Shown here piece by piece: positions 1 to 64,000 of a DNA stretch of 64,000 nucleotides. Positions within the stretch are counted from its first letter, which is position 1, and each line of letters starts with the position of its first letter. A program made the position numbers and the translations under genes. Below the pieces are notes generated by a model. The model saw only the letters and a list, made by a program, of their open reading frames with translations, ran no database searches and had not been told where the DNA came from. Location of the stretch: positions 124,001-188,000 of IMG/VR virus record IMGVR_UViG_3300037042_006844. One strand, 5' to 3'.

Positions 1-13
1 CCAGTTCGCTATC

Positions 14-544
14 ATGACCAAAGCTCGTCGTCTGGCGGAACTGCTCAAGGTTCCCACGATGGTCGAGATGATTGAGGATCTATTCGATGAAGGCATCAGC
101 CCCGTTTGTTTCGTAAACTACACCGAGACTGTGGATGCGATTCGAAGCAAGCTGGAAAAGAACAGCAAGCTGGCGAATCACCTCAACTTTATTGTTGGTG
201 GTCAGAGCGAAAAGGTGCGCAATGCTGGCATCGATGCTTTCCAGAACAATACTCGTCGGATCATGATTGCCAACCTTGCAGCTGGCAACGCGGGTGTGGA
301 TTTGCACGATTTGCTGGGCGGGCATGGTCGTCATTCGATCATCAGCCCGAGCTTTAGCGCGATTCATTTGATCCAGGCTCTGGGTCGTATTCACCGTGCA
401 GAGGGCAAAACCCCTTGCATCCAAACGATTCTGTTTGCTCTTGGCACGATTGAGGAAGTGGCATGTAAACGAGTTCAAGCCAAGATTAACAACACCGACA
501 TGTTGAATGACGGTGATTTGACTAGTGGTATCAAGATTATATAA
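14..544 (+). CDS. SF2 helicase, C-terminal domain (5'-truncated by window edge)
   Basis: Motif V-like AAGNAGVDL and motif VI QALGRIHR; frame open upstream of 14. Confidence 0.85.
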   Translation: MTKARRLAELLKVPTMVEMIEDLFDEGISPVCFVNYTETVDAIRSKLEKNSKLANHLNFIVGGQSEKVRNAGIDAFQNNTRRIMIANLAAGNAGVDLHDLLGGHGRHSIISPSFSAIHLIQALGRIHRAEGKTPCIQTILFALGTIEEVACKRVQAKINNTDMLNDGDLTSGIKII

Positions 545-551
545 GAAACAT

Positions 552-806
552 ATGGCAACGAAAATCGTAGCAGTTTGGTATCCATTGAATACTGTCCGGG
601 CAGGCCGCCGGGAGGTCATGACCGTCGAGAGCGATGCCGACATCAAAAAAGCGTTCGGTCTTTTATTGTTCGACAAAGCTGCCAACAATCTGTTGGTGAA
701 TTATGGTGGTAAACTGTATATCATCGAGGCAACCGACAGAATTAAACGCATTTACACCCGTCGAGTGACGGAGTATCATCCTTTGAGCGACATGGTCAAA
801 ATCTAG
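552..806 (+). CDS. hypothetical protein
   Basis: ATG 552 just after helicase stop; followed by hairpins. Confidence 0.6.
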   Translation: MATKIVAVWYPLNTVRAGRREVMTVESDADIKKAFGLLLFDKAANNLLVNYGGKLYIIEATDRIKRIYTRRVTEYHPLSDMVKI

Positions 807-877
807 GTCGCTCATCTTCAACGGGGTTAACCTCCCCGTTATCTACAAAAACAAAAGGTCATTTCATTGTGGTTTCT

Positions 878-912
878 CGCCCGTCTAACCTAAAAAGACG
901 GGCATTTCTTTT
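878..912 (+). terminator. rho-independent terminator
   Basis: gcccgtct-loop-agacgggc followed by atttctttt. Confidence 0.6.
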
Positions 913-937
913 GTCCACATGCATATGTATATGATAT

Positions 938-1165
938 ATGCCACCACAACCGCCGCCAACAGAATGGAAAACCGGAAGCATCGACATACGAGGCTTGCAA
1001 ACCAAATTGCAATCCTATGTGATCGTGCGTTCCAAATACAATGACCCGAGCTTGCCGTTGCTGCAAGACTTGATTAATGCTATAATCGCCAACCTTCAGA
1101 GCCTACAAACGCAGATAAATACTGGAGCAACCGTGGTGAATCTGCACACGTTCTGGGGATTGTAA
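938..1165 (+). CDS. hypothetical protein (putative late gene)
   Basis: TATGTAT at 924-930 upstream of ATG. Confidence 0.55.
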   Translation: MPPQPPPTEWKTGSIDIRGLQTKLQSYVIVRSKYNDPSLPLLQDLINAIIANLQSLQTQINTGATVVNLHTFWGL

Positions 1166-1194
1166 GCGCAATCCTGGCCAGGATTGTTATGCAA

Positions 1195-1230
1195 AAAGCC
1201 CCAACAGTGGAATAAATCCGTTGGGGCTTT
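1195..1230. terminator. bidirectional terminator between convergent genes
   Basis: aaagccccaac...gttggggcttt inverted repeat. Confidence 0.6.
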
Positions 1231-1292
1231 GTCTTTCTGTGTGTCTCACAAAATCAACGGGAATATGACAAACTCGTTGGTCATGAAAGAAT

Positions 1293-1625
1293 CTAGTTTT
1301 TATCCCACCGCTTGCGCCATTTTTCTTTTTCTGATACCTTTTTGCCAGCCTCGGTGATTTCATATATCGGCTGACCATCGTCATCGCTGCCAACCACTTC
1401 TACATATCCTTTGCTGCAAAGATACTCCATCTGAATAGCATGGATGAATTGCGTGGCAAGCTCTCGATCCATACCAGTAGTTTTCATTAAATCACATAAT
1501 GTGTTTTCGATTGTGACTTCTGTTTCCACAGCATCTGAATCTTTTGATAAACAATGTGCTAGAAACTCGTCGTTTGTGCCAGAGAAAAAATCAGGGAATA
1601 TAGTGCTATTGATCAATCTGTTCAT
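1293..1625 (-). CDS. hypothetical protein, possible winged helix
   Basis: LCSKGYVEV...YEITEAGK resembles a wHTH wing; overlaps upstream stop. Confidence 0.55.
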   Translation of the reverse strand: MNRLINSTIFPDFFSGTNDEFLAHCLSKDSDAVETEVTIENTLCDLMKTTGMDRELATQFIHAIQMEYLCSKGYVEVVGSDDDGQPIYEITEAGKKVSEKEKWRKRWDKN

Positions 1626-2122
1626 ATGATTGATGTTACCGCCGATTTTTCGGGTGTCAACTTGAAAAACTCCCGATACGCCGACCGAGGAATTTTCTGT
1701 TTCGGATATAAATTCCGCAATTCTTTTCCCGCAACAAATCGAACTTTTATTGTTGGAAACTCGGTGATGTCGGTGATTATGTATATCAATTCATCATAAA
1801 TCTTTCGGTCTGCCGGTGACGCATGAACAGGATCATGAATCTTTCGACCACTGCCCACCATAAAGCTTGGAGCGAAATTGCAGCCACCTTTGGTAAAACA
1901 TTTATGTTCAAAATATGTTTGATCCACTTTGTGCATGTGATCAAAGCCAGATCCATTGACATAATCCAAACAGTCGAACCATTTGGTCAATTGCAATTGA
2001 ATCAAAGGAGCACATGCCCGACCATCGCGAAACAATAGGTTGAGATCATCACGGGTCAGATCGCCCCAACTGCATTGTTCAATGGTGAACGTATAGATTT
2101 TATTGATATTAATTGTGGTCAT
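1622..2122 (-). CDS. putative PD-(D/E)xK nuclease-like protein
   Basis: GFD...FEHK spacing. Confidence 0.45.
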   Translation of the reverse strand: MTTININKIYTFTIEQCSWGDLTRDDLNLLFRDGRACAPLIQLQLTKWFDCLDYVNGSGFDHMHKVDQTYFEHKCFTKGGCNFAPSFMVGSGRKIHDPVHASPADRKIYDELIYIITDITEFPTIKVRFVAGKELRNLYPKQKIPRSAYREFFKLTPEKSAVTSII

Positions 2123-2274
2123 ATTATGATACATTTTTCGCACGATGTTGGGTCATTCTGTCAAGTCTCCGCAACAGACGGTCAATCCGGCAGCAAAGAC
2201 ACAACCGATCACCACAGCGGCACAGCTTTGCAGTTTGGCGCATTGCATCGATGCGGCCTGGATAACCGTCGCGG

Positions 2275-2499
2275 TCATATCGAATCAGTTTTGAGAGTGA
2301 CATCATTACATTTGATAAATAGTTTCAACACCCGACGTTCTGCCCGTTGAAGCCGCAGAAAAGCGGCACGAAGCTCACGCTTCGATACATTATGCTTTCG
2401 AGCCACCATCATGTCCATAGCCACTTGGCACATGAATTTGGCATGATCTTCATTGGCTGACCAACGCTCGACAACTGGGTCAATCTGTTTGGTTTTCAT
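2275..2499 (-). CDS. hypothetical protein
   Basis: ORF in minus-strand early cluster. Confidence 0.5.
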   Translation of the reverse strand: MKTKQIDPVVERWSANEDHAKFMCQVAMDMMVARKHNVSKRELRAAFLRLQRAERRVLKLFIKCNDVTLKTDSI

Positions 2500-2541
2500 T
2501 TCGGTATATGTTGTGTTATTTCTATATTCTTGGACACTACC

Positions 2542-2901
2542 TTAGTCATTCATCACAGTGGAAGGATGATTCGGCAACCACTCCTGCTTGACCGTGATCT
2601 GCTGCCACAGATACATGCGAATCTCGAACTGTTCCCATGATGGCGAATCGTCAAACCGAATCGTGGTGCCCGATTCACTAATCACTGCGTCATTCAACAT
2701 GCCTTCCGTGATGCTGACAGCATCATCATCATCCTCGTATTCACCGAGCCAAATCACCGTGCGGTGTGGGTGTTCGCCCTGAGGTTCAGAAAAGCAACTA
2801 ATCATTTCCTTGCCCTTGTAAACGTGGAAAAGCACGGTTGCATTGAGCATCTGGCGATACAGACTTTTGACTTTGATCATGTCCATTTTGGTCTCACTCA
2901 T
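2542..2901 (-). CDS. hypothetical early protein
   Basis: TTGACC(2936-2931)-N16-TATCTT(2914-2909) 7 nt before ATG. Confidence 0.65.
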   Translation of the reverse strand: MSETKMDMIKVKSLYRQMLNATVLFHVYKGKEMISCFSEPQGEHPHRTVIWLGEYEDDDDAVSITEGMLNDAVISESGTTIRFDDSPSWEQFEIRMYLWQQITVKQEWLPNHPSTVMND

Positions 2902-3058
2902 ATAATTAAAGATACCACGCTTTTGATAGAGGTCAATAGCTTTAATAACATTATAAATTCAAACCAGGAGTTATATGACGAGTTTTGAACATGTATGCAC
3001 TGTTATAGCAGAAAAAAGCTATAAATGACTGGACAATGATATGAGCTTGTTGGCCAAC

Positions 3059-3084
3059 AAAAAACCCAGCTTTTGGCTGGGTTG
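3059..3084 (-). terminator. rho-independent terminator
   Basis: minus strand aacccagccaaaagctgggtt + T-run; same hairpin inverted at 3519-3539. Confidence 0.7.
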
Positions 3085-3105
3085 CCGATTGCTGCAATGA
3101 CCTGA

Positions 3106-3438
3106 TCAGTCCTTGCGATCCTTGCGAATTTTATCGACTTGCATGGTGCCGAAATGGGGCATCATATCCTTTGGAAACCTCGGGTCCTGAGCACGAACCT
3201 TGACCTTGCCGTTGACGATGACGAGGTCTTTCATCGCGATGCGCCAACCAGCGGGAAGCTTGACCACATGGCCTGGGGCATTGTTCATGGACTGCGTCAC
3301 CGTCAACTCGGCTGGTTCGGCGACGGTTGCGTTTGCCCAACTGCAAAACTTGTTGGCGTTGGCGTTGGTGAGAACCTCGCCATACTTGGCGATCTGCGCG
3401 GCTTTGACTGCTTTGTCGACTTTCTGTTGTTTCGTCAT
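3106..3438 (-). CDS. hypothetical early protein (cassette)
   Basis: leaderless promoter 6 nt before ATG 3438, terminator downstream. Confidence 0.7.
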   Translation of the reverse strand: MTKQQKVDKAVKAAQIAKYGEVLTNANANKFCSWANATVAEPAELTVTQSMNNAPGHVVKLPAGWRIAMKDLVIVNGKVKVRAQDPRFPKDMMPHFGTMQVDKIRKDRKD

Positions 3439-3483
3439 GCCCACATAATACAGGAATCAGCAGCACAAGTCAACAGCTTTCGA
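3436..3483 (-). promoter_or_regulatory. sigma70-like early promoter, copy 1 of 48-bp repeat
   Basis: TTGACT-N17-TATTAT-gtgggc-ATG. Confidence 0.8.
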
Positions 3484-3560
3484 TAAAAAGGTCAACAAAT
3501 AAGTTCTGGCCGCGATTGACCCAGCCAAAAGCTGGGTTTGATGCGTAGGTATATGATCGA

Positions 3561-3839
3561 TTAATTATCGAGCGTCAACCACCCGGTCGCGGGATAATAG
3601 TTGTCGCCGAGGCGCAGAGTCCAAACGCCATGTTGCGGATGGAGCGGATGCTGACAGCGAATGACGTAGGTCTTGATCCTGGGGTCTCTGTAGTTGGGTA
3701 TTGTCCGCACGATCTCCACACGATAACCGATGGGGAGTTGAACTGCCGGACGCGTTCCAGAAAAAAGGTTCTCGGCAAAGGCGCAACACGCACAAGCCAC
3801 CGTGGCATTCGGCACGAACTGGTTTAGAGTCTCTCTCAT
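3561..3839 (-). CDS. hypothetical early protein (cassette)
   Basis: leaderless promoter 6 nt before ATG 3839. Confidence 0.65.
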   Translation of the reverse strand: MRETLNQFVPNATVACACCAFAENLFSGTRPAVQLPIGYRVEIVRTIPNYRDPRIKTYVIRCQHPLHPQHGVWTLRLGDNYYPATGWLTLDN

Positions 3840-3884
3840 GCCCAAATACTACAGGAATCAGCAGCACAAGTCAACAGCTTTCGA
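3837..3884 (-). promoter_or_regulatory. sigma70-like early promoter, copy 2 of 48-bp repeat
   Basis: TTGACT-N17-TAGTAT-ttgggc-ATG; 2 mismatches to copy 1. Confidence 0.8.
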
Positions 3885-4142
3885 CACAAAAAGATGAAAA
3901 TAATCCGGGGCTGGCCCGCGTGGCCGCAGTTTTTGTATCCTGTTGTTATTCAACGCTTTGCATACATATCGTTTTTGTGTTTGTTATCTTATTGTTGCGC
4001 AACACTTTATAGCAATATTCCTTGCGTTGTATCCTGTTGTGCTATAGTGTGTTATGGTGTCAGCATAGTAACTGTATGGCTCTTTATGTATGCTGTTGCA
4101 TGATAACAGGATGCAACTTTAATTTCTAGTGTGTTTGCTAAC

Positions 4143-5781
4143 GTGTTGACCGCGAACATGTTGCAGTGTTTGCAGGCATATACTGAGTCGTCTGTTTATT
4201 TTTTTGGATTATTGCTATAAACTCTTGATGATCAAACACTTGCGAATTTATATACTCCCCGGCATATTGAGTCTATATAAACGCCGCTTTGCGTTGCATT
4301 GCTGCAATCATAACCTGTTTGCTTATGTATTGAAAACATTGGGGTTTTTACACTTTTACCATATGTCTGACTCGATTTGCAATGCAGCAATCATAACCTG
4401 TTTACTTATGTATTGAAAATGCAGCCGCTAGAGTCTCGCTTGACCTTTTTATAAACGAGTGTAAAATGGGTTTATGTGGTGGTCAGTGAACATAGACCCA
4501 GTTTAATATAGCAATTCTCAGTCTATATCGGTTAGGCAAGCACCATATTGAGTGCATACTGGTTTCCAGCATAGCATATGAGCATCAATTCAGTCTATAT
4601 GCATAGTTCCTCGACATACTGAGTCTATAACGCTGCAACTCAACATAGACTCGATCATCAGATACACTCATTATAGCATGGCACTATAAGCGCAACTGAG
4701 CCTATCCATTGAAACAACAACGCCGCAACTCAATATGCATTGGAAATTCCGAAAAAAATTTTTTTGAACTCGACAAAAATCCAAAAAACAGTTTTGGTAA
4801 TAGACATACATAATAGACCAGCAGAATTTCTAATAGTTGTGGCGACCTCTTTACCATACACTGTGTGTAGTGTCAAGTTATAAGAATTTGTATAATAATT
4901 CGGTCAACTCCCTGAAAAATAAACAGCCCTGCTCCAGCACCTACCATATATACAGACACCACACAGCACCACATCATGAGCATATACCCACACACTGCAA
5001 AAATGCTCAGGAACACAGCAAAAATATGCAAAAAAGCCAATGAAATCAGGGGTTTGCGCTAAAAATGGACGTTATTCTTCATAGTTAGTCTACTTTTATT
5101 CATGTGCATTCTATACCCCCTAGTAGATATACAACCCTTCTTACCATCAATAATCTGCATATTATTATTGCTATTAATTCCAGTTTACTCCATATATACA
5201 ATTTCGTCACCCCTCTGTTGAGCTTTTTGCAAAATGACCCGGGGGCCTGTTTCAAATTATGAGGGGGGGGGGGTTCCTCTCATACGCAGGGGGGCCTGTT
5301 GAGCCTCTTTGCGGATGTTAAGCTCTCTCTAGGCTTATGATATGTTGAGCTTCCCATATATGTTGAGCCTCTTTGCGGATGTTGAGCTTAGGCATATATT
5401 GAGCTTAGGCTTAGGCATATATGTTGAGCCTTTTTGCGGATGTTGAGCTTAGGGGCTCTTATGATATGTTGAGTTGTTGGTGTTGGTGTTGCTGCAAGGG
5501 TCTGAGCTTTTTGCAAAATGACCCGGGGCCTGTTAAGCTCTCTCTCTCTTAGGCTTATATGATATGAGGGGGGGGGTCTGTTGTGGAGCCCCCACCTATG
5601 GGGAGGGGTTTGATGTCTGAGCTTGAAGCTACCTATACACTCTCTCTCTCTCCTAAGCTCTCTCTGTCTCTCTATCTCTTATGAGATGAGCCTATGTGTG
5701 TGAAACTGAAATGATGAGTGGCACAGGCAATGCTATACATATTGGTATTTTATATTTTGGTGATGTGTTGACCGCGAACAT
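4143..5781. repeat. gene-free repeat-rich region bounded by 17-bp direct repeat (candidate origin or genome terminus)
   Basis: gtgttgaccgcgaacat at 4143 and 5765; 33-bp duplicate at 4304/4387; TGTTGAGC iterations 5216-5538; G11, G9 and (CT)n tracts. Confidence 0.75.
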
Positions 5782-5829
5782 TCCTTGAATTGAATTCATA
5801 TGAACATTTTGATTCTCTACTTATATGGT

Positions 5830-6390
5830 ATGACCCACATGAAAAGACTGGTGCAGTTGTTTGCTGCTCTCACAATCGGCATTCTAATAATACTATTTTC
5901 TACAGGATGTGACGGCAAGAAAAAGTCCACCTATGAATTTCGTAGTCTGCCCAAAAATGAAGCACTGGATGTTCTGATGTATACCAATGCTATTCGTCCA
6001 TTGAAGTGCTTTCGTATGAGTGATAAAACATATGCCATACCCAGTGTTAAGTGGATACAAGAAGTATTTACCCCCGAATTCAAGAACTACCTATTCCGAA
6101 ACAACTTGAAAACTGTTCGGGACAGCATCAACGATTGTGACAAATATTGTTTACATGCCCGCAGTGTTGCCAGTGTATTGTATAGCAAAGAAACCAAACG
6201 CATCCCAGGTGCTGCACTGGCTATGGGTGAGTTCGTGTATTGGTATGGTTTGGATATGCATGATATTGTATTCTTTCTGGCATATGACGAAACATATGGC
6301 GATCTGGTTATGGTATTTTATGAACCCATGATTCAAAACATCATCATCTTTGAACCCAGGGATGCTGGTTGTGTGGATTGTATGATGTGA
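5830..6390 (+). CDS. lipoprotein with putative papain/transglutaminase-like Cys domain
   Basis: hydrophobic signal ending in STGC; DCDKY...H...FYEP pattern; TACTTAT upstream. Confidence 0.55.
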   Translation: MTHMKRLVQLFAALTIGILIILFSTGCDGKKKSTYEFRSLPKNEALDVLMYTNAIRPLKCFRMSDKTYAIPSVKWIQEVFTPEFKNYLFRNNLKTVRDSINDCDKYCLHARSVASVLYSKETKRIPGAALAMGEFVYWYGLDMHDIVFFLAYDETYGDLVMVFYEPMIQNIIIFEPRDAGCVDCMM

Positions 6391-6465
6391 CTTTTTTATA
6401 TAAAATATAACGCCTCCTTCTTTTTATAACTTGTTTTGTTGCAACTTCCATGATAACATCTAGTC

Positions 6466-6643
6466 ATGGATGATCGAATAATAGATTCAAAAACATCAAA
6501 CCGACGACGGTTTTTCTCCTAATTTGTTTCAGGGTATTGTTGCTGCTGGTATAGCTCCCAGCATCATTGCCACAACAACTGTTAAAAACTATACCACACC
6601 ACTACGATTCAGCATCAGGAGAATTGATATTAAATTAATATGA
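6466..6643 (+). pseudogene. frameshifted small ORF with Tat-like signal
   Basis: SNRRRFFS then, in +1 frame, NLFQGIVAAGIAPSIIA. Confidence 0.4.
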
Positions 6644-6930
6644 AAAATAGAAAAGGTTTTGGTAAAATCGACATCGACGGTAAGAAATTTCTGTTCAACT
6701 GGGCAAAAAACCTAGATGGAGATGGTCCTTTGCTTGTGATGTATGACGAGGATGATAATAAAGTAGAAATACCATATAGTATTTGGAACATATATCCAGA
6801 TAGTGATGAATATATGTCAGGACCGGGCACTTGGCATGGAAAACATAAACGTGGACCTGAATGGGGTGGTTGGGGGAAACGTCAAGCAAGAGAGATGTAT
6901 CGTAAATATCTAAAATTTATATCAATATGA
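6640..6930 (+). CDS. hypothetical protein
   Basis: ORF with overlapping start/stop coupling. Confidence 0.6.
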   Translation: MKNRKGFGKIDIDGKKFLFNWAKNLDGDGPLLVMYDEDDNKVEIPYSIWNIYPDSDEYMSGPGTWHGKHKRGPEWGGWGKRQAREMYRKYLKFISI

Positions 6931-7130
6931 ACTGTAAAAAAAGCAATGTGAAGAATAAAGAGTTTTATCAGGAAGCAGAAAATATGCAAACCGGATGGGG
7001 AAGACGATTGAAATCTATTGATGAGTTAAAAGATAAAATTAAAAACAAAAAAGACATTACCCTTAGTGATTTTGTATATACTCTTTATGGTGAGGGGCAT
7101 TTTAGATATTTATATTCTACATATGAATGA
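6927..7130 (+). CDS. hypothetical protein
   Basis: ATGA-coupled ORF. Confidence 0.55.
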   Translation: MNCKKSNVKNKEFYQEAENMQTGWGRRLKSIDELKDKIKNKKDITLSDFVYTLYGEGHFRYLYSTYE

Positions 7131-7386
7131 CTTATTGATGGGAATTGTGGGACAACTAACGGTTGGCAGCGTTGTGTGGTATGTCACCTACTGCGTGATG
7201 CGCAACAAACTCGAAAAATTGGATCGTGAACGCTGCCCATATGGCAAGAGTTGCATGACATATGATGTTGTTAAAAGCAAAGAGGCATTGGATCGAGTTG
7301 TGACCATGCTGGAAAAGAAAGTGGAGGGTTACAGTGAGAATAGACTTGAGACTCTCAAAATGCTACATGAGTTACGCAAGCTTTGA
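7123..7386 (+). CDS. small membrane protein
   Basis: N-terminal TM then C-x5-CM-x-YD motif. Confidence 0.6.
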   Translation: MNDLLMGIVGQLTVGSVVWYVTYCVMRNKLEKLDRERCPYGKSCMTYDVVKSKEALDRVVTMLEKKVEGYSENRLETLKMLHELRKL

Positions 7387-7498
7387 AAGTTTTTGATCGA
7401 CCATAGAGTTACAACATTTTTTGCGCAAACCCGCTGATATTTTTTAATAATATCGGCGGTTTTTGATTTTCGTGTAGTATATTTATGGGATATACACA

Positions 7499-7768
7499 AT
7501 GAACGCATTTCTTATCATCATCACTATTATTGTCATCACTGCTGCGATCAGCATATTTGCAACTCGCCATATCATGCAAAAAAGACAGGATCGGATCGCG
7601 CGTGAGGGCACCGATTGCATTTTTAACCGAGGCTGCATGGTGTATGATTGCGTGGGTGAGGCTCCTATAAAAACACAATTGACGAATTTATTGATTTATA
7701 AAATGAGCATGTGTCCCAACCAAAGCGGCGAAATTGTTGACATATTGAAAAAATTGCGTAGCAGTTGA
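7499..7768 (+). CDS. small membrane protein, paralog of 7123-7386
   Basis: N-terminal TM, CIFNRGCMVYD, C-terminal L..LR. Confidence 0.6.
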   Translation: MNAFLIIITIIVITAAISIFATRHIMQKRQDRIAREGTDCIFNRGCMVYDCVGEAPIKTQLTNLLIYKMSMCPNQSGEIVDILKKLRSS

Positions 7769-7822
7769 TTCCGGGTTGCTTTTGACAGAGTGCGTGTTAC
7801 ACTGGTGTTATCAACACTAAAA

Positions 7823-8362
7823 ATGACACACGATTTGGCTATAACATATCCCATTCAAAATAAAACTGAATGGAGTTTGATCGATTTCGACGAACCAGCT
7901 TTCTCCAATGCTGGACAGTATTTAACGCATTGGTATCCAAGAATTTTGTGTCCGGTGGGTGAGTGTCGAGAACTCTTGGATTCAGAGAGTGTTTTTTATG
8001 TTCGAGCATATGATCAAAATAGTGCTTTGCATAGCAAACTACTCGACCCTTGGAATAGACCATTCAAAGTTTATTCATGTAGGAGTCCAAAACCCTCCAA
8101 CAACCGCCGAGTTAACATCAACAATCATACAAAGTCGCACAATTGGCACAGTTTTTTAGCAACCATTCCGAAGGGAGTCTGTCCCAGTCGAGTGGTTGGT
8201 GAGGTCTTTATTACCTCAGTATGTTCTGTGCCAGTGGTATGTTTCAACATAGATAGGGCTGCATATTTACAAGTGGAGCACGATATTGTTTTAGAAGAAG
8301 GTAAATTATCGATGAATTATGGCATCAGATCGCCCGTTGTTAAATATCAAACTTTCAACTGA
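7823..8362 (+). CDS. hypothetical protein, YPI/LDPW family copy 1
   Basis: YPIQNKTEW, LDPWNRPF. Confidence 0.65.
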   Translation: MTHDLAITYPIQNKTEWSLIDFDEPAFSNAGQYLTHWYPRILCPVGECRELLDSESVFYVRAYDQNSALHSKLLDPWNRPFKVYSCRSPKPSNNRRVNINNHTKSHNWHSFLATIPKGVCPSRVVGEVFITSVCSVPVVCFNIDRAAYLQVEHDIVLEEGKLSMNYGIRSPVVKYQTFN

Positions 8363-8366
8363 CTCC

Positions 8367-8984
8367 ATGAACCCGAAAAATAATAATTTCAGTTACGTAA
8401 CAGAAACTATACTGCATAAATATCCCGTCACCAACAGCGAATGGATTGTTGTTGGAGTTCCTGGTAGTGTTGGCAATGGGTTAACGTTGTTTGAATATAT
8501 GATGCGGTATTATCCATACATTCTTATTCATGGGATGGACGATACCAACGTTGCGAATGTTCTGCTGGGGGGTATATACAGAAAACATGATGATACACCA
8601 CAAATTAGCTCACCATATTGGGGTGGTGTCGTTACGACGCCGGTTTCATTTCCATCTAACAATGAAAAGCTCTATTTTGTTCGAACACCAGAGCGACATC
8701 ATGCCAAATCTGAATATAAACAAGGTTCCGAATTGTTTCTTGATCCTTGGGACCGAGCTTTTATAGCAAGCCCTTGGTCCGCCGATGATAAAAGAATATC
8801 TGGCAAAGCGTATTCTAAAAATTGTTTATCGACGGGAGTTCCTTCTTTTAGAATGGATTGTCATGCATATTGGCATTTGATAAACGAGTATAACAAACAA
8901 ATATTGGGGAGTGTATTTTTTACCACAGTCGATGGAACAATTGCGATCTGTATTAATATTGCAATGGCGGCAACACTCAAATAG
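8367..8984 (+). CDS. hypothetical protein, YPI/LDPW family copy 2
   Basis: YPVTNSEW, LDPWDRAF. Confidence 0.65.
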   Translation: MNPKNNNFSYVTETILHKYPVTNSEWIVVGVPGSVGNGLTLFEYMMRYYPYILIHGMDDTNVANVLLGGIYRKHDDTPQISSPYWGGVVTTPVSFPSNNEKLYFVRTPERHHAKSEYKQGSELFLDPWDRAFIASPWSADDKRISGKAYSKNCLSTGVPSFRMDCHAYWHLINEYNKQILGSVFFTTVDGTIAICINIAMAATLK

Positions 8985-9036
8985 CTTGACCTGCCCCTAA
9001 ATAAAGACTATACTCTCTCTTGCACACACACATTAT

Positions 9037-9417
9037 ATGGCACGAAAAAAGACACAACCACCCAAAATAGACGCAAAGCACAAAAAGCTGATCGCTGATG
9101 CTATTACTCGCAGTTGCAACCGAACCAGCGCATTCCCCAGTCTCACAATGCGGGACATTCGACAGCTATGCAGCCAAATTCCATCTCACTACGACGATTG
9201 TATTGTGAGTTTTGGGTTTGTATTGAAGGATTTTGGAGAAGATCCCGTTGGAAGTGGTATGCATAATTTCGAAATGGCGTTGATACCCGTGAAAAACGTG
9301 TGCGTGCATCCAGATCAAACACATTTGGTTCTATGCGACGACGAATTGAGCGAGTATATGACAACCAAATGTAAACATACATCTCTTCAACAAAACGACG
9401 ATGTGGTCGAGGAGTGA
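9037..9417 (+). CDS. hypothetical protein
   Basis: TTGACC-N17-TATACT promoter upstream. Confidence 0.6.
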   Translation: MARKKTQPPKIDAKHKKLIADAITRSCNRTSAFPSLTMRDIRQLCSQIPSHYDDCIVSFGFVLKDFGEDPVGSGMHNFEMALIPVKNVCVHPDQTHLVLCDDELSEYMTTKCKHTSLQQNDDVVEE

Positions 9418-9962
9418 ATATGGTGCGCGATCTGTTTTCAATGAACGAAATTCACAATAATACGTTGCAACTTCTTGAAGTTCTTGAGCCTCAAGAATTT
9501 GCAACCAGACCAACGCTATCGCAAATCATTGCTGAGTATCCAATAACCAATGGTAACTGGGAAGCTGCGACACGAAAGGATTGTTATCACAACCACCGTG
9601 GTCCAGGTCGTGCCAAAACTTTAGAAGAAGCCTTGAAACGCGTGGTTAGTCATTGGGAGACCGATCCAATGCCGCCCCCAAATTGTCCGCCGTTTTCTAT
9701 AATAGAAGAATGGATAGTTCGTGGACCGATAATAAATGTCATTTTGCCGCAGTATTGTTGTTTGGACCCTTGGAACCGAAATTTTGAAAACAACCCCGTT
9801 CTTGCAGCAATGGGGCTGACCACACCAATCCGTATAACATATAATAAAAGATCCATTGCAACGATTCGATGGACCACTGTCAATAAACAAGCAGTGTGCT
9901 GCGTGGAGTTGGGATCGACTGTGATAGCCAGCCCTTGGTTGTTCGGAATTTCACATAAATAA
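9414..9962 (+). CDS. hypothetical protein, YPI/LDPW family copy 3
   Basis: YPITNGNW, LDPWNRNF. Confidence 0.6.
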   Translation: MNMVRDLFSMNEIHNNTLQLLEVLEPQEFATRPTLSQIIAEYPITNGNWEAATRKDCYHNHRGPGRAKTLEEALKRVVSHWETDPMPPPNCPPFSIIEEWIVRGPIINVILPQYCCLDPWNRNFENNPVLAAMGLTTPIRITYNKRSIATIRWTTVNKQAVCCVELGSTVIASPWLFGISHK

Positions 9963-10005
9963 CAAAAGCCGCAAATTTCGTCAAATTTTTTCTATTTATA
10001 TTCAT

Positions 10006-10428
10006 ATGAGTGAACTAACAAACAATACATTTAAGAAGCATCTTGGACTGCTTCACAATCGTCTCAACGAAATCGCAACACACGAAGGCAGAAGTGGCGA
10101 TGAGGCAATCGGACAAATGAACACCGATGCCGAGAAAAGCCCAGAAAGCGTTTTGGCGTATCTTCAAAACGTCACAGACAAAGCTGGCAACCCAGATTTC
10201 AGTGGCGACTGGGATCATTATAGGGGAACATATTATTTCCACGTAGATTATCCTGGTAGCAGAATGTCATCGGCAGAAATCCATGTCACTCCAAATAAAG
10301 GTGGCGGATCGCAATGGGAATTTCTAACAGTGCGCCCTCATCAAGTCAAAAGGGTGAATACACTTCAGGAAATTGGAGCTTTGGTCACTGACTGGCTGGA
10401 AAATCATGGTGCCGCCCCTGACGCTTGA
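10006..10428 (+). CDS. putative internal virion protein
   Basis: N-terminus TFKKHLGL..LNE shared with 26426-27004; TATTTAT upstream. Confidence 0.55.
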   Translation: MSELTNNTFKKHLGLLHNRLNEIATHEGRSGDEAIGQMNTDAEKSPESVLAYLQNVTDKAGNPDFSGDWDHYRGTYYFHVDYPGSRMSSAEIHVTPNKGGGSQWEFLTVRPHQVKRVNTLQEIGALVTDWLENHGAAPDA

Positions 10429-10481
10429 TAATATAGCGATTTTCTAAAAATCATTGATGTCGGAAAATTTCCCGACGGCAC

Positions 10482-10510
10482 ACCTCGATCAAAACAGATC
10501 GAGGTTTTTT
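10482..10510 (+). terminator. rho-independent terminator
   Basis: acctcgatc-aaaaca-gatcgaggt + T-run. Confidence 0.7.
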
Positions 10511-10547
10511 GTTGTGTGCCATGCATAACATATAGTTATTATAACAT

Positions 10548-11003
10548 ATGAAGTATCTAAAATCATTAGCATTGGCAACGTTGCTGGGTATATCGACCCT
10601 ATCAGCACAAACATTTACCAATGTAGTTGATCAGCGAGTTGAATCGCACGAAGAGTTCAATTACAACTACAAAAACCACTCCCAGACCATAACCAATCCG
10701 TTGACATTTTTTGTTACGTTTTCGGATGGTTCATCCACGAATATATACGGCAAATTGACTCACCAAGATAAAGAGCAAGTTGTGTTCTCTGGTATTGCCA
10801 GCACCAATCCGACGGTAATTATTCAACCAATCGATAATTTTTATGGAACCAAGCAAGGCAGTGAATGGAAATTCTATTTTCACACCAGTTCTCCACTAAC
10901 GGTTCACAGTTGGGGTGTATCAACGATCCCAGAGCCGTCTGTGTTGACAATCACTGGTCTTGCGATGATAGCATTTGCATTTTTCAGGAGGCACAGAGTA
11001 TGA
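10548..11003 (+). CDS. PEP-CTERM sorting domain protein
   Basis: Sec signal; C-terminal IPEPS + TM + RRHR. Confidence 0.85.
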   Translation: MKYLKSLALATLLGISTLSAQTFTNVVDQRVESHEEFNYNYKNHSQTITNPLTFFVTFSDGSSTNIYGKLTHQDKEQVVFSGIASTNPTVIIQPIDNFYGTKQGSEWKFYFHTSSPLTVHSWGVSTIPEPSVLTITGLAMIAFAFFRRHRV

Positions 11004-11158
11004 TGCGCCGATGCTGCGAAAAACATGTGATCAGCAAAAACGGGTTTTATCTTGGAAGTGAGAAGGTTCGCTTTCCAAACCTCAACACGCAGTTATGTAT
11101 GGTTTTCATTGTGCTTGTGAGCATAGGCATTGGCATTGCACTGGGCATGTATAAATAG
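11000..11158 (+). CDS. small membrane protein
   Basis: coupled start; C-terminal TM. Confidence 0.4.
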   Translation: MMRRCCEKHVISKNGFYLGSEKVRFPNLNTQLCMVFIVLVSIGIGIALGMYK

Positions 11159-11240
11159 CAACGCCAGTGCTATAGTAGTTTTATAAAAACGCAATAATAT
11201 TGGTGGCTGATAGTTATATCTAGTTGTTATAAACTTTAAT

Positions 11241-12302
11241 ATGACTGTTATCATCATACCATGTTTCACGTATTACTACGAGACTGAACCTCTCGAAAGA
11301 ATTCGGATATTGACATATGAATTCATTTTGAAAAACATCGACCGATATGCTGCCGATGTCGTTTGTTTTGTAGGACGAAACTGTGGATTTGAAACGCACA
11401 CCGAAATGCGTGGCAACAAAGAGCTTCGCTTCATTAACACTGCTGACTACGATCCCATGTATGGCGACGGTAGAATTGAGTTTAACACGTTTGCTGCGGT
11501 CAACACAATGTCTTCTGGAGACAAACTGATACTGGCTGATCTTGATCTCATCGTATACGATCCAGCGTATTTTACAGAAATCTTCAGTGACCTTGATAAA
11601 TACGACGTGGTGAGCACATTGGATACCCATGCAACGATGCCAACGTATCGCAAATTTAACGATAGACCCGCAAATGGTTGGATAAACGATGATCATCGTG
11701 ATCTGTCTTACCGATTAGAAATCATGAGACCCACTCCATATCGGGATGGAAAATCAAGATTTGCTCATTTTACGTTTGCATGTAGCTATGACTTTTTCAA
11801 GAGTGTTACCAACACACCCGCCACTATGGACGATTTCACACGCCTCGTCGCAACGAAATTTCCAAACGCACGAATCAAAGAGATCATATCCCACAGAAAC
11901 ACAGTGGGGATTCGTTCATCAAACCCCGATCCAGAAAGTTTGGATACGGGTGGATTTTCGTTACCAGGAGATGGAAATGACGATGTGCGCTGCACCGAAG
12001 AATCATTCGCCAAAATCAAAGCGTTCCACATCGGAGCGTTTTCCCACATACCAATATCAGTTTTACATTTGCTGGGTCTGCGCCAAAATTCTATCATGGA
12101 CAGCGGCGACATCATTTTGATGCCATTTTACATTTGCTGGGCAATCACCATGATGGACCGAGTTTATGATGATGCCACCAAAGCCAGATATTTGGCGTTG
12201 TTTGACACGGCACTGAAAAAATACAACATTGGACTTGACACTCCATATTTCAAACGATATCATCAACTATTCAAATCATACTACCGAACCCATTTGTTAT
12301 AA
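11241..12302 (+). CDS. putative GT-A glycosyltransferase
   Basis: N-terminal VIIIP strand and LILADLDL DxD motif. Confidence 0.5.
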   Translation: MTVIIIPCFTYYYETEPLERIRILTYEFILKNIDRYAADVVCFVGRNCGFETHTEMRGNKELRFINTADYDPMYGDGRIEFNTFAAVNTMSSGDKLILADLDLIVYDPAYFTEIFSDLDKYDVVSTLDTHATMPTYRKFNDRPANGWINDDHRDLSYRLEIMRPTPYRDGKSRFAHFTFACSYDFFKSVTNTPATMDDFTRLVATKFPNARIKEIISHRNTVGIRSSNPDPESLDTGGFSLPGDGNDDVRCTEESFAKIKAFHIGAFSHIPISVLHLLGLRQNSIMDSGDIILMPFYICWAITMMDRVYDDATKARYLALFDTALKKYNIGLDTPYFKRYHQLFKSYYRTHLL

Positions 12303-12306
12303 CCAT

Positions 12307-12900
12307 ATGAACGATGCTACTACCATTAAGAGAATCGCCGCTTTGCTGCAAACTCCTCGCTTGGAATTCAAATCCAAACAAAGCAACACCACAAAAGGAT
12401 TGTATGATTTGATCATCAAACACGTCCGCCCCACCCATACTGTTGTGGAGTTGGGCAGTTTCGCTGGAGTCAGCAGTGAGTTGTTTGCCATCCACTGCGA
12501 AACGTTGTATTGTATTGATCGTTGGGAACCGTATTGGGAAATCAAACAAACCGAACGTATGCAAACTGCCGAGCAACGTTTCGACAATATGACCAAAAAC
12601 TATACCAACATTGTCAAAATGAAAAGTGATAGTTTGGATGCCGTGAAGAATTTTGAGGACGAAAGCATTGATCTCATTTACATTGACAGTGATCATAGCA
12701 GTGCTCAAGTGGACAAAGAAATCAGAGCATGGATGCCCAAAGTCAAACCAACGGGATTGATAGCCGGGCACGATATCAATATGCCCACGGTATTCAAAGT
12801 GGTGATGCATTATTTTGATCCCACTTTGGTAGAGTTCTTCAATGACACGAGTTGGATCACTCAGAAAAATAACATGAACGTGTGGACAGCACCAGCTTAA
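12307..12900 (+). CDS. class I SAM methyltransferase (Methyltransf_24-like)
   Basis: VELGSFAGVS, IYIDSDH, PKVKPTGLIAGHD. Confidence 0.85.
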   Translation: MNDATTIKRIAALLQTPRLEFKSKQSNTTKGLYDLIIKHVRPTHTVVELGSFAGVSSELFAIHCETLYCIDRWEPYWEIKQTERMQTAEQRFDNMTKNYTNIVKMKSDSLDAVKNFEDESIDLIYIDSDHSSAQVDKEIRAWMPKVKPTGLIAGHDINMPTVFKVVMHYFDPTLVEFFNDTSWITQKNNMNVWTAPA

Positions 12901-12907
12901 AAAACAT

Positions 12908-13753
12908 ATGAGCATCAAAATTGATTGCGACATCATCACGGTTGCGCCAAGACATGTGGATTATCCAGCGTATCGTAAACGGCTCAAGGAGTTGGCACCC
13001 CATTTCAACAAAATCCATTATTTGTTCAACTACCACAGCGCAATACCTTACGCAGTTAATTACAGCGAAATGATTCGGCAAGACATCCCATTCTGTAATT
13101 TTATTGATGTGGATATGGTAAACACCAATGCTTCAGCACATTGGTATCATGCCACGTTAACAGAAGCCTTCAAACATTGCACCAGCAAATACATCCTAAT
13201 ACTTGAGCCAGATTTTATTTTTAATGTATCTGAAGTAATCGCCGCAATGTCAACGTTCGACCGAGATGTGTTGACATATTCTGTGCGTCCCACGCCGAGC
13301 GATTGTGAAGGGAACAAAAGCTTTTTTAGAATATCCCCATCATTTTTCATGGTTAGACGATCATTGGCATTGCAAACGGCACAAGATTTTAGCGAAGGAA
13401 TGACTGACAATTATACGGACCTTGATTTTCGAGAAGATGGAAGCACCGTATTGGTTAGATATCCACTAGAAAAGTTGAAATTGGTTGATTGTTTCAACAA
13501 ATTTACCAATGATTTGTGGAAGCTGACTACAGATATTTGTTTGTTGACCGATTTGGGAATAACCAACTATTTTCATTATGCGGGGATCACGCACAATTTC
13601 TCGTTGTGCAGCCACGGAAATTTCGGCGGGTTGCACAATACAGATAATTTTGTGCAGTATCTCAAAGACAATTTGGATGTGCCCGGAGTGGCTTATCATC
13701 CAGATTATATTAATAATACCCACACACATCTCGCAGCAATTGCCGCTCTATAA
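12908..13753 (+). CDS. putative GT-A glycosyltransferase-like protein
   Basis: YILILEPDF ExD motif; paralog of next gene. Confidence 0.55.
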   Translation: MSIKIDCDIITVAPRHVDYPAYRKRLKELAPHFNKIHYLFNYHSAIPYAVNYSEMIRQDIPFCNFIDVDMVNTNASAHWYHATLTEAFKHCTSKYILILEPDFIFNVSEVIAAMSTFDRDVLTYSVRPTPSDCEGNKSFFRISPSFFMVRRSLALQTAQDFSEGMTDNYTDLDFREDGSTVLVRYPLEKLKLVDCFNKFTNDLWKLTTDICLLTDLGITNYFHYAGITHNFSLCSHGNFGGLHNTDNFVQYLKDNLDVPGVAYHPDYINNTHTHLAAIAAL

Positions 13754-13778
13754 GGTTCTCAATTGATATTTATATCAT

Positions 13779-14630
13779 ATGAGCACTATTATCAATTGCG
13801 AAATTATCACTGTCGTCCCACGTTGTGTTGACTATCCCGCATTCAGAAAACGTCTCAAAGAGTTGGAACCATACGTCAACAAAATTCATTATGTTTTCAA
13901 CTATCATGCTGCCAGCCCGTCATCGTTCAACTACAGCGGTTTGATTCAACAAGACATGCCATTTTGTAATTTCATCAACATTGATGCGGCTACAATCCAT
14001 GACCATTGGTATAATGTGGGAATGAAAACCGCATTCGATCAATGCACCAGCGATTATGTTTTGTTTTTGGAGCCAGATTTTATATTCAAAACATCGGAAA
14101 TACTGAACGTGCTTTCAACATTTACCCGAGATATATTGACGCATGGTAATCGTCCCACGGTAAATTTTGGAGACGTTGACACATCGTATCCTTGTTTGTC
14201 CCCATCGTTTTTTATGGTGAAACGATCATTGGCATTGCAAACATCATTGGAATTCGGAGAAGGAACCATCGCTGATTACACCAATATTCAATTCAACATG
14301 GATGGAACCACTTCTTTGGTGGCACCAGCCGAAACCACTCGTCGGGTGGACTGTTTCAATAGATTCACAAACGATTTGTTCAAACTCACCACCGACATTT
14401 GTTTGTTGAGTGATCTTGGCATCACCAATTATTATCATTACAACGGCATCACTCATAATTTCACGTTGTGTCGCATGGGGGAGTATGCTACGTTGCACAA
14501 CGCAGAAGAGTTTGTGTGGTATCTTAATGAGAATTTGAATTTGGACGGGATTGCCTACGACCAAGCTTATATTGACGAGAGCAACACATATCTTGCTGCA
14601 ATCGGATCAAACAACAACAACAATAATTAA
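13779..14630 (+). CDS. putative GT-A glycosyltransferase-like protein (tandem paralog)
   Basis: YVLFLEPDF; colinear similarity to 12908-13753; TATTTAT upstream. Confidence 0.55.
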   Translation: MSTIINCEIITVVPRCVDYPAFRKRLKELEPYVNKIHYVFNYHAASPSSFNYSGLIQQDMPFCNFINIDAATIHDHWYNVGMKTAFDQCTSDYVLFLEPDFIFKTSEILNVLSTFTRDILTHGNRPTVNFGDVDTSYPCLSPSFFMVKRSLALQTSLEFGEGTIADYTNIQFNMDGTTSLVAPAETTRRVDCFNRFTNDLFKLTTDICLLSDLGITNYYHYNGITHNFTLCRMGEYATLHNAEEFVWYLNENLNLDGIAYDQAYIDESNTYLAAIGSNNNNNN

Positions 14631-14717
14631 AAAATAACACGATCATTGGGATGTGCATATGTATTATTGAAGGGAGTCATACAACTTGACTTCCGACACA
14701 CAAACACAAAAACACAT

Positions 14718-15131
14718 ATGACACAACCACAACACAGCAAAACTGGGAATGTTGACGGCAATCATCCCGATTTCCAACCATTCAAAACACATCCGAAGGA
14801 CAGCGACTTCTTAAACCCGGACGGCACCTTTAATCCTCGACATATTCGGGAACCACACGCCTATATGGCAGCTTATAACGAAGCGCATGGGTGTCCAGAA
14901 CAAAAACAGGCAGCATCGAGCGCAAAAACTCCCTACGAACTTCGTTGGGATATCCTCAAAGAAATGATTAGTGTCACTCAAAACGAGTGGTTCACCAAAA
15001 AAGAGATTGCGGAGCGCAACGCTGATAGAAGCGCAAGACCTGTGGAATACATTGGGGATTTTCCGCTAGACCGCGCAGTCGAACGTGCAGAGACAGTTTA
15101 CAGCAAATTCATTTGCAATAACAGAAAGTAA
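14718..15131 (+). CDS. hypothetical phage protein
   Basis: KTPYELRWDILK...AETVYSKFI; terminator at 15160-15192. Confidence 0.6.
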   Translation: MTQPQHSKTGNVDGNHPDFQPFKTHPKDSDFLNPDGTFNPRHIREPHAYMAAYNEAHGCPEQKQAASSAKTPYELRWDILKEMISVTQNEWFTKKEIAERNADRSARPVEYIGDFPLDRAVERAETVYSKFICNNRK

Positions 15132-15235
15132 AATCACCTAACTGTTTTATATAGATCGAAAATCCCGTCAACTTTCGCTGACGGGATTTTTGTTTTCCTT
15201 GACTTCATAAAAAGCGGGTGTATCTTGGTATCAAG

Positions 15236-15700
15236 ATGATAATTATAAAAGACAACTGCAACATTTTCGATGGTGGTGCTCAAGCCATCATTCATCAAGC
15301 CAACTGTTTCAACACGATGGGTAGTGGAATTGCCCGTCAGATTCGTGAACTCTATCCAGAGGCGTATGCTGCGGATTGCATGACAGACCGAGGAGATCGG
15401 CGCAAGCTGGGTCATTTTAGCTGGACAAAGACCGGCGATGGTAAGTTTCACATCTATAATTGCTATAGCCAATACGAATATGGCAGAGAACGTAGGCACA
15501 CCAATTACGAAGCAATTTACACGGGGCTTACTGACATCAAAGCACACGCTGAGTCGCATGGTCTGACCACGTTGAGTCTGCCGCATATGATGGGTTGTAT
15601 GTTGGGTGGCGGCAGTTGGAGAATTGTCGCTGCAATTATCGATGAGATTTTCTCCACCGATCCAGAAACGGCGTTGTATATCTGCAAATACAATCCTTAA
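15236..15700 (+). CDS. macro domain (ADP-ribose binding/hydrolase) protein
   Basis: IIHQANCFNTMGSGIA and GCMLGGGSW motifs; leaderless promoter. Confidence 0.9.
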   Translation: MIIIKDNCNIFDGGAQAIIHQANCFNTMGSGIARQIRELYPEAYAADCMTDRGDRRKLGHFSWTKTGDGKFHIYNCYSQYEYGRERRHTNYEAIYTGLTDIKAHAESHGLTTLSLPHMMGCMLGGGSWRIVAAIIDEIFSTDPETALYICKYNP

Positions 15701-15713
15701 AATAAAAAAACAT

Positions 15714-16064
15714 ATGAAAAATAGACCAGCAGTAGTTACGTTATTTGATAAAAACCGATGGGACAGCTATAAAGAGCGTTCTTATCAACCGTTTAATTGT
15801 GAAACATGGCAGAGTCTATTACGTTCTGACTTAGCAATTAGTGTGGATTACATCAACCAAACATTTACTGTGGTTAAAAATAGATATGGGTATTATGATA
15901 AAATCAAAAATGCTCCAATGAATTTGATGACCACGTTTATTTTCGATCCAGAATTGGATACGATGGAAAAACTTGGCAAATTTGGTCAGAAACCGTCAGA
16001 CGTTGGTATTACTAATAATAATAAACCTCAACAAACACTATTTGCATGGGAGGCACCGCATTGA
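15714..16064 (+). CDS. hypothetical protein
   Basis: ORF in operon. Confidence 0.55.
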   Translation: MKNRPAVVTLFDKNRWDSYKERSYQPFNCETWQSLLRSDLAISVDYINQTFTVVKNRYGYYDKIKNAPMNLMTTFIFDPELDTMEKLGKFGQKPSDVGITNNNKPQQTLFAWEAPH

Positions 16065-16804
16065 ACACCACATTGGAACTTGGCACTTTCGTAAACACGG
16101 TCGCCGTAAAAAATCATCCATTCAAAAAACTGGTGGCACATCACAAATGCGCCACTCCATTTGAATACATCATCGAAATTCTGCCAAAATGTAGTCCGAC
16201 AGGACCGTGGATTGCTGGTGGGGCATTGTTACGCACATACACTGGACAGCCTCTTGACAGCGATGTTGATGTGTTTTTTCAAAACAAAGAGCAGTGTGAT
16301 AGGTTCATCACCACCATTACAAGTGGTGCCTACGGTGGATCGATGGAAGATCGCAAGAAAAATCAATACACTGTGGAAACCCGGTTCAGCAACCAATGGC
16401 ACACCACAATCACCATGAACTACATGGGTCGGGACTGGAAGATTCAGTGCATTACATTCGTGTTTTTTAAGACCATTAATGAATTGTTTGAATCATTTGA
16501 TTTCGATGTGTGCATGATGGCATATGACGGTAATGAGTTGTATGTCAACAACACCACATTTGATGCAATCGAAAACAAAATGGTTAAGTTGATGAAAATC
16601 AACTATCCCAGTATTACACTAAAACGACTTGTCAAATACATGCGTCAGGGGTATAATGTTGATGACGCGGACGTTACAATGCTCGTCGCCAGTTTCCGAG
16701 GACCGAAGGAACCTGTTGGCATTATGGATGAAAGTGGTGAAAACGGAGGAAGGTGGGCAAAAATATCAAAAACCAACAATTGGTATATAAATTTGAGGCG
16801 ATGA
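16046..16804 (+). CDS. nucleotidyltransferase, CCA-adding/poly(A) polymerase head-like (start possibly TTG 16061)
   Basis: WIAGGALLR, DSDVDVF, FDFDVC, RLVKY..QGY. Confidence 0.75.
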   Translation: MGGTALNTTLELGTFVNTVAVKNHPFKKLVAHHKCATPFEYIIEILPKCSPTGPWIAGGALLRTYTGQPLDSDVDVFFQNKEQCDRFITTITSGAYGGSMEDRKKNQYTVETRFSNQWHTTITMNYMGRDWKIQCITFVFFKTINELFESFDFDVCMMAYDGNELYVNNTTFDAIENKMVKLMKINYPSITLKRLVKYMRQGYNVDDADVTMLVASFRGPKEPVGIMDESGENGGRWAKISKTNNWYINLRR

Positions 16805-16817
16805 TTTAAGAAAATTT

Positions 16818-17057
16818 ATGAGCAAATATAAAACAAAAACGGCAATGGAAATCCGAATTGAACACTCCGAGTCTGAAGGACAGTATCTAAAAGTCTGTCA
16901 GGCAGACAATTGTATTGGTCTATATGCTATGAACTCGAAACATGATGGTTTAGTTTTGGGTTGTCTTGAGATCGATCCTGGCATGGCACCTATGCTAATC
17001 AAGGCGATTCAAAGAGTGGCGGACTGCATTAATGATAATAATGATAATAAGGAATAA
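16818..17057 (+). CDS. hypothetical protein
   Basis: ORF in operon. Confidence 0.5.
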   Translation: MSKYKTKTAMEIRIEHSESEGQYLKVCQADNCIGLYAMNSKHDGLVLGCLEIDPGMAPMLIKAIQRVADCINDNNDNKE

Positions 17058-17122
17058 ATTATTATGAGTGTTGATTATACTAATAAAGTGGGGAGTATTG
17101 TGCTGGATATCTTAACAAACAT

Positions 17123-17365
17123 ATGACTGTAGGAAATTTAATTGAGTTATTGAAAGCGCAGGATCAGAACTTGCCTGTTATGGTTCGAGGATATGAGGCT
17201 GGCGTTGATGATGTAACTAGTATCCGTCGGATGAAAGTTGTATTAAATGCAAATACCACCGAATGGTATTATGGAGATCATGAGCCTTATGATTTGAAGC
17301 AATTAGACATACCGGAAAATGCCGTGACAGCTTTGTTCTTACAAGGAGGTTCGGAGATCGTATGA
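17123..17365 (+). CDS. hypothetical phage protein
   Basis: MTVGNLIELLK..DQNLPV...GYE N-terminus typical of small phage ORFs. Confidence 0.65.
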   Translation: MTVGNLIELLKAQDQNLPVMVRGYEAGVDDVTSIRRMKVVLNANTTEWYYGDHEPYDLKQLDIPENAVTALFLQGGSEIV

Positions 17366-17649
17366 GAATTGACGTTCTACCAATCACGATGGTCAAAGTA
17401 ACATGTCTGGATGCTGACTGTCCATACACAAAAAAATGTGCAAACCATGTATCTGCCGATTTTGGGCGCAATCAATGTGGATTTAGTCCACAGTTGTCGA
17501 AGCTTAAATGCGGCGGGGTTTTTTGTGATACCAAACGGAAAAAAGTGCAACGCACCGATGCTTTTGAGGGATTGCCAGAAAACTACGTCAGACTCGATCA
17601 TGGTGCTGTGCTATGGCACGCCCTAAGAAATTTAGTTATGGATTATTGA
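17362..17649 (+). CDS. Cys-rich hypothetical protein
   Basis: coupled ORF with several Cys. Confidence 0.5.
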   Translation: MRIDVLPITMVKVTCLDADCPYTKKCANHVSADFGRNQCGFSPQLSKLKCGGVFCDTKRKKVQRTDAFEGLPENYVRLDHGAVLWHALRNLVMDY

Positions 17650-17873
17650 TCTTTATCCCAGCGTAGAGTTGCCAATTAAGATTCGTATTGATGGGCATGA
17701 TGATGGAGCACTTGAAGCGCAAATTGGTGCGGATGAGATTGATGAATTTGTTGAAAGAATTTCGACATTTTGTGGGGGAGTTCATACACCATTGCTTAGG
17801 GATCATTTTGAATTCAAACGCACAGATTAACTTGACACGGGATAAAAAAAGTGATATAGGATATAGTATTTAT

Positions 17874-18095
17874 ATGAATTTAATAAGTTTAGTGAAAACA
17901 GAAAACATTGAAGATTTGCCAAACGCACTTAGAGCATTGGCAAACATCGCTGAAACCGATATTAAAAGAATGGGGAGTTCTGCCAATTCGATTGGTATTT
18001 TTGGGGAGATAGATGGCGTTGTGGGCGATTTTGATTATGAGGTAAATTGCTCTCATTTAAGTGGACTTTCAGACTATATTGAAAAAAATAATTAA
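17874..18095 (+). CDS. hypothetical protein
   Basis: promoter-like TTGACA at 17832 upstream. Confidence 0.45.
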   Translation: MNLISLVKTENIEDLPNALRALANIAETDIKRMGSSANSIGIFGEIDGVVGDFDYEVNCSHLSGLSDYIEKNN

Positions 18096-18096
18096 T

Positions 18097-18543
18097 ATGG
18101 AACAACTATTAGCACATATATTCGGGGACTACATCTTTCAGTCAGATTATCAGGCATTAAACAAAAGCAAGAGGTCGTTTCCATGTTTTCTGCATGTATT
18201 GATCTATACAAGTATGTTTTTGTTTCTCACCACCAGTTGGAAGGCATTGCTGGTAATCGGTGGGGTGCATTTTGTATTGGATAGGTGGCACTTCATTATT
18301 CGTAGGTTAATTTGGTGTAAGAATCATCTTGGACCTGGACTATCGTATGTTCCATTTGCCAAATGTAATGCGACTGGCTATTATGATAACCTTATGAATG
18401 AGGTCACAAATCATCCGTCAACAAATGAGGAGATCAATGGATACACTCCCCGCCTCAATTATATTACGATTTGGCTTTATATCATTACGGACAATGCCAT
18501 CCATTTGTTGACAAATTATTTGGCACTCAAATATCTAGCGTAA
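18097..18543 (+). CDS. DUF3307-like membrane protein
   Basis: LAHIFGDYIFQ, HFVLDR, DNAIH. Confidence 0.8.
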   Translation: MEQLLAHIFGDYIFQSDYQALNKSKRSFPCFLHVLIYTSMFLFLTTSWKALLVIGGVHFVLDRWHFIIRRLIWCKNHLGPGLSYVPFAKCNATGYYDNLMNEVTNHPSTNEEINGYTPRLNYITIWLYIITDNAIHLLTNYLALKYLA

Positions 18544-18559
18544 ATCCATATTTATTGAT

Positions 18560-18901
18560 ATGAAACGCATTCTTTTTTCTATGGCTCTGGTTGCAACCGC
18601 ATTGGTGGGGTGTGCCTCACATGAAACCACGGAGTCTCCCCAGCCCCCATCTACTGTGATTTACTATTATGATCCAATGCCCCCTTCGATGTGGATATAC
18701 GAGTCACGTTTTTATCGCCACACACCCAGACCGGGTGTTGTTGTAGCAAGACCTCCGCATCGTGAGCCGCCACATGGGCATGATGATCACAGAGTTGCAC
18801 CAACACCACCAATACCACCACCCGTCAAGGCACCTCCAGTGCATAACAACAACAAAATGCAGCCCCAGCCCGCAAATCGCATACATAATAGCGAGCGTTG
18901 A
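18560..18901 (+). CDS. Pro-rich lipoprotein
   Basis: lipobox LVGC; TATTTAT upstream. Confidence 0.65.
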   Translation: MKRILFSMALVATALVGCASHETTESPQPPSTVIYYYDPMPPSMWIYESRFYRHTPRPGVVVARPPHREPPHGHDDHRVAPTPPIPPPVKAPPVHNNNKMQPQPANRIHNSER

Positions 18902-18932
18902 CAAATTGAGGTGGTTGTGTTAAGATAGTTAA

Positions 18933-18988
18933 ATGGTCGGAATTCCTCCTCTTGGCTAAAGCCGAAGAGGTTTCCTTCCTCCAAAAAT
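18933..18988 (-). mobile_element. solo IS200/IS605 end hairpin remnant
   Basis: cctcttggctaaagccgaagaggtttcc hairpin, resembling ends at 24640-24670; related copy at 40168. Confidence 0.7.
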
Positions 18989-20122
18989 ATGAAAACCTGC
19001 ATTTACCCCGGAAGTTTTGACCCAGTTACATTCGGACATGTTGATATTATCAACCGTGCAGCCAGCACGTTTGACAAAGTTATTGTTGCGGTTGGGATCA
19101 ACAGCAGCAAAAAATATACATTCAAAACTGAACAACGCATACAGTTTCTTAAAAACAATATCAAGCAGAGTAATGTATGTGTAATGCCATTCGATGGATT
19201 GCTGGCGGATTTTGCATACGAAAACAATGCCAAGACCATTATCAAAGGTGTTCGCAACAACCAAGATTTTGATTATGAAAGATTGTTGCACGAAATCACC
19301 ATCACACAGCAAGCTGGAATTGACACACATATTCTGGTGGCAGATCAAAAGTTGAGCCACATCAGCAGCACTGCCGTAAAAGAACTGTGCAAATTTCAAG
19401 GGTTAATTCATGAATATGTTCCCTATGATGTCAAGGAAGCATTGGAGTGGGTGCTGAATGGGCAATTTATTGTGGGAGTCACTGGAGAAATTGGCATGGG
19501 CAAAAGCTATGTCAGTTCAAAGATCGTCGAAAAAACGGATGGCTGGCTTGGATATGTGCATCCAGTGACAAATGTGGATTTGGATAAAGTGGCGCACGAA
19601 TTGTATGAATCGGATGCTCCAGCCCATTTGGAATTGCGAGAAAATATCATTGAACGGTTTCAAATGAAAAGTGGCTTCAGCCGAAAAGAGTTGGGCGATG
19701 TTGTGTTCAATGACATCAATAAACTACAACAACTCAATACTTTGATTCGCACACCACTACTCACATTGCTGCGCAAGAAAATCAGAGAGCACAAGGGTTT
19801 GATTTTGTTGAATGGAGCATTGCTGGTTGAAGGCAACTACTTGTCGCTTTGCAACAACAATGTGGTGGTAGTAGAATCAACAGAGCAGCAACAATTGGAA
19901 AATCTGGAACGTCGTGGGTTGACCGAAAAACAAGTTGAACGTCGATGGGCAAGTCAACTGACCACAGATGGAAAAATCAGACAGATCAACAGAGAAATTG
20001 AAAAGCATGGTCATGGCAAGTGCATCAAATACCAAAATGTTTACGTTGATCCATATCAGGACCATATGAACACGTTTTTGATCAATCCATTGTATAACAT
20101 GATGAGCAATCTTGAGAAATAA
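18989..20122 (+). CDS. coaD-coaE: bifunctional phosphopantetheine adenylyltransferase / dephospho-CoA kinase
   Basis: YPGSFDPVTFGH, KGVR..DFDYE, ISSTAVKE then GVTGEIGMGKS, D.D..AH, R.ELG..VF. Confidence 0.85.
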   Translation: MKTCIYPGSFDPVTFGHVDIINRAASTFDKVIVAVGINSSKKYTFKTEQRIQFLKNNIKQSNVCVMPFDGLLADFAYENNAKTIIKGVRNNQDFDYERLLHEITITQQAGIDTHILVADQKLSHISSTAVKELCKFQGLIHEYVPYDVKEALEWVLNGQFIVGVTGEIGMGKSYVSSKIVEKTDGWLGYVHPVTNVDLDKVAHELYESDAPAHLELRENIIERFQMKSGFSRKELGDVVFNDINKLQQLNTLIRTPLLTLLRKKIREHKGLILLNGALLVEGNYLSLCNNNVVVVESTEQQQLENLERRGLTEKQVERRWASQLTTDGKIRQINREIEKHGHGKCIKYQNVYVDPYQDHMNTFLINPLYNMMSNLEK

Positions 20123-20135
20123 TAATTATAGTAAT

Positions 20136-20354
20136 ATGAGACCAGCACAAGCATATAAAGTAAACCGAAATTTAGGTATCCATGATTCATACGCTCCCCA
20201 CCCGCTTGCAAAAGATACGATTCTGTTTGAATGCACACGACATACTTATGGTTGCATTGGACATGGAGGTATTGCGGTCACGTTCGACTCAGATGGAGAC
20301 TATCCTTTTTTTGAAATAAATGAGGAGGATGTTGACCCTGTTGACAAAGTATAA
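20136..20354 (+). CDS. hypothetical protein
   Basis: HTYGCI...G.A...YPFFE motif. Confidence 0.5.
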   Translation: MRPAQAYKVNRNLGIHDSYAPHPLAKDTILFECTRHTYGCIGHGGIAVTFDSDGDYPFFEINEEDVDPVDKV

Positions 20355-20393
20355 AAACGTGCTAAGATATAAACAGTAAATAATACAAACAAT

Positions 20394-20933
20394 ATGATTC
20401 TTAAAACTAAATGCACTTGGTCTGATTGCGGACAAAATATTGAATTCGATGAGAGCCAGATAAACACAGAATGCTTGTGTCCATCTTGCAATCGTGAAAT
20501 TAAATTGGCGGTCAATAATAGCAGCACTCCAATGGGCATACCAATTGCGGTTAGATTGCATAGCAATAATAACAACGTTTCTATTGCTTGCAACTATACA
20601 AACGGTGATGCTCTTCAAAATTTAAGAGGCAATACGCACTACAAAACCACACGAATATTTATTGAAATCATCCGATATTTCTTCTATGTCAATGCTGCGT
20701 TTCTTGTTATTGGCTATTTAGCATCGTTTATTGCCTCAAGTGGAGACGTATCTCCTAATACAGCATTAACGATCATAAATTTTGTCAACTCTGGAGCGTT
20801 TCAATTCTTTATTGTTGCGTGGGGTGTGTTGATCTGTTTGTTTCTCGGTTCTCTGTGGAAGGAAACAGCATCTTTGTTGGTGGATATTGCCGACGTTCAA
20901 ATGTCAGTTTACAAGAATAATCGTAGGGATTGA
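20394..20933 (+). CDS. zinc-ribbon plus two-TM membrane protein
   Basis: CTWSDC/CPSC, two TMs, LVDIAD; promoter at 20341. Confidence 0.7.
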   Translation: MILKTKCTWSDCGQNIEFDESQINTECLCPSCNREIKLAVNNSSTPMGIPIAVRLHSNNNNVSIACNYTNGDALQNLRGNTHYKTTRIFIEIIRYFFYVNAAFLVIGYLASFIASSGDVSPNTALTIINFVNSGAFQFFIVAWGVLICLFLGSLWKETASLLVDIADVQMSVYKNNRRD

Positions 20934-20967
20934 CATTTCATAGTTCCATGCCATAATTATATTCAAG

Positions 20968-21315
20968 GTCAACAACCCCTAGGCTAAAGCCATAGGGGCT
21001 TGAAAGACACCGAGCTTTCTCAGTGATTTACATTCATTTGGCGAATTGACTGTCGCCTGCCCATCAAGTATGTTTCCATACGAGACGGGAAGTTTGGAAC
21101 GATTTCCTATGTTCCGTGCAGCATTTAAGTCTGCATCATACACAATCCCACTCTTCGCATAAAACCTACAACCTCTACGCACACCCTCTTTGATACCACT
21201 AAAACTATCAATTTGAGAAGTGTAAGCAGGGCTAACTAGAATAACATTTTTTCCAATGTTTTCTGCCTTGTAAGTTAATATTCTGCGAAGTTCAAATAAT
21301 GGAACTTGTGCTATA
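20968..21315 (-). mobile_element. tnpB: truncated IS200/IS605 element, tnpB 3' remnant
   Basis: LTYKA..G..V..V.PAYTSQ, DADLNAARNI; end gtcaacaacccctaggctaaagccataggggc. Confidence 0.85.
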
Positions 21316-21521
21316 TGAGCAGTAAATGGATTTCGCCTCCTGCAATTCACAAATCCAAAACATCCAGTTGGAAATATACAAGTTCTATCGAGCAGAGAGA
21401 CTCCTATTTGGAAAATAACGAGCAGGATTTGCTATTGCACAGCAAATTGAACGATCTGGGTTATTATACAAAAGACCAGCTTCCTACGAAAAACTTGGGT
21501 AACAGTGAAAATAAAAAATGA
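21315..21521 (+). CDS. hypothetical protein
   Basis: ORF immediately after IS remnant. Confidence 0.35.
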   Translation: MSSKWISPPAIHKSKTSSWKYTSSIEQRDSYLENNEQDLLLHSKLNDLGYYTKDQLPTKNLGNSENKK

Positions 21522-21671
21522 AAGTGCGTAGATCAGCTTGACTTCCAACCATTTCTCCGCTAAAGTTATTTACAGACAACATTGGATATAGGTTTCAGTG
21601 TTACGTCTAAAAAACAAAACAAAAGTATTCGGTTATAATTATCGGATATAAAAAAAGAAAGGTCAGTAGTA

Positions 21672-23282
21672 ATGAAAAAACTAGTAAAATGCCCGCCCCT
21701 GCCGAGAATGGCGAAATCGCTGCAAAATACAGATCATGATCCATACACAGCAACCGCCGATATTATTGATAACAGCATCGATGCTGATGCTACAACAATA
21801 AAACTGGATGTTTGCGTGGAAAATAAAGAATTTGTTGTTAGAATTATCGACGATGGATTTGGTATGGATGTGGACGGCTTGCTTGCGGCAATGACTTATG
21901 GCGATCATCGATCTGGAGATGGTGGTCATGGCAAGTTTGGTTTGGGGTTAAAAACTTCCGCAACCAGTATAGGTAATCGATTTGAAGTCCACACAAGAGA
22001 CGAAGACGGCAAAATTCTTCGAGGTAGTTTTGATGTGGACGAGCTTATCGCCGAAGAGGACCCTGACCATCAGTGGGAACATGAAATTAGCGATGAAATT
22101 GGCGACGAAGACGTTTTGTGGTTCAATGAATGTGTGGGGACTGGAACTGGAACAATAGTCACTATAACAAAAATCGACCGAACTAATGCGTCTCAATTTG
22201 CAACGCGTATGAAACAGCATTTGGGACAAGTTTACCGTAACTATTTGGCACCTTCAAAAGATGCAACTATTCCGGGTAAAATCAAAATGTATGTCAATAA
22301 TGCTCTGATTTATGCAGTAGACCCGCTGCTTCGGCATATACCATCCACAAAACCGTATGAAATTCCAATTGAGCTTGCTCCTGGAGAAGTGGTTCACGCA
22401 ACTATAGTCAAACTTGGTAAACTTGAAGCTGAATCAGATAAAGTCGTCGATGAAAATGATGATGACTACCAAAATAATCTCAACACAAATATTCGGAATC
22501 AAGGTGTATATGTCATGAGAAATGATCGGGAGATCATGTCGGCTGATAAAAAGGTGTTTGCGTTTACTTGGCCTGGAAAAGGACACAACAGTATGAATTA
22601 TATTCGAGTGGAATTAGCATATAGTTCAGAACTGGATAAACATTTTCAGCTAAACCATAATAAAACCGCTATTCAAATCCCAAGTCAGAGTATCCGAGAT
22701 AAAATCAAAAGTGCTTTAGTTAATCCGATTAAAGAAATTAAAAGGCAGATAGACGAAGAAAAAGCCGCCGTTCCAGATGGTAAAATGCAGGAAATATTTG
22801 ATGCCATCAATGCTACCCTAATTGAAAAACGGAGAACTCTTATTCTTCCAAAAGGAAAGAGCGAGACCCGTCAGCCGAGCGGCGGAACCAACAATTCTGG
22901 GTCTATACAACCGAAAAACAGTGGCAGGAAAAGAGGCGTGGGGAGCAATCCCAATTTGAATCGAAAAGAAATTGTTCCAACTATCGGTGTTGTTTCCAAC
23001 GGAAAGGGCGGCGCAATATTCGAATACGGACTCAATCTTGATGACGGCAAGCCCGATCAAATGTATGTTAATTGGAACACAGATCATCCATTTTATCAAA
23101 AATTTGTGATTAACCACGCCCCCGATCAACTGATTGCGACGACATATTTGATAATTGGATTAGCAGCCGCATTTCAAATGGAACAGGGCAATTGTTGTTC
23201 TGATGAAAACGACAAATTGGTCGATAATTTGATGGAGAGAATTTCTACCGCCATATCTCAAAATATGAGAACATTATCCTAA
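21672..23282 (+). CDS. MORC-like GHKL ATPase
   Basis: DIIDNSIDA, DDGFGM, GKFGLGLK, GTGT; S5-like QGVYVMRNDREI; NTDHPFY. Confidence 0.85.
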   Translation: MKKLVKCPPLPRMAKSLQNTDHDPYTATADIIDNSIDADATTIKLDVCVENKEFVVRIIDDGFGMDVDGLLAAMTYGDHRSGDGGHGKFGLGLKTSATSIGNRFEVHTRDEDGKILRGSFDVDELIAEEDPDHQWEHEISDEIGDEDVLWFNECVGTGTGTIVTITKIDRTNASQFATRMKQHLGQVYRNYLAPSKDATIPGKIKMYVNNALIYAVDPLLRHIPSTKPYEIPIELAPGEVVHATIVKLGKLEAESDKVVDENDDDYQNNLNTNIRNQGVYVMRNDREIMSADKKVFAFTWPGKGHNSMNYIRVELAYSSELDKHFQLNHNKTAIQIPSQSIRDKIKSALVNPIKEIKRQIDEEKAAVPDGKMQEIFDAINATLIEKRRTLILPKGKSETRQPSGGTNNSGSIQPKNSGRKRGVGSNPNLNRKEIVPTIGVVSNGKGGAIFEYGLNLDDGKPDQMYVNWNTDHPFYQKFVINHAPDQLIATTYLIIGLAAAFQMEQGNCCSDENDKLVDNLMERISTAISQNMRTLS

Positions 23283-23303
23283 ACAATTAGACTATAGAAC
23301 ACA

Positions 23304-23336
23304 AAGCCCAGAGGAAACATCTTCTGGGCTTTTTTA
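23304..23336 (+). terminator. rho-independent terminator
   Basis: aaagcccaga...tctgggcttt + T-run. Confidence 0.7.
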
Positions 23337-23408
23337 TGCCCATGTGTCGGCACGCTGAAAATTCGTCAGAGCAGTTGACATTTTATAGAACCGTGGTAAG
23401 ATATAAGT

Positions 23409-24685
23409 GTCAATTGACACACGACCCTAAAGGGTCGGTGCTTGCCAGAGAAGAACCTCTGACGATTGGTTGATTGACAGCAACCTGTCCATCGAGTGCG
23501 GAGCACGAGATGGAGTGTTCTTTGTCATATCTAAAAGTGATATTGTTCGCAGCATTTAGGTCTGCGTCCAATACGACTTTATCAAGTCCATAATACCTAC
23601 ATCCTTTACGGACTCCGTTATCAAGACCACGATGGTCTAATTGGGATGTCCAGTGCGGATTAACGATGACCACTTGTTTTCCAAGTGATGCTGCCTTGTA
23701 GGTCAATATGTTCCTGAGAAGGAAATATGGCATTTGTGAATTGCGATTATTAAATCTTCGTCCTTTGAACTTGGATTTAATCTTGGTCAAATCCTCAATC
23801 ACAATGGTATTTGCCTTTGTGGTGAGAAGATGATTTACAACATTGTGTATGTAGTTCTTTGAAAAATGGTGTTCACGTCTGCGGAGTTTGGTTTGCTTAA
23901 CTCTGGTAGAATGTGATTTGTGAGATTGGAGTTTTCTCTTGTTCCAACGTATCTTACGTTTGGTTCGGTTAAACTCATTGCCTTTGATGATAATGCCTTC
24001 ACTGGTAGAAGCAAGTCGTTTGAGTCCCAAATCAACTCCAATACATTTTTTGTTGTCTTGGAATGTTGTGGTATCGTCAAATACAATAGAGAGGAACACT
24101 CTATCGTCTCTTACAAAAAGAGAAGGGTCTTTGAGTTTGTATTTTGAAAATAATTCGTTGACCTTATTATACTTGAGAAGTTTGGCAGTGATACGACCAT
24201 TACAAGTTGTCAGTTTAATGGCGTCTTGACCAATCCAAGTATAGATGCGAGTGTCCAGTTGGATGTTTAGTCGGTTTGTCTCAACTGGTTCTGTGATTTT
24301 ATGGCAATTGGAACGAAGAGATTTGTATTTTGCAACCACGTCTTGTTCTGCCTTAATGACAAACTGACTTGGAAGCATTGGAAGTTGTTCTCGAACCATC
24401 TTATAACATCTTTGGTGAAGAGGCATAAGACCATTACAGGACTTCATTCCAAATCGGATTTTAGATATGATATTGAAAGCATCACGTTTCAACGATAGTG
24501 ATTTGATGAGAGATTGTTTATCCTCATCATTTTCAAAAATCAGTTGAACATTGTATGTTTTCATTATTACTGGATATACATATTGTGAAGAAACAGAAAA
24601 CAACAAACTATTTTGAGAAAGTGAGATATTTTCGTTGCTCCTCCCCTACCCTAAAGGGATAGGGGTTTCCGCAACGAGTGAGAAT
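23409..24685 (-). mobile_element. IS200/IS605-family tnpB-only element
   Basis: end hairpins gaccctaaagggtc and cccctaccctaaagggatagggg; lies between promoter 23375-23402 and RNA ligase ATG. Confidence 0.85.
23410..24564 (-). CDS. tnpB: TnpB RNA-guided nuclease lacking the CxxC Zn finger
   Basis: RuvC GVDLG, IEDL, DADLNAA. Confidence 0.9.
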   Translation of the reverse strand: MKTYNVQLIFENDEDKQSLIKSLSLKRDAFNIISKIRFGMKSCNGLMPLHQRCYKMVREQLPMLPSQFVIKAEQDVVAKYKSLRSNCHKITEPVETNRLNIQLDTRIYTWIGQDAIKLTTCNGRITAKLLKYNKVNELFSKYKLKDPSLFVRDDRVFLSIVFDDTTTFQDNKKCIGVDLGLKRLASTSEGIIIKGNEFNRTKRKIRWNKRKLQSHKSHSTRVKQTKLRRREHHFSKNYIHNVVNHLLTTKANTIVIEDLTKIKSKFKGRRFNNRNSQMPYFLLRNILTYKAASLGKQVVIVNPHWTSQLDHRGLDNGVRKGCRYYGLDKVVLDADLNAANNITFRYDKEHSISCSALDGQVAVNQPIVRGSSLASTDPLGSCVN

Positions 24686-25792
24686 ATGAAGATAGACATT
24701 TCAGCAATTGACCGCTCACAATTTATGGTGCATGAGCATGTTGTGAACGGCGAGGTCGTTTATTTGGTTCACCCAAAAAATATGGGAGTAAAATGGACTA
24801 ATGACAATATACATTTGAGATCGAGTATATGGGACAGCGATGGCAATTTGGTGAGTGCCAGCTTCAAAAAATTCACCAACTGGGGAGAGAATCCTGAGAA
24901 TTTTCCTGTTCCAGAGTCGTTGCGAAACGCATGTGTTGTGGAGAAGCTCGACGGAAGCACTTTAATTGTCAGTAAGTATAAGGGCAATTATATTCTTAGA
25001 ACCCGTGGAACCACAGATGCTGCCAAACTGGACAATGGTTATGAGTTGGAGCAGTTTAAGCAGACCATTTTGCCTAAACTGTTGGATGTTCATTTGGTTG
25101 CTGGAGATACGTGGAAGTATTCATTCTTGTTTGAGTGGGTCAGTCCCGTAAACAAAATTGTATTAAACTACGGAGATTCTCCAGACTGGTTTTTGATCGG
25201 TATCATTTATCATGGGGACTATTCTTTGATTGATCAACTTACGTTGGACAATTTAGCTTGGCAACATGGTTTGAAACGCCCAACTGTTTACAGCTTTCCA
25301 ACCATTGAGCAATTATTGAAGGATGTTGATGCTTGGAAGCTCAAGGAGGGCGTGGTCGTTTACAGCAATCGTGATCAAATGCTGCACAAAGTCAAGGGGG
25401 CGTGGTATCTTGCATTGCACCACATGAAGAGCGAGTTGGCGAGTGTTGAGAAAGTGATGGATGTTTGGTTGGATCAAAACATGCCTACATACAATGCTTT
25501 TTATGATTACATTGCGACCACGTTCGATTTTGAGTTGGCAGAGCAGTGCCGTGGAACCATCAGCAATCTTTGTGATGCTCGTAAAGAGGTTGATAAGATT
25601 GTTGCTGCGATGGCAGATTTCGTGGAGTCGAAAGTGCGTTGTCTGCCGTCACGCAAAGAGCAAGCACAGCTTGTATTGGGTTCTTATGGTAACACCAACC
25701 GTTCGGCGTATGTGTTCGCACTACTCGACGGCAAGACGCTAACTAAAGATCAATACAAGAAATTGATGTTCCAAGTAATAATGAAAAAGTGA
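24686..25792 (+). CDS. RNA ligase (T4 Rnl1-like)
   Basis: KFTNWGE, EKLDGS, FEWVSP.NKIV, EGVV, KVK. Confidence 0.85.
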   Translation: MKIDISAIDRSQFMVHEHVVNGEVVYLVHPKNMGVKWTNDNIHLRSSIWDSDGNLVSASFKKFTNWGENPENFPVPESLRNACVVEKLDGSTLIVSKYKGNYILRTRGTTDAAKLDNGYELEQFKQTILPKLLDVHLVAGDTWKYSFLFEWVSPVNKIVLNYGDSPDWFLIGIIYHGDYSLIDQLTLDNLAWQHGLKRPTVYSFPTIEQLLKDVDAWKLKEGVVVYSNRDQMLHKVKGAWYLALHHMKSELASVEKVMDVWLDQNMPTYNAFYDYIATTFDFELAEQCRGTISNLCDARKEVDKIVAAMADFVESKVRCLPSRKEQAQLVLGSYGNTNRSAYVFALLDGKTLTKDQYKKLMFQVIMKK

Positions 25793-25802
25793 ACACAAAA
25801 CA

Positions 25803-25835
25803 AAAGCCCCACCGAGAAATTGGTGGGGCTTTTTT
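25803..25835. terminator. bidirectional terminator
   Basis: aaagccccacc...ggtggggcttt. Confidence 0.75.
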
Positions 25836-25855
25836 GTAGAATGTTATATTGATTG

Positions 25856-26383
25856 TTAATAACGCTGGCGAATGTCTTTGACAATGCGCCGCTCATAGGC
25901 ACCCCCTTTGGTTTGAATCACGATTTCTTTGCCGTTCTTGCCATGATCCATGACTTGCACGACAGTTCCGCCTTGCAATGGATCGTTGTCTGCATCGCCA
26001 AAAACGATTCCTGGATTTTTGATTATAGGTTCGGCTTCTGAAATGCTGGTGACGTGTCTGGTAGAACGCGGACCAGCCGAGTTTTCTCCTTTCGTCACTG
26101 TGATTTCGAGATCGTTCGGACCCCCGGCACACTTGACGTTAACAAAAAATCCTAACGGAGATACTGAAAATACCCAAGCTTCCGTTCGAGTTCCATCATG
26201 ACCACCATCCAATTCTTGGTCATAATGTGCTCCTACTTTTTTATAACCATTTTTGCGCATTAATGCTTCGATTGCTTTTGCTGCTACGTTCGAAGGCTTG
26301 TTAGCATATTTTGGTTGGAGTGTTGGGTATTTGCTTTCAGCCAGCACTTCGCGGATGAGATTTTTGAGAGTTGATATTGTCAT
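25856..26383 (-). CDS. putative internal virion protein
   Basis: N-terminal LKNLIREVLAE; TATTTAT upstream. Confidence 0.6.
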   Translation of the reverse strand: MTISTLKNLIREVLAESKYPTLQPKYANKPSNVAAKAIEALMRKNGYKKVGAHYDQELDGGHDGTRTEAWVFSVSPLGFFVNVKCAGGPNDLEITVTKGENSAGPRSTRHVTSISEAEPIIKNPGIVFGDADNDPLQGGTVVQVMDHGKNGKEIVIQTKGGAYERRIVKDIRQRY

Positions 26384-26425
26384 ATGATAATAAATATATA
26401 GAGTTCAAAAAAAAAACAAATTTTT

Positions 26426-27004
26426 TTACAGATTTTCAGCATCATCGCCAAAATCCTCTGGGCTGGGCAATGGTCCTGGGAGTTCGTTTGCTGTTCTGAT
26501 TTTCTTTCTGGCTGCCAATCTTGCTGGAATATCGTTCGGCACATGCACAACTGCATAAATACAGTTTGCCAATGAGCTGCCGTGATGATTAAACTGTTTG
26601 TCGATCATGGCAACATCCTCCGGGGGCAAATCTTCTGAATGTCCGCCGCCACCAACTCGAACGTGTCTGATTCTGCCGTTTGAAAATACAACCGCAATTG
26701 GTTCAGGGACACCGTCTTCATATACTCCAGAAGGTATTTCGAAATCATATACACCAGAGTAGTTTTTGCCATATTCGACTTCAAACTGGGATTTAGTAAA
26801 CTCGCCATTCTCCACAGGTTGCCCATGAGCCATGACGGGACCATGCGCCCCTTTCAGCTTTTTGCTCAAACCTTTTACTGCTTGCATATCGGGATGATTT
26901 GCGGGTAAATTCGTTGAAGCTTCATTGAGTGAGCGAATTCTTGCTTGGAAAAGACCCAAATGCTTTTTGAATGTCTCGTTGAGAATGTTGTTGGTGTTGT
27001 CCAT
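26426..27004 (-). CDS. putative internal virion protein
   Basis: LNETFKKHLGL...LNE N-terminus; TATTTAT upstream. Confidence 0.6.
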   Translation of the reverse strand: MDNTNNILNETFKKHLGLFQARIRSLNEASTNLPANHPDMQAVKGLSKKLKGAHGPVMAHGQPVENGEFTKSQFEVEYGKNYSGVYDFEIPSGVYEDGVPEPIAVVFSNGRIRHVRVGGGGHSEDLPPEDVAMIDKQFNHHGSSLANCIYAVVHVPNDIPARLAARKKIRTANELPGPLPSPEDFGDDAENL

Positions 27005-27085
27005 ATATAATCTATAAATATATGTGAAAATGGAAAACCCCTCAATTTTGTCAAGGGGCGTTGATTATTTTGCAATTGCTATATG

Positions 27086-27466
27086 TTACTTCACTGGCAC
27101 AGCATTGGTGCCATGATCTCTTGGAGGCGGACCATCATGTGGTGGGCGTGGTCCCATTGGACCTTTGCCGTGTGGTCCCATTCCGTCTCTGCGAGGACCG
27201 CCCCCGGGACGACCTCCCATCGCATCACGCATTATTGCTTCACGCATTTTTTTGCGATCATCAGAGGAAATCTTCAGACGTTCTTCTCTGTCCAGCTTGC
27301 CATTTTTGTTGGTATCATATTTGGCAACCATTTCAGCTTGCACTTTCTTTTGTGCTTCGGTCATTGGAGGACGGGGTCCGGGAGGTGGTCCCTTTGGTCC
27401 TTCTTGAGCGTTAACAACATTGATTGTGAGTGCAGCCAGTAGTGCGAGCAGTGCGTATTTTTTCAT
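27086..27466 (-). CDS. secreted Pro/Gly-rich protein with EF-hand-like loop
   Basis: signal peptide; YDTNKNGKLDREE. Confidence 0.75.
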   Translation of the reverse strand: MKKYALLALLAALTINVVNAQEGPKGPPPGPRPPMTEAQKKVQAEMVAKYDTNKNGKLDREERLKISSDDRKKMREAIMRDAMGGRPGGGPRRDGMGPHGKGPMGPRPPHDGPPPRDHGTNAVPVK

Positions 27467-27637
27467 TTTTGTCCTTTTGGTTCAACACCACCTTGATAAA
27501 TGGTGCCGTCACATATAACTATACTCGGAACATACCACTTCGTCAATAGCTCACACCGTATTAACCCCATTTCATCTCACAAATTGGCAGGTTCGTCCCA
27601 AGCTTGACTTTTTTTAACTTCGTGCTATTATTATATT

Positions 27638-27871
27638 ATGAGCGAACAACATTTTTTTGGACCGTCGTGGAATCCAGCAATCAGAGATTTATTGAATCAC
27701 TTAAAAAATCTTCAAGACGTTGCTGATTATCGTGCTCGGTTGATCACCAACAACTTTTATGCTCACGAAACTGAGGAAGAACAAACGTTGCGTCAAGCAA
27801 AGGCTCAAGCCGCAGCAGATACATATGCGTATTGCATCAGCTGTATTATGGATTTGAATCGAAAAATCTGA
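27638..27871 (+). CDS. hypothetical early protein
   Basis: TTGACT-N16-TATTAT-N6-ATG. Confidence 0.6.
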   Translation: MSEQHFFGPSWNPAIRDLLNHLKNLQDVADYRARLITNNFYAHETEEEQTLRQAKAQAAADTYAYCISCIMDLNRKI

Positions 27872-27911
27872 CGGTTGACAATCAGCGAGTGTGTGCTATG
27901 ATATAACACAT

Positions 27912-28373
27912 ATGGCGACACTATTTTTAACAGTTGGCTTACCCGGAAGCGGCAAGAGCACATGGGCAAAGCGATTCATTGCGAATCACGCGGAGCCTAT
28001 CACCTATTTGAGCAGTGATGAACTCCGAGCCAGATTTGGAACGGGTGAAGAGGACCAAACAGTTACTCCGCAGGTTTTTTCACATATTCGTCAAGAAATT
28101 GGGAATTTATTGAAAAACGGCAAAAACGTGATGGTGGATGCGACCAACGTCAACCGCAAAGACCGCATAGATTCGATTCGCATCGCAAAAAAGTATGGTG
28201 CCAGAGTGACCGCATTTGTATTTGAAATGAATCGTGCGGGATTGATCAAGAGAAACGCCGACAGAGGCAAGCAGGGCGGTCGAGTTGTTCCAGACTGGGT
28301 CATCGACAAAATGCTTGCCAAGTATGAAGCTCCCTCCAATGCCGAGGGAATTGATGATATTGTTTATGTTTGA
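27912..28373 (+). CDS. polynucleotide kinase (AAA_33 / T4 Pnk kinase domain)
   Basis: GLPGSGKST, SSDELR, VDATN, RN..R. Confidence 0.9.
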   Translation: MATLFLTVGLPGSGKSTWAKRFIANHAEPITYLSSDELRARFGTGEEDQTVTPQVFSHIRQEIGNLLKNGKNVMVDATNVNRKDRIDSIRIAKKYGARVTAFVFEMNRAGLIKRNADRGKQGGRVVPDWVIDKMLAKYEAPSNAEGIDDIVYV

Positions 28374-29010
28374 AAGACCTTTGAAACTACGGCACGGTGC
28401 CGAGCAGAATGTGTTTTTCACATCTGATACGCATTTCAACCACAACAAGGAGTTTATTTACAAAAGTCGTGGATACATCGACCGGTATGAACACAACGAT
28501 GCATTGATCACCAAAATCAATGAGCGCGTTCATGCTCAGGACGTATTGTTTCATCTGGGCGATTTTTGTTTGAATATCACTCCTCCAGAATTCCAGACAA
28601 TTATCAGCCGTATCAACTGCCAGAATATTTACTATATCTGGGGCAACCACAACAGTTGTATTCGTAAGTATTATGAGGATGCCGTTCTCCAGAAGTTGAA
28701 CGCGGCAATTGAAATGTATCCATACACGGTGGGTAACATCACCTTTTTGGGCGACTACAAAGAAATCATTGTCAATGGGCAATTGATTGTGCTGCATCAT
28801 TATCCTCACGATATTTTCAACCAGCAGCAAAACGGTGCTTGGCAGCTTAGTGGACATAGCCATTACACCAACCAAAAAACTCAAATCGACTATTTGGAAA
28901 AGAAAAGCTTGGATGTGGGCTGGGATGGTCACGGCAAGCCTTTGAGCTTTGACGAAATTTATAGAATTATGAGCACGAAAACCAACGTGCGAACCGACGA
29001 TCATCACTAA
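28366..29010 (+). CDS. calcineurin-like metallophosphoesterase
   Basis: SDTH, HLGD, GNH, HYP, GHSH, DVGWD. Confidence 0.9.
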   Translation: MFERPLKLRHGAEQNVFFTSDTHFNHNKEFIYKSRGYIDRYEHNDALITKINERVHAQDVLFHLGDFCLNITPPEFQTIISRINCQNIYYIWGNHNSCIRKYYEDAVLQKLNAAIEMYPYTVGNITFLGDYKEIIVNGQLIVLHHYPHDIFNQQQNGAWQLSGHSHYTNQKTQIDYLEKKSLDVGWDGHGKPLSFDEIYRIMSTKTNVRTDDHH

Positions 29011-29018
29011 CATAGATT

Positions 29019-29216
29019 ATGAAAACAAAAACATATAAATGCCACGACGTATCATTCAATTTCAGCAAAATGGATGAGGACACACTGTTTCGGATGTGGA
29101 CCCACTATTGCGGCGGGTCTGCATCCGAATCGAAAACAATAAGTGCATTGATTGAAAATATAGCGCATCTGCGTGGATTCGATGTCACTAAATGGGAAGC
29201 AAGAGAATCGGATTGA
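29019..29216 (+). CDS. hypothetical protein
   Basis: ORF in operon. Confidence 0.5.
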   Translation: MKTKTYKCHDVSFNFSKMDEDTLFRMWTHYCGGSASESKTISALIENIAHLRGFDVTKWEARESD

Positions 29217-29246
29217 CAATTCGAGAGATCGTGCTATTTTGATATT

Positions 29247-29627
29247 ATGAAAATTGAACTAACACCACAGCAAGTCCACTCCGTAGTATTTAACTCTCCT
29301 TGGGAAACTCGAACCGCAGTTTTTGATCAGATAATGGTGCTCGCCGAAAAGGGTGCTCAAGAGCCACCTCTGCCAAAAGTGGTGCCGCCCGTGGAACCGG
29401 GTTGTGACAGTGGAGTAAATGCACTGTGTGATAATGAGTCTATTTCCGAATTACTGGCAACCGTCACTCAGTATGAAAATTCATACGGCGATAATATTAT
29501 CAAAACTCGAATCGGAATGTGGATGCGTGCTATACCAAACCTCTCAGCAGAAAACGCCCTAGAATTATGCAATCGTTTGCGAAACGCTCAGTTGTATTAT
29601 CAGATTAAGAATTTTGATACAATATGA
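29247..29627 (+). CDS. hypothetical protein
   Basis: leaderless promoter at 29213. Confidence 0.6.
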   Translation: MKIELTPQQVHSVVFNSPWETRTAVFDQIMVLAEKGAQEPPLPKVVPPVEPGCDSGVNALCDNESISELLATVTQYENSYGDNIIKTRIGMWMRAIPNLSAENALELCNRLRNAQLYYQIKNFDTI

Positions 29628-29842
29628 AAATATACATTGTTGAGTCCGTGGCATTTAACGAACATACCGAGATACTCCACGTTAACTCCGATTTGAATAA
29701 AACAATTGAATACGTGGATAAGTGTAAATCGCCGTATGATGAGGATGATAATTACGAAATTGGAGTCTTTGAATTCGTTTCAAAAGAAGGCAGCACCGAA
29801 TTTGTGTATAGTAAACAAGTATACGAGCGAATTTTCAAATAA
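29624..29842 (+). CDS. hypothetical protein
   Basis: ATGA-coupled; MKIYIV N-terminus. Confidence 0.55.
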   Translation: MKIYIVESVAFNEHTEILHVNSDLNKTIEYVDKCKSPYDEDDNYEIGVFEFVSKEGSTEFVYSKQVYERIFK

Positions 29843-29846
29843 ATTT

Positions 29847-30128
29847 ATGAACAGCAAAAACAACACTACGTTTAGTAGCAACCGCAACATCATCAAATAC
29901 ACCGCAAAGTATTTTGTGCTCAGTATTCTGGGCGTTTTAATCTGGGACTGTGCAGGAAAATTGAGCACAGAACGGGATACATTCGCAAATATTTTCGGAG
30001 CCGCACTTTTCACTGGACTTTTTTTAGGGTTCGTGTTAATCTTGAAAAGTGACATCGCCAAGTTGATAACGACTGACGATCAAACAACTGACAACAAAAC
30101 AGAAAACAAAACAAATGAGCAGCAGTAA
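29847..30128 (+). CDS. two-TM membrane protein upstream of SPFH gene
   Basis: two hydrophobic segments. Confidence 0.6.
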   Translation: MNSKNNTTFSSNRNIIKYTAKYFVLSILGVLIWDCAGKLSTERDTFANIFGAALFTGLFLGFVLILKSDIAKLITTDDQTTDNKTENKTNEQQ

Positions 30129-31044
30129 GACATTGGTGAAGATGGTTAGTATTGGGCTGGTCGCAAGTGCGCTGGCGTTAGCAACAACTGGTTGTAATCG
30201 GATTGAACCCGGATGGGTCGGAATCAAAGTCAACCAAGCTGGAAGCGCAAAAGGTGTGGAGGATTATCCTCTGCAAACTGGCTGGGTGCTGTATATGCCG
30301 GGTCTCACCAAAGTATATGAGTATCCCACATTTCAGCAGAACGTCATTTGGTGCGCGAGTCTAAACGAGGGACGAGCATTGGATGAAAGCATCAGCTTCA
30401 ACTGCAAGGGTGGTGCAGCCATCGTGGCAGATGTGAGCATGAGCGGCAAGTTCAAGATCGAGAAGGTGCCGTTTATTTTCGTCAAGTTCCGCACTGAACC
30501 GAGCCTAATCGTCCACGGATATTTACGCAACGAAGTCCGTGATGCACTGGGACGCATTGCATCCACATATGATCCGATGGATGTGATTGGCGACAAGCGT
30601 GGAGAGTTTCTGGATGCTCTCAAGAAGGAAGTGGATTCAAGGGTTGGTGATTGGTGGGTTGTTGACTATATCACATTCGCCAACAAGCTCCGTATGGACC
30701 CTCGCATTGAGCAAAGCATCAACACAATTATTGAGCAGAAACAACAGACGGCAGCAAGTGAATTGAAAGTCAAACAAACCAAGGCTGAAGCTGATCAGCA
30801 AGTCGCCAAGAGTGAGGGTGAAGCTCGCAGCAAGAAGGCTCTGGCAGAAGGTGAAGCTCAAGCCATTCTTGCCAAGGCAAAGGCTCAAGCAGAAGCAAAT
30901 ACACTGCTCACGCAAAGCATGACGCAGATGTTGCTACAGTATGATGCACTGCAAAAGTGGGATGGCAAGCTGCCCACGATTACTACTGGAAGTGGTGTAG
31001 TGCCTTTCATCAATGTTGGCGGTGTCGTATCCACCAACCGATAG
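30115..31044 (+). CDS. SPFH/band 7 domain lipoprotein
   Basis: TTGC lipobox, IEPGWVGIKV, AEA-rich coil, KWDGKLP. Confidence 0.9.
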   Translation: MSSSKTLVKMVSIGLVASALALATTGCNRIEPGWVGIKVNQAGSAKGVEDYPLQTGWVLYMPGLTKVYEYPTFQQNVIWCASLNEGRALDESISFNCKGGAAIVADVSMSGKFKIEKVPFIFVKFRTEPSLIVHGYLRNEVRDALGRIASTYDPMDVIGDKRGEFLDALKKEVDSRVGDWWVVDYITFANKLRMDPRIEQSINTIIEQKQQTAASELKVKQTKAEADQQVAKSEGEARSKKALAEGEAQAILAKAKAQAEANTLLTQSMTQMLLQYDALQKWDGKLPTITTGSGVVPFINVGGVVSTNR

Positions 31045-31122
31045 AAAAGCAACAGATAGGGGAACTCAAGGCTCCATTGACGAAAGTTGATGGAGCCTTG
31101 TTTATTGTGGGAAACTAAATTT

Positions 31123-31344
31123 ATGGCAAAGAAACTCGTAATCAAATGTGTGGTGTGTGACAAATCCGATAATTTTTCGGATTCCAAAGACGTTACCCAG
31201 GCAAGATGGAAAATTATTGGTTGGAATATCGGTCAAGACGAACCCATATGCACATGCAACAAATGTGATTATTTTGATCAACCAAAAAAGCAAGCAAAGT
31301 CGAGCGTTGACAAAACAAAAAAAGCTGCTAAGATAACACCATGA
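31123..31344 (+). CDS. small zinc-ribbon protein
   Basis: CVVC...CNKC. Confidence 0.55.
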   Translation: MAKKLVIKCVVCDKSDNFSDSKDVTQARWKIIGWNIGQDEPICTCNKCDYFDQPKKQAKSSVDKTKKAAKITP

Positions 31345-32495
31345 ACAAGACATACGACACAATTTATTCAAAAGATTCCCTTGGCAACATTCGCATTTGG
31401 TATATGAAACAGCAAGATGCGAAATATTGCACCATTTCGGGTCTCAAAGACGGAGAGAAAGTCACTAGCGAGTGGACCCTCGTCGAGGGAAAGAATACTG
31501 GCAAGAAAAACGCCACATCTGCCGAGCAGCAAGCCACTGCCGAGATCATCTCCCGCTATAAAAAGCAACTTAAAACGGGATATTTCAAAAATATAAAGGA
31601 TGCTGGTAAGATTTTGTATGTGGAACCCATGCTGGCTCAATCGTTGCACAAGCTCGCCGACAAGAATTTGCCAGACTACAACAAACAGCACTGGGCGATT
31701 CAATGTAAATTCAACGGTAACAGGTGCGTTGCCACCAAGAGTGGTCTGTTCACCCGCACGGGGGAACGCTATATGAGCGTTCCGCATATTGAAGCGGCTC
31801 TCAAGCCATTTTTCGATAAAAATCCAGACGCAGTTCTGGATGGTGAGCTATTTAACAACGATTTGCGACAAAAGTTGAACGAAATAAGCGAGCTATTGCG
31901 TAAAACTGTGAAAATAACCCCAGAAATTCTTGCCAAAAGCAAGAATATGGTGCGATATTATGTTTACGACGGCTACGGTTTCAACAGCGATACGTATGAC
32001 TTCGATGCGGCAACACCGTATCGCATCCGCAAAGAATATATTGATGGAAATATCGTCGGTGCCTATGATTACATTGAGCACGTTGAAACGACCACAATCA
32101 AAAACGAATCGCACATGATGGAAATTTTCCAGAAGTATTTGGCTGACCAGCAGGAGGGTGGTATTCTGCGAAACATGGCGGCTCCTTACGAACACAAGCG
32201 CAGCAAAAACCTTGTCAAGGTAAAAGTCGATGAAGATGATGAAGCTGTGATTGTTGATTTGACTGATGGAAATGGCAATTGGAGTGGTGCCGCAACCAAT
32301 GTCACACTCAAATGGAAAGATAAAACATTTGATGGTGTATTCAAAGGTGAATATGAACAACGGGTTGAAATCCTAAAAAATAAAAAGGATTGGATCGGCA
32401 AGACAGTCACGTTCTTTTTTATGGGTTTGACTGGTTTGGGAACCCCGAATTTCGCCAGAGTAAATCCAGATAATTGTTTCAAAACGGATCGATAA
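31341..32495 (+). CDS. lig: ATP-dependent DNA ligase
   Basis: PMLA, KFNGNR, LDGEL, YVYD, EGGILR, KRSKNLVKVK. Confidence 0.9.
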   Translation: MNKTYDTIYSKDSLGNIRIWYMKQQDAKYCTISGLKDGEKVTSEWTLVEGKNTGKKNATSAEQQATAEIISRYKKQLKTGYFKNIKDAGKILYVEPMLAQSLHKLADKNLPDYNKQHWAIQCKFNGNRCVATKSGLFTRTGERYMSVPHIEAALKPFFDKNPDAVLDGELFNNDLRQKLNEISELLRKTVKITPEILAKSKNMVRYYVYDGYGFNSDTYDFDAATPYRIRKEYIDGNIVGAYDYIEHVETTTIKNESHMMEIFQKYLADQQEGGILRNMAAPYEHKRSKNLVKVKVDEDDEAVIVDLTDGNGNWSGAATNVTLKWKDKTFDGVFKGEYEQRVEILKNKKDWIGKTVTFFFMGLTGLGTPNFARVNPDNCFKTDR

Positions 32496-32510
32496 AAAAA
32501 GAAGGCGCAT

Positions 32511-32834
32511 ATGATGATTCGAAACGTGCATCTGATTTATACAGTTACGACAGTGAAATTCCGCGCCGAAGTTCCCACAGACAACTGGTGCGATTCAAGA
32601 TGCTGGGGATACTATTTCGATTTGAAAACAGCCAAACGAATGGTATCGAAAAATTATGCTGCTTTTAATGAGGCTGGATATTGGCCCTGGATTGTGATTG
32701 AAGGAGTTAAACCAGGAATTGGGCATGTGGATCGCAATGAATATTGGTTCGTTTATGACAACGATACACAAAAATATGTTGCGGCGGAAAAACCAACGTA
32801 TGCATATTTTGCGGTGTGCTGGGGAATGGGGTAA
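32511..32834 (+). CDS. hypothetical phage protein
   Basis: RCWGYY...E..Y...VIE...GI motif. Confidence 0.6.
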   Translation: MMIRNVHLIYTVTTVKFRAEVPTDNWCDSRCWGYYFDLKTAKRMVSKNYAAFNEAGYWPWIVIEGVKPGIGHVDRNEYWFVYDNDTQKYVAAEKPTYAYFAVCWGMG

Positions 32835-32842
32835 TATAACGC

Positions 32843-33316
32843 ATGATATTCAAAATTATAGATAGAATCACAATTCGGAAATTTTCGGAACTGTGTGTGA
32901 TTGCCGCATTGATTATTTTTGCATTGGTTAATATCAACCAGCTTGCCCGACAGATATTTGTGAAAGGGCATGGTAAACGCATGGGCGTGGTCACAAAACT
33001 AACAGAGCGTGGTTGGTTCAACAAAAGTTGGGAAGGCGAACTGTTTGTTCCGAGTGAAGAAATCAATTACAGTAGTGGAGCATTGGACCCGGACATATGG
33101 AATTTCAGTGTAACCGACACAAACTTGGTGAGCAAAATTGAATCGTGTATTGGAAAAAATGTAATACTTATTTACAATCGCAGCTTTGATCCAAAACATC
33201 GAGAAACATTATTTGACGTAATTGAGATCACCACAAATAATGTGCAGCAAGTGTTCATTCAGATTCAAGACCCGATGGTTCCCTTTCCCAGATTTGTCGC
33301 CGTAACAAATCATTGA
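32843..33316 (+). CDS. membrane-anchored OB-fold-like protein
   Basis: TM then G.R.GVVTKL..RGW..KSWEGEL. Confidence 0.65.
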   Translation: MIFKIIDRITIRKFSELCVIAALIIFALVNINQLARQIFVKGHGKRMGVVTKLTERGWFNKSWEGELFVPSEEINYSSGALDPDIWNFSVTDTNLVSKIESCIGKNVILIYNRSFDPKHRETLFDVIEITTNNVQQVFIQIQDPMVPFPRFVAVTNH

Positions 33317-33366
33317 TAATATCAAAGCTTGACAAAGCACCAACCTTTTGATAAATTGGTAGCAGC

Positions 33367-33651
33367 ATGAAACCTACATCATCTGGAATTTATGAGTGGT
33401 TCGATCACACTGGCAAAAAGCGGTTGGTCGAAGTCGTGGACGTAAGCAGAGGCATGTTGCCGCCATATTTGCGGGTGTATTTTAATGGCAGTTACTACAA
33501 CATCCACGATGAGCATGACCCGGAATGCCCCCAATTCGATCATCTGACCAAAGCAGAATGGGCTGACAAATGGGGCAGTCGCATTGCCAATAATTTTGAA
33601 TTACCAGACGAGCAATTGTATCTGGCTCCCGACAAAAACACTGAAGTATAA
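33367..33651 (+). CDS. hypothetical protein
   Basis: promoter TTGACA 33329. Confidence 0.55.
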   Translation: MKPTSSGIYEWFDHTGKKRLVEVVDVSRGMLPPYLRVYFNGSYYNIHDEHDPECPQFDHLTKAEWADKWGSRIANNFELPDEQLYLAPDKNTEV

Positions 33652-33852
33652 CAAACGCACAGTCATAATGAAACTAAACAGATCCAAAGTATTCTCAGCG
33701 TATATAACTTTCTTTTTATTAAGCATCATTCCGATGCTATTTTTCGAAATGAACAGCCCTATCAGCCGCGAGCTTGTTATTTTTAATGCGAAACTCTCAT
33801 TAATTATACTGGCGATCTATCTTTGCACCACCGAATAACAACATAACAACAT

Positions 33853-34503
33853 ATGAACTATTTCATTGCCACAGATTGCGAAACCGGAGGAATCGGAGAC
33901 GACAAAAGTTTGCTCACAGCATACTTTGCTTTTCTCAGACAATATGACGACGGCAGCATCGTGAAGCTCGATGAGTTGGATTTGAAAATCAAGCCAAACG
34001 ACGATGTGTATCGTATTACAACCGAAAGTCTTGAGATCACTCACATCAATTTGATTCAGCACAACAAAGGTGCCATTTCCGAAAAACAAGCTGGAACCAA
34101 GCTGTATGATAAGCTGCGCATTTGGTATAGTGACAGCGGAAATACCAAGCTTATTCCAATTGGACATAATGTGGCGTTCGATATTCGTCGCATCACTAAT
34201 ACTTTGGTAAACCGGGGAAGCTGGGAACAATATGTTAGTTATCGTGTGTTGGACACATGCACTATCGCCCAATTTCTACGGTTAACTGGTAATTTGCCAA
34301 CAGATTTGTCGTGTGGTTTGGGCAACCTTAGAGATCATTTCAAAATCGAAATGCCCGAAGGTGCTGCACATGAAGCAAAATACGACACGCTTGTCACCGT
34401 AAAGGTGCTACAGCATTTAATGGAAATTGTCAGTAGCAGTAACAAGAAAACGACCCAACCTCCGTTGTGGGGGACCACGGTTACTACCGGAGACGGTTGG
34501 TAA
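33853..34503 (+). CDS. DEDDh 3'-5' exonuclease
   Basis: DCETGG, GHNVAFD, LDT, HEAKYD. Confidence 0.9.
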   Translation: MNYFIATDCETGGIGDDKSLLTAYFAFLRQYDDGSIVKLDELDLKIKPNDDVYRITTESLEITHINLIQHNKGAISEKQAGTKLYDKLRIWYSDSGNTKLIPIGHNVAFDIRRITNTLVNRGSWEQYVSYRVLDTCTIAQFLRLTGNLPTDLSCGLGNLRDHFKIEMPEGAAHEAKYDTLVTVKVLQHLMEIVSSSNKKTTQPPLWGTTVTTGDGW

Positions 34504-34579
34504 CATATTCAAACCCAAGTTTTGAAAAAAAGCGTTTGACTTCTTATCAAACGCTGCTAAGATGAGTTTATCGCTGAGA

Positions 34580-37012
34580 ATGAAAACTATCGCAACCAAT
34601 AACACAGTCACAAACAGTCCAAACCTTACTTCGACTGGATTTACCATCCGTCCGAAGAATTTGGGAAAAATCATCAATATCGTTGAGAACGACATCTATT
34701 CTGATAAAGTTCTCGCCGTTATCCGAGAATATTCCTGCAATGCCTACGATGCCAATATCGAAGCTGGCAAGCGGGAGACTCCCATCGTTGTTTCTCTACC
34801 ATCACGTTTGAGCAGTGAGTTCAAAGTTCGTGATTACGGCAATGGTTTGACCGAAGCTGAAATTCATGAGATTTATACCTCCTACGGTGAATCCACCAAA
34901 GAGGATTCCGATGATTATATCGGTCAGCTTGGAATTGGTAGCAAGAGCGGCTTTGCTTATGGTGAGAATTTCGTTGTGACCAGTTGGAAAAACGGAGTCA
35001 AAACCATTTACAACGCCGTAAAAGGCACCAATGAGCGTCAGATGGTGAAGCTGTTCAGCCTACCTTCCGATGAACCCAGTGGTATTGAAGTGACCATTCC
35101 TGTTAAAAACGGGGATGAGGTATCATTCAAAAACAAAAGCATTGAGTTTTTCAAGTATTGGAAAATCCAACCCAAGCTAATTGGTGCGAGCCAGCAAGAA
35201 ATCGACTCTTTCCAAACCCCAGTAATTCTTGAAGGCAAAGGTTGGCAAATTACCAAATCGTTCAACAGTAAATGGTCGGGTGTGTCTGCGATTGCCGTCA
35301 TGGGCAACATTTCATATCCTATTCAGTGGGGGTTGGTGCAAGATAAACTGCGCACCCATTTGGATTCGATGACCCAGGATAGAACGCTTTTCATGAAGTT
35401 TCTGCCGTTTATCACCAACAATCGGTTCGTGATTCGGTTCGGCATTGGGGACGTTCAGATGGCTCCCAGCCGAGAAGCATTGCAATACACTGACCGCACC
35501 GTTAATGGCATTGTCAAACGCCTTTTGGAAATCAGCAAAGAAATCGAAGCAGTGGTCCTCAATATTTTCAACAATTGCACAACGTTGTGGGAATACAAAG
35601 GTCATCTCAATAACATTTTTGGAAGAGCTTTGGGTGGTGGTTATTACTCTGCTCACGAGACTGTGTTCTATAGTATGTCAAACATTGAAGTGCTTTATGA
35701 TTTGGTTAAAAACAAATTGCATTTCAACGGAGCCAACGTGGTCAGCGCACATTACGAAAATGTTTCTTATTGGGATGTCAACAAAGGAAAAGTATCGATG
35801 GTGCTCCAACCAAAAGCATCTCCATCATTATCGCCAGGAGCAACTTTAAGTAGTAGTATGCAAGAGCCTGCCTACGAGTCAATCGTAACTAGCCATTACG
35901 TTAATAGCCGCGATAAATTGGTAACTGAGTCTCCGAGATTTGGAAACCAGTATTTCAAAATCATTGCCACTCCCCATGCACATTTTGTGATCATGGATAT
36001 TGATCGCAAAAGCAATGTCAAGCAGTGTCTCAAATGGTATATCAGTGAAGGCGCAAAAAATCCTAAATTGAATATTCAGCATCGTGCTCCGAAACTGGTT
36101 TATACACTACAATTTGGAAATGATGCGGTGCGTGCTGCATTTTTCAATGCGTTTAACATCAAAGGTGCTACAATTGTCAATTTCAGCCAAATATTTGAAC
36201 TGTATAAACCATTGATTCCAAAACGGCAGAGTTCTGCTACCAAGCTGGAAGATGATACTGTGTATTGCGGCATGATTAACCCTGGGAACCATTTCAGCTA
36301 CTATCGGTCCCGCAACACGCTCGACGCTCTGGCAGAGTGGAGAGCCAACGTTGATCTCAAAGCTGAAAAAGGGTTTTATGTTGATATGAGCAGTGCCAAC
36401 GGGAATGTTGTGATCAATGGTATGGTGATTACGCCTTGGACATTTTTCAGCAATATCAGTATGCTAAAAAATGCTGGTGTTGATTTTGGTCAAATTACTC
36501 GGGTTCAACTATTCGGTAGTCGCATTATGAATGGGAATAAATTTGATCGCAACAAACAAAATTGGACAAATTTTGTTACATACATGGAACAGTTTCTCCG
36601 GGGCTACGACAAAAGTCCGTTCGTGGCTTCGTCTGTTATACATAAAAGAGTTAATGATCCACATCGACCGTTTTATATTCACAAAGATGCATTGGCGCAG
36701 ATCGCGCAGTATTTTTCAAAAAATCATTTGTTGCACGAATTCCTCGGTGCGTTTCCTTGGATGCCGACCAACATTCAAGATCGGATTGGTATTTTGAATT
36801 CGTTGCACGTTGAGATTGTGCATGGAAAGGATGTTGCGGTTAAAGACACGATGGAACATTATTTTGACACGATCATCAAGAAATATCCCATGCTTAAAAC
36901 ACTGCTATTTGTCCCCAGTTATAAAGATGTGCAGGGTCAGGTCCCAGTGACGATTGTCCAAGAAATTGTTGATTATATTAAACTTGTTGACAGCCTTCAA
37001 AGTAACGGCTAA
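34580..37012 (+). CDS. rIIA: RIIA-like protein
   Basis: IYSDKVLAVIREYSCNAYDA, RDYGNGL, GQLGIGSKS, PSREALQY. Confidence 0.9.
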   Translation: MKTIATNNTVTNSPNLTSTGFTIRPKNLGKIINIVENDIYSDKVLAVIREYSCNAYDANIEAGKRETPIVVSLPSRLSSEFKVRDYGNGLTEAEIHEIYTSYGESTKEDSDDYIGQLGIGSKSGFAYGENFVVTSWKNGVKTIYNAVKGTNERQMVKLFSLPSDEPSGIEVTIPVKNGDEVSFKNKSIEFFKYWKIQPKLIGASQQEIDSFQTPVILEGKGWQITKSFNSKWSGVSAIAVMGNISYPIQWGLVQDKLRTHLDSMTQDRTLFMKFLPFITNNRFVIRFGIGDVQMAPSREALQYTDRTVNGIVKRLLEISKEIEAVVLNIFNNCTTLWEYKGHLNNIFGRALGGGYYSAHETVFYSMSNIEVLYDLVKNKLHFNGANVVSAHYENVSYWDVNKGKVSMVLQPKASPSLSPGATLSSSMQEPAYESIVTSHYVNSRDKLVTESPRFGNQYFKIIATPHAHFVIMDIDRKSNVKQCLKWYISEGAKNPKLNIQHRAPKLVYTLQFGNDAVRAAFFNAFNIKGATIVNFSQIFELYKPLIPKRQSSATKLEDDTVYCGMINPGNHFSYYRSRNTLDALAEWRANVDLKAEKGFYVDMSSANGNVVINGMVITPWTFFSNISMLKNAGVDFGQITRVQLFGSRIMNGNKFDRNKQNWTNFVTYMEQFLRGYDKSPFVASSVIHKRVNDPHRPFYIHKDALAQIAQYFSKNHLLHEFLGAFPWMPTNIQDRIGILNSLHVEIVHGKDVAVKDTMEHYFDTIIKKYPMLKTLLFVPSYKDVQGQVPVTIVQEIVDYIKLVDSLQSNG

Positions 37013-37105
37013 GATACTTATAGTGGATAGAACAAAAACGTCGGTCATAACAAATTAGAGAGTAATAAACAAAAAAGAATAGATAGCAATAATAATAATA
37101 AACAT

Positions 37106-38398
37106 ATGATTAGCATAAGCCAAAGCACCAATAGCGTCACGATCATCATCTCCGATCCAGTGACCTTTACATACGAAGGACATTATACAGTTAATCGGGA
37201 TCAAGCCCATTACGAAGCTGTAATGGAAGCGATTCGCAACAACGATGAGGCTGCGATCAAGAATCTGTGCAATGTTTCAAAAGCCATTACAACCTACACC
37301 GAGGGTAAGGTCCGAGTTGAAAACGGTCACGTTTACTACGGCAATGTTCTTGTGGAGGGCATCATTGTGGATCGTATTTTGGGATTCATCAAGGAAAAGC
37401 TGCCCATTCAGCCCGTTCTTCGTTTCATCAACAAGCTCATGGAAAATCCTTCCAGCCGTGCTGTGAATGAACTCTACAAGTTCCTTGAGCACCGCAACAT
37501 GCCCATCGGTCCTGACGGCACTTTCTTCGCATACAAGGGAGTTCAGAATGATTATTTCAGCAAAACTGCTGGCGACATCGAAGTCATTGAAGGCATCGTG
37601 GCAGATGGTAAAATTCTGAATGCTGTTGGTCAACGAATCGAAGTAAAGCGTAATCAAGTTTGCGACAACAAAGACATTGGTTGCAGCAAAGGGCTTCATG
37701 CTGGCAGTCTGAAGTATGCTTGCGAGTTTGGCTCTGATGGCAAAGTTGTGATCGTGGAGATCGATCCCAAGGACGTTGTGAGCATTCCCACAGATTGCGG
37801 TTGTCAAAAGCTTCGGACTTGCGCCTACAAAGTGGTTGGAGAGTTCGAAGGAGTTCCTTTGAGCGACAACTATTGCGATGCATATTCAGATGATGATGCG
37901 ACCTACGAAGATGAAACTGACGAGAACGAAAGCGATCATTGTTGCGGCGATCCCGCCGACGGTTGCCCATGTGGTTGCGGCAGCGATCCCGAAAAGTGCA
38001 TTGCTCGTCCTGCGGATGATGACGATGACGAAATCATCGAAGTCGCGGTTTCCGACACAAACAATACGTGTTCTTCAAATTGTGAATGTAAATACGATGA
38101 AACCGATACATGCACCCATTGCGGAGGTAATCTTAACAGCGAATGCTGCCAGCACAGTGACGATTCCGAGCCACAAACCGTTCTGGACGATGCTTTCGGC
38201 GAGGGATTTGATGATGGATACGATGACGGTGTAAACAGTTTGGGATATCAAGGCACGACTTTGGATATCACCGAAGATGTTGTTCGCAATGAGCACATTG
38301 TGACTGCCGCCCAATACAGCGAGGTCTGGAAAGAGGGATACCAGAAGGGATATGATGAAGGTGTGCGGGAACGTCCAGACAATAATGTTAACGTCTGA
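37106..38398 (+). CDS. rIIB: RIIB-like protein with Cys/acidic C-terminal extension
   Basis: ENPS, LYKFL, FAYKGV, CSKGLHAG, DVVSIP.D...KLRTC.Y. Confidence 0.9.
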   Translation: MISISQSTNSVTIIISDPVTFTYEGHYTVNRDQAHYEAVMEAIRNNDEAAIKNLCNVSKAITTYTEGKVRVENGHVYYGNVLVEGIIVDRILGFIKEKLPIQPVLRFINKLMENPSSRAVNELYKFLEHRNMPIGPDGTFFAYKGVQNDYFSKTAGDIEVIEGIVADGKILNAVGQRIEVKRNQVCDNKDIGCSKGLHAGSLKYACEFGSDGKVVIVEIDPKDVVSIPTDCGCQKLRTCAYKVVGEFEGVPLSDNYCDAYSDDDATYEDETDENESDHCCGDPADGCPCGCGSDPEKCIARPADDDDDEIIEVAVSDTNNTCSSNCECKYDETDTCTHCGGNLNSECCQHSDDSEPQTVLDDAFGEGFDDGYDDGVNSLGYQGTTLDITEDVVRNEHIVTAAQYSEVWKEGYQKGYDEGVRERPDNNVNV

Positions 38399-38428
38399 CC
38401 GCACATAGGATAGATTATAAATACCACC

Positions 38429-38460
38429 AGAGGGGCAGCGAAAGCTGCCCCTCTTTTTTG
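38429..38460 (+). terminator. rho-independent terminator
   Basis: agaggggcagc-gaaa-gctgcccctct + T-run. Confidence 0.85.
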
Positions 38461-38511
38461 TTGAAAATTATTTGAGTTGACGTTTTGCCAATTGGCGGTA
38501 TAGTTATGTAT

Positions 38512-38713
38512 GTAGCCGAGATGAGATTTATAAGTCGAAGCTGCGAAACAGCTGTTAACCCAACCCATCTCCCCAGAAGCCAACACCATTTCCATGGTTT
38601 CGGGTGGTATAGTTTCCGTCCGACCTCAGATGTCTCTGTAAGGGGCTGCATCTGGAGGTAGGGATCCGATCACCGACTCTGTTCAAATTCCAACAAAGAA
38701 AGACGTTTAAGAT
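38512..38713 (+). ncRNA. structured RNA / 5' leader of nadV
   Basis: promoter TTGACG-N16-TATAGT at 38477-38504; several stems, GAAA and GTAA loops. Confidence 0.5.
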
Positions 38714-40111
38714 ATGAATAAAAACATCTGTTTAACTACTGACAGCTACAAGCTAAACCATTGGAATCAATACCCTCGTAACACCGAGATTGTGTATAGT
38801 TATTTCGAGTGTCGCAAAGGAGCAACCTTCGCCGAAACCCCGTTCTTCGGGCTTCAATACATTATTAAAAGCCACCTTGAGGGCGCAGTCGTGACCAGGG
38901 AGAATATTGAGAAGGCAGCTAGGCTTTGCAAATTCCATTTTGGCGACGAGCGTTACTTCAACCGTGAGGGCTGGGAATACATCCTCAATAATTGGGGAGG
39001 TAAACTTCCAGTCGTTATCAAGGCTGTTGAGGAGGGAACTGTGGTTCCGGTCAACAACGTGTTGATGACCATTGAGAATGTGGGCGGTGCCATGACGGCT
39101 TGGCTCACCAATTTCCTTGAGACGATTTTGTCCCAAGTATGGTATCCCACAACCGTTGCAGCTTTGAGCCGTGAGGTCAAAAAGAATATCAAAGAATATC
39201 TTGATTTAACCAGTGAGGGCGGACTGCTCAATTTCGGACTGCATGATTTTGGGTTCCGGGGGGCATCGTCTTGGGAATCTGCTGGTATTGGTGGTGCGGC
39301 TCATCTAATCAACTTCCTTGGCACCGATACTTTGGTCGCGATGGAGGTCGCCATGAACTATTACAATGCAAACCTCGAAGGATTAGCATACAGTGTGGCA
39401 GCAACCGAGCACAGTGTGATGACTGCTTTGGGCAAGGACGGTGAGGAAACGGTCGTCGAGAATCTGCTCAATGAATATCCCACGGGTATTCTTTCTGTGG
39501 TCTCCGATAGCTACGACATCTACAATTTTGTTAACAACATCGTTGGACGCAAATTTAAGGATTGGATTCTTGAGCGTGATGGTGTGTTCGTGGTTAGACC
39601 AGATTCCATTACTCCGAGCCATCCAACTCCTGAGCAGGAAATGGTTTGGATTATGTGGAGTCTTTGGGACAATTTTGGTGGCATTATAAACAGCAAGGGA
39701 TTTAATGTTATCAATCCCAAGGTTCGTGTTCTTTGGGGCGATGGAATCGATTTGGAAGGTATCAAAAAGATTCTGTGTGCTGTTGCCGATGCTGGATTTG
39801 CAACCGAAAATATCGCATGTTTCGGAATGGGTGGCGGACTCTTACAGAAAGTCAATCGTGATACACAGCGTTGTGCATTCAAATCGTCTGCACAGTATCG
39901 CAACGGTCAGTGGTTTGATATTTTCAAGAGTCCCAAGGATATTTCCAAGGCTTCCAAAAAGGGCAAGCTCAAGCTCACCAAGATTGACGGCAAGTTCGTT
40001 ACTGTTGGTGAAAACGATCCCGGTGAGGATTATTTGAAGGTTGTGTTTACGAATGGTGTGCTGGTCAAGGAAATTGACTTTGCAACCGTTCGCAAGAACG
40101 CTGCTCTATGA
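38714..40111 (+). CDS. nadV: nicotinamide phosphoribosyltransferase
   Basis: TDSYK, LHDFGFRG, ATEHS, SVVSDSYD, RPDS, GDGI, FGMGG.L. Confidence 0.95.
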   Translation: MNKNICLTTDSYKLNHWNQYPRNTEIVYSYFECRKGATFAETPFFGLQYIIKSHLEGAVVTRENIEKAARLCKFHFGDERYFNREGWEYILNNWGGKLPVVIKAVEEGTVVPVNNVLMTIENVGGAMTAWLTNFLETILSQVWYPTTVAALSREVKKNIKEYLDLTSEGGLLNFGLHDFGFRGASSWESAGIGGAAHLINFLGTDTLVAMEVAMNYYNANLEGLAYSVAATEHSVMTALGKDGEETVVENLLNEYPTGILSVVSDSYDIYNFVNNIVGRKFKDWILERDGVFVVRPDSITPSHPTPEQEMVWIMWSLWDNFGGIINSKGFNVINPKVRVLWGDGIDLEGIKKILCAVADAGFATENIACFGMGGGLLQKVNRDTQRCAFKSSAQYRNGQWFDIFKSPKDISKASKKGKLKLTKIDGKFVTVGENDPGEDYLKVVFTNGVLVKEIDFATVRKNAAL

Positions 40112-40155
40112 ACTACCCACCCGCTAAAGCAGGCGGGTTTTCTGCTCCCACAAAG
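40108..40155 (-). mobile_element. 48-bp internally deleted mini-IS (both ends of the 59406-60706 family fused)
   Basis: atgaactacccacc.gctaaagcagg.gggtt matches 59406; ttctgctccc.caaag matches 60691-60706. Confidence 0.85.
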
Positions 40156-40167
40156 ATAAAATTGTGA

Positions 40168-40213
40168 AAATGGTCGGAATTCCTCCCCTTAGGGGTTTCC
40201 TTCCTCCAAAACT
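40168..40213 (-). mobile_element. solo IS end remnant with shortened hairpin
   Basis: aatggtcggaattcctcc...ggtttccttcctccaaaa shared with 18933. Confidence 0.7.
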
Positions 40214-40266
40214 ATGAAATGGATTAATCCCCTTGACTTCTATAAAATCTGTGGTATACTTTAGAT

Positions 40267-40401
40267 ATGAGTGAATATAAAATAAAAACTGTCGTTAATA
40301 TAGAGTTGGAAAAGGATCATGTTACTGTTGTGGTGTGTGAAAAAGCAGGGTATTTAGTTCATTATTTCTCATTCGACAATTCGATGGTCATTACTTGGTG
40401 A
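40267..40401 (+). CDS. 44-aa hypothetical protein (not in ORF track)
   Basis: TTGACT-N16-TATACT-N6-ATG; MSEYKIKTVV...VITW. Confidence 0.5.
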   Translation: MSEYKIKTVVNIELEKDHVTVVVCEKAGYLVHYFSFDNSMVITW

Positions 40402-40413
40402 AAACATAAACGT

Positions 40414-40962
40414 ATGATAAAACTCAAATTACAACAGTGTTTGTGGATCAATCTGGCGTTTCCAGAATCATCCAAACTGCAACAGCGTGGTATTGCCGAC
40501 AAGATTGAATCCGACTGCGTTGACATTATCAAAGCAAATTTCACCAATGTAAAAGCTGCTCGCAGTCGCAGAAGCATTGAAGATGTCACGGTGGAAGGTT
40601 GTTATGTTGACATCAAAACCAGCGATGAAGTTTTAATGTTCAAAATGCCCAACTTGATCAGCATTGATCGGCTTCACAAGTTGGATAAACCACTGTTCTA
40701 TGTGTTTGTTACCTATAACAGCATCAACAAAGTTATTCTCGACATTAAAGTGATGAACGTCTATGAATTGAACTGGAGCCAATTGCATATCCAAAATTTG
40801 GGTGTGGGACAGCTTCAAATCAAAAACATGTCGAGATTCATGAAAGCTGGTCCCAGCGCGATGAATGAGCAAACGTGGAAAAACACATTGAAACAACAAG
40901 CGGTTCTTTTCTACGACAAGCTGATCAAAAAAACAGAAATTCGTAAAAATAAATGGTCGTAA
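40414..40962 (+). CDS. putative PD-(D/E)xK restriction-endonuclease-like protein
   Basis: IED...VDIKT, MPNLISI.RL. Confidence 0.55.
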   Translation: MIKLKLQQCLWINLAFPESSKLQQRGIADKIESDCVDIIKANFTNVKAARSRRSIEDVTVEGCYVDIKTSDEVLMFKMPNLISIDRLHKLDKPLFYVFVTYNSINKVILDIKVMNVYELNWSQLHIQNLGVGQLQIKNMSRFMKAGPSAMNEQTWKNTLKQQAVLFYDKLIKKTEIRKNKWS

Positions 40963-40977
40963 TAATATAAAATCACT

Positions 40978-41958
40978 ATGAACGTGAACACTCTAAAGTT
41001 ATTTGCGGGAACCAGCAACGTTCCACTTGCTGAACGTATAGCTTCCAATTTTTTGAACTCCAAACTCGGCGATATTTTTCACCACAAATTTCCCAGCGGA
41101 GAAACATATTGCCAATTTCGTGAGAATATTCGTGGGTGTGATGTGTTTTTGATTCAAAGCATCACTGCTCCCGCCAACGAAAATTTGATGGAATTGTTGG
41201 TGATGGCGGATGCTGCTAGACGCGCCAGTGCAGACCGCATTACTGCAATCATTCCCTATTTTGGCTATGCCAGACAAGATAGAAAAGAGAAAAGCAGGGT
41301 GCCGATCACTGCCAAGCTCGTTTTGGACTTGATCGAAGCGAGCGGAATTGACCGTGTGGTAACTATGGATTTGCACAGTCCACAGGTCAGTGGCTTCACC
41401 AACCTTCCGTTCGACCATCTGACCTTTGAACCCGTATTGAACAATTGGATTAGAAACAAATACCATAGTTTGGCTTTGCGAGACAGTGTTATTTTGATGG
41501 CACCCGATGTTGGAGCCGTCAAACGTGTGGAAAAATACGCAACCACGCTTGGCACTGACTTTGGATTCATCAGCAAAAAGCGTGTGGGTGATGATACGGT
41601 TGAATTGCAAAGCATTGTTGGTGACGTGGCTGACAAGCACGTTGTTATCATCGATGATCTGACCGAGAGTTGCGGAACCATGATTCAAGCTGCCAAGGCT
41701 TGCAAACACAATGGAGCCAAAAATGTGACATGTGCGGTGACTCATGGAGCTTTCACGAATATTGGTGTGGAACGTTTGTGTGAAACATCCAGCATCGATC
41801 ATTTGGTTCACAGCAACACAGTGAATCATGCATGGGACACAAACATGGATATGTGCAAAGACCCTCGCAGCATCACACAGCTTGATGTCAGCATGTTGTT
41901 TGCCAAAGCAATCAGCAGCATTCACAACAACGAAAGCATCAGTGAATTATTTGTATGA
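40978..41958 (+). CDS. prs: ribose-phosphate pyrophosphokinase
   Basis: FPSGE, PYFGYARQDRK, DLHS, APDVG, IIDD..SCGT, THG. Confidence 0.95.
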   Translation: MNVNTLKLFAGTSNVPLAERIASNFLNSKLGDIFHHKFPSGETYCQFRENIRGCDVFLIQSITAPANENLMELLVMADAARRASADRITAIIPYFGYARQDRKEKSRVPITAKLVLDLIEASGIDRVVTMDLHSPQVSGFTNLPFDHLTFEPVLNNWIRNKYHSLALRDSVILMAPDVGAVKRVEKYATTLGTDFGFISKKRVGDDTVELQSIVGDVADKHVVIIDDLTESCGTMIQAAKACKHNGAKNVTCAVTHGAFTNIGVERLCETSSIDHLVHSNTVNHAWDTNMDMCKDPRSITQLDVSMLFAKAISSIHNNESISELFV

Positions 41959-42045
41959 TAGCAACATTTACTGATATATATTACCAGATACGCACATAAA
42001 AAGAAAGTGCTTGCAGTTTGATGGAACGGTGTTAAGATAGAAGTG

Positions 42046-42139
42046 TTGATGGTTCTTTGCATGGTGAGGGGAGCAGCCCTTCCAGAACATCTTTGAATGG
42101 CGGAGTCGCCTCGACCTAAAAATCGAATGCGACCATCGA
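42046..42139 (+). ncRNA. putative ~95-nt hairpin sRNA
   Basis: promoter TTGCAG-N16-TAAGAT at 42011-42038; nested pairings. Confidence 0.45.
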
Positions 42140-42148
42140 AAAGAACAG

Positions 42149-42177
42149 TTGACAGACAGAGCAAAGTCTGCTAAGAT
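42149..42177 (+). promoter_or_regulatory. tRNA array promoter
   Basis: TTGACA-N17-TAAGAT with TG extension. Confidence 0.75.
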
Positions 42178-42212
42178 AGATGAAGTTAGCAGTTGATTTT
42201 TGAAATTAGAAT

Positions 42213-42287
42213 GGGGTCTAAGCTTTAATGGTGAAGCAAGCGGCTTTTAACCGCTAGAAGACGGATCGTTACCGTCAGGCCCTACCA
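42213..42287 (+). tRNA. tRNA-Lys(TTT)
   Basis: cloverleaf, anticodon loop ct-ttt-aa, encoded CCA; atypical T-loop ATCGTTA. Confidence 0.85.
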
Positions 42288-42303
42288 AATTTACAGTTAA
42301 AAT

Positions 42304-42379
42304 GGGGTTATCGTCTAATGGCTAGGACGGGAGACTTTCAATCTCCAAATCGTGGGTTCAATTCCCCGTAGCCCTACCA
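42304..42379 (+). tRNA. tRNA-Glu(TTC)
   Basis: ggaga-ct-ttc-aa-tctcc, GTTCAATT, CCA. Confidence 0.9.
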
Positions 42380-42387
42380 TTTTCACT

Positions 42388-42610
42388 GTCAGGTCAATAA
42401 TGACAGACCGTTAGCAATAAGCGGTGTCAATGTGCAAAAAAATTCAAGTGGTATAGCACATCTGACGTTATAGATTCCACTTGATGGTGGAGGGGCGCGG
42501 AATAGCCCCCTAGACAAACAGATTGACGGATTGATATAATCGAAGGATATTATATCTAATGCAACAGATAAATCCGATATAATGGTTTGTCGAGAGTTTG
42601 ACATAACTCT
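42388..42610 (+). ncRNA. unknown multi-stem pseudoknotted RNA
   Basis: at least 8 helices including 8-bp loop pairing tcaagtgg/ccacttga. Confidence 0.6.
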
Positions 42611-42623
42611 ACAACAACATATG

Positions 42624-42699
42624 TCTGGTTGCGGGGATGAGCCAATGGTGTCTCGGTTATCCGATTGGATCGAGATTCAATAACCCTACAATCGGACCA
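42624..42699 (+). ncRNA. tRNA-sized CCA-ended non-cloverleaf RNA
   Basis: ctggttg/caatcgg stem + ACCA; no T-arm. Confidence 0.5.
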
Positions 42700-42709
42700 A
42701 TTTTATAAT

Positions 42710-42786
42710 TGCGGAATAGAGTTCTGGTGAACTCCGGTGTCTCATAAGCACTCGCTAGAAAAGTTCGATTCTTTTTTCCGCTACCA
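42710..42786 (+). tRNA. tRNA-Met(CAT), partly initiator-like
   Basis: ct-cat-aa loop; 1:72 mismatch; lacks 3 G-C anticodon-stem pairs. Confidence 0.8.
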
Positions 42787-42791
42787 ATTTC

Positions 42792-42885
42792 GGTTCTGTA
42801 GTTTAACTGGTAAAACCCCATACTTATAATATGGTAATCGCTAGATGTGCGTGACTTCTCGGTTCGAATCCGAGCAGAACCACCA
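42792..42885 (+). tRNA. tRNA-Ile(TAT) with long variable arm
   Basis: ccata-ct-tat-aa-tatgg, ~23-nt V region, GGTTCGAATCC, ACCA. Confidence 0.8.
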
Positions 42886-42949
42886 AATTTATGACGAACG
42901 TGTCATAAAAAAACAAAGTTACATTGAATTAATACTAATATAATAGAAT

Positions 42950-43276
42950 ATGAAAAAGATACTTCTAACAGTTGCAACCCTCTCTCTTCTTTTGACCGCT
43001 AGTGCGGTTGATACCAAGGAACTCTACGATTCACAATGCTCCAAGTGTCATGGAACAAATGGCAATGGTGTGACCAAGATGGGTCAAAAGCTCAATGCGA
43101 AGGATTGGACCGATGTCAAGATTCAAGCCGCAATGACCGAGACCAACATGGTCAAGGCAATTAAGGTGGGCATTAAAGATGCCGAGGACAAGACTCGCAT
43201 GAAGGCATATTCAGATATGACTGATGCCGATGTGACGAATTTGGTTACGTATATCAAAACCTTCAAAAAGCAATAA
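42950..43276 (+). CDS. class I c-type cytochrome, exported
   Basis: signal peptide, CSKCH, distal RMKAY Met. Confidence 0.9.
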   Translation: MKKILLTVATLSLLLTASAVDTKELYDSQCSKCHGTNGNGVTKMGQKLNAKDWTDVKIQAAMTETNMVKAIKVGIKDAEDKTRMKAYSDMTDADVTNLVTYIKTFKKQ

Positions 43277-43294
43277 CATCGTATATAACATCGT

Positions 43295-43624
43295 ATGAAG
43301 AAATCATTGATGCTCGGGGTTTTGATTCTCAGCGGAATGTTGTGTCAAGCACAAAACGCTGGAACCAACGAATTGTATAACAGCAAGTGCAGCAAGTGCC
43401 ATGCAAAAGATGGCTCGGGCAACACACTGATGGGCAAAAAGTATAGTGCGAAAAACTATACAGATGCAGCCGTCCAAAACAAGCTTACTGATGAAGCTTT
43501 TGATAAGTCCCTCAAAGAGGGTTACACCGATGCCGAAGGCAAGAAAGTAATGCAGGCTTTTCCAGAGCTTACGGCACTGGAGCGCAAGGAACTCATCAAA
43601 ACGATGCGGTCCTTCAAGAAATAA
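43295..43624 (+). CDS. class I c-type cytochrome, exported (paralog)
   Basis: signal peptide, CSKCH, distal VMQAF Met. Confidence 0.9.
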   Translation: MKKSLMLGVLILSGMLCQAQNAGTNELYNSKCSKCHAKDGSGNTLMGKKYSAKNYTDAAVQNKLTDEAFDKSLKEGYTDAEGKKVMQAFPELTALERKELIKTMRSFKK

Positions 43625-43643
43625 GATTGACATATCAATTTAT

Positions 43644-43716
43644 GCGGAATTAGTGTCATGAGGAGCACGGCTATCGACCAGATAGCAAGGTTGGTGCAAG
43701 TCCAAATTCCGCTCCA
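43644..43716 (+). tRNA. atypical tRNA-Gly-like (ACC)
   Basis: gcggaat/attccgc + T + CCA; loop cg-acc-ag; T-loop TGCAAGT. Confidence 0.65.
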
Positions 43717-43724
43717 CTTTTTCA

Positions 43725-43800
43725 GGGCTCTTAGCTTAATTGGTTAAGCAGCAAACTCATAATTTGTTGAGTGGGGGTTCGAGTCCCTCAGGGCCCACCA
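43725..43800 (+). tRNA. tRNA(CAT), probably Ile2
   Basis: gggctct acceptor, ct-cat-aa, GTTCGAGT, ACCA. Confidence 0.85.
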
Positions 43801-43803
43801 TTT

Positions 43804-46134
43804 CTATCCTCTTCCAACAGTTGTTATTGGGTATGACGTAATTCTCGCCCAGTCTATATCGAATTGTCGAACAGTAACAATGGTCGGCCAAATTTGGATA
43901 CCAAATTGATATCCCGTGGTTGCTGGCATGATATATGAACTGGTTCCGTATTGAATGCCATCGATCAAATAATGCATTTTGTTTGTAACGTTGTTTCTGA
44001 CCAATTGGAATTTATGCCAGCCATCATCACCAGCCGATCCACTTCCGTATTTCACAGACGTTGGGAATGATTGATTGATGCTGGCACTTCGCGCAGCATA
44101 TCTCCAAGAACCAGTGATGGACCCCACCGATCCAGTTCTTTCAAAATAAAATCCTCTGACTACCCCTGTTGCCAATATATCACTAAACAATCCGACTCGC
44201 ATTATATGATCTGGGGCTGTTTGAACATTTCTCATAATGGTTTCAAATGATCTAAAATCGCCCCATGCAATATGCATCGGTTGGGTTGGTGCCGCTATAA
44301 GCCCTGGTGTAAACGCACTCGGTGTAGTTGTGGAAGTGCTGCTTTGCCTTCTCAACACACCAGGATGCCCCAGCGTTGAACTTAGCGTGGGAAGCATTGT
44401 TCCGTTATATATATTCCAACCATCATAGACTTGGTCTGCCGACTGGTGCGCCGATAAAAATTCCCAAGATATATCTACAAGTCTGCTGGTATCTCTATAC
44501 CCCAACAAATAGCTAGCTGACGTGGCATTTGTGGCGGTTGTTGTGCTTGTTGCACTGGCAGCTTTCACTGCCCAACTGCTTGTGATTGGATACGTAGAAG
44601 CAGAAAGCAATCCTTTTTGATAATACGATCCGTGCTGACCATCGAGTTTATCAGAATCACTGGAATAGCTGCTGAAGCTTGCGGACGTTACATGTTGCGC
44701 CCAACTGCTTGTTATTGGATACGTTGAGGCTGTGTGCAGCGTTGTTCCACCTCCTGGTGCCCAACTTGCACTACGGGCATTTTCAGCCCAGCTTGAGGTA
44801 AACGGATATGTCGAACCAGTATGCAGTGTCGTGCCGCCTCCACTTGATGGTGCCCAACTTGCACTACGTGCTTGATTTGCATAGCTGGCAGTTCCAGCAA
44901 ATAATGATGCAGTAATTACTGAACAACTTATATGCCCCGCAACGTCCAGTGTATTTACTGGGTTGCTGACTCCTATACCAACTTTTCCGTTTGGTTGTGG
45001 TTGCCCAGTAGTCCCAGGAGTATTTGCGAATATAACATTGGCAATGTTTGTTTGATCTGGCGCAGTGTTTATGGCTCCTCGACCAATTGCAATGCTGTTA
45101 CCATACCCTCCTGTCGATGTATAATCTCCGATCAAAATTGAAGAGGAATTTCCCGCCGAGTTATTAACCGTGTCAGTCTGACCCGCTGCATAACCTATGA
45201 AAATGCTGTTATTTGCTGTAGTAGCCCCCGATCCAGCCCACGTTCCGATGAAATTGCTATTCAAAGCTCCAGTCGCCGAATCCCCTGCCGAATATCCAAT
45301 GAAATTGCTGTTGTATGCATTTGAAGCATTAGCACCAGCAAAGTATCCAATGAAATTGCTTTCATATGCGTTTATTGCATTAACACCCGCTCTGTCACCG
45401 ATGAAATTACTACGTGCGGCATGATCAGCACTAGAGCCAGCAAAGTATCCAATGAAATTACTGTCGCCCGCATCGGTTGAGAATTTTCCCGCTTTATATC
45501 CAATGAAATTGCTGGCTCTGACACTACCAGATGCGCCATATCCCGTTTGATATCCTATAAAATTGCACTCCATGGCATCGGGGGCATTATATCCAGAACC
45601 ACTTCCAATAAAATTGCTTTTGACGGGAGCACTTCCTGTATTGCTGACGATGTGCCCAATTAATATCAGATTTCCAGCAATACTGGCTCCCGTATTAATT
45701 TGAAGACCGTTGTTTGGAGAAATCGATGCGGATGCACTTCCACTTATGATTTTGGATGGATCGCCGCCGCCAGGTGCCCAACTTGCACTGTGGGCATGGC
45801 TTGAACTATGAGCATGGCTTGCACTGTGGGCATGGCTTGCACTACGAGCATAACTAGATGATGTCGCATTATCGGCTTTCAAAGCATGGCTTGCACTGTG
45901 TGCGTGGCTTGAGCTTCTTGCCCAGCTTGCACTGTGTGCATGGCTTGAGCTTCTAGCATAGCTCGCCGACACAGCGTTTCTTGCCCAACTGCTTGTGATC
46001 GGGTATGATGAACCAGTGCGAATTCCTGGTAGATTTACCGAATTGCCGAGTCCGTCATAATAGCTAGCCGATGCTATTTGCACCAACCGTCCATATGTGG
46101 TTGATATTTGCTTTCCTAGTAAAGAATAGTTCAT
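43804..46134 (-). CDS. fibre-like virion protein with SASWA and SNFIG repeats
   Basis: YPITSSWA/SASHA repeats, 17-aa SNFIGxxAG repeats, GKVGIGVSNP..LDV.G. Confidence 0.7.
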   Translation of the reverse strand: MNYSLLGKQISTTYGRLVQIASASYYDGLGNSVNLPGIRTGSSYPITSSWARNAVSASYARSSSHAHSASWARSSSHAHSASHALKADNATSSSYARSASHAHSASHAHSSSHAHSASWAPGGGDPSKIISGSASASISPNNGLQINTGASIAGNLILIGHIVSNTGSAPVKSNFIGSGSGYNAPDAMECNFIGYQTGYGASGSVRASNFIGYKAGKFSTDAGDSNFIGYFAGSSADHAARSNFIGDRAGVNAINAYESNFIGYFAGANASNAYNSNFIGYSAGDSATGALNSNFIGTWAGSGATTANNSIFIGYAAGQTDTVNNSAGNSSSILIGDYTSTGGYGNSIAIGRGAINTAPDQTNIANVIFANTPGTTGQPQPNGKVGIGVSNPVNTLDVAGHISCSVITASLFAGTASYANQARSASWAPSSGGGTTLHTGSTYPFTSSWAENARSASWAPGGGTTLHTASTYPITSSWAQHVTSASFSSYSSDSDKLDGQHGSYYQKGLLSASTYPITSSWAVKAASATSTTTATNATSASYLLGYRDTSRLVDISWEFLSAHQSADQVYDGWNIYNGTMLPTLSSTLGHPGVLRRQSSTSTTTPSAFTPGLIAAPTQPMHIAWGDFRSFETIMRNVQTAPDHIMRVGLFSDILATGVVRGFYFERTGSVGSITGSWRYAARSASINQSFPTSVKYGSGSAGDDGWHKFQLVRNNVTNKMHYLIDGIQYGTSSYIMPATTGYQFGIQIWPTIVTVRQFDIDWARITSYPITTVGRG

Positions 46135-46162
46135 ATTTAGAGTCAGTGTGTATATATAATTA

Positions 46163-48727
46163 TCAATAATATCTTCCGTCCACAAACGAATTTCCTGCGG
46201 TGCTACCTGGGAAATAACTTGCCCCAGCACCACCACTGTTTATAATTGCAAACGAGTTGGCATTGTATCGTTGTCCAGATGCGGTTCCAACCCATGTAAT
46301 TCCTGGAGCATACACAACGCCAAAAGTATCGGCTGCGCAAAACCATGCTGTGAACGCAAGAGACCCAACTAAAGTAACTGTCCAACCACCATCAGCACTG
46401 ACTGTGGCACTGTTTGAAGCATACCAGTGTCCCAACCCTCCAGCAACAATACTATAACTTCCCCCAAGTCTCACATTTGCTCCGAACAGTGATGCTATAT
46501 GCAAACTTCCAGCGGGAACCGTTCCAAACCGAATGCCCGCCCCAGTCGCAACTGTTGTATATGGTCCTGATGCATAAATACAATGTTGTGTGGTGGATCT
46601 TAATTCCATATTTTGGAACACGAATTTTCCGAACACGTTTGCCGCATATATCGAATTTTTGCCAGCAGCAGGAGAACCAGAGAGAATGACATTTGCGGGA
46701 GTTCCAGAATTTCCATTAAATATTACTCGCCCCGATCCAACAACGTTTGACAGATTTACAGTCTGCGCATATGTTCCATCTGCCAATTGAACCGTTACGT
46801 CGTATATTCCAGTATCAATTGACGAAACTACATCCATTGCTTTCTGCAAAGTTGCAAATGGAGCACCGACTGTCAATCCATTGTTTGAATCGTTGCCAGT
46901 TGTGCTAACATAATATGTTCTTTCCGCCAGCAACACTGTGCGAGTCGTTGCCGATGTTGGTGCTGGAGCATATGATGCTGATACGGCATTTCTAGCCCAA
47001 CTGCTTGTTATTGGATATGTGCTGCCAGTGCGAAGTGTTGATCCTCCACCCCCACCACTGCTTGGTGCCCAACTTGCACTACGAGCTTGTTTTGCATAAC
47101 TTGCTGTGCCAGCAAACAATGATGCGGACACAACCGTCGCCGATATGTTTCCGGCCACATCCAATGCATTAACTGGGTTGCTGACTCCTATACCAACTCT
47201 ACCGTTGGATTGAACAGAGCCAGTTGTTGTGGTGCCAGTATAAATACCCGTTGCGAACAACACATTTCCAATGCTCACTTGTTCTGGTAGAGTATTTTGA
47301 ACTCCCTGACCAATCGCAATGCTGTTGCTGTTACCACCAGTTGACGTAAAATCACCAATCAGTATTGAAGATTTTCCTATCACTGAGTTATCAACGATAT
47401 CAGCGTAACCTGCACTATAACCTATGAAAATACTGTTGTTGGCTTTGGGTGCGTTAACACCACACCAACGACCAATGAAATTGCTGTATGATGCGCTTAC
47501 TGAGTTCTGTCCAGCAGCAAATCCTATGAAATTGCTGTTATTGGCTTCGGTTGCTTCAGAGCCAGCACTGACACCTATAAAATTGCTTTCATATGCATTT
47601 ACAGCCCAGTTGCCCGAACCCATTCCAATAAAATTGCTGCTGTGGGCATTGGTGGCTTGTGATCCAGCACCCGCTCCAAAAAAATTACTGTTTGTGGCAC
47701 TGACGGCGTTGATGCCAGCACTATTTCCCATGAAGTTGGAAAACGAGGCTTCAGCAGCATTGATACCAGCCCAAATTCCAATAAAATTGCTGTTTTCAGC
47801 ATTTGTTGCTGCTTCGCCAGCTTGTGTTCCAATGAAATTGCTGTTGTTGGCGTTTGCTGCTTGATTTCCAGCACCGGCACCAACAAAATTGCTATATACC
47901 GCATATACTGCTTGATTTCCAGCACCATCTCCAACAAAATTGCTATGGTGGGCATATGATGCGCTGAGTCCAGCTTCATAGCCCAACAAATTGGTATTGG
48001 CTGGAGGAGTTTTTGTGTTGACGATATAACCAGTTATCAATACATCCCCTTCAAAACTTGCAGATGTGTTGACTTGCAAGCCCCCAGCTGGCGAAATCGA
48101 GGCTGATACGCTGCCATTGATAATTCTGGTTGGTTCACCGCTACCACCCGGTGCCCAGCTTGCACTTCGAGCGTGGTTTGCATAACTGGATGATGATGCG
48201 TTTGAACTGATATTGATCAGCATTTTTCCAGCCGTTGTGTGTTGGTATAAACAATATCCAACCACAGTTGGCACTGCGTTTCCATCTGGGGGAGTCAATG
48301 AGTATCTACCAGGAGTTGTTCCGCTCAAATACAATAATGACCCAGCCGAATAGCCCGATGTATTGACATCATTGACTTGACCTTGGGCTGTAACGTATCC
48401 TTTGCTTGCACTGAGAATATTTTGAGCAGCTACACCAGCAACGTTGTATTTCTTCGTAACACCATCACTGATTGCTTTGAAACCGATTGGGTATGTTAGC
48501 AAAGACCCCGACAGTGTTATAGCATCACCCGCAGAAATATTTTCGCCAGCATAAATTTGCCCAAGGGTCTCTTGACCAATTTTCAACGTCAATCCAGATT
48601 GATCGTTGTATACGGCGTATGTGTGGTTATCTTTGTCCCAAAACAGCAACCCTTCTTGCCATGCAGGTTTTGTTGCATTGGTAGCCGCTTGGATATACGA
48701 ATTCTGATCTATTTGAAAAATGTGCAT
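46163..48727 (-). CDS. fibre-like virion protein with beta-helix-like C-terminus
   Basis: same repeats; YYVSTTGNDSNNG..PFATLQKA..LADGTY; TATTTAT upstream. Confidence 0.75.
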   Translation of the reverse strand: MHIFQIDQNSYIQAATNATKPAWQEGLLFWDKDNHTYAVYNDQSGLTLKIGQETLGQIYAGENISAGDAITLSGSLLTYPIGFKAISDGVTKKYNVAGVAAQNILSASKGYVTAQGQVNDVNTSGYSAGSLLYLSGTTPGRYSLTPPDGNAVPTVVGYCLYQHTTAGKMLINISSNASSSSYANHARSASWAPGGSGEPTRIINGSVSASISPAGGLQVNTSASFEGDVLITGYIVNTKTPPANTNLLGYEAGLSASYAHHSNFVGDGAGNQAVYAVYSNFVGAGAGNQAANANNSNFIGTQAGEAATNAENSNFIGIWAGINAAEASFSNFMGNSAGINAVSATNSNFFGAGAGSQATNAHSSNFIGMGSGNWAVNAYESNFIGVSAGSEATEANNSNFIGFAAGQNSVSASYSNFIGRWCGVNAPKANNSIFIGYSAGYADIVDNSVIGKSSILIGDFTSTGGNSNSIAIGQGVQNTLPEQVSIGNVLFATGIYTGTTTTGSVQSNGRVGIGVSNPVNALDVAGNISATVVSASLFAGTASYAKQARSASWAPSSGGGGGSTLRTGSTYPITSSWARNAVSASYAPAPTSATTRTVLLAERTYYVSTTGNDSNNGLTVGAPFATLQKAMDVVSSIDTGIYDVTVQLADGTYAQTVNLSNVVGSGRVIFNGNSGTPANVILSGSPAAGKNSIYAANVFGKFVFQNMELRSTTQHCIYASGPYTTVATGAGIRFGTVPAGSLHIASLFGANVRLGGSYSIVAGGLGHWYASNSATVSADGGWTVTLVGSLAFTAWFCAADTFGVVYAPGITWVGTASGQRYNANSFAIINSGGAGASYFPGSTAGNSFVDGRYY

Positions 48728-48824
48728 ACGTTATTTCGTATATAAATAGATGTTGGTTGCGGTGTTGACAACAAATATTTTCGTGGTAAACTGTTGGTAG
48801 TCGTAGATACAACAAAAACAAAAT

Positions 48825-49076
48825 ATGTCACAATTTATTAAATTAACTCGCGTTCTCAGGGGTTCGGACCCAGAGGTTTCTTTTCCCCAATTGTATAATA
48901 TAGATACAATTATAACAATTTTGCCAGAGGACGGAGGGGGATCGAGGGATCAGTGCATTATTGTTACAATTGGGTTTTCTGACGGAGATTTAGTCAAAGA
49001 ATCCTTCAAAACTGTGTGTGACTTGATTGCAATTGTCTCGCCAATGCCCCAACGAAAGTCCCTTGTTAAGGGATAA
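48825..49076 (+). CDS. hypothetical protein (FlbD-like pattern)
   Basis: FIKLT...YNIDTI...VKES...I. Confidence 0.55.
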   Translation: MSQFIKLTRVLRGSDPEVSFPQLYNIDTIITILPEDGGGSRDQCIIVTIGFSDGDLVKESFKTVCDLIAIVSPMPQRKSLVKG

Positions 49077-49099
49077 CGCAAATAGACCAATATTATATT

Positions 49100-49645
49100 A
49101 TGAATGTCCACGATCACCTAAAGCCGTTAACGGTAACGGAGATCAAAACTTATTATCAGTCAAACACGATACCAGCAGCATCAGCCATGATGCACGTAAC
49201 TGGGGATTTCAATCTGTCCACGTTGATTCGTAACAGCAACTTTTTTGGTTATGAGAAGGTATACTATGTGGGCGGTAGCAAGCAGTATGATCGTCGTGGC
49301 ACCGTTGGAACACACAATTACGTCGATGTTAACTTCATCAAGACCGAAGAGGAGTTCGTCAAGGTTATGCGTGAGGATGGTTATAAGATAATTGCAATTG
49401 AAAACAACATAGAGCATCCATCCGACAGTTTTTTTAAGTTTTTCGATGCAATCCAAAACGTTGCTGAATTTGGCAAGCCCATCTTCATTTTTGGCGAAGA
49501 ACAGCGCGGTCTCAGTGATTATATGCTGTATAACAGTGACCACATTTTGTTTATACCAGGTAATGGGACCGTGCGCAGTCTGAACGTGGGGACTGCCAGT
49601 GGCATAGTTTTGTCATATTATTACGCCCGTTATTTTATGAAATAG
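49100..49645 (+). CDS. SpoU/TrmH-family RNA 2'-O-methyltransferase
   Basis: NLSTLIR, FGEEQRGL, IPG.G.VRSLNV. Confidence 0.9.
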   Translation: MNVHDHLKPLTVTEIKTYYQSNTIPAASAMMHVTGDFNLSTLIRNSNFFGYEKVYYVGGSKQYDRRGTVGTHNYVDVNFIKTEEEFVKVMREDGYKIIAIENNIEHPSDSFFKFFDAIQNVAEFGKPIFIFGEEQRGLSDYMLYNSDHILFIPGNGTVRSLNVGTASGIVLSYYYARYFMK

Positions 49646-49707
49646 CTCAGGGGGTGGTGTTGATTTTTATAGTTGACACCCGCCCATCTATGATCTATGA
49701 TCCATTT

Positions 49708-50601
49708 ATGCAGAACACAAACAAAAAATTTGACAAAGACCCGATTGGTTCCAGAATGAAATCTTCTTACGAGGATCGGACTAGATATTGTCTGCCTCGT
49801 AGAACATACACCATTTTGCGTCTCGATGGCAAATCGTTTCATTTTTACACCCAAGACCTCGACAAACCTTTTGATGCGGGTTTTATCGAAGACATGAATC
49901 GAGCCGTTGTCAACACGATTCATGAAATTTCACAAGGTGTTGCTTTTGCCTACGCACAGTCTGACGAAATTTCAATTCTGCTCACCGATTTTGAGAATGA
50001 TCAAACAGATGCTTGGTTTGGTGGCAATATTCAAAAAATGAGTAGTGTTGCTGCCAGCATTATGACTGCTCAATTCAACCGTTTCAGACATATTAGACAT
50101 TACAACCAAGTTCTTGGGACTTTGAATTTGGCAGACCCAACAATTGCTGCGGATGTGAATGCAAAAAATCGACTGTCGCCAATTTGGCTGCCGTATTTTG
50201 ATTGCCGAGCGTTTACCATTCCCGACAGAACCGAAGTTATGAATTATTTTCGGTGGAGGCAGCAGGATTGCATTCGCAACAGTTTGAGCATGGTCGCACA
50301 AAGCATGTTCAGTCACGGCGAATTACAGAATAAAAGCCAAATTGACATGCACGAAATGTTGCACCAAAAAGGTGTGAACTGGGCAACCGATTATACCGCT
50401 GCCCAGAAGAACGGTAGAATTTTTGTGAAAGAAACCAAACCGACTGAACATATGAGCAATGTGATAAGTTGGGAGGCTGATATGGCGAACTACAAAGTGG
50501 TTCCGGTTCCAACGCACATCGTAAAATGGCAAGCCAATGAAGCTTGGGTCTTTAGCAAAGACGAAGGCAAACTGCTTGACATGATTCCTAAATATGCATA
50601 A
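49708..50601 (+). CDS. thg1: tRNA(His) guanylyltransferase Thg1-like
   Basis: RLDGKSFH, YAQSDEIS, FDCR, WRQQDC.RNS. Confidence 0.92.
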   Translation: MQNTNKKFDKDPIGSRMKSSYEDRTRYCLPRRTYTILRLDGKSFHFYTQDLDKPFDAGFIEDMNRAVVNTIHEISQGVAFAYAQSDEISILLTDFENDQTDAWFGGNIQKMSSVAASIMTAQFNRFRHIRHYNQVLGTLNLADPTIAADVNAKNRLSPIWLPYFDCRAFTIPDRTEVMNYFRWRQQDCIRNSLSMVAQSMFSHGELQNKSQIDMHEMLHQKGVNWATDYTAAQKNGRIFVKETKPTEHMSNVISWEADMANYKVVPVPTHIVKWQANEAWVFSKDEGKLLDMIPKYA

Positions 50602-51001
50602 CAGTGACCATCACAAAATCAACAGACGGACGATCACAAAATGCCGAGTCTACGACGAAAAATATCGTTGTTGGGACACATCTCCATTGATGATTTATCC
50701 GGGGGAGCCAATCGTCAAACAAGGAAGAATCATTCAATGGTGGACGGGATTGATTGATATTAACAAGAAGGAGATTTACGAAGGCGACATCGTTCGTAAA
50801 TTGATGTCGCGGTCGCTGTGGGATGTTCCAGAATATGATCGCGGAGTGATTACGTGGGTAAGGGAATCATTTTGCATTAACCAGAAAAACATTGGCAGCA
50901 CAAACATATCGGAATACGTTTCCTGTGATTGTTGCTCTACTGATTTGAATGTGATCGGAAACATTTTCGATAACCCAGAACTACTATTGGACACCGTATG
51001 A
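50594..51001 (+). CDS. YopX family protein
   Basis: QWWTGLID..KKEIYEGDIV, VIGNIFDNPELL. Confidence 0.85.
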   Translation: MHNSDHHKINRRTITKCRVYDEKYRCWDTSPLMIYPGEPIVKQGRIIQWWTGLIDINKKEIYEGDIVRKLMSRSLWDVPEYDRGVITWVRESFCINQKNIGSTNISEYVSCDCCSTDLNVIGNIFDNPELLLDTV

Positions 51002-51198
51002 ACGATAAAAAGCGAACACATCATTATTTGAAATTGGAACTCTCCAAAGAGTTGAGTGAGAACGATATCGATTACATCCAACATATGTTGGAGCGAGTAT
51101 TGCATGATTCATTCATCGACCGCACGGAACACCAACTCGGAAAAAAGTTTGAAATTAAACTAACAAAAATAACATATACATCCAGCACGGGAATCTAA
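50998..51198 (+). CDS. hypothetical protein
   Basis: ATGA-coupled ORF. Confidence 0.5.
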   Translation: MNDKKRTHHYLKLELSKELSENDIDYIQHMLERVLHDSFIDRTEHQLGKKFEIKLTKITYTSSTGI

Positions 51199-51203
51199 AA
51201 AAT

Positions 51204-51767
51204 ATGGCTATACAAATACCATCACCAAAAGACCGCAATCTGATGTTCGCCGCGAACGTCAATAATACCAGCATTGCTGAACTAACCAAAGCATTGATAG
51301 ATATCAGCAACGACGACATTTATATCGGAAAGCTCTATGCCCTTCATGGACTGGCATACACACCACAACCCATCAAAATTCACATCGATAGTTATGGCGG
51401 TCAAGTATATCAATGCCTTGGACTATTGAGCATAATGAAAAATTGCGCAACGCCGATTCACACAATCGTTACTGGCTGCGCCATGAGTTGTGGATTTATG
51501 ATCAGTATCAGTGGCCACAAACGGTTTGGACACAAACACTCCACGTTTATGTATCATCAAATCAGCAGTCTCCAAGGCGGCAAACTCAAAGATTTGGAGG
51601 AAGATATTATTGAGGCAAAACGGTTGCAGCACATCATTGAACAGCACACGATGGAGCAAACCAAAATTTCTCAGATCAGACTGACCGAGAGCTATGAAAA
51701 GAAAGAAGATTGGTATATGAATGCCAAACAAGCACTCAAATTGGGAGTGATTGACGACATTCTATGA
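51204..51767 (+). CDS. clpP: ClpP-like protease subunit
   Basis: IDSYGG, G.AMSCG, MYHQ, DWYM.A.QA..LG.ID. Confidence 0.88.
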   Translation: MAIQIPSPKDRNLMFAANVNNTSIAELTKALIDISNDDIYIGKLYALHGLAYTPQPIKIHIDSYGGQVYQCLGLLSIMKNCATPIHTIVTGCAMSCGFMISISGHKRFGHKHSTFMYHQISSLQGGKLKDLEEDIIEAKRLQHIIEQHTMEQTKISQIRLTESYEKKEDWYMNAKQALKLGVIDDIL

Positions 51768-51929
51768 GACGGGAGCTACGCAAAGATATGTTTAATTGGT
51801 TGACATTGGAGTTTGGTCTTGAAAGAATACTATTAATAGTGATTACATCTTGCTTCGTTTTCGTTCCTTTGGGGATTTGGAAAATGATAGAGATCATAAT
51901 CTGGCTATGGCACCACCACAACATTCACC

Positions 51930-52175
51930 TCACCGTCGGCTAAACACAGATGACCAAGCATTATTGCTACCTACATAATACTTACCATTAATTTTGTTCA
52001 CTATTTTGTATATTCCGCTTATTTTCCCAGTATCGTCGCATGGATTTTTCGTTAAGCAGTTGTTTGTGTTTTTGATAATATCGTTTGCCTCTGTTGCGTT
52101 GTTGTTCAAGCAACTCTTCTCTGGTTCTATTGAGTTTTTTTCTTCCCATAATATTTTTTCGTTTGTTGTTGACAT
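51930..52175 (-). pseudogene. truncated GIY-YIG homing endonuclease
   Basis: SGIYKIVNKINGKYYVGS followed by early stop. Confidence 0.7.
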
Positions 52176-52235
52176 AGTGTGATGTAGCCTCTATACTATA
52201 AGTAGAATGTTGGAGAATAAAACGTCAAAGAATTT

Positions 52236-52481
52236 ATGTCTTGGTTTGTATATTTAGTGATAACTTCAAAAAACACATTGTATTGCGGTTATACTATCAA
52301 CATTGAGAAACGTGTTGCCACGCACAATGCTGGTCGTGGTGCTAAATACACACAAAAGCGATTGCCTGTGAAACTGGTTTATTCAGAAGAATTCGCAACT
52401 AAAACCGAAGCGATGCAACGTGAATATGCCATTAAACAGATGAGTCGCAGTGAAAAATTGAAATTGATAAAAAACACATGA
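52236..52481 (+). CDS. GIY-YIG nuclease (UPF0213-like)
   Basis: FVY..LYCGYT..R...HN.G.GAKYT, A..RE..IK. Confidence 0.9.
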   Translation: MSWFVYLVITSKNTLYCGYTINIEKRVATHNAGRGAKYTQKRLPVKLVYSEEFATKTEAMQREYAIKQMSRSEKLKLIKNT

Positions 52482-52837
52482 ACCGATTTTTGTGCAGATG
52501 TAAAAATCTGGCAACGTGGCAATATATGCCATCTTCGAGCAATCCAGATTACGACTATTTTTGCGAGCTTTGCGTTCCCCGTGGATGCAGTTGCAACAAC
52601 CATCACATTGAGGATGGTGATAACATTGCCGAGGGAGATGTTTTTGAGCATCCAGAAGAAGATGGAAGCTGGAAATGGCTGATCGAAAATGTTGAATGGT
52701 GCTACATAGATTCACAAGGTAGAGAACTGCCTTGCATCGAATTCTGGCATGAACCGGAAGGGTTCGATGCCAATGAAGAAACCATCGAACATTACAAAAA
52801 GCACAATATCAAATACTTCACAACAGACGAAGAATAA
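52478..52837 (+). CDS. Cys-rich hypothetical phage protein
   Basis: C.C...A.W.YMP, FC..CVPRGCSCN, D..GR..PC. Confidence 0.65.
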   Translation: MNRFLCRCKNLATWQYMPSSSNPDYDYFCELCVPRGCSCNNHHIEDGDNIAEGDVFEHPEEDGSWKWLIENVEWCYIDSQGRELPCIEFWHEPEGFDANEETIEHYKKHNIKYFTTDEE

Positions 52838-52843
52838 TAATCT

Positions 52844-53449
52844 ATGCATACATCAACACAAAAATTGATTAGATGGAGTGAGGAATTGGGAGTTGATCAA
52901 CTAGCCAAAGTTGTGCTGGAATCTCCCAGATTCGACATTTGGAGTGGTAGCAGCAAACCAACGCAGCATCACTATGGCAAACATGGTTTGACCATTCATA
53001 CACACGAAGTGGTCAACCTTTGTATGGAAATTCCACATACATTATGCGTTCAAGTCAACACAATCGAACTGTTTTTGTCTGCGGTGTTTCACGATTGCGG
53101 TAAAATGTTTGATTATAAACCAGCACGGGGAGATTTTGCTGGATCTATTGATTACAATAATTGGGTCGGAACTGATCACAAACGGCTGATTCATCATGTT
53201 AGTCGATCAGCATTGATTTGGCAGACTGCATGGGACAATGCTGTATCAAACAACATTTGTGACCGAGACCCAGAATTGGTGGATCGTGTATTGCACAACA
53301 TATTGTCGCATCATGGTCAGCGTCAGTGGGGTAGTCCAGTGATGCCAAAAACCAAAGAAGCATGGCTTTTGCATTTGTGTGACGGCATCAGTGCTCGTAT
53401 GAACGATGCCGATAAATGGGATTTTGTTGCAGATACACCGAAACTATAG
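52844..53449 (+). CDS. HD-domain hydrolase (YhaM-like)
   Basis: HH..GL..HT, HDCGK, H, SHHG...WGSP..P, H..D. Confidence 0.88.
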   Translation: MHTSTQKLIRWSEELGVDQLAKVVLESPRFDIWSGSSKPTQHHYGKHGLTIHTHEVVNLCMEIPHTLCVQVNTIELFLSAVFHDCGKMFDYKPARGDFAGSIDYNNWVGTDHKRLIHHVSRSALIWQTAWDNAVSNNICDRDPELVDRVLHNILSHHGQRQWGSPVMPKTKEAWLLHLCDGISARMNDADKWDFVADTPKL

Positions 53450-53472
53450 AATGTTTTGCCATATTTATAATC

Positions 53473-54639
53473 ATGGCAAATACAAACTATACTGATTTAC
53501 TCTTCAAAGACAATTTTATTTCTTGGATCAACGCTATCGCTTCAAACGATAGCGATGCAACCATTAAAACGGCTGCAAAAGAAATTTCCACCAACGTATC
53601 CACAGACACAGCGGTTGCTCCAAAACCATACTACAATGCGCTGTATAACAAATATCAATTCAAAATTCTATCGACCAAAATAAATGGGGCGATTGGATCA
53701 GCACTGTATTCGTTCGTTGGGCAAAAACAAAAGCTGATCGGCACAATTCAAAAAAATCCCGTTGTCAAAACGGTGACTCCTCCAACCCCAGTTCCTCCCG
53801 CACCCACTCCCACACCAGAAACAGTCTATACGTTTGGTGTGTTAGGCGACAGTGGTATGAGCGGGTTGTTGGAATACACAGAAGCAGTGGCTACACAAAT
53901 TCAAAGCTACAATCCACAATGGGTTGTTCATGTTGGGGATTGCAATTACAGCAGCCCGGGATTGTTGTGGAACAATTTTTTGCAATATTGGCAACACGAT
54001 TCTTTCTACGCCAGACACATGTATATAGCGTTTGGTAATCACGATCTGGATGTCGATTACGGAGGGGCGATATTGACTGCTTTAGAATACACCACTGCTG
54101 CCGCGATTGGTCCTGAGAAACAAGATACGCATCTTCTGTGCTATGATTTTGTGCGTGGACCCGTTCATTTTTTCGTATTTAACACAGGCAACACAGCTTC
54201 TGGCGATCAAATGGATGAAGAAATTGACCCAAACATTCAACTGCAAGCTCAGATTGATGAACTTGAGCCATTGATGTTGGCATCCACATCTCCTTGGAAA
54301 GTGGTTGTGTGTCATAAACCTCCCTATACAAGTGAACAGGTGCATAGAGAGGGCGCAGCACCCATGCGCCTCGACTATGCTGCACTGGGAATTGATATAG
54401 TTCTCAGCGGTCACAGCCACGACTACGAGGTATACACCAACGGAGGCATTCAATATTTTGTTCAAGGTTTGGGCGGAGCATCAAGACGTTGCGTGACCGA
54501 ACCATTGGTTGAAGGTTATGTTACGGATTTCTGCCAAAATTGGGGTTATTCAATCTGTAATGTTACTTCAAAACACTTCACAATTGCCACGTTCGACATT
54601 GCTGGATACACCATCGACGTTCGCTCGTTCAGCAAATAA
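53473..54639 (+). CDS. purple-acid-phosphatase-like metallophosphoesterase with N-terminal extension
   Basis: GDSG, GDCNY, GNHD, HKPPY, GHSHDY; Pro linker; TATTTAT upstream. Confidence 0.85.
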   Translation: MANTNYTDLLFKDNFISWINAIASNDSDATIKTAAKEISTNVSTDTAVAPKPYYNALYNKYQFKILSTKINGAIGSALYSFVGQKQKLIGTIQKNPVVKTVTPPTPVPPAPTPTPETVYTFGVLGDSGMSGLLEYTEAVATQIQSYNPQWVVHVGDCNYSSPGLLWNNFLQYWQHDSFYARHMYIAFGNHDLDVDYGGAILTALEYTTAAAIGPEKQDTHLLCYDFVRGPVHFFVFNTGNTASGDQMDEEIDPNIQLQAQIDELEPLMLASTSPWKVVVCHKPPYTSEQVHREGAAPMRLDYAALGIDIVLSGHSHDYEVYTNGGIQYFVQGLGGASRRCVTEPLVEGYVTDFCQNWGYSICNVTSKHFTIATFDIAGYTIDVRSFSK

Positions 54640-54656
54640 CACCAATATAACAAACG

Positions 54657-54692
54657 AAAAACCGTCAGACGTATATGCACATCTGACGGTTT
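54657..54692. terminator. bidirectional terminator
   Basis: aaaaccgtcaga...tctgacggtttt. Confidence 0.7.
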
Positions 54693-54715
54693 TGTTTTTT
54701 TAGGGTTTGTGTTCT

Positions 54716-54931
54716 CTACTTAAACGGAACAGTCCATTTAGGTTTGTTGTTGGCATCTTTGTTTGCGTCTGCCACTTTGTTGATAAACTGATCAACTTTT
54801 TGTTGACGCTGCGTTGCACGCCGATCCGCAATCTTTTTTGCTTCTTCGGCTTGCGCAACTGTCATACTTGGATTATTGGTGATGAGACCGCCAATTGGTT
54901 TGAGACTTACGATTCCTCCTGCTACGAACAT
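54716..54931 (-). CDS. hypothetical protein
   Basis: TATTTAT and AAGGA upstream. Confidence 0.5.
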   Translation of the reverse strand: MFVAGGIVSLKPIGGLITNNPSMTVAQAEEAKKIADRRATQRQQKVDQFINKVADANKDANNKPKWTVPFK

Positions 54932-54969
54932 AATAGTGTATTCCTTTCGTTATATACTAATAAATAGTC

Positions 54970-55185
54970 TTATGGAATGTTTGCCAGTGCATTTTTTGCA
55001 ATATTGTGGTTTGCATCCATTTGCTGTTCAATTTTAGAATACAGCCGGTCCCTATAATATCCGCTACGATAGTGTTCCAAATTGAAAACCCGCATATCTT
55101 CATCACACATACATCGCATGTGAATATAGCTATATGTTATTTTGGTGGGCGTATTACAGCACACACATCGAATGTCATTGTTCAT
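54970..55185 (-). CDS. hypothetical Cys-rich protein
   Basis: CVCC...CMC. Confidence 0.45.
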   Translation of the reverse strand: MNNDIRCVCCNTPTKITYSYIHMRCMCDEDMRVFNLEHYRSGYYRDRLYSKIEQQMDANHNIAKNALANIP

Positions 55186-55274
55186 GTATATCTAAAATAT
55201 CACACACTTATCAAAAAACAAGGGTTGTCACAATAATGTAACAACCCTTGTTGCGATAATTTGTATGGATATTC

Positions 55275-56012
55275 CTATTTAATATCACCAATCCAATGAA
55301 CCGTTACCATGTCGGTTGCATCATCATGGATACCATAATAATTGCAATGACTTACATCCAAGCAAAGGTTTTGTGTATAGCTTTTGGCAGTGGGCCTGCC
55401 ATTATACAACCATACTGGTTTTCTTTGCGGCGTATGCCCAAAAACTTGGTTAATTCCCATAATTGGTCTGAACTCGCTAGAATCGCACCAAATGATTCCA
55501 CCGAAAGGATGGTCGCCACCACGGCTATATCCAGCACACAGAATTTCCTCTCGCACACCACCTCCAAATGCTACTTTCAATGCTTTGTCGCAAGTTGATC
55601 GTAACTGCTCTTTAAGGTCGAATTCCCGACGATAGAAATGCTCATGGAATCCAGCATGAGTGCAAAGCCAACTGCCAACCCAAGTATGCAATGGTAGCTT
55701 TTCCCAATCGTTTTCAGTCATGATGGCATTAATAGCAAACTCTTTTGCTTGTTCATAGCCACTGCATTTGTATGCACGGTGTGGCACGGCATAATGAATG
55801 TCGTGGTTGCCCATCAGATGAATTCGATTTGGTTGCTTCAGAGAATTCACCAACCAATCTGCGGTTTCGGCAGCATCGGCGGGGGTATCACCGAAGTCAT
55901 CAAAATAGTCACCGAGAAAGACAACTGCATCAGCAGCCTCATGCTTGATTATTTTGTCAGCTTTTTCCCATTTCAAGTGAATATCTGGGATAATTAATGT
56001 TCGTTTACTCAT
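55275..56012 (-). CDS. calcineurin-like metallophosphoesterase (in-frame extension to 56171)
   Basis: PDIH, LGDYFD, GNHD, THAG, GHTP. Confidence 0.88.
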   Translation of the reverse strand: MSKRTLIIPDIHLKWEKADKIIKHEAADAVVFLGDYFDDFGDTPADAAETADWLVNSLKQPNRIHLMGNHDIHYAVPHRAYKCSGYEQAKEFAINAIMTENDWEKLPLHTWVGSWLCTHAGFHEHFYRREFDLKEQLRSTCDKALKVAFGGGVREEILCAGYSRGGDHPFGGIIWCDSSEFRPIMGINQVFGHTPQRKPVWLYNGRPTAKSYTQNLCLDVSHCNYYGIHDDATDMVTVHWIGDIK

Positions 56013-56109
56013 CTTATAATGATAACACGGAACTTCCACGATGTCAACATCTGGCTCAGTATTTTTTGGCTTTTTTGGGCGACCCCAATCAATGCCGTCG
56101 TAGTTTTTG

Positions 56110-56505
56110 TTATACTGACTTTTCTTCACTGGACGGGGTTTGTCCCCCTTGCCCGCTTGTTTGTTGCTCATAAAGTTGCTGGTATCCGTCTTCAATGGCT
56201 GTAAAAAACTGTCCTTTGCGATACATTTCAAAAGCTATTGCCGTATCGCTTTTGAGAAATTTCGGGTCGTTCGGAGGCCTGATCCAGAATCCTCCGTCAG
56301 CTTCCTTTTCATATACCACAAAAATGACATTGAATAGTCGTTCTTCCAATGCATCATATAGTTCTTTGATAGGATTGTCAATATAGAAAATGTCTTTTTC
56401 GCTCCAGTGTCCATCTATGCGAGGACACACGCACATTCTATACTCACCTTCGATCAATACTTTGAATACAAAGGCATTCGGTTTTTTATTATTATTTTCG
56501 CTCAT
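56110..56505 (-). CDS. hypothetical protein
   Basis: ORF in operon. Confidence 0.55.
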   Translation of the reverse strand: MSENNNKKPNAFVFKVLIEGEYRMCVCPRIDGHWSEKDIFYIDNPIKELYDALEERLFNVIFVVYEKEADGGFWIRPPNDPKFLKSDTAIAFEMYRKGQFFTAIEDGYQQLYEQQTSGQGGQTPSSEEKSV

Positions 56506-56514
56506 ATATTGTTA

Positions 56515-59157
56515 TCAATCTTCATCCCAAATTTTGATTTTGCTCCAGCTAGAGTCCTTGAAATAAATATCGGGTTCACCAAAATGATCCAGTGCTGCTT
56601 GCACAACATTACCACTGCCCCAATAGTTTCCAGTTATGAATCCTTCTGGACGAATTTTTGGCAGCCATTGGGCAAGCAAACGCCAGTTATACTGATAGCT
56701 TTTGTATTCATTGAGATAAATCAGATCGATACTCCCTGGTTCAAACCGATCAGCAGCTTCCATTGCATCAACATCTTCAATGACTTTGACGCACGGATAT
56801 GATGCTGTGCGCAGATTAAAATTGTGCCGCACATCATCCAACGCAATGCTTTTTGGCCAGCTATCATCAATTTTATCAAATTGATCTACGACCCACAGTT
56901 CTTCTGGTTGTAGATACTTTGCGAGCAACGATGTGGCTTCGCCTTGATAACAGTTGATTTCGACGATGCGTTTGATTTTGAAATTGCGCTCGGTTTGATT
57001 TTTGTTGACGTAATTACAGAAATCGATGAACCCTGTGAGATATATTTTGGCTGGGTTATCCAACATGCTCAAAAATTTGATATCACTATCGGTGGCAAAA
57101 AACTGCTCTTGAACACCTATGCCAATGCGGCTGTTTTGAATCATGCGCAATTTGTTTTTATTGCTTTGCATTCGCTTTTTGTTGATCCGCTTGACCCAAC
57201 TACCATCTTCAAAATGGGCATCGATATTGCTCACCGTATCGGTGATAGTTTTGACCACACTGTCGCTACCCCATTCTCCGCCACCAATCACGCCGCCATC
57301 GCGTAATTTGGGCAGATACAAATCCAACAACTGCTTGATCATGCTGGCTGAGTTATTGGTTCCGATGTAAATGAAATCCAAACTGCCGTCCGCAAACTGT
57401 TTTGCCGCACCCACGATATCTGTGTCGTAGTGTCTAATACATGGATACTGCTTGGAACGCAGAAAAAAGTTGTGCTTTACATCATCCCATTTATGTTTGA
57501 AAATAGTTTCGTCGTCGTTAACAACGTCACCGCTGATGCGGCTTTCAAACGACTCGACTGCATGTAAACTCGTTGGATTGAATTTATGCGCAAAAATAGT
57601 GGTCAATTCTCCTTGGAAACTATTGAGTTCCAATATATTTTTGACTGGGGTTTTGCTGCTAACATAGTCGCACAAATCCAAGGCACCTTGAAGCGGGGCA
57701 GGCACAAAATATGGTGTGTCGAGAATGAAATCAATGCTTTGCTGGCTTACATAAAATTGGTTGCTCACGCCTTGATCTGTTGCGGGAACTCCCAGACGAA
57801 ACTTTTTAACTGACGTAATCAGTGGTATTGTTGCCATATGTTTTGTATAATAATCTGTATTATTAGATTCTGTTGGTTCTGTTAATTTTGTTGATCTTAT
57901 TCTGGCTGAGTGAGTGATCCAAGTTGAATCTGAAAAGAAAACATCGGGTTCTCCAATAGTCTCTAAACATGCATTGACCACCTCACCATTACCCCAACCA
58001 ATCCCGGCAATAATGCCATTCTTTTTAAGTTTTGGTAATGCCCGTGCGATAAGCGATTTCAAATAATCTTTATTGCTGTGCTCGTTGATGTAAACCAAAT
58101 CAATACTATCATCCGCAAACAGGTCTGTCAACACAGTTTCGGGACTAAATTTGAGGGGCTTGACGCACGGATACGGTTTGATTCTGAATTTGAAATTCGA
58201 TTCGACCTTTTGCATGTCCAAAGCCGACTGGGAAATTTTCGGCTGTTTGTCGAACTTTTCAACGGCATACAAACTGGTTGGAGCTAGATATTTTGCAAAC
58301 AGTTCAGTGGTCTCACCTTGATAGCAATTGATCTCCACAACGGTGTCCAGTTTTTGACCTTTTAGATGGTCAAAAAAACTTAAAATTGCTTTGGTTTGAT
58401 CGGTCTGGTCGTTTTCCAACAACCAAGCAATATCATCGTCGCAAGCAGTAAACGACTTGGATATGCTTACTCCCAATCGGGTATTTGGAAGAACATACAG
58501 ACCCGCATTGCGTTTGATACGAGGCGTTACTTTTACCAACCAACTACTATCATCAAAATGTATATCGACATCGCCAAACGCTTCAATGATGGCTTTGGTC
58601 ACTCCACCCTTGCCGAGATCGTGACCGCCCATGTAACCACCCAATTTAATTTTTGGTAGATATGTGTTGATGTCTCGTATCACGCCTTCATAAGTATGAT
58701 CTCCGTCAATATACACAAAATCCAAACTGTTGTCCGCAAACATATCAACAGTGTCATAGCTGAATTTTTTGATATGTCTGACACATTCAAACGGCTCGGT
58801 TCGTAATTTGAAATTGTAGCTGACATCGTCAAAATTTGCAAATGAGCTATCATCGTTCGCATCATATCCATTCACAAACGGATCGATGGCATACAAATCT
58901 TTTGGATTGAACTGCATTGCGAATAAACTGGTGCTTTCACCTTGATAGCTTCCGATCTCCACCATTCGTTCAACGGTAGTATCATTTTTTACATGATCAA
59001 TACATGCAAGAAGTCCACGCAGCCAGTTATTTTGAAATAACTCGTCGTGATTCAAGATATACTCAATGTTTTCCTTGGTGGCAAAAAATTGCCTACCACC
59101 GAGACCGGTGCCCAATCGCATACAAGGCAATGTTGTGCGTAACAATGAGTTATCCAT
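56515..59157 (-). CDS. four-domain Methyltransf_24-like protein
   Basis: four repeats of E(I/L)xxxQGE...D(F/L)(V/I)Y...LPK...G...F.D.SW. Confidence 0.85.
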   Translation of the reverse strand: MDNSLLRTTLPCMRLGTGLGGRQFFATKENIEYILNHDELFQNNWLRGLLACIDHVKNDTTVERMVEIGSYQGESTSLFAMQFNPKDLYAIDPFVNGYDANDDSSFANFDDVSYNFKLRTEPFECVRHIKKFSYDTVDMFADNSLDFVYIDGDHTYEGVIRDINTYLPKIKLGGYMGGHDLGKGGVTKAIIEAFGDVDIHFDDSSWLVKVTPRIKRNAGLYVLPNTRLGVSISKSFTACDDDIAWLLENDQTDQTKAILSFFDHLKGQKLDTVVEINCYQGETTELFAKYLAPTSLYAVEKFDKQPKISQSALDMQKVESNFKFRIKPYPCVKPLKFSPETVLTDLFADDSIDLVYINEHSNKDYLKSLIARALPKLKKNGIIAGIGWGNGEVVNACLETIGEPDVFFSDSTWITHSARIRSTKLTEPTESNNTDYYTKHMATIPLITSVKKFRLGVPATDQGVSNQFYVSQQSIDFILDTPYFVPAPLQGALDLCDYVSSKTPVKNILELNSFQGELTTIFAHKFNPTSLHAVESFESRISGDVVNDDETIFKHKWDDVKHNFFLRSKQYPCIRHYDTDIVGAAKQFADGSLDFIYIGTNNSASMIKQLLDLYLPKLRDGGVIGGGEWGSDSVVKTITDTVSNIDAHFEDGSWVKRINKKRMQSNKNKLRMIQNSRIGIGVQEQFFATDSDIKFLSMLDNPAKIYLTGFIDFCNYVNKNQTERNFKIKRIVEINCYQGEATSLLAKYLQPEELWVVDQFDKIDDSWPKSIALDDVRHNFNLRTASYPCVKVIEDVDAMEAADRFEPGSIDLIYLNEYKSYQYNWRLLAQWLPKIRPEGFITGNYWGSGNVVQAALDHFGEPDIYFKDSSWSKIKIWDED

Positions 59158-59168
59158 AACGTATTTTT

Positions 59169-59381
59169 TTAGTCTTTCAAGTATTGCAAATTTTTGGTGA
59201 AACACTGAAAGCATAATTGCCCAGCACCTTCCACATAATGGTTGCGAAACTCAATGTGCAATGCTTTTGGAACACTCGTTTTTTTATTGCATAGAATGCA
59301 ACGTTCAAACTGAGAGTCTTTTTCAGACTCGACGGGAACATTGCCAGCAATGATGGCTTTCTGTGGAACATTATTATTCAT
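59169..59381 (-). CDS. small zinc-finger phage protein
   Basis: CILC...R..YVEGAGQLC..C. Confidence 0.7.
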   Translation of the reverse strand: MNNNVPQKAIIAGNVPVESEKDSQFERCILCNKKTSVPKALHIEFRNHYVEGAGQLCFQCFTKNLQYLKD

Positions 59382-59405
59382 GTATTTGACCTATAACTAT
59401 TTGCT

Positions 59406-60706
59406 ATGAACTACCCACCTGCTAAAGCAGGTGGGTTTCCACCGCAATAGTTATGAGTTTCTATCGGGTAGTTCCTACCCGTATTAAACGTTGTCTTTGG
59501 AAATGAGAAGTCCAAGATATTCTTGGCAGCATTCACATCTCTATCGTGTTTCTCATTACAATCTGGGCAAGTCCATTCTCTATCATTTAATGTAAGAGAA
59601 TGATTAACATATCCACAATGAGAACACGTCTTACTGGATGGTTCAAATCTACCTATTTTTAGGAAGTTCTTACCATACCAGTCGCTTTTATATTGGAGCA
59701 TATTTACAAATTTTCCCCAAGCATAATCTCCTATGAGTTTATTAGTTGGTGAATAGTTGTTCTTCTGCATCCCCCGAATGGTTAAATCCTCAATACAGAT
59801 ATTACCAATTTGGTTATCATTGGTTAGTTTGTATGAGAGTTTATCCAAGAAATCTTTGCGTTGTCTTGTTATTTTAGAATGGAGTTTGGTTATCTGCTCT
59901 TGCTTGGAGATATGAGCAGTAGAACCTTTAGTGAGTTGCTCCAAATCCTGTTGGTGTTTAGTAAGTTTATCAGCAGATTGTTTCAATACCTTCGGGTTCT
60001 CAATCTTTGTTCCATCATTCAGAGTAAGAAATGTTTTTACTCCAAAATCTATTCCTATTGCTTTATCCTTTTTTGGTGTTGGTTTCTTTGATAGTTCTTT
60101 TTCAACCTCTACAAGAATGGAAACATAGTATCGTTTATCTCTGTCTTGGGATACGATTGCTTGTTTAATCGTTCCTTCTGCTTGTCGGTCAAAGATACAT
60201 TTAATGCCTCCACGAAACTTTGGAATGACTAATCGCTTTCCATCATAGTTCAACTTAATGTTGTTATTAGTCATTGGGACAACGAACGATTTACGAGCAT
60301 ACTTCTTCGACTTAAACTTTGGAAATCCAGCATTGGAACGAAAGAAGGAAGTATATGCTCTATCCAAGTTGAGGATGGATTGCTGTAGCGATTGAGAACC
60401 TATCTCACTCAACCATTCATTTGTCTTTTTCAACTTTGGAAGTTCAGTTGCCATATCCTGCCAGTTCAATGTTTTCTTGGTTTCTTTGTAATGCTTAATC
60501 TTTACTTCAAGGAAATGGTTGTATATCCATCGGCAGTGTCCAAAATGCTTGGACAAAAGAACCTCTTGTTCCTTGGTAGGATATATTCTGTATTTGTAAG
60601 CAACGTTATACATTCTACAACATACATATCATTCACTTTCTAAAAACGATTAATTATTTTTCAATGGGTCGCATTCATCCCATATGGGGTTTCTGCTCCC
60701 TCAAAG
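59406..60706 (-). mobile_element. IS200/IS605-family tnpB-only element
   Basis: right-end hairpin acccacctgctaaagcaggtgggt; shortened left-end hairpin at 60665-60706. Confidence 0.88.
59411..60613 (-). CDS. tnpB: TnpB RNA-guided nuclease
   Basis: AYKYRIYP HTH, GIDFG, IEDL, CSHC/CPDC, DRDVNAA. Confidence 0.95.
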   Translation of the reverse strand: MYNVAYKYRIYPTKEQEVLLSKHFGHCRWIYNHFLEVKIKHYKETKKTLNWQDMATELPKLKKTNEWLSEIGSQSLQQSILNLDRAYTSFFRSNAGFPKFKSKKYARKSFVVPMTNNNIKLNYDGKRLVIPKFRGGIKCIFDRQAEGTIKQAIVSQDRDKRYYVSILVEVEKELSKKPTPKKDKAIGIDFGVKTFLTLNDGTKIENPKVLKQSADKLTKHQQDLEQLTKGSTAHISKQEQITKLHSKITRQRKDFLDKLSYKLTNDNQIGNICIEDLTIRGMQKNNYSPTNKLIGDYAWGKFVNMLQYKSDWYGKNFLKIGRFEPSSKTCSHCGYVNHSLTLNDREWTCPDCNEKHDRDVNAAKNILDFSFPKTTFNTGRNYPIETHNYCGGNPPALAGG

Positions 60707-60719
60707 ATAAATATAGTGG

Positions 60720-61058
60720 TTACTTCCAAACTACTTGCAACACCACTATTAGAACACTAAGTCCAATCAATGTCAAGGTTTTTGGAGTAAGCTGCTCGTT
60801 AAAATAAAACGTGGTTAGTATAGTAAACATTAACATTCCAATACTGAACGTAAATATCCTATTAGGCCAGATTTTGCCGTCGAAATGCTCGCTGATCAGT
60901 TTAACGCTGTAAATTGATAATAATGTATTGGGCATCGACAATAACAACATTGGATACTGGTATCGTTTGAATGCTTCGTGCAAAAACTGCCCATATAGTT
61001 GGTGCCAGCCAACTACATATACGATTACCAATAAACATAGTCCGTAAAACAGTTTCAT
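60720..61058 (-). CDS. four-TM membrane protein (DMT/SMR-like topology)
   Basis: four hydrophobic segments. Confidence 0.6.
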   Translation of the reverse strand: MKLFYGLCLLVIVYVVGWHQLYGQFLHEAFKRYQYPMLLLSMPNTLLSIYSVKLISEHFDGKIWPNRIFTFSIGMLMFTILTTFYFNEQLTPKTLTLIGLSVLIVVLQVVWK

Positions 61059-61315
61059 CGGTTGGAGTTCATTGTTACAATGAACCCGGGGGTATTGAGT
61101 CCAACCCAAGCATCTTGTTGGTTATAATGGTGGAATTCCATAGCCTCATTCTCGGTCATGCCATCGTCCATAAGCTTTTGCAGCACTTTGTCGGTATCAT
61201 ATACAACATATTCGCCGCTACCACTACGGGATCCAATACCAGCGATACAGTCGTCGTATCCATCCATTGTGATGAGTTCGTTCGTTTCAATATACTCCTG
61301 TAAACTTGTTTTCAT
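61055..61315 (-). CDS. conserved hypothetical phage protein
   Basis: DGYDDCIAG...VVYD...DGM...EA.E...YN...AWVG..TP. Confidence 0.7.
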   Translation of the reverse strand: MKTSLQEYIETNELITMDGYDDCIAGIGSRSGSGEYVVYDTDKVLQKLMDDGMTENEAMEFHHYNQQDAWVGLNTPGFIVTMNSNR

Positions 61316-61860
61316 TTGGGGCTTAGATATCCGTGCTTAATGTAGTGAATAATGTTTTCTCGTCCAACCGGGTCCATGCTGTGAACCAAAAACGATGGAT
61401 GTGCTACGCCCTCTTTTCTGCATTCTTCGCACAAAAATCTGGCGCAGTCATAACCAGTTTTTTCGTCAGTGATCGGACCATCATAATGATGATCATTCTC
61501 CTCCAGAATGTGGTCGTAACAAACGAACTCAGGAATTCCTTTGCTGCGAATAACATCGCAAAATGCATCGTAGTTTCTCACAATTGTCCATTCAGTTGGA
61601 ATGGTTGGGAGTGTAACCCAATAAACCCAATCAGGCATTCGGATATCGTCAAGAAAAAGATAGTATGGTTGCATAGAGTTTTCTTCCAGATGTAGAGTAT
61701 ACATCACTTCTCCATCGTTGTAAAGACAATCGTTGGTTCTCTCGACCTTTTTGACCACGATCCCATTTCTGCCATAATGGGCAATAATTTCGTCCAACTG
61801 TTCGGCAGTTTTGACTTTATGTAGCTGAATTGAATTGTTGTTGATAATATCTCGCATCAT
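61312..61860 (-). CDS. cyclic-phosphate-processing receiver-domain protein with N-terminal extension
   Basis: LFLDDIR, VRNY, YDH.L, TGYDCA..L, HSM.P.GR.NI. Confidence 0.75.
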   Translation of the reverse strand: MMRDIINNNSIQLHKVKTAEQLDEIIAHYGRNGIVVKKVERTNDCLYNDGEVMYTLHLEENSMQPYYLFLDDIRMPDWVYWVTLPTIPTEWTIVRNYDAFCDVIRSKGIPEFVCYDHILEENDHHYDGPITDEKTGYDCARFLCEECRKEGVAHPSFLVHSMDPVGRENIIHYIKHGYLSPK

Positions 61861-61897
61861 TTAGATACTTATATGTAGTTGAGTTGCGTTATAAATA

Positions 61898-62593
61898 ATG
61901 AAAATCGGAATAATAACAATGGCAGCGGGAAGAGTTTACAGAGAATATGCTCAACGACTTTTGGATTCTCTGCATTTATTTCTACCAATTCACGAACGAA
62001 CAGTTATCATTCTTGGCGACGATACCACCAATCATTCCAGTCTGGCAATACGAACGCTGTATATTCCACCGTTGCCAAAACCACTGAACACTTTACTGCG
62101 ATTTCATTATATAAAACAATGCGATCTGTCGGAGTTTGATTTGATTTATTATATAGATGCCGACTGTGAAGTGGTCGTTCCAATAGGAGACGAAATTTTT
62201 CCAGATAAACAGGGGCAATTGTGTGTGGTAAAACACCCTTGGGCAGATAAATGTGGTTACGGTTTGGGACCGGATGATTTTTACGAAAGAAATCCTCTAT
62301 CGCAAGCCGCAACGTCCGATCCTCGTAACGGTATTTACTACCAAGGGTGTTTTTTTGGCGGGTATCGTGATGATTTTCTGACTATGGTAGAATTGTTGGA
62401 TAAAAATGTCAAGCTGGATTTGAACAACCGAATCATTGCCAAATGGCATGACGAGTCCCACATGAACAAATATTTCATCGACAATCCACCAAAAGAATTG
62501 TCGCCATCATATGCTTATCCTGGGTGCGATTCGTATCGTGGTATATTTCCAGCCTACATCAAACACTGGAACAATGCTTGGGACGATAAATAG
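61898..62593 (+). CDS. glycosyltransferase family 6
   Basis: YIDAD, YERNP.S.A, YYQG.FFGG, WHDESHMNKYF. Confidence 0.88.
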   Translation: MKIGIITMAAGRVYREYAQRLLDSLHLFLPIHERTVIILGDDTTNHSSLAIRTLYIPPLPKPLNTLLRFHYIKQCDLSEFDLIYYIDADCEVVVPIGDEIFPDKQGQLCVVKHPWADKCGYGLGPDDFYERNPLSQAATSDPRNGIYYQGCFFGGYRDDFLTMVELLDKNVKLDLNNRIIAKWHDESHMNKYFIDNPPKELSPSYAYPGCDSYRGIFPAYIKHWNNAWDDK

Positions 62594-62596
62594 CAG

Positions 62597-63721
62597 TTAT
62601 ACAGCAACGTCCATTTTGATTGTTGGATGCGAACCATAATCGATCAGTTTTATGTCGTCATACTTGAAATCAAACAAAGATTTGATTTCGGGATTCAGCC
62701 GCAATTCTGGCAGCTTCATTGGCTCACGTAGCAGTTGCTCCTTAACACCATCCATATGGTTAACATAGATATGCAAATCTCCATATGTGTGAGTGAACAC
62801 ACCTGGCACCATGTTGACAACGTGGGCAACCATAGCGGTCAGTAAACAATATGATGTTATGTTAAAAGGAACTCCGAGTCCCAAATCACAGCTGCGTTGG
62901 TAGAGCAAACAATTCAAACGGCGGTTTGGAATATCCATTACATCAAACAATTCAATCATTTTGGTCTCGGGTTCAGCAATCAAATCGCCACCCTTAGCCA
63001 AATATAATTGAAAACGTTCATCGTAGGTCAATTCTTCTGTATGAAACTGAAACAAACAATGACATGGCGGGAGAGCGCAATGATCAACCCAATAGGGATG
63101 CCATGACGACACAATCATTCTTCTGTCGTCGGGGTTAGTTTTGAGTTTGTCCACGACCTTTTTGAGTTGGTCAACTATCCCTTCCATTGGATGATAAAAC
63201 TTTTGCTCGCCACCGTTTGGGTTTGGGACTTCCCGCTCATAGAAATAGGGAAATGCTCTCCACATTCCTCCATAAGTTCCTTCACCAAGTTCGCCAAACT
63301 GTTTTGCGAAATTCACATCTTCTTTTATCTTTTGAACAAACTCGTCTTGAGTATACGGATTTGCACTACGACATCCAGATAGTCTGGTTCCATAAATACT
63401 TATCCTGCCGCCTGCGGTCTCAAACCACTTTTTGTATTTTGCATACGCCCATTCATCCCAGATTCGAACGTCGTTGTCCACAAAGTATTTGATGTTGGTG
63501 TTGCCGCTGATAAACCAAAGCAATTCGTGGACGATTGCCCGAAAATAAACCTTTTTTGTAGTTAAAATCGGAAATGCCTCCAAATTCACATCAAACTTGG
63601 CTTGAGCACCGAAGACCCCAAGGGTATCAATGCCAGTGCGATTTTTTTTGAGCCGCCCATTTGTTAATACGTTATTCAGCAGCTTAAAATATTCGGCATC
63701 TACGTTATTAATGTTGTTCAT
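62597..63721 (-). CDS. thyA: thymidylate synthase
   Basis: RTG, PILTTK, ELLWF, IWDEW, LPPCH, YQRSCD..LGVPFN, HIY.NH. Confidence 0.97.
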   Translation of the reverse strand: MNNINNVDAEYFKLLNNVLTNGRLKKNRTGIDTLGVFGAQAKFDVNLEAFPILTTKKVYFRAIVHELLWFISGNTNIKYFVDNDVRIWDEWAYAKYKKWFETAGGRISIYGTRLSGCRSANPYTQDEFVQKIKEDVNFAKQFGELGEGTYGGMWRAFPYFYEREVPNPNGGEQKFYHPMEGIVDQLKKVVDKLKTNPDDRRMIVSSWHPYWVDHCALPPCHCLFQFHTEELTYDERFQLYLAKGGDLIAEPETKMIELFDVMDIPNRRLNCLLYQRSCDLGLGVPFNITSYCLLTAMVAHVVNMVPGVFTHTYGDLHIYVNHMDGVKEQLLREPMKLPELRLNPEIKSLFDFKYDDIKLIDYGSHPTIKMDVAV

Positions 63722-63732
63722 AGTTACCATTT

Positions 63733-63999
63733 TTATTGTTTTTTATGACAATTGGTTTTTTGAACACTAGGAACTATAAATTCCTTGCTTGCAACATTCC
63801 AATAGAAACCATTTCTATTTCGTTGCTGCAATCGTTCTTGCTTCGTTATCGGCACAAGATTGAAAGACAAATTCAAAGAAGCATTCAAATCTGCGTCAAG
63901 TTCACATTGACATTTCCCACATTTGAATCTCTTACTTTTACGGTTATCCTTCCGAGTCCAACCACATGACGAACATCTTTGACTTGTATATGTTGGATT
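63733..63999 (-). CDS. tnpB: TnpB C-terminus (partial; not in ORF track)
   Basis: manual translation NPTYTSQRCSSCG...FKCGKC...DADLNASLNL. Confidence 0.85.
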   Translation of the reverse strand, partial: NPTYTSQRCSSCGWTRKDNRKSKRFKCGKCQCELDADLNASLNLSFNLVPITKQERLQQRNRNGFYWNVASKEFIVPSVQKTNCHKKQ

Positions 64000-64000
64000 T

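What the first reader, a model, noticed from the sequence alone, without database searches (positions are those of the whole stretch)
10548..11003. Phage-encoded PEP-CTERM protein
Seen: signal peptide, Thr/Ser-rich body and IPEP-TM-basic tail. Known: this tail is processed by exosortase in EPS-producing diderms and is abundant in Verrucomicrobia. Inference: the phage uses host sorting to display a surface protein (receptor masking or exclusion), next to a glycosylation cluster.
Basis: partly seen in the sequence, partly recalled or inferred. Interest (0 to 1): 0.6.

Follow-up and report, generated by a model that had tools for sequence, protein, structure and literature searches.

The report
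Phage PEP-CTERM protein with membrane partner
A 300-kb freshwater jumbo phage encodes a small secreted protein whose tail matches the bacterial PEP-CTERM sorting signal, always followed by a tiny membrane-protein gene; this suggests, but does not prove, that some phages feed a protein of their own into the host's exosortase surface-sorting pathway.

Summary
The ORF at 10548-11003 (+) is real. It encodes 151 aa:
- a Sec-type signal peptide;
- a folded 105-aa beta-sandwich;
- a textbook PEP-CTERM tail (IPEPS, a 16-residue hydrophobic helix, RRHRV).

TIGR02595 passes its cut-off only just, and Pfam PF07589 falls below its own. A simple PEP / helix / basic-tail rule is met by 1 of 1659 six-frame ORFs of the phage, against 0.05 per shuffled genome.

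The window belongs to a 303.6-kb T4-like myovirus from lake, river and sediment metagenomes. The phage has no exosortase.

An exhaustive profile search found only about 25 relatives. All 24 aligned ones keep the signal peptide and the tail. Every context of 3 kb or more looks like phage DNA; none looks bacterial.

The body is not a Ser/Thr-rich linker. It has the P-domain fold of furin and kexin (Z 12.5).

A 50-85 aa single-pass membrane protein starts within 3 nt of the stop codon in every lineage where the downstream DNA could be read.

The neighbouring glycosyltransferase-like genes are real, but they are not conserved next to the gene.

The host, exosortase processing and the biological role (exclusion or surface remodelling) remain untested.

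The parts
10482..10515 (+). Intrinsic-terminator-like hairpin with a T-run, separating the cassette from the upstream gene (10006-10428)
   Evidence: 9-pair stem with 5 GC pairs, 6-nt loop, T-rich tail. One such site in the region does not exceed chance (shuffles give a mean of 1.5). A similar hairpin with a T-run lies upstream of the distant homologue in L052.
10531..10542 (+). Two overlapping -10-like hexamers (TATAGT, TATTAT) ending 12 and 6 nt before the ATG; possible promoter for a near-leaderless mRNA. This is inference only.
   Evidence: Read directly from the sequence. The motif ATATAGTTATT recurs upstream of the homologue in L052. The homologues in L011 and L014 have TTGAC-type -35 boxes with -10 boxes instead. 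Genome-wide, sigma-70-like promoters abut start codons.
10548..10607 (+). Signal peptide, residues 1-20; predicted signal peptidase I cut after Ala20, leaving Gln21 as the new N-terminus
   Evidence: Hydrophobicity is conserved while the sequence varies. Residue -1 is A, G or S, and Gln at +1 is present in at least 90% of 24 relatives.
10608..10925 (+). Mature body, residues 21-126: eight-stranded jelly-roll of the proprotein-convertase P-domain type
   Evidence: AF2 with the 24-sequence alignment gives pLDDT 85.9. Matches: furin P domain Z 12.5, rmsd 2.2 over 107 residues; Kex2 11.8; FlhE 10.8; Aeromonas ASP 9.1-9.9; carbohydrate-binding modules 9.1 or less. 4 of 24 members give weak PF01483 hits.
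10926..11000 (+). PEP-CTERM sorting domain, residues 127-151: IPEPS (PEP at 10929-10937), hydrophobic helix (10938-10985), basic tail RRHRV (10986-11000). Stop codon at 11001-11003.
   Evidence: P128 and E129 are invariant and P130 is present in at least 90% of 24 relatives at roughly 25-98% identity. All NCBIfam hits to the tail are PEP-CTERM families, apart from single-member hits to related C-terminal sorting signals.
11000..11158 (+). Small partner gene, 52 aa. Its ATG overlaps the stop codon (ATGA). It has a basic N-terminal segment of about 30 aa with the motif S-x-x-G-x-[YC]-[LI]-G, then a single C-terminal transmembrane helix.
   Evidence: A homologous ORF starts 3 nt before to 3 nt after the stop in all 12 loci that have the downstream DNA (L012 holds only its first codons). 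Small genes of 50-55 aa are called at the same place in two lineages without DNA, and 70-aa genes in L053 and L054. There is one copy per phage, always adjacent to the PEP-CTERM gene.
11241..14630 (+). Context only: GT2-like 353-aa gene (11241-12302), Methyltransf_24 gene (12307-12900), 281-aa ORF (12908-13753) and a weakly GT2-like 283-aa ORF (13779-14630)
   Evidence: The adjacency is not conserved outside the closest relatives.

Best explanation
This is a phage-borne two-gene cassette aimed at the host cell envelope.

**Gene 1** is exported through Sec, and its signal peptide is removed before Gln21. This leaves a compact P-domain-type beta-sandwich held on the outer face of the inner membrane by the C-terminal helix, with RRHRV in the cytoplasm. 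The invariant PEP motif next to the helix is then recognised by the host's exosortase, since the phage has none. The exosortase cuts off the anchor and passes the domain to the envelope or exopolysaccharide layer. There the domain acts as a binding module that changes the surface of the infected cell. The most likely purpose is to keep further phages, or the phage's own progeny, from adsorbing or injecting.

**Gene 2** is translationally coupled to gene 1. It encodes a tail-anchored single-pass membrane protein with a conserved cytoplasmic motif. It most likely works with gene 1 in the membrane, through helix-helix contact or control of hand-over to the exosortase.

**Shown:** gene structure, motif conservation, fold, restriction to phage contexts, conserved coupling of the two genes, and absence of a phage exosortase.

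**Inferred:** export, cleavage by an exosortase, final location, binding function, partner interaction, and the exclusion or masking role.
For: - All four sequence features that define PEP-CTERM proteins are present (definition in PMC12188702).
- TIGR02595 scores above its cut-off.
- 21 of 24 relatives hit PF07589, best E 2.1e-7.
- NCBIfam hits to the tail are PEP-CTERM families.
- P-E-P is invariant or nearly so across relatives down to about 25% identity, while the helix sequence varies freely. A plain membrane anchor would not require this.
- The tripartite tail is unique in the phage and is expected 0.05 times by chance.
- dN/dS is 0.18.
- The body has a binding-module fold: P domain at Z 12.5, then carbohydrate-binding modules.
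- A bacterial cluster with the same P-domain plus PEP-CTERM architecture exists.
- The cassette has the shape of a moron: terminator-like hairpin upstream (not above chance on its own), its own -10 elements, and sigma-70-type promoters in L011 and L014.
- It occurs in unrelated genomic neighbourhoods of phages with 35-49% GC.
- The small partner gene is coupled in every readable lineage.
Against: - The host is unknown, so nobody has shown that it has an exosortase.
- Pfam PF07589 is below its gathering score for this protein (17.0 against 20.7), and TIGR02595 passes by 0.3 bits in the whole-protein scan.
- No RNA or protein data exist: no RNA run holds the locus.
- The nearest cultured relatives by capsid protein infect Microcystis and Flavobacterium. 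They lack the cassette and any PEP-CTERM match.
- Flavobacterial XrtF substrates are predicted to be unlike PEP-CTERM (PMC10936215).
- The fold shows no function.
- The exclusion or masking role rests on analogy only.
Confidence: 0.45

Rival explanations
1. Inner-membrane device that is never processed. The tail only anchors the P-domain on the periplasmic face. With the small tail-anchored partner it forms a membrane complex that blocks incoming DNA injection or tunes lysis timing, in the way T4 Imm/Sp or the RI/RIII antiholins do. No exosortase is involved.
For: - There is no linker between the last beta-strand and the helix.
- The partner is conserved and membrane-embedded.
- One relative lies within a few kb of rIIA/rIIB-like genes.
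- The nearest cultured relatives infect hosts for which classical PEP-CTERM use is doubtful (Flavobacterium) or was not checked here (Microcystis) (PMC10936215).
Against: - The invariance of P-E-P in 24 divergent sequences is unexplained by an anchor role.
- All tail hits are to exosortase-type sorting signals.
- The role is by analogy to T4, recalled from general knowledge and not tested.
Confidence: 0.2
2. Exosortase decoy or inhibitor. The phage protein occupies the host exosortase through its PEP-CTERM tail, perhaps locked there by the small partner. Host PEP-CTERM proteins then fail to mature, which weakens the EPS or floc matrix and eases the release or spread of progeny.
For: - The tail is a bona fide recognition signal.
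- The partner gene has a conserved cytoplasmic motif that could contact a polytopic enzyme.
- PEP-CTERM proteins and exosortases are needed for floc and biofilm integrity (PMC12188702 introduction; PMC10936215).
Against: - Nothing in the sequence marks the tail as uncleavable.
- A globular P-domain would be unnecessary for a decoy.
- There is no experimental precedent.
Confidence: 0.15
3. Lysis or virion component, for example a unimolecular spanin-like protein that bridges the inner and outer membranes.
For: The layout is an N-terminal export signal plus a C-terminal transmembrane helix, with a beta-rich periplasmic body of about 130 aa. This resembles the T1 gp11 architecture, recalled from general knowledge.
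Against: - None of the 24 members has a lipobox Cys after the signal peptide.
- No endolysin or holin families were found in the neighbours.
- The gene lies far from the structural module at 1-70 kb of the genome.
Confidence: 0.04

Closest known systems
PEP-CTERM / exosortase substrates (TIGR02595, PF07589), e.g. the floc protein PepA (NF033554)
   Same: It has a signal peptide, a PEP motif, a transmembrane helix, a basic C-terminal tail, elevated Ser/Thr content and a small size. A weak alignment to the C-terminal half of PepA gives E 3e-5.
   Different: - It is encoded by lytic-type phages, one copy per genome, with no exosortase or EPS locus in cis.
- No named PEP-CTERM subfamily reaches its cut-off (24 bits against 80 for PepA).
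- It has a conserved small membrane partner.
Bacterial stand-alone P-domain proteins with PEP-CTERM (ESM Atlas cluster: PF01483 in 86% and PF07589 in 31% of members, commonest in Verrucomicrobiota)
   Same: Same two-part architecture and fold (TM-score 0.64 by the query).
   Different: No sequence relative from bacteria appeared in the exhaustive profile search at E up to 1e-3. The bacterial proteins are about 226 aa. Whether they have a partner gene is unknown.
Proprotein-convertase P domain (furin, Kex2, Aeromonas ASP; PF01483)
   Same: The fold matches at Z 12.5, 11.8 and 9.1-9.9, with rmsd 2.2-2.9 over 105-111 residues. The His, G-x-W-x-L and Trp core positions are conserved.
   Different: There is no attached protease domain. 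Sequence identity is 6-15%. The Pfam model is hit by only 4 of 24 members, below its threshold.
FlhE (PDB 4qxl), periplasmic flagellar protein
   Same: A stand-alone, secreted jelly-roll of the same size, Z 10.8.
   Different: FlhE has no membrane anchor or sorting signal, and its genomic setting is unrelated.
Phage superinfection-exclusion membrane proteins (T4 Imm and Sp) and prophage-encoded sortase substrates of Gram-positive bacteria (from general knowledge, not tested here)
   Same: They are small envelope proteins carried as mobile accessory genes by phages. In the second case the phage protein uses a host sorting enzyme.
   Different: There is no sequence or fold relation, and the sorting pathway differs (exosortase rather than sortase). 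The function here is unproven.

Membership tests
PEP-CTERM sorting-domain proteins (TIGR02595 / PF07589) | N-terminal Sec signal peptide | tested here: met
   Heuristic only: basic n-region, h-region at residues 6-18, A|Q cleavage site. The pattern is conserved in 24 relatives, and the AF2 model shows a low-confidence N-terminal helix. No dedicated predictor was available.
PEP-CTERM sorting-domain proteins (TIGR02595 / PF07589) | Pro-Glu-Pro motif directly before a transmembrane helix, followed by a basic cluster at the extreme C-terminus | tested here: met
   IPEPS, then hydrophobic residues 131-146, then RRHRV. All 24 of 24 relatives pass the same rule; in the phage 1 of 1659 six-frame ORFs passes.
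PEP-CTERM sorting-domain proteins (TIGR02595 / PF07589) | Score at or above the curated HMM cut-off | tested here: inconclusive
   TIGR02595 scores 16.3 bits (cut-off 16), and 19.1 bits in the six-frame search. PF07589 scores 17.0 bits, below its gathering score of 20.7. Among relatives, 21 of 24 hit PF07589, best E 2.1e-7.
PEP-CTERM sorting-domain proteins (TIGR02595 / PF07589) | A cognate exosortase in the same cell | not testable with these tools
   There is no PF09721 match in the 303.6-kb phage record, which is 89% complete. The host is not identified. Sigma-70-type promoters argue against a Bacteroidota host.
PEP-CTERM sorting-domain proteins (TIGR02595 / PF07589) | C-terminal cleavage and sorting dependent on the exosortase | not testable with these tools
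   This needs an experiment. No RNA or proteome data exist for the locus.
Flocculation protein PepA (NF033554) and other named PEP-CTERM subfamilies | Whole-protein score above the equivalog or subfamily cut-off | tested here: not met
   PepA scores 24 bits against 80; NF038129 scores 18.6 against 65; the others are lower.
Proprotein-convertase P domain (PF01483) | P-domain jelly-roll fold | tested here: met
   Furin Z 12.5, rmsd 2.2, 107 residues aligned. It is the top hit both in the re-ranked Foldseek list and in the Foldseek-independent search.
Proprotein-convertase P domain (PF01483) | Pfam model above its gathering score, and attachment to a subtilisin-like catalytic domain | tested here: not met
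   P0001 gives no PF01483 hit. 4 of 24 relatives give weak hits, best E 0.0016. The protein has no other domain.
Unimolecular spanin (T1 gp11 type) | N-terminal lipoprotein signal with a lipobox Cys, plus a C-terminal transmembrane helix | tested here: not met
   The C-terminal helix is present, but none of the 24 members has a Cys at the cleavage site.

The most novel reading that the evidence does not exclude
Phages of exosortase-bearing bacteria carry a dedicated, mobile two-gene module: a P-domain protein with a PEP-CTERM tail, plus a tail-anchored partner. The module plugs into the host exosortase pathway to rewrite the infected cell's surface or matrix. This would be the first case of viral exploitation, or sabotage, of exosortase sorting. 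The partner would be a previously unknown accessory factor of that pathway.
Probability: 0.3. Interest if true: 0.7.

Novelty: new variant of a known kind. Interest (0 to 1): 0.55.

Why it matters
Exosortase/PEP-CTERM sorting is widespread in environmental diderm bacteria, but it is poorly understood biochemically. Its acceptor, its cleavage chemistry and its accessory factors are largely unknown.

A compact phage-borne substrate with a well-folded body and a conserved partner would help in three ways:
- It would be a convenient probe for the pathway: small, single-domain and easy to tag.
- It would extend the list of host envelope machineries that phages co-opt.
- It could explain part of the 'dark' accessory gene content of freshwater jumbo phages.

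The full-text searches run here found no description of phage PEP-CTERM proteins. The only mention was in passing, for Dehalococcoides mobile elements.

Tried and rejected
**Searches for relatives**
- Close relatives of P0001 were sought in the cultured-phage collection, IMG/VR and GTDB genomes. Nothing beyond the same lineage was found.
- Long hits of the profile search (P0021, P0022, P0025, P0028, P0030) are repeat proteins, or fused gene calls with ten PEP-CTERM motifs. They are not kin.

**Host inference, all inconclusive**
- The phage TnpB is only 45-47% identical to copies in an unnamed bacterial family. The reference genome of that family has an exosortase but no relative of the cassette.
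- The capsid protein is 51% identical to Microcystis phage Mel-JY01, and 60% (over 76% of its length) to Flavobacterium phage immuto. The phage shares 67 and 54 ORFs with them at about 37% identity, so neither is a clear nearest relative.
- No psbA and no T9SS tail were found in the phage. The T9SS control rang nowhere, so that search is uninformative.
- The tmRNA is the standard one-piece type.
- PstS and the c-type cytochrome carry no lineage signal.
- 'Relatives' cannot be drawn for a virus record.
- Gln at +1 of the mature protein suggested the Bacteroidota 'Q-rule'. Only 2 of 7 predicted signal peptidase I substrates of the phage show it (my reading of the candidate list), and the promoters are sigma-70 type, so I dropped the idea.

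**Structure and complex prediction**
- The first AF2 model, from 4 sequences, was too weak to use (pLDDT 56.6).
- A complex prediction of the two cassette proteins gave no verdict. It is evidence neither for nor against binding.
- A sequence search of the PDB with the family profile gave only chance-level hits.

**Other**
- The motif TAGTTNTTATA, shared by the two adjacent gene starts, occurs only 5 times in the genome. It is not a general promoter class.
- No genetic code other than table 11 was needed.

Full report
**1. The observation**

The ORF at 10548-11003 on the + strand encodes 151 residues.
- The N-terminus has two lysines, a 13-residue hydrophobic core and a small residue before Gln21.
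- The last 25 residues read IPEPS, then 16 uncharged hydrophobic residues, then RRHRV.
- The NCBIfam PEP-CTERM model TIGR02595 scores 16.3 bits against a cut-off of 16. In the six-frame search of the whole phage record it scores 19.1 bits and is the only match over the cut-off.
- Pfam PF07589 scores 17.0 bits, below its gathering score of 20.7.

These models are 24 positions long and ring weakly in most control genomes, so I added a rule-based test: PEP, an uncharged hydrophobic stretch, and at least two K/R in a short end. It is met by 1 of 1659 six-frame ORFs of the phage (this one) and by 0.05 ORFs per shuffled genome.

S+T is 22.5% against a proteome mean of 12.7% (rank 11 of 344). The body is enriched in Ser/Thr but is not a low-complexity stretch.

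**2. The replicon**

The window is bases 124001-188000 of a 303,564-bp IMG/VR virus record, 89% complete, 41% GC.
- It encodes rIIA, rIIB, NAMPT, DNA ligase and a tail-spike-like protein in the window.
- Elsewhere it encodes a T4-type major capsid protein, portal, sheath and baseplate wedge.
- ARAGORN tRNAs and a one-piece tmRNA.
- It has no exosortase.
- Public runs that hold the locus are lake-water, sediment and river metagenomes. None is an RNA run.
- Laying contigs of three independent studies shows the cassette intact in lake water. Parts of it are present in sediment and river samples. The only length change inside the ORF is an in-frame 9-nt insertion in the signal peptide.

**3. Relatives**

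The word-index search found three clusters, at 98, 78 and 67% identity. The family scans left the body unexplained, and the claim of phage restriction rests on the absence of bacterial kin. I therefore ran the exhaustive profile search. Among 1.84 billion representatives, 29 proteins reach E 1e-3, and about 22 of them are 130-185 aa proteins with the same plan. The long hits are repeat proteins or fused gene calls.

In the 24-sequence alignment:
- F23, H72, W107, W122, P128 and E129 are invariant.
- Q21, L70, F98, G105 and P130 are present in at least 90%.
- The helix after PEP varies freely but stays hydrophobic, and the end stays basic.
- All 24 pass the tripartite rule.
- 21 hit PF07589, best E 2.1e-7.
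- NCBIfam hits to the tail are PEP-CTERM families, and none reaches a subfamily cut-off.
- dN/dS against the 67% homologue is 0.18.

**4. Where the relatives live**

Every context of 3 kb or more looks like phage DNA: dense, co-oriented small ORFans. Various contexts also carry homing endonucleases, rIIA/rIIB, DNA ligase, a GP88 family protein, a destabilase-type lysozyme, or a Macro domain and a Gad2-like protein. GC ranges from 35 to 49%. No context looks bacterial.

The nearest cultured phages by capsid protein are Microcystis phage Mel-JY01 and Flavobacterium phage immuto. Both lack the family and any PEP-CTERM match.

**5. The conserved partner**

The ATG of a second ORF (11000-11158, 52 aa) overlaps the stop codon as ATGA.
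- A homologous small ORF starts between 3 nt before and 3 nt after the stop in every locus where the DNA is available.
- Gene calls of 50-55 aa sit at the same place in two lineages without DNA.
- The same holds in L052 and in L053/L054.
- A local HMM finds exactly one copy per locus, always adjacent to the PEP-CTERM gene.

The proteins share three features: a basic N-terminus, the motif S-x-x-G-x-[YC]-[LI]-G, and a single transmembrane helix. In the window's version the helix ends one residue before the C-terminus. By the positive-inside rule, the conserved part is cytoplasmic.

The glycosyltransferase-like neighbours are a different matter. They are shared only by the closest relatives, and the 353-aa GT2-like gene is already missing beside the 78% homologue.

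**6. The body**

With the 24-sequence alignment AF2 gives pLDDT 85.9: eight strands between residues 22 and 126, then the C-terminal helix. The best structural matches are below.

| Match | Z | Notes |
|---|---|---|
| Furin P domain | 12.5 | rmsd 2.2 over 107 residues |
| Kex2 P domain | 11.8 | |
| FlhE | 10.8 | |
| Aeromonas serine protease P domain | 9.1-9.9 | |
| Carbohydrate-binding modules and other jelly-rolls | 9.1 or less | |

The ranking is the same whether or not Foldseek preselects the candidates.

Four of 24 relatives give weak PF01483 hits. The ESM Atlas shape search returns a bacterial cluster with P-domain plus PEP-CTERM, commonest in Verrucomicrobiota. The architecture therefore has a cellular counterpart, even though no bacterial sequence relative was found.

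**7. Host and expression signals**

- The phage does not use Shine-Dalgarno sites: 7% of starts have one, against a 5.6% background.
- 47 of 344 upstream regions carry TTGAC-N16-18-TAnnnT, against 2.3 in shuffles and none in coding controls. Often the -10 box ends 6-9 nt before the ATG, which implies leaderless early mRNAs.
- The Bacteroidota -7 motif is not enriched.

Published work predicts that flavobacterial XrtF substrates are unlike PEP-CTERM (PMC10936215). Together with the promoter evidence, this argues against a Bacteroidota host. It is compatible with cyanobacteria, where PEP-CTERM proteins and cyanoexosortases are common (PMC12188702), and with Verrucomicrobiota, Planctomycetota or Proteobacteria.

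The cassette has a terminator-like hairpin upstream; one such site in the region does not exceed chance. It also has -10-like hexamers just before the ATG. Homologues in L011 and L014 have full sigma-70-type promoters. This suggests transcription by host polymerase, but it is inference. I could not name the host (see Tried and rejected).

**8. Interpretation**

The invariant PEP next to a freely varying helix is hard to explain unless a dedicated enzyme recognises it. The only known readers of this signal are exosortases. I therefore favour a phage protein that the host exosortase processes and delivers to the envelope or EPS layer, where a binding-type domain alters the surface.

Superinfection exclusion or receptor masking is the most economical purpose for a mobile early-type membrane cassette, but it is by analogy only.

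The rivals are:
- an unprocessed inner-membrane complex with the partner;
- an exosortase decoy;
- a spanin-like role, which is disfavoured because no member has a lipobox Cys.

The complex prediction gave no verdict and carries no weight.

**9. Novelty**

PEP-CTERM proteins are a known kind. Three things are new here:
- a family seen so far only in phage contexts;
- a P-domain body;
- an obligatory small membrane partner.

Literature searches found no description of phage PEP-CTERM proteins beyond a passing mention for Dehalococcoides mobile elements.

Noticed in passing
whole phage genome (G000), e.g. window 9037, 15236, 20394, 27638, 31341: 47 of 344 gene starts have a TTGAC-N16-18-TAnnnT promoter. 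In about half of these the -10 box ends 6-9 nt before the ATG, which implies leaderless early mRNAs. Shine-Dalgarno motifs are at background level (7% against 5.6%). The Bacteroidota -7 motif is not enriched.
   Followed up: partly
L053:4-169 and L053:305-595; also a 15.9-kb ENA contig without DNA: In a related phage lineage the cassette (189 aa plus 70 aa) lies between cas2 and cas1-cas4-cas7-csd1-cas5d-cas3 (type I-C), next to a CRISPR array of at least 3 repeats at 66-nt spacing. The helicase, 138-aa gene and cassette order matches the phage contig L052, so this is probably a phage-borne type I-C CRISPR-Cas locus.
   Followed up: partly
window 59411-60613 (-): An IS605-family TnpB/OrfB (Cas12f-like TNB domain) sits inside the phage. 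It is 45-47% identical to multi-copy elements in an unnamed bacterial family, whose reference genome has an exosortase.
   Followed up: partly
G000 72191-110554 and window 42213-43800: ARAGORN tRNA genes (two with an undetermined anticodon) and a one-piece tmRNA (Rfam RF00023, 116 bits) in the phage.
   Followed up: partly
window 42950-43276 (+); G000 201052-201903 (+): The phage encodes a secreted class I c-type cytochrome and a PstS-family phosphate-binding protein (TIGR02136, 245 bits).
   Followed up: partly
window 18989-20122, 38714-40111, 15218-15700, 16046-16804: NAD-related and anti-defence-looking genes: a cytidylyltransferase-like plus CoaE fusion, NAMPT, a Macro-domain protein and a Gad2-like nucleotidyltransferase.
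   Followed up: no
window 21672-23282 (+) and 34562-37012 (+): Besides rIIA (816 aa) there is a second HATPase_c_3 protein (536 aa), possibly an rIIA paralogue.
   Followed up: no
window 56515-59214 (-): An 899-aa protein with three Methyltransf_24 stretches. A single-domain relative (12307-12900) lies just downstream of the cassette.
   Followed up: no
residue 21 of P0001 and alignment A2: Gln at +1 of the predicted mature protein is present in at least 90% of the family. This suggests an N-terminal pyroglutamate. Only 2 of 7 predicted signal peptidase I substrates of the phage share it.
   Followed up: partly
L053:3818-3896: A tandem TTTTAG hexamer run lies just upstream of the cassette in the CRISPR-bearing relative.
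   Followed up: no

What the first reader, a model, noticed from the sequence alone, without database searches (positions are those of the whole stretch)
18989..20122. Phage-encoded CoaD-CoaE fusion (last two steps of CoA synthesis)
Seen: complete CoaD motifs joined to a P-loop CoaE domain behind an early promoter. Known: most bacteria encode these separately. Inference: it regenerates CoA from 4'-phosphopantetheine, by analogy with NAD reconstitution, perhaps against a CoA-cleaving defence or to bypass feedback inhibition.
Basis: partly seen in the sequence, partly recalled or inferred. Interest (0 to 1): 0.66.

Follow-up and report, generated by a model that had tools for sequence, protein, structure and literature searches.

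The report
Phage bifunctional CoA synthase (CoaD-CoaE)
A 303-kb T4-like jumbo phage carries one early gene that fuses the last two enzymes of coenzyme A synthesis; the gene is real, intact and conserved in a whole clade of such phages, but why a phage needs it (a general cofactor supply or an answer to an unknown host defence) is still open.

Summary
The ORF at 18989-20122 (+), 377 aa, is real. Residues 1-155 pass NCBIfam's equivalog model for CoaD (162 bits, cut-off 103). Residues 158-345 pass the one for CoaE (82 bits, cut-off 66). Catalytic motifs are intact, the AlphaFold model is confident (pLDDT 88.5, pTM 0.87), and dN/dS is 0.08-0.17 in both domains. The window lies in a 303.6-kb IMG/VR virus record with a T4-type capsid gene.

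The gene sits behind a sigma70-like TTGACA-17-TGnTAAGAT promoter and a conserved leader hairpin. This roughly 100-bp PeSL-like cassette recurs seven times in the genome.

The fusion is not unique. At least 448 relatives exist. A 43-member clade holds the T4-like jumbo-phage copies, and a sister group holds every member I found in cellular DNA (CPR, DPANN, Planctomycetes). The phage encodes no earlier CoA step. In related phages the fusion lies 1.5-2 kb from a Nudix, NMNAT-like and NAMPT module, and next to an HD/phosphodiesterase-fold gene that is elsewhere fused to CoaD or CoaE.

The biochemical reading, 4'-phosphopantetheine to CoA, is well supported. The counter-defence reading is untested, and my literature searches found no CoA-depleting defence. 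Verdict: a new variant of a known kind, of moderate interest.

The parts
18898..18926 (+). Sigma70-type extended -10 promoter: TTGACA (18898-18903), 17-nt spacer, TGn, TAAGAT (18921-18926)
   Evidence: Consensus scan, 10 of 12 matches plus TG. The motif class occurs 35 times in the genome against 0.95 in shuffles, mostly under 100 nt upstream of ORFs. An identical 29-mer recurs at G000:237447 (-).
18927..18988 (+). 62-nt 5' leader of the repeated PeSL-like cassette. It ends in an invariant pyrimidine-rich stretch TTTCCTTCCTCCAAA.AT directly before the ATG, and there is no Shine-Dalgarno sequence near the start.
   Evidence: Seven copies in the genome, aligned as A4. The sequence was read directly.
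18948..18970 (+). Conserved leader hairpin: CCTCTTGGC, loop TAAA, GCC(G)GAAGAGG. It has a 9-bp stem with one bulged G.
   Evidence: RNA fold of -19.2 kcal/mol, z = -3.1, with 0 of 200 shuffles folding as well. Four double-compensated pair changes occur in two other copies: TA to CG in one, and TA to AT, GC and AT in the other.
18989..20122 (+). CDS of the CoaD-CoaE fusion protein, 377 aa plus stop
   Evidence: AlphaFold2 model with pLDDT 88.5 and pTM 0.87.
18989..19453 (+). CoaD (phosphopantetheine adenylyltransferase) domain, residues 1-155. The TFGH motif is at 19028-19039.
   Evidence: TIGR01510 scores 162.3 bits against a cut-off of 103.3. It is 37-40% identical to solved PPATs. Foldseek gives target TM-scores of 0.87-0.94 and rmsd 1.3-2.1 A to PPAT structures. 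dN/dS is 0.08-0.17.
19460..20023 (+). CoaE (dephospho-CoA kinase) domain, residues 158-345. The P-loop GEIGMGKS is at 19484-19507, and the DxD motif is at residues 197-199.
   Evidence: TIGR00152 scores 82.2 bits against a cut-off of 65.55, and PF01121 scores 78.9 bits. It aligns to the DPCK structures 2if2, 1jjv and 1vhl and to the kinase domain of mouse CoA synthase 2f6r. dN/dS is 0.13-0.15.
20024..20119 (+). Variable C-terminal tail, residues 346-377, with a predicted helix at 358-376
   Evidence: It is not conserved in the family alignment. The model's pLDDT here is 70-88. Constraint is relaxed, with dN/dS or pN/pS of 0.34-0.59.

Best explanation
The gene encodes a single-chain, bacterial-type bifunctional CoA synthase.

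The N-terminal CoaD domain adenylylates 4'-phosphopantetheine with ATP to give dephospho-CoA. The C-terminal CoaE domain phosphorylates the 3'-OH to give CoA. This chemistry is inferred from homology.

The gene is transcribed by host sigma70 RNA polymerase from a PeSL-like early promoter cassette. That is inferred from motif and context.

The phage makes none of the earlier pathway enzymes. The enzyme must therefore draw on the host's pool of 4'-phosphopantetheine, from ongoing synthesis or from turnover of CoA and acyl carrier protein, and pull it into CoA independently of the host's own CoaD and CoaE.

The most likely role is cofactor maintenance during infection. It would work alongside the NAD-salvage genes that the same phage lineage carries, keeping CoA and acetyl-CoA available while host gene expression is shut down.

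In reduced-genome cells (CPR, DPANN) the same fused enzyme appears to serve as a stand-alone salvage route. That shows the two-domain protein is a self-sufficient module.
For: Enzyme identity:
- Both halves pass curated equivalog cut-offs.
- Catalytic motifs are invariant in 22 diverse members and align to solved PPAT and DPCK structures.
- The model is confident and the N-domain superposes on PPATs at a target TM-score of about 0.9.

Selection:
- dN/dS is 0.08-0.17 in each domain, against 0.34-0.6 in the tail.
- A 43-member clade with SH-aLRT 99 holds the window's protein and the three other members checked in T4-like phage contexts (contexts).

Only the last two steps are phage-encoded: no CoaBC, PanK-III, ACPS or PP-binding match in the 303 kb.

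Early expression: the promoter motif is enriched 35 to 0.95, and the cassette recurs seven times with a covarying hairpin. This matches published PeSLs.

Cofactor theme:
- In related phages the fusion lies 1.5-2 kb upstream of NUDIX, NMNAT-like and NAMPT genes.
- NAMPT lies within 8 kb of CoaD in 9 of 80 IMG/VR loci from several lineages.
- The window carries NAMPT and a Prs-like gene.

Recurrent coupling of CoaD and CoaE in phages: the same-family fusion (11 loci), a distant fusion, a reversed CoaE-CoaD fusion, and adjacent separate genes in about 11 loci.

Stand-alone salvage in cells: the CPR genome that carries the fusion shows no CoaBC or PanK-III.
Against: - No enzyme assay and no expression data.
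- The host is unknown, so host CoaD and CoaE status, and the size of the 4'-phosphopantetheine pool, are unknown.
- Nothing shows that CoA becomes limiting in infection, or that the phage enzyme escapes CoA feedback inhibition.
- The window's phage lacks the HD/phosphodiesterase-like partner that accompanies the fusion in most related phages. If that partner supplies the substrate, this phage relies on another source.
- The CPR genome's completeness is unknown.
- The record is about 89% complete, so a missing gene might lie in the unsequenced part.
Confidence: 0.6

Rival explanations
1. Counter-defence by CoA reconstitution. A host immune effector destroys CoA or strips 4'-phosphopantetheine from carrier proteins, and the phage enzyme rebuilds CoA from the fragment. 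In relatives it would work together with the HD/phosphodiesterase-like partner. This would be the CoA counterpart of NARP1, NARP2 and NARP3.
For: - The fusion is physically linked to NARP2-type genes (Nudix, NMNAT-like, NAMPT) and lies near an Acb3-family gene in relatives.
- NAMPT clusters with CoaD in 9 of 80 viral loci.
- The gene is early and sits in a hyperplastic, PeSL-rich region typical of adaptive genes.
- It starts from a breakdown product rather than from pantothenate.
- Three separate gene-fusion links tie an HD/PDE-fold enzyme to CoaD or CoaE in phages.
Against: - No CoA-depleting or ACP-targeting defence was found in two full-text searches.
- The NARP papers do not mention CoA.
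- The same fusion serves ordinary metabolism in CPR, DPANN and Planctomycetes cells.
- The neighbourhood evidence comes from relatives. In the window the NAD genes are 19 kb away.
Confidence: 0.2
2. The CoaD domain moonlights as the missing NMN adenylyltransferase. This phage has NAMPT and Prs but, unlike its relatives, no NMNAT gene, so CoaD might complete NAD synthesis.
For: - The window's phage has no homologue of its relatives' NMNAT-like, Nudix or NADAR genes.
- The only other PF01467 match in the genome is weak, at 17.9 bits.
- CoaD and NMNAT share the same nucleotidyltransferase fold.
Against: - NMNAT models score 33 bits or less against cut-offs of 112 or more, while the CoaD equivalog scores 162 bits.
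- The domain is orthologous, at 57-58% identity, to copies in phages that do have a separate NMNAT-like gene.
- Host NadD or NadR could do the job.
- The Prs-like gene might instead be an Adps of a NARP1-type route, which needs no NMNAT.
Confidence: 0.05
3. A neutral passenger: a recently captured cellular gene carried in a hyperplastic region with no role in infection.
For: - It lies among ORFans and TnpB transposase genes, behind a mobile PeSL-like cassette.
- Its neighbours differ between related phages.
Against: - Purifying selection acts on both domains.
- A deep clade holding all the checked T4-like phage copies, 55-92% identical to the window's protein, keeps every catalytic residue.
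- CoaD and CoaE have become coupled independently in other phage lineages.
Confidence: 0.05

Closest known systems
Bacterial CoaD (PPAT, TIGR01510) and CoaE (DPCK, TIGR00152), for example the E. coli structures 1B6T/1H1T and 1VHL
   Same: Each half is a member by the curated score, the motifs and, for CoaD, the fold. The predicted reactions are the same.
   Different: The two enzymes are joined in one polypeptide with no linker. Identity to solved enzymes is only 35-40% for CoaD and lower for CoaE. There is an extra variable tail of about 30 residues. The gene is encoded by a phage.
Cellular members of the same CoaD-CoaE fusion family (Paceibacterota/CPR, Woesearchaeota and Micrarchaeota/DPANN, Planctomycetes)
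   Same: The architecture and length are the same, identity is 44-48%, and the junction and catalytic residues are conserved. They form the sister group in the tree.
   Different: They sit in ordinary chromosomal contexts. In the one CPR genome checked, no upstream pathway genes were found. The fusion is a minority trait: about 5 or 6 of 301 sampled genomes of that phylum.
Eukaryotic bifunctional CoA synthase (COASY, PPAT then DPCK)
   Same: The domain order and the overall two-step chemistry are the same. The kinase half aligns to mouse COASY 2f6r at E = 3.7e-8.
   Different: The PPAT half here is the bacterial CoaD type. NF001985, a second pantetheine-phosphate adenylyltransferase model that I take from memory to be the archaeal/eukaryote-like type, scores 15 bits against a cut-off of 104. 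The fusion is therefore analogous and independent, not orthologous.
Phage NAD reconstitution pathways NARP1, NARP2 and NARP3
   Same: These are phage-encoded short pathways that rebuild an essential cofactor from a late intermediate. In related phages they are physically close to the fusion.
   Different: The cofactor is different. For NAD the depleting defences and the rescue are shown experimentally. For CoA neither is known.
Viral coaD and coaE auxiliary metabolic genes reported from snow viromes (PMC11097641)
   Same: The same two enzymes were noted as abundant in viral fractions, with their purpose stated to be unknown.
   Different: That report counts annotations. It describes no fusion, no context and no phylogeny.
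PeSL (promoter-early stem-loop) cassettes of T4-type phages (PMC2839356, PMC4122927)
   Same: [quoted passage not shown] It has a near-consensus sigma70 promoter and a stable stem-loop, occurs in many copies, and precedes accessory genes.
   Different: Here the stem-loop lies about 20 nt downstream of the -10 element, inside the transcribed leader, with no U-tract. No Shine-Dalgarno sequence is present. Recombination between copies was not examined.

Membership tests
CoaD / phosphopantetheine adenylyltransferase (TIGR01510) | Score above the curated equivalog cut-off over the full model | tested here: met
   162.3 bits against 103.3, model positions 1-152 of 155.
CoaD / phosphopantetheine adenylyltransferase (TIGR01510) | The (T/H)xGH nucleotidyltransferase motif and the C-terminal ISxT/S phosphate-binding motif | tested here: met
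   T14-F-G-H17 and I125-S-S-T128. H17, S126 and S127 are invariant in 22 members and align to 1o6b and 4nah.
CoaD / phosphopantetheine adenylyltransferase (TIGR01510) | PPAT fold | tested here: met
   Foldseek finds PPAT chains with target TM-scores of 0.87-0.94 and rmsd 1.3-2.1 A.
CoaD / phosphopantetheine adenylyltransferase (TIGR01510) | Adenylylation of 4'-phosphopantetheine, and hexameric assembly | not testable with these tools
   This needs an enzyme assay and structural work.
CoaE / dephospho-CoA kinase (TIGR00152, PF01121) | Score above the curated cut-offs | tested here: met
   TIGR00152 scores 82.2 against 65.55, and PF01121 scores 78.9 against 27.
CoaE / dephospho-CoA kinase (TIGR00152, PF01121) | The P-loop GxxGxGK(S/T) and the conserved Asp (DxD) after strand 2 | tested here: met
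   G166-E-I-G-M-G-K-S173 and D197-L-D199. These align to 2if2, 1jjv and 2f6r. G166, G171, K172, S173 and D199 are invariant.
CoaE / dephospho-CoA kinase (TIGR00152, PF01121) | Phosphorylation of the 3'-OH of dephospho-CoA | not testable with these tools
   This needs an enzyme assay.
Eukaryotic CoA synthase (COASY) | PPAT then DPCK in one chain | tested here: met
   Domain order.
Eukaryotic CoA synthase (COASY) | A PPAT half of the eukaryote/archaeal type | tested here: not met
   The N-domain is the bacterial CoaD type. NF001985 scores 15.2 bits against a cut-off of 104. That this model represents the archaeal/eukaryote-like type is my recollection, not a tool result.
NARP-like phage cofactor-reconstitution counter-defence | A known host defence depletes the cofactor | tested here: inconclusive
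   Two full-text searches found none for CoA. Absence from a text library is not proof.
NARP-like phage cofactor-reconstitution counter-defence | Expression rescues the phage from such a defence | not testable with these tools
   This needs infection assays.
NARP-like phage cofactor-reconstitution counter-defence | Genomic association with other anti-defence or cofactor genes | tested here: met
   Met in relatives: 1.5-2 kb from NUDIX, NMNAT-like and NAMPT genes. In the window NAMPT and Prs are 19 kb away.
PeSL regulatory cassette | A sigma70-like early promoter joined to a stable stem-loop, repeated across the genome upstream of accessory ORFs | tested here: met
PeSL regulatory cassette | The stem-loop acts as a terminator, and copies mediate recombination | not tested
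   No U-tract follows the stem. No paired genomes were compared.

The most novel reading that the evidence does not exclude
T4-like jumbo phages carry a dedicated 'CoA reconstitution pathway'. An HD/phosphodiesterase-fold enzyme, found adjacent to the fusion in most relatives and itself fused to CoaD or to CoaE in other phages, would release 4'-phosphopantetheine from a damaged or targeted molecule such as holo-ACP or a CoA derivative. CoaD-CoaE would then rebuild CoA from it. The pathway would counter a host immune mechanism, not yet discovered, that attacks CoA or the phosphopantetheine arm, in the way that NARP1, NARP2 and NARP3 counter NAD depletion.
Probability: 0.15. Interest if true: 0.85.

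Novelty: new variant of a known kind. Interest (0 to 1): 0.5.

Why it matters
Phage reconstitution of NAD has become a major theme in phage-host conflict. CoA is the other universal nucleotide-derived cofactor, and nothing comparable has been described for it.

This work defines a clade of bacterial-type bifunctional CoA synthases in jumbo phages. It shows that both halves are under selection and that the gene often travels with NAD-salvage genes. It also uncovers a recurrent third partner, an HD/phosphodiesterase-fold protein.

Together these findings give a concrete, cheap experiment: express the protein, assay it, and screen it against defence libraries. That experiment could establish CoA supply as an auxiliary metabolic need of large phages. 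It could also point to an unknown class of CoA- or ACP-directed defence.

The fused enzyme is also a compact two-step CoA synthase that could be useful in biocatalysis.

Tried and rejected
- Megablast of 6 kb around the gene against 50,697 phage records found no match.
- tblastn of the protein against the same records found no cultured phage with the fusion. Only two uncultured 735-kb records cover 80% or more of the protein, and each does so in two pieces.
- An IMG/VR scan with the single protein found nothing. It worked only with the alignment.
- Rfam gave only tRNAs in the window, so there is no known riboswitch in the leader.
- ACP, PPTase, Nudix, CoaBC and PanK-III searches of the phage genome were all negative.
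- The HD-like partner was sought in the window's own phage by protein and by profile and was not found. It has no Pfam, NCBIfam or PDB sequence match. Only structure places it in the HD/PDE superfamily. My idea that it is an AcpH-like enzyme has no direct support.
- I first read the window's NAMPT and Prs pair as NARP1. I now leave this open, because the Prs-like protein matches canonical Prs-like sequences over its full length at about 40% identity.
- DNA for the closest relative, P0003, could not be fetched, so dN/dS was computed on more distant pairs, some with saturated dS.
- I did not use the large representative-protein search or the domain-by-domain word search, because relatives were plentiful.
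- I did not run complex prediction, because the report makes no binding claim.
Full report
OBSERVATION

Pfam finds PF01467 at residues 5-132 and PF01121 (CoaE) at residues 161-333. NCBIfam's equivalog models are both passed: TIGR01510 (coaD) at 162.3 bits against a cut-off of 103.3, and TIGR00152 (coaE) at 82.2 bits against 65.55. NMN and NaMN adenylyltransferase models reach at most 33 bits against cut-offs of 112 or more.

Against solved structures the N-terminal half is 37-40% identical to bacterial PPATs over residues 4-153. The C-terminal half aligns to dephospho-CoA kinases, including the kinase domain of mouse CoA synthase. The TFGH motif (14-17), K41, R89, S126-S127, the P-loop GEIGMGKS (166-173) and D199 of the DxD motif are invariant in an alignment of 22 diverse family members. 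The junction between the domains is itself conserved and has no linker.

An AlphaFold2 model built on that alignment has pLDDT 88.5 and pTM 0.87. Its N-domain superposes on PPAT crystal structures at target TM-scores of about 0.9 and rmsd 1.3-2.1 A. No solved chain covers both domains.

THE GENOME

The window is bases 124001-188000 of a 303,564-bp IMG/VR virus record that CheckV rates about 89% complete. The record has a T4-type Gp23 major capsid gene. The nearest cultured relatives of that capsid are Flavobacterium phage immuto (59% over 78% of the protein) and Microcystis phage Mel-JY01 (51%). This is a deep-branching T4-like jumbo phage with an unknown host. The 6 kb around the gene has no nucleotide match among 50,697 phage records.

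PROMOTER AND LEADER

A TTGACA-17-TGnTAAGAT site lies at 18898-18926. The motif TTGACA-N13-15-TGnTAnnnT occurs 35 times in the genome against 0.95 in shuffles, nearly always just upstream of an ORF. It is therefore a real promoter class that the host's sigma70 polymerase can read, which is the early class in T4-type phages.

The roughly 100 bp from the promoter to the ATG recur six more times in the genome. They contain a 9-bp hairpin at 18948-18970, with a fold energy of -19.2 kcal/mol and z = -3.1. The hairpin keeps its pairing through four double-compensated changes in two copies.

This fits the published PeSL cassettes of T4-type phages: a near-consensus sigma70 promoter plus a stem-loop, about 100 bp long, lying upstream of accessory genes in hyperplastic regions. 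Here, however, the stem lies in the transcribed leader and no Shine-Dalgarno sequence is present. The neighbourhood agrees with that setting. It holds ORFans, a DUF3307 membrane protein, a lipoprotein-like ORF, one whole and one truncated TnpB, and an RNA ligase.

HOW COMMON IS THE FUSION?

The word-based protein search returned 448 relatives. All 120 listed carry both domains, at 44-92% identity and lengths of about 330-420 aa.

I checked the contexts of several members:
- P0029 (58% identity, 314-kb contig) and P0039 (56%, on 15 contigs, seven of them 0.2-1 Mb) lie in T4-like phage DNA.
- P0054 (51%) and P0008 (68%) lie in phage-like DNA.
- P0087 (46%) lies beside archaeal lipid genes in a Woesearchaeota contig.
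- P0085 (47%) lies beside RuBisCO and CysRS.
- P0110 (45%) lies beside MreB and T2SSE in a Planctomycetes contig.

A maximum-likelihood tree of 131 fusions gives three groups:
- a 43-member clade (SH-aLRT 99) with the window's protein and the T4-like phage copies;
- a 21-member clade in which all five members with a known context are viral or phage-like;
- a 56-member clade holding all seven members checked in cellular contexts, plus two IMG/VR contigs.

The viral or cellular label needs only two changes on the tree. The tree is unrooted, so the direction of transfer is open. Most rows have no context label.

Among GTDB representative genomes, 79 of the 80 best CoaD loci hold CoaD alone. The exception is a Paceibacterota MAG. 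In 301 sampled genomes of that phylum, about 5 or 6 have the full fusion and 282 have no match with this query.

In IMG/VR, 80 loci gave the following:
- 11 fusions of the same family;
- one distant fusion;
- one reversed CoaE-CoaD fusion, seen in two loci;
- about 11 loci with adjacent separate coaD and coaE genes;
- about 50 loci with CoaD alone.

Phages have therefore coupled these two enzymes repeatedly. No cultured phage in the 2025 INPHARED set carries the fusion.

SELECTION

Nei-Gojobori estimates within the phage clade give dN/dS of 0.08-0.17 for the CoaD part and 0.13-0.15 for the CoaE part. The C-terminal tail gives 0.34-0.6. Synonymous sites are saturated in the most distant pairs.

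PATHWAY CONTEXT

The phage genome has no match to CoaBC, type-III pantothenate kinase, PPTase, carrier-protein or Nudix families. Only the last two CoA steps are viral, and the substrate must be host 4'-phosphopantetheine. The CPR genome that carries the fusion likewise shows no CoaBC or PanK-III. That fits the fused enzyme acting as a self-sufficient salvage module, although the completeness of that genome is unknown.

In related phages the fusion lies 1.5-2 kb upstream of NUDIX, an NMNAT-like gene and NAMPT, a NARP2-like gene set. NAMPT lies within 8 kb of CoaD in 9 of 80 viral loci. The window's own phage has NAMPT (38714-40111) and a Prs-like gene (40978-41958) 19 kb downstream. It has no NMNAT, Nudix or NADAR homologue.

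A THIRD PARTNER

In most related phages a gene of about 197 aa sits directly upstream of the fusion. In other viral loci it is fused to CoaD (L035 and L036, 378 aa), fused to CoaE (L080, 411 aa), or placed between coaD and coaE (L067).

The protein has no Pfam, NCBIfam or PDB sequence match. It does carry invariant YHNxxH, HD and DxD motifs, and it folds with pLDDT 94. Its closest structures are class-I phosphodiesterase catalytic domains (Z 14.3, 189 of 197 residues aligned, rmsd 3.3 A) and HD hydrolases. The search tool itself warns that a Z of this size is common for helical models.

Its substrate is unknown. One possibility, which is inference only, is that it releases 4'-phosphopantetheine from a phosphodiester such as the one in holo-ACP. 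The window's phage lacks this gene.

INTERPRETATION

The biochemical reading, 4'-phosphopantetheine to dephospho-CoA to CoA, rests on equivalog-level homology, intact motifs, fold and purifying selection. I rate that part at about 0.85.

The physiological reading I favour is early, host-independent maintenance of the CoA pool as part of a cofactor-supply gene set. It is inferred from context. I give the combined explanation, chemistry plus this role, 0.6.

However, I found no CoA-directed defence in the literature, and the NARP papers do not mention CoA. I rate it at 0.2.

An NMNAT side activity and a neutral passenger are each unlikely, at about 0.05.

Viral coaD and coaE have been listed as auxiliary metabolic genes in snow viromes, with their purpose stated as unknown. 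I found no paper on the fusion or its phage clade.

LIMITS

- There is no assay, no expression data and no host.
- Context labels cover a minority of the tree.
- The tree is unrooted and was built with a quick search.
- Negative searches in an 89%-complete record and in MAGs do not prove absence.
- The large representative-protein search was left unused, because relatives were plentiful.

Noticed in passing
window 38714-40111 (+) and 40978-41958 (+): A NAMPT-family gene (PF18127 and PF04095) and a PRPP-synthetase-like gene lie two genes apart. By gene content this looks like NARP1 (Namat plus Adps). However, the NAMPT is very close to the NARP2-type NAMPT of related phages (E = 6e-250). The Prs-like protein matches canonical Prs-like sequences over its full length at about 40% identity. 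No NMNAT was found in the genome. Which NAD route this phage uses is unresolved.
   Followed up: partly
window 18897-18995, with further copies at G000:237448-237350, 267072-266993, 270594-270532, 244065-244004, 216424-216384 and 225758-225707 (all -), and a partial copy at window 40168-40219: A repeated cassette of about 100 bp holds a promoter, a hairpin and a leader, and ends in an invariant TTTCCTTCCTCCAAA.AT-ATG-AAA. The hairpin covaries, and there is no Shine-Dalgarno sequence. It is PeSL-like. The pyrimidine-rich leader without a Shine-Dalgarno sequence may say something about the host's mode of translation initiation.
   Followed up: partly
L002:7411-8004, with homologues in L010-L014, L018-L020, L035/L036, L067, L072, L080, L170 and L171: A protein of about 197 aa with an HD/phosphodiesterase fold and no Pfam family lies next to, or is fused with, CoaD or CoaE in many large phages. 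It is absent from the window's phage.
   Followed up: partly
L053 and L076 (IMG/VR), ORF 7992-9086: A 364-aa protein has the reverse domain order, CoaE at residues 2-169 and CoaD at residues 191-326. This is an independent fusion of the same two enzymes.
   Followed up: no
window 20979-21350 (-) and 23410-24606 (-): One truncated TnpB (only the C-terminal TNB part, 123 aa) and one full-length TnpB (IS605 OrfB/Cas12f-like, 398 aa) flank a 536-aa HATPase_c_3 protein at 21672-23282. A second HATPase_c_3 protein of 816 aa lies at 34562-37012.
   Followed up: no
window 42213-43800: A cluster of five tRNA genes: Lys-UUU, Glu-UUC, Met, Ile-UAU and Met. The tRNA-Ile(UAU) call is 94 nt long, which is unusual for a type-I tRNA.
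   Followed up: no
window 18560-18901 (+): A 113-aa ORF directly upstream has a lipoprotein-type signal (LVGC lipobox) and a proline- and histidine-rich tail. It matches no family. The closest relative's contig lacks it and has DUF3307 directly upstream of the fusion.
   Followed up: no
L002:87-797 (related phage): An Acb3-family gene (PF25187) lies about 7 kb upstream of the CoaD-CoaE fusion, in the same block as a phosphomannomutase and DUF2828/DUF7788 genes.
   Followed up: no

What the first reader, a model, noticed from the sequence alone, without database searches (positions are those of the whole stretch)
23375..24690. tnpB element inserted exactly between a leaderless promoter and the RNA ligase start codon
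Seen: TTGACA-N16-TAAGAT-ataagt, then the element (23409-24685), then ATGAAG. Removing the element restores -10 + 6 nt + ATG, the geometry of other promoters here (27604, 31307, 40233). The solo ends at 18933 and 40168 also abut ATGAA. Known: IS200/IS605 elements insert next to a short motif that is also the TnpB TAM, and the omegaRNA guide is the flank beyond the right end. Inference: TAM about TTCAT (antisense of ATGAA), so the guide reads the promoter of the empty allele. This would be RNA-guided homing into gene starts that leaves coding sequences intact.
Basis: partly seen in the sequence, partly recalled or inferred. Interest (0 to 1): 0.78.

Follow-up and report, generated by a model that had tools for sequence, protein, structure and literature searches.

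The report
Phage TnpB element at gene start
A 1.3-kb transposon that carries only an RNA-guided nuclease gene (tnpB, IS200/IS605 type) sits exactly between a phage promoter and the start codon of an RNA ligase gene, because its 5-base target TTCAT is the mirror image of the common gene start ATGAA; it is a new member of a known family, made useful by sibling phages that still show the clean empty sites.

Summary
Window 23409-24685 is a 1277-bp tnpB-only IS200/IS605-type element. Its right end (RE) abuts TTGACA-N16-TAAGAT+6 nt. Its left end (LE) abuts the ATG of an intact RNA ligase gene.

- **Target:** fifteen independent insertions of this family all have TTCAT next to the LE.
- **Empty sites:** a sibling phage shows clean, duplication-free empty sites for two sister copies. 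One is a leaderless promoter +6 nt +ATGAA.
- **Guide RNA:** the last ~105 nt of the element form a conserved structure with strong covariation, like an omegaRNA scaffold. The predicted guide would read the -10 region.
- **Protein:** TnpB keeps its RuvC D-E-D residues and is under purifying selection.

- The nearest relative of this locus lacks the element. It has 569 bp there instead: a small ORF starting ATGAAAAAA plus the ligase's own promoter. The simple "promoter+ATG ligase" empty allele is seen only in distant relatives.
- Only about half of family insertions sit at real gene starts, as expected from TTCAT plus selection against gene disruption.
- The phage has no Y1 transposase. Autonomous relatives occur in other phages.
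- Sister copies carry an outward promoter; this copy does not.

Homing is inferred, not shown.

The parts
23306..23335 (+). Intrinsic terminator of the upstream HATPase_c_3 gene (21672-23282): a GC hairpin followed by a T-run.
   Evidence: Read from the sequence. The only Rfam hit in the region is this terminator-like hairpin.
23375..23402 (+). Sigma-70-like promoter TTGACA-N16-(TG)TAAGAT, now separated from any ATG by the element.
   Evidence: 10 of 12 matches, TG extension. The sequence is identical in the sibling phage L092/L093, where ATGAAAAAA follows 6 nt after it.
23389..23408 (-). Predicted omegaRNA guide template: the 20 nt just beyond the RE (ACTTATATCTTACCACGGTT on the - strand). 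It covers the -10 hexamer and part of the spacer.
   Evidence: Inferred from TnpB architecture (Karvelis 2021, PMC8612924; Meers 2023 preprint, read). Its only perfect match in the genome is this flank, which is preceded by TTGAC rather than TTCAT.
23409..23445 (-). Right end (RE): terminal ...GTCAATTGAC plus a subterminal hairpin at 23420-23440 with a CTAAAG/CTTTAG loop.
   Evidence: An identical RE with a different flank occurs in run X3.
23409..23514 (-). omegaRNA-like structured scaffold. It has four helices and overlaps the 3' end of tnpB and the RE.
   Evidence: The 14-sequence alignment A3 gives 27 pairs, 96.3% paired, 18 with compensatory changes. 0 of 500 shuffles reach this, and slid controls give 31-45% paired. 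No Rfam family matches.
23410..24564 (-). tnpB, 384 aa, with RuvC D178/E257/D335 intact. The zinc-finger cysteines are lost in this clade.
   Evidence: Pfam PF01385 and PF07282. PDB sequence hits to TnpB and Cas12f. Invariant columns in A2. dN/dS is 0.08-0.2.
24565..24685 (-). Left end (LE), 121 nt, with an imperfect hairpin at 24631-24676. No sigma-70-like outward promoter was detected.
24686..24690 (-). Target/TAM TTCAT on the element's strand, which equals ATGAA, the first codons of the ligase.
   Evidence: All 15 independent insertions have TTCAT here.
24686..25792 (+). RNA ligase gene (T4 Rnl1-like), 368 aa, intact. It is mosaic relative to the sibling phage.
   Evidence: Pfam. Full-length relatives.
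18898..18988 (+). Solo LE of the sister subfamily: promoter 18898-18932 plus a 56-nt hairpin leader at 18933-18988. It lies directly before the ATGAAA of a CoaD/CoaE-like gene.
   Evidence: The 91 nt are identical to the LE of genome copy 2.
40170..40213 (+). Second solo LE, a loop-deleted variant, before ATGAAATGG. Only a 16-codon ORF follows.
20975..21311 (-). Decayed copy of the same family: RE hairpin, scaffold remnant and the C-terminal third of tnpB.
   Evidence: tblastn. Sequence. PF07282 hit.

Best explanation
Window 23409-24685 is a non-autonomous member of the IS200/IS605 (OMEGA) family that carries only tnpB. It belongs to a clade that lives in large uncultured freshwater and sediment phages.

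**Shown**
- The element has the family's anatomy: hairpin ends, no inverted repeats and no target duplication. The LE lies directly 3' of TTCAT and the RE ends in TTGAC.
- TnpB is nuclease-competent by sequence and under purifying selection.
- A covarying RNA scaffold occupies its 3' end.
- In sibling phages, sister copies are absent from otherwise 97.7-99.8% identical DNA, with exact junctions.

**Inferred**
- A Y1 TnpA supplied in trans moves the element as single-stranded DNA into TTCAT sites. Related phage elements of the type tnpA-endonuclease VII-tnpB could be the source.
- TTCAT is the antisense of ATGAA, and this phage packs its genes tightly, many with leaderless promoters. The insertions that survive are therefore mostly those just 5' of start codons, and they leave coding sequences whole.
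- TnpB loaded with an omegaRNA whose guide is the 16-20 nt beyond the RE (here the antisense of the -10 region) cuts genomes that carry TTCAT plus that sequence, meaning empty alleles of co-replicating or co-infecting phage genomes. Recombinational repair then copies the element in (homing).

**History of this copy**
Both junctions coincide with gene-start TTCAT sites of the sibling phage: the start of the small ORF and the start of the ligase. The 569 bp between them is missing. The present arrangement therefore arose by insertion plus recombination or deletion, or in an ancestor that lacked that cassette.
For: **Identity**
- Pfam and PDB matches.
- D-E-D residues invariant.
- dN/dS of 0.08-0.2.

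**Ends and target**
- TTCAT lies 5' of the LE in 15 of 15 independent sites, and the RE ends ...TGAC in every case but one (L082 ends TTTAC).
- The same autonomous element occurs at two different sites with the same boundaries, L076 and L078.

**Empty alleles**
- L096, L097 and L098 lack copies 3 and 4. The 1330-bp elements fit exactly between ...TATATTcagaga|ATGAAAAAA and ...TTAACAT|ATGAAAATT.
- Distant ligase orthologues show promoter +6 nt +ATGAAG with no insert.

**Other**
- Scaffold covariation.
- Y1 TnpA partners in relatives.
- TTCAT is an experimentally shown TAM in ISGst5.
- Mobility: an identical RE joined to another flank in a second sample.
Against: - There are no RNA data for an omegaRNA. 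The one metatranscriptome laid gave only unstranded contigs from relatives.
- There is no cleavage or transposition assay.
- The phage has no Y1 TnpA.
- The exact predicted empty junction for this copy was not found in IMG/VR or JGI metagenome contigs.
- The nearest relative has a different 569-bp segment in place of the element, so a simple insertion history is not demonstrated for this copy.
- The ligase is a multi-patch mosaic rather than one conversion tract.
- No outward promoter lies in this LE, so how the ligase is expressed is unknown.
- The zinc-finger cysteines typical of TnpB are missing.
Confidence: 0.78

Rival explanations
1. The element is an immobile relic. It is kept only because removing it is not selected for, or because TnpB has been recruited by the phage for another job. 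On this view the presence/absence differences among sibling phages come from ordinary modular recombination, not from transposition or RNA-guided homing.
For: - The genome has no Y1 TnpA.
- The nearest relative differs by a cassette swap rather than a clean empty site.
- The adjacent ligase is a patchwork of recombined blocks.
- Decayed copies and solo ends show that the family does erode here.
Against: - Copies 3 and 4 have exact, duplication-free empty sites at TTCAT in 97.7-99.8% identical DNA.
- An identical RE lies next to a different flank in another sample.
- The same autonomous element sits at two sites.
- Purifying selection acts on TnpB, and the RNA scaffold shows covariation.
Confidence: 0.12
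2. The promoter at 23375 never belonged to the RNA ligase. The element entered at the start of the small Sel1-like ORF, as in the sibling arrangement. A later deletion, or recombination between two element copies at neighbouring TTCAT sites, removed that ORF and the ligase's own promoter. The restored 'promoter+6+ATG ligase' geometry would then be a by-product of two gene-start targets, not the true empty allele.
For: - In sibling L092/L093 the promoter is identical through TAAGATata, and ATGAAAAAA follows at +6.
- The ligase there has its own TTGACT-N17-TACAAT +7 nt promoter.
- Both junctions of the window element map onto these two ATGAA sites.
Against: - Distant relatives have a promoter directly before the ligase. 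Its spacer and extended -10 (..gtggTAAnnT) resemble the 23375 promoter more than the sibling's ligase promoter.
- The sibling's small ORF is out of frame with its ATG (ATGAAAAAATAA) in two samples, so it could be the newcomer.
- The direction of change cannot be rooted with the data held.
Confidence: 0.4
3. The many TnpB-omegaRNA units act chiefly as weapons against competing phages (RNA-guided marker exclusion) rather than serving the element's own spread. Each guide targets the insert-free allele of a rival genome during co-infection.
For: - The genome holds at least 8 full-length TnpB genes.
- Empty alleles in sibling phages differ from the resident guides within the first 5 TAM-proximal positions in 3 of 3 comparisons. 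The chance of this, given flank divergence, is 1e-5, 0.011 and 0.11.
- The concept has been raised for phages and plasmids in the literature.
Against: - The sample is only three sites.
- One of the three (this locus) is confounded by the cassette difference.
- There are no functional data.
- This reading is mechanistically the same as homing, so it is more a matter of who benefits than a distinct mechanism.
Confidence: 0.25

Closest known systems
IS200/IS605-family TnpB-omegaRNA elements (ISDra2, IS608, ISGst2)
   Same: TnpB with a RuvC D-E-D. Hairpin LE and RE without inverted repeats. Insertion 3' of a short motif that doubles as the TAM. A structured RNA overlapping the tnpB 3' end, with the guide lying beyond the RE. 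A Y1 TnpA partner in autonomous relatives.
   Different: - This copy is tnpB-only and resides in a large uncultured phage.
- Sequence similarity to solved TnpBs is weak, E about 1e-3 to 1e-6.
- The zinc-finger cysteines are lost.
- The scaffold matches no Rfam family.
- The motif is TTCAT rather than TTGAT, TTAC or TTTAT.
ISGst5 (IscB element of Geobacillus stearothermophilus)
   Same: The same pentanucleotide, TTCAT, serves as insertion motif and TAM, shown experimentally (Meers et al. preprint).
   Different: The nuclease there is IscB, not TnpB. The host is a bacterial chromosome. No link to leaderless gene starts has been described.
Free-standing homing endonucleases of T-even phages (Seg, Mob) and 'non-restorative transposon homing'
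   Same: - The mobile nuclease gene sits between conserved phage genes and is present or absent among close relatives.
- The expected spread is by cutting the insert-free allele during co-infection.
- Plasmid evidence exists for TnpB, and the phage case has been theorised (PMC13565253; PMC11870625 listed).
   Different: Recognition here would be by RNA guide plus TAM rather than by protein. Neither cleavage nor co-conversion is demonstrated. The mosaic in the neighbouring ligase is patchy, not a single tract.
PATE/MITE derivatives of IS200/IS605
   Same: The solo and miniature hairpin elements (window 18933-18988 and 40170-40213; genome 216.4k and 225.7k) are end-only derivatives at the same TTCAT target.
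   Different: Several are single-hairpin forms, either the LE alone or RE-left/LE-right chimeras. The sister-subfamily LE carries an outward promoter.
TldR (nuclease-dead TnpB-like repressors that target promoters)
   Same: The guide would be complementary to a promoter region.
   Different: The RuvC residues are intact here. The resident promoter copy lacks the TAM. The element has transposon ends and is polymorphic.

Membership tests
IS200/IS605 (OMEGA) TnpB element | TnpB protein with OrfB_IS605 and TNB domains and a RuvC D-E-D catalytic triad | tested here: met
   PF01385 and PF07282 both score above their cut-offs. D178, E257 and D335 are invariant in 8 sequences. PDB hits are to TnpB and Cas12f.
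IS200/IS605 (OMEGA) TnpB element | Asymmetric ends with subterminal hairpins, no terminal inverted repeats and no target-site duplication | tested here: met
   LE hairpin at 24631-24676 and RE hairpin at 23420-23440. Filled versus empty comparison of sister copies shows exact insertion with no duplication.
IS200/IS605 (OMEGA) TnpB element | Insertion immediately 3' of a conserved 4-5 nt motif that abuts the LE (equal to the TAM) | tested here: met
   TTCAT at 15 of 15 independent sites and in both empty sites. TAM function itself was not assayed.
IS200/IS605 (OMEGA) TnpB element | Y1 HUH transposase TnpA in the element | tested here: not met
   No PF01797 in the 303.6-kb genome. Relatives at 70-73% TnpB identity carry a Y1 TnpA. 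This copy is therefore a non-autonomous derivative, which is common in the family.
IS200/IS605 (OMEGA) TnpB element | omegaRNA: a structured RNA overlapping the tnpB 3' end and RE, with the guide beyond the RE | tested here: inconclusive
   The structure is strongly supported by covariation. Transcription, processing and the guide are not shown, and there is no Rfam match.
IS200/IS605 (OMEGA) TnpB element | RNA-guided, TAM-dependent dsDNA cleavage | not testable with these tools
   This needs TAM-depletion or plasmid-interference assays.
IS607-type TnpB element | Adjacent serine recombinase TnpA and no hairpin ends | tested here: not met
   The only resolvase in the genome (genome 188982-189371) lies 40 kb away, beside a different tnpB. 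This element has hairpin ends.
Homing genetic element in phages | Presence/absence polymorphism at the same site among near-identical genomes | tested here: inconclusive
   Met for sister copies 3 and 4. For this copy the sibling lacks the element but has 569 bp of other DNA instead.
TldR (nuclease-dead TnpB repressor) | Loss of RuvC catalytic residues and loss of transposon ends | tested here: not met
   The D-E-D triad is intact, and both LE and RE are present.
IStron | Group I intron fused to the IS, so that the insertion is spliced out of RNA | tested here: not met
   No intron family among Rfam matches at E<=1 over 23300-24800.

The most novel reading that the evidence does not exclude
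A phage-resident radiation of TnpB elements may use TTCAT, the antisense of ATGAA, so that the 5' edges of leaderless and tightly packed genes act as safe-harbour sites.

On this reading:
- The elements spread between co-infecting phage genomes by omegaRNA-guided cutting of insert-free alleles.
- One subfamily carries its own outward promoter of the host-phage type plus a 56-nt leader. This replaces the native promoter it displaces.
- Insert-free alleles that persist in sibling phages carry TAM-proximal guide mismatches, the footprint of an ongoing drive-and-escape conflict.
Probability: 0.35. Interest if true: 0.75.

Novelty: new member of a known kind. Interest (0 to 1): 0.55.

Why it matters
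TnpB's natural role as a homing or retention nuclease has been shown in bacteria and on plasmids. For phages it has only been theorised.

This phage lineage offers a natural test bed:
- several diverged TnpB copies in one genome;
- exact filled and empty alleles in sibling phages from public metagenomes;
- predicted guides and a predicted TAM that can be synthesised and assayed directly.

It also shows how a 5-nt target that mirrors the commonest gene start lets a transposon live in a 90%-coding genome without breaking genes. A sister subfamily even brings a replacement promoter. The TnpBs are compact (384 aa), lack the usual zinc finger and lie far from characterised enzymes, which may interest genome-editing work.

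Tried and rejected
- **Megablast of the locus against GenBank phages:** no match. Protein-level matches are below 30% identity, so there is no cultured relative and no host clue.
- **Scan of 185,579 bacterial and archaeal species genomes with the TnpB alignment:** no relative found. The first attempt failed for lack of conserved stretches.
- **Exact and degenerate searches for the predicted empty junction:** nothing in IMG/VR. The one metagenome hit was an unrelated chance match.
- **Laying four public runs:** the source contig was confirmed, and an identical RE was found at another site, but no contig spans an empty allele. The RNA run gave only short unstranded pieces from relatives.
- **Leaderless mini-ORF idea:** the 56-nt mini begins ATGGTCGG, which could encode MVGIPPLG*. 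Rejected, because the ATG is not conserved (ATA, GTG or absent in other copies).
- **Outward promoter as the old tnpA promoter:** not supported. Autonomous relatives show no such promoter before tnpA.
- **Single co-conversion tract next to the LE:** weakened. Ligase identity to the sibling alternates between 95-100% and 43-85% blocks.
- **Kin search for the virus record, and access to the rest of the sibling contig:** neither is offered by the tools.
- **Orthologues of the gene behind the 18933 solo end in IMG/VR:** none found.
Full report
**Where the window lies.** The window is bases 124001-188000 of a 303,564-bp IMG/VR virus record with 41% G+C, estimated 89% complete. No cultured phage is close. 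Megablast finds nothing, and protein matches are below 30% identity.

**The observation.** Every element of the finding is present at the stated coordinates:
- TTGACA at 23375-23380, a 16-nt spacer, then TAAGAT at 23397-23402 with an upstream TG, then six bases;
- a 1277-bp insert at 23409-24685;
- ATGAAG at 24686, opening a 368-aa ORF that matches T4-type RNA ligase (PF09511).

The insert encodes a 384-aa protein on the minus strand (24564..23413) with the OrfB_IS605 and Cas12f1-like TNB domains. The promoter is the best sigma-70-like match in the region.

Leaderless geometry is a real property of this genome. The source run holds the whole stretch in one contig.

**What the insert is.** Both ends carry subterminal hairpins with a CTAAAG/CTTTAG loop (LE at 24631-24676, RE at 23420-23440). 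There are no terminal inverted repeats.

The genome contains three more full-length copies of the same family, at 58, 41 and 39% amino-acid identity. It also holds a decayed copy inside the window (about 20975-21311) and several TnpB genes of other types.

The 5.8-billion-protein collection holds 818 relatives at E<=1e-10, many on long phage-like contigs. From these and from IMG/VR I collected 15 independent insertion sites. Every one has TTCAT immediately 5' of the LE on the tnpB strand, and all but one RE (L082, TTTAC) end in ...TGAC.

Two relatives are autonomous: tnpA (Y1, PF01797) - endonuclease VII - tnpB, and tnpA - tnpB. The first occurs at two different sites with identical boundaries. 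The window's phage has no Y1 transposase. This copy is therefore a non-autonomous IS200/IS605-type element.

The RuvC residues D178, E257 and D335 are invariant, while the usual zinc-finger cysteines are replaced. dN/dS across the family is 0.08-0.2.

**The guide RNA.** The last ~105 nt of the element (window 23514 to 23409, minus strand) align across 14 family members. They fold into four helices and overlap the C-terminal coding region and the RE.
- 96.3% of cells are paired.
- 18 of 27 pairs show compensatory changes.
- 0 of 500 column shuffles reach the observed values.
- Sliding the partners drops pairing to 31-45%.

This is what an omegaRNA scaffold should look like. No Rfam family matches it.

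By the established architecture, the guide would be the 16-20 nt beyond the RE: ACTTATATCTTACCAC..., the antisense of the -10 hexamer and spacer. Its only perfect match in the genome is the resident flank, which is preceded by TTGAC, not TTCAT. Transcription and cleavage are not shown.

**Empty alleles of sister copies.** A sibling phage (loci L096-L098) encodes an identical UvdE protein and is 97.7-99.8% identical in DNA. It lacks copies 3 and 4.
- At one site it reads TTGACA-N16-TATATT-cagaga directly followed by ATGAAAAAA. At the other it reads ...TTAACAT followed by ATGAAAATT.
- In the window's genome, 1330-bp elements sit exactly at those points, with no duplication.

It also shows that the outward promoter and 56-nt hairpin leader found in the LE of copies 2-4, and in two other relatives, are part of the inserted DNA. 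That subfamily replaces the promoter it displaces. The copy under study has no such promoter, and how its ligase is expressed is open.

**The empty allele of this locus.** Sixty ligase orthologues at 52-65% identity mostly show TTGAC(T/A)-N16-17-TAAnnT +6 nt +ATGAA(G/A)ATTGAC with no insert.

The closest relative tells a more complicated story (L092/L093). Its left flank is 99.89% identical over 1832 bp, and downstream DNA is 98.96% identical over 2502 bp.
- It has the same promoter through TAAGATata.
- It has no element.
- In its place are 569 bp: gat + ATGAAAAAATAA..., a small Sel1-like ORF that is out of frame with that ATG in two samples, and a second leaderless promoter 7 nt before the ligase ATG.

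Both junctions of the window's element thus coincide with ATGAA/TTCAT sites of the sibling, but the DNA between them is missing. Two histories fit:
- the element entered at the small ORF's start and the cassette was later lost, for example by recombination between two copies at neighbouring targets.

The ligase gene itself is a patchwork relative to the sibling, with blocks of 95-100% and 43-85% identity (75% at the protein level). The locus is therefore a recombination hot spot, but there is no single conversion tract.

Searches for the exact predicted junction found nothing.

**Are gene starts targeted?** In this genome, 8 LE or mini ends abut ORFs of 135-377 codons that begin ATGAA. Across the 15 family sites, only 6 to 8 do.

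A rough census gives 1131 ATGAA sites: 87 at gene starts, 95 intergenic and 949 inside genes. Gene starts are 8% of all sites but 48% of non-disruptive ones, which matches the family-wide fraction. The motif plus selection against gene disruption is enough to explain the pattern. No extra start-codon sensing is needed.

**A suggestive detail.** In all three filled-versus-empty comparisons, the empty allele differs from the resident guide within the first five TAM-proximal positions:
- this locus: agt versus gat;
- copy 3: position 1;
- copy 4: position 5.

Given flank divergence, the chances are about 1e-5, 0.011 and 0.11. The first case is confounded by the cassette difference. This could be escape from TnpB cutting, but three sites are too few to conclude.

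**Comparison with the literature.**
- TnpB as an RNA-guided, TAM-dependent nuclease that biases transposon inheritance is established (PMC8612924; Meers et al. preprint).
- TTCAT is the proven TAM of ISGst5.
- TnpB branches in viruses have been catalogued (PMC10691335).
- Homing into co-infecting phages or plasmids has been proposed, with plasmid data (PMC13565253).
- I found nothing on TnpB elements at leaderless gene starts, or on LE-borne outward promoters in this family.

**Verdict.** This is a new member of a known kind. Its value lies in the natural filled and empty alleles, the several diverged copies in one phage, and the promoter-carrying sister subfamily.

Noticed in passing
window 59411-60613 (- strand), ends about 59404-59440 and 60614-60712: A second full-length tnpB (400 aa) of a different subfamily. 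Its RE hairpin is cccacctgCTAAAGcaggtggg, and its LE ends ...ggggtttctgctccctcaaagat. The flanking motif differs from TTCAT.
   Followed up: partly
window 40100-40213: Two miniature hairpin elements lie back to back. The first is a single-hairpin RE-left/LE-right chimera of the second subfamily (40106 to about 40157). The second is the 44-nt LE of the promoter-carrying subfamily (40170-40213). They are followed by ATGAAATGG, which opens only a 16-codon ORF just before another promoter.
   Followed up: partly
window 20975-21311: A decayed copy of the family: RE hairpin, scaffold remnant and the C-terminal third of tnpB. Its RE also follows a promoter-like TTGACA-N17-ATAATT.
   Followed up: partly
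genome 237356-238690, 266999-268390, 270538-271868 (loci L095, L094): Copies 2-4 carry, inside the LE, an outward TTGACA-N17-TAnnnT promoter and then a nearly identical 56-nt hairpin leader that runs up to the target gene's ATGAAA. The empty-site comparison shows this is part of the inserted DNA. Relatives L074 and L080 have the same layout, with compensatory changes in the hairpin.
   Followed up: yes
genome 225700-225960 (locus L072) and 216389-216440: Miniature derivatives. The first is a roughly 250-nt element with RE, scaffold remnant and an LE whose stem carries compensatory changes, but no tnpB. The second is a single hairpin made of an RE left half and an LE right half. Both lie directly before long ORFs that start ATGAA.
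   Followed up: partly
whole genome; genome 187868-189371 straddles the window's end: At least 8 full-length TnpB-like genes occur in one 304-kb phage. One lies beside a serine recombinase and is IS607-like. Fragments occur at 145.1k and 244.2k.
   Followed up: partly
loci L076 and L078, positions 1049-1504: Autonomous relatives carry a recombination endonuclease VII gene (PF02945) between tnpA and tnpB. This is an unusual passenger for an IS200/IS605 element.
   Followed up: no
window 24686-25825 versus L092 2405-3505: The RNA ligase is a multi-block mosaic relative to a sibling phage whose flanks are about 99% identical. Both alleles are intact.
   Followed up: partly
L092 1836-2311 and L093 131-606: The sibling's small Sel1-like secreted-looking ORF is out of frame with the leaderless ATG (ATGAAAAAATAA; one A fewer than needed). 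The same is seen in two independent samples. It could be a pseudogene or involve a slippery A-run.
   Followed up: no
whole genome, e.g. window 27604, 31307, 29213: Many genes have a sigma-70-like promoter with the ATG 6-9 nt after the -10, implying widespread leaderless mRNAs in this uncultured phage and its unknown host.
   Followed up: partly
window 44500-48200: Large families of degenerate 18-nt and 51-nt direct repeats lie inside coding sequence, probably a repetitive structural or fibre protein.
   Followed up: no
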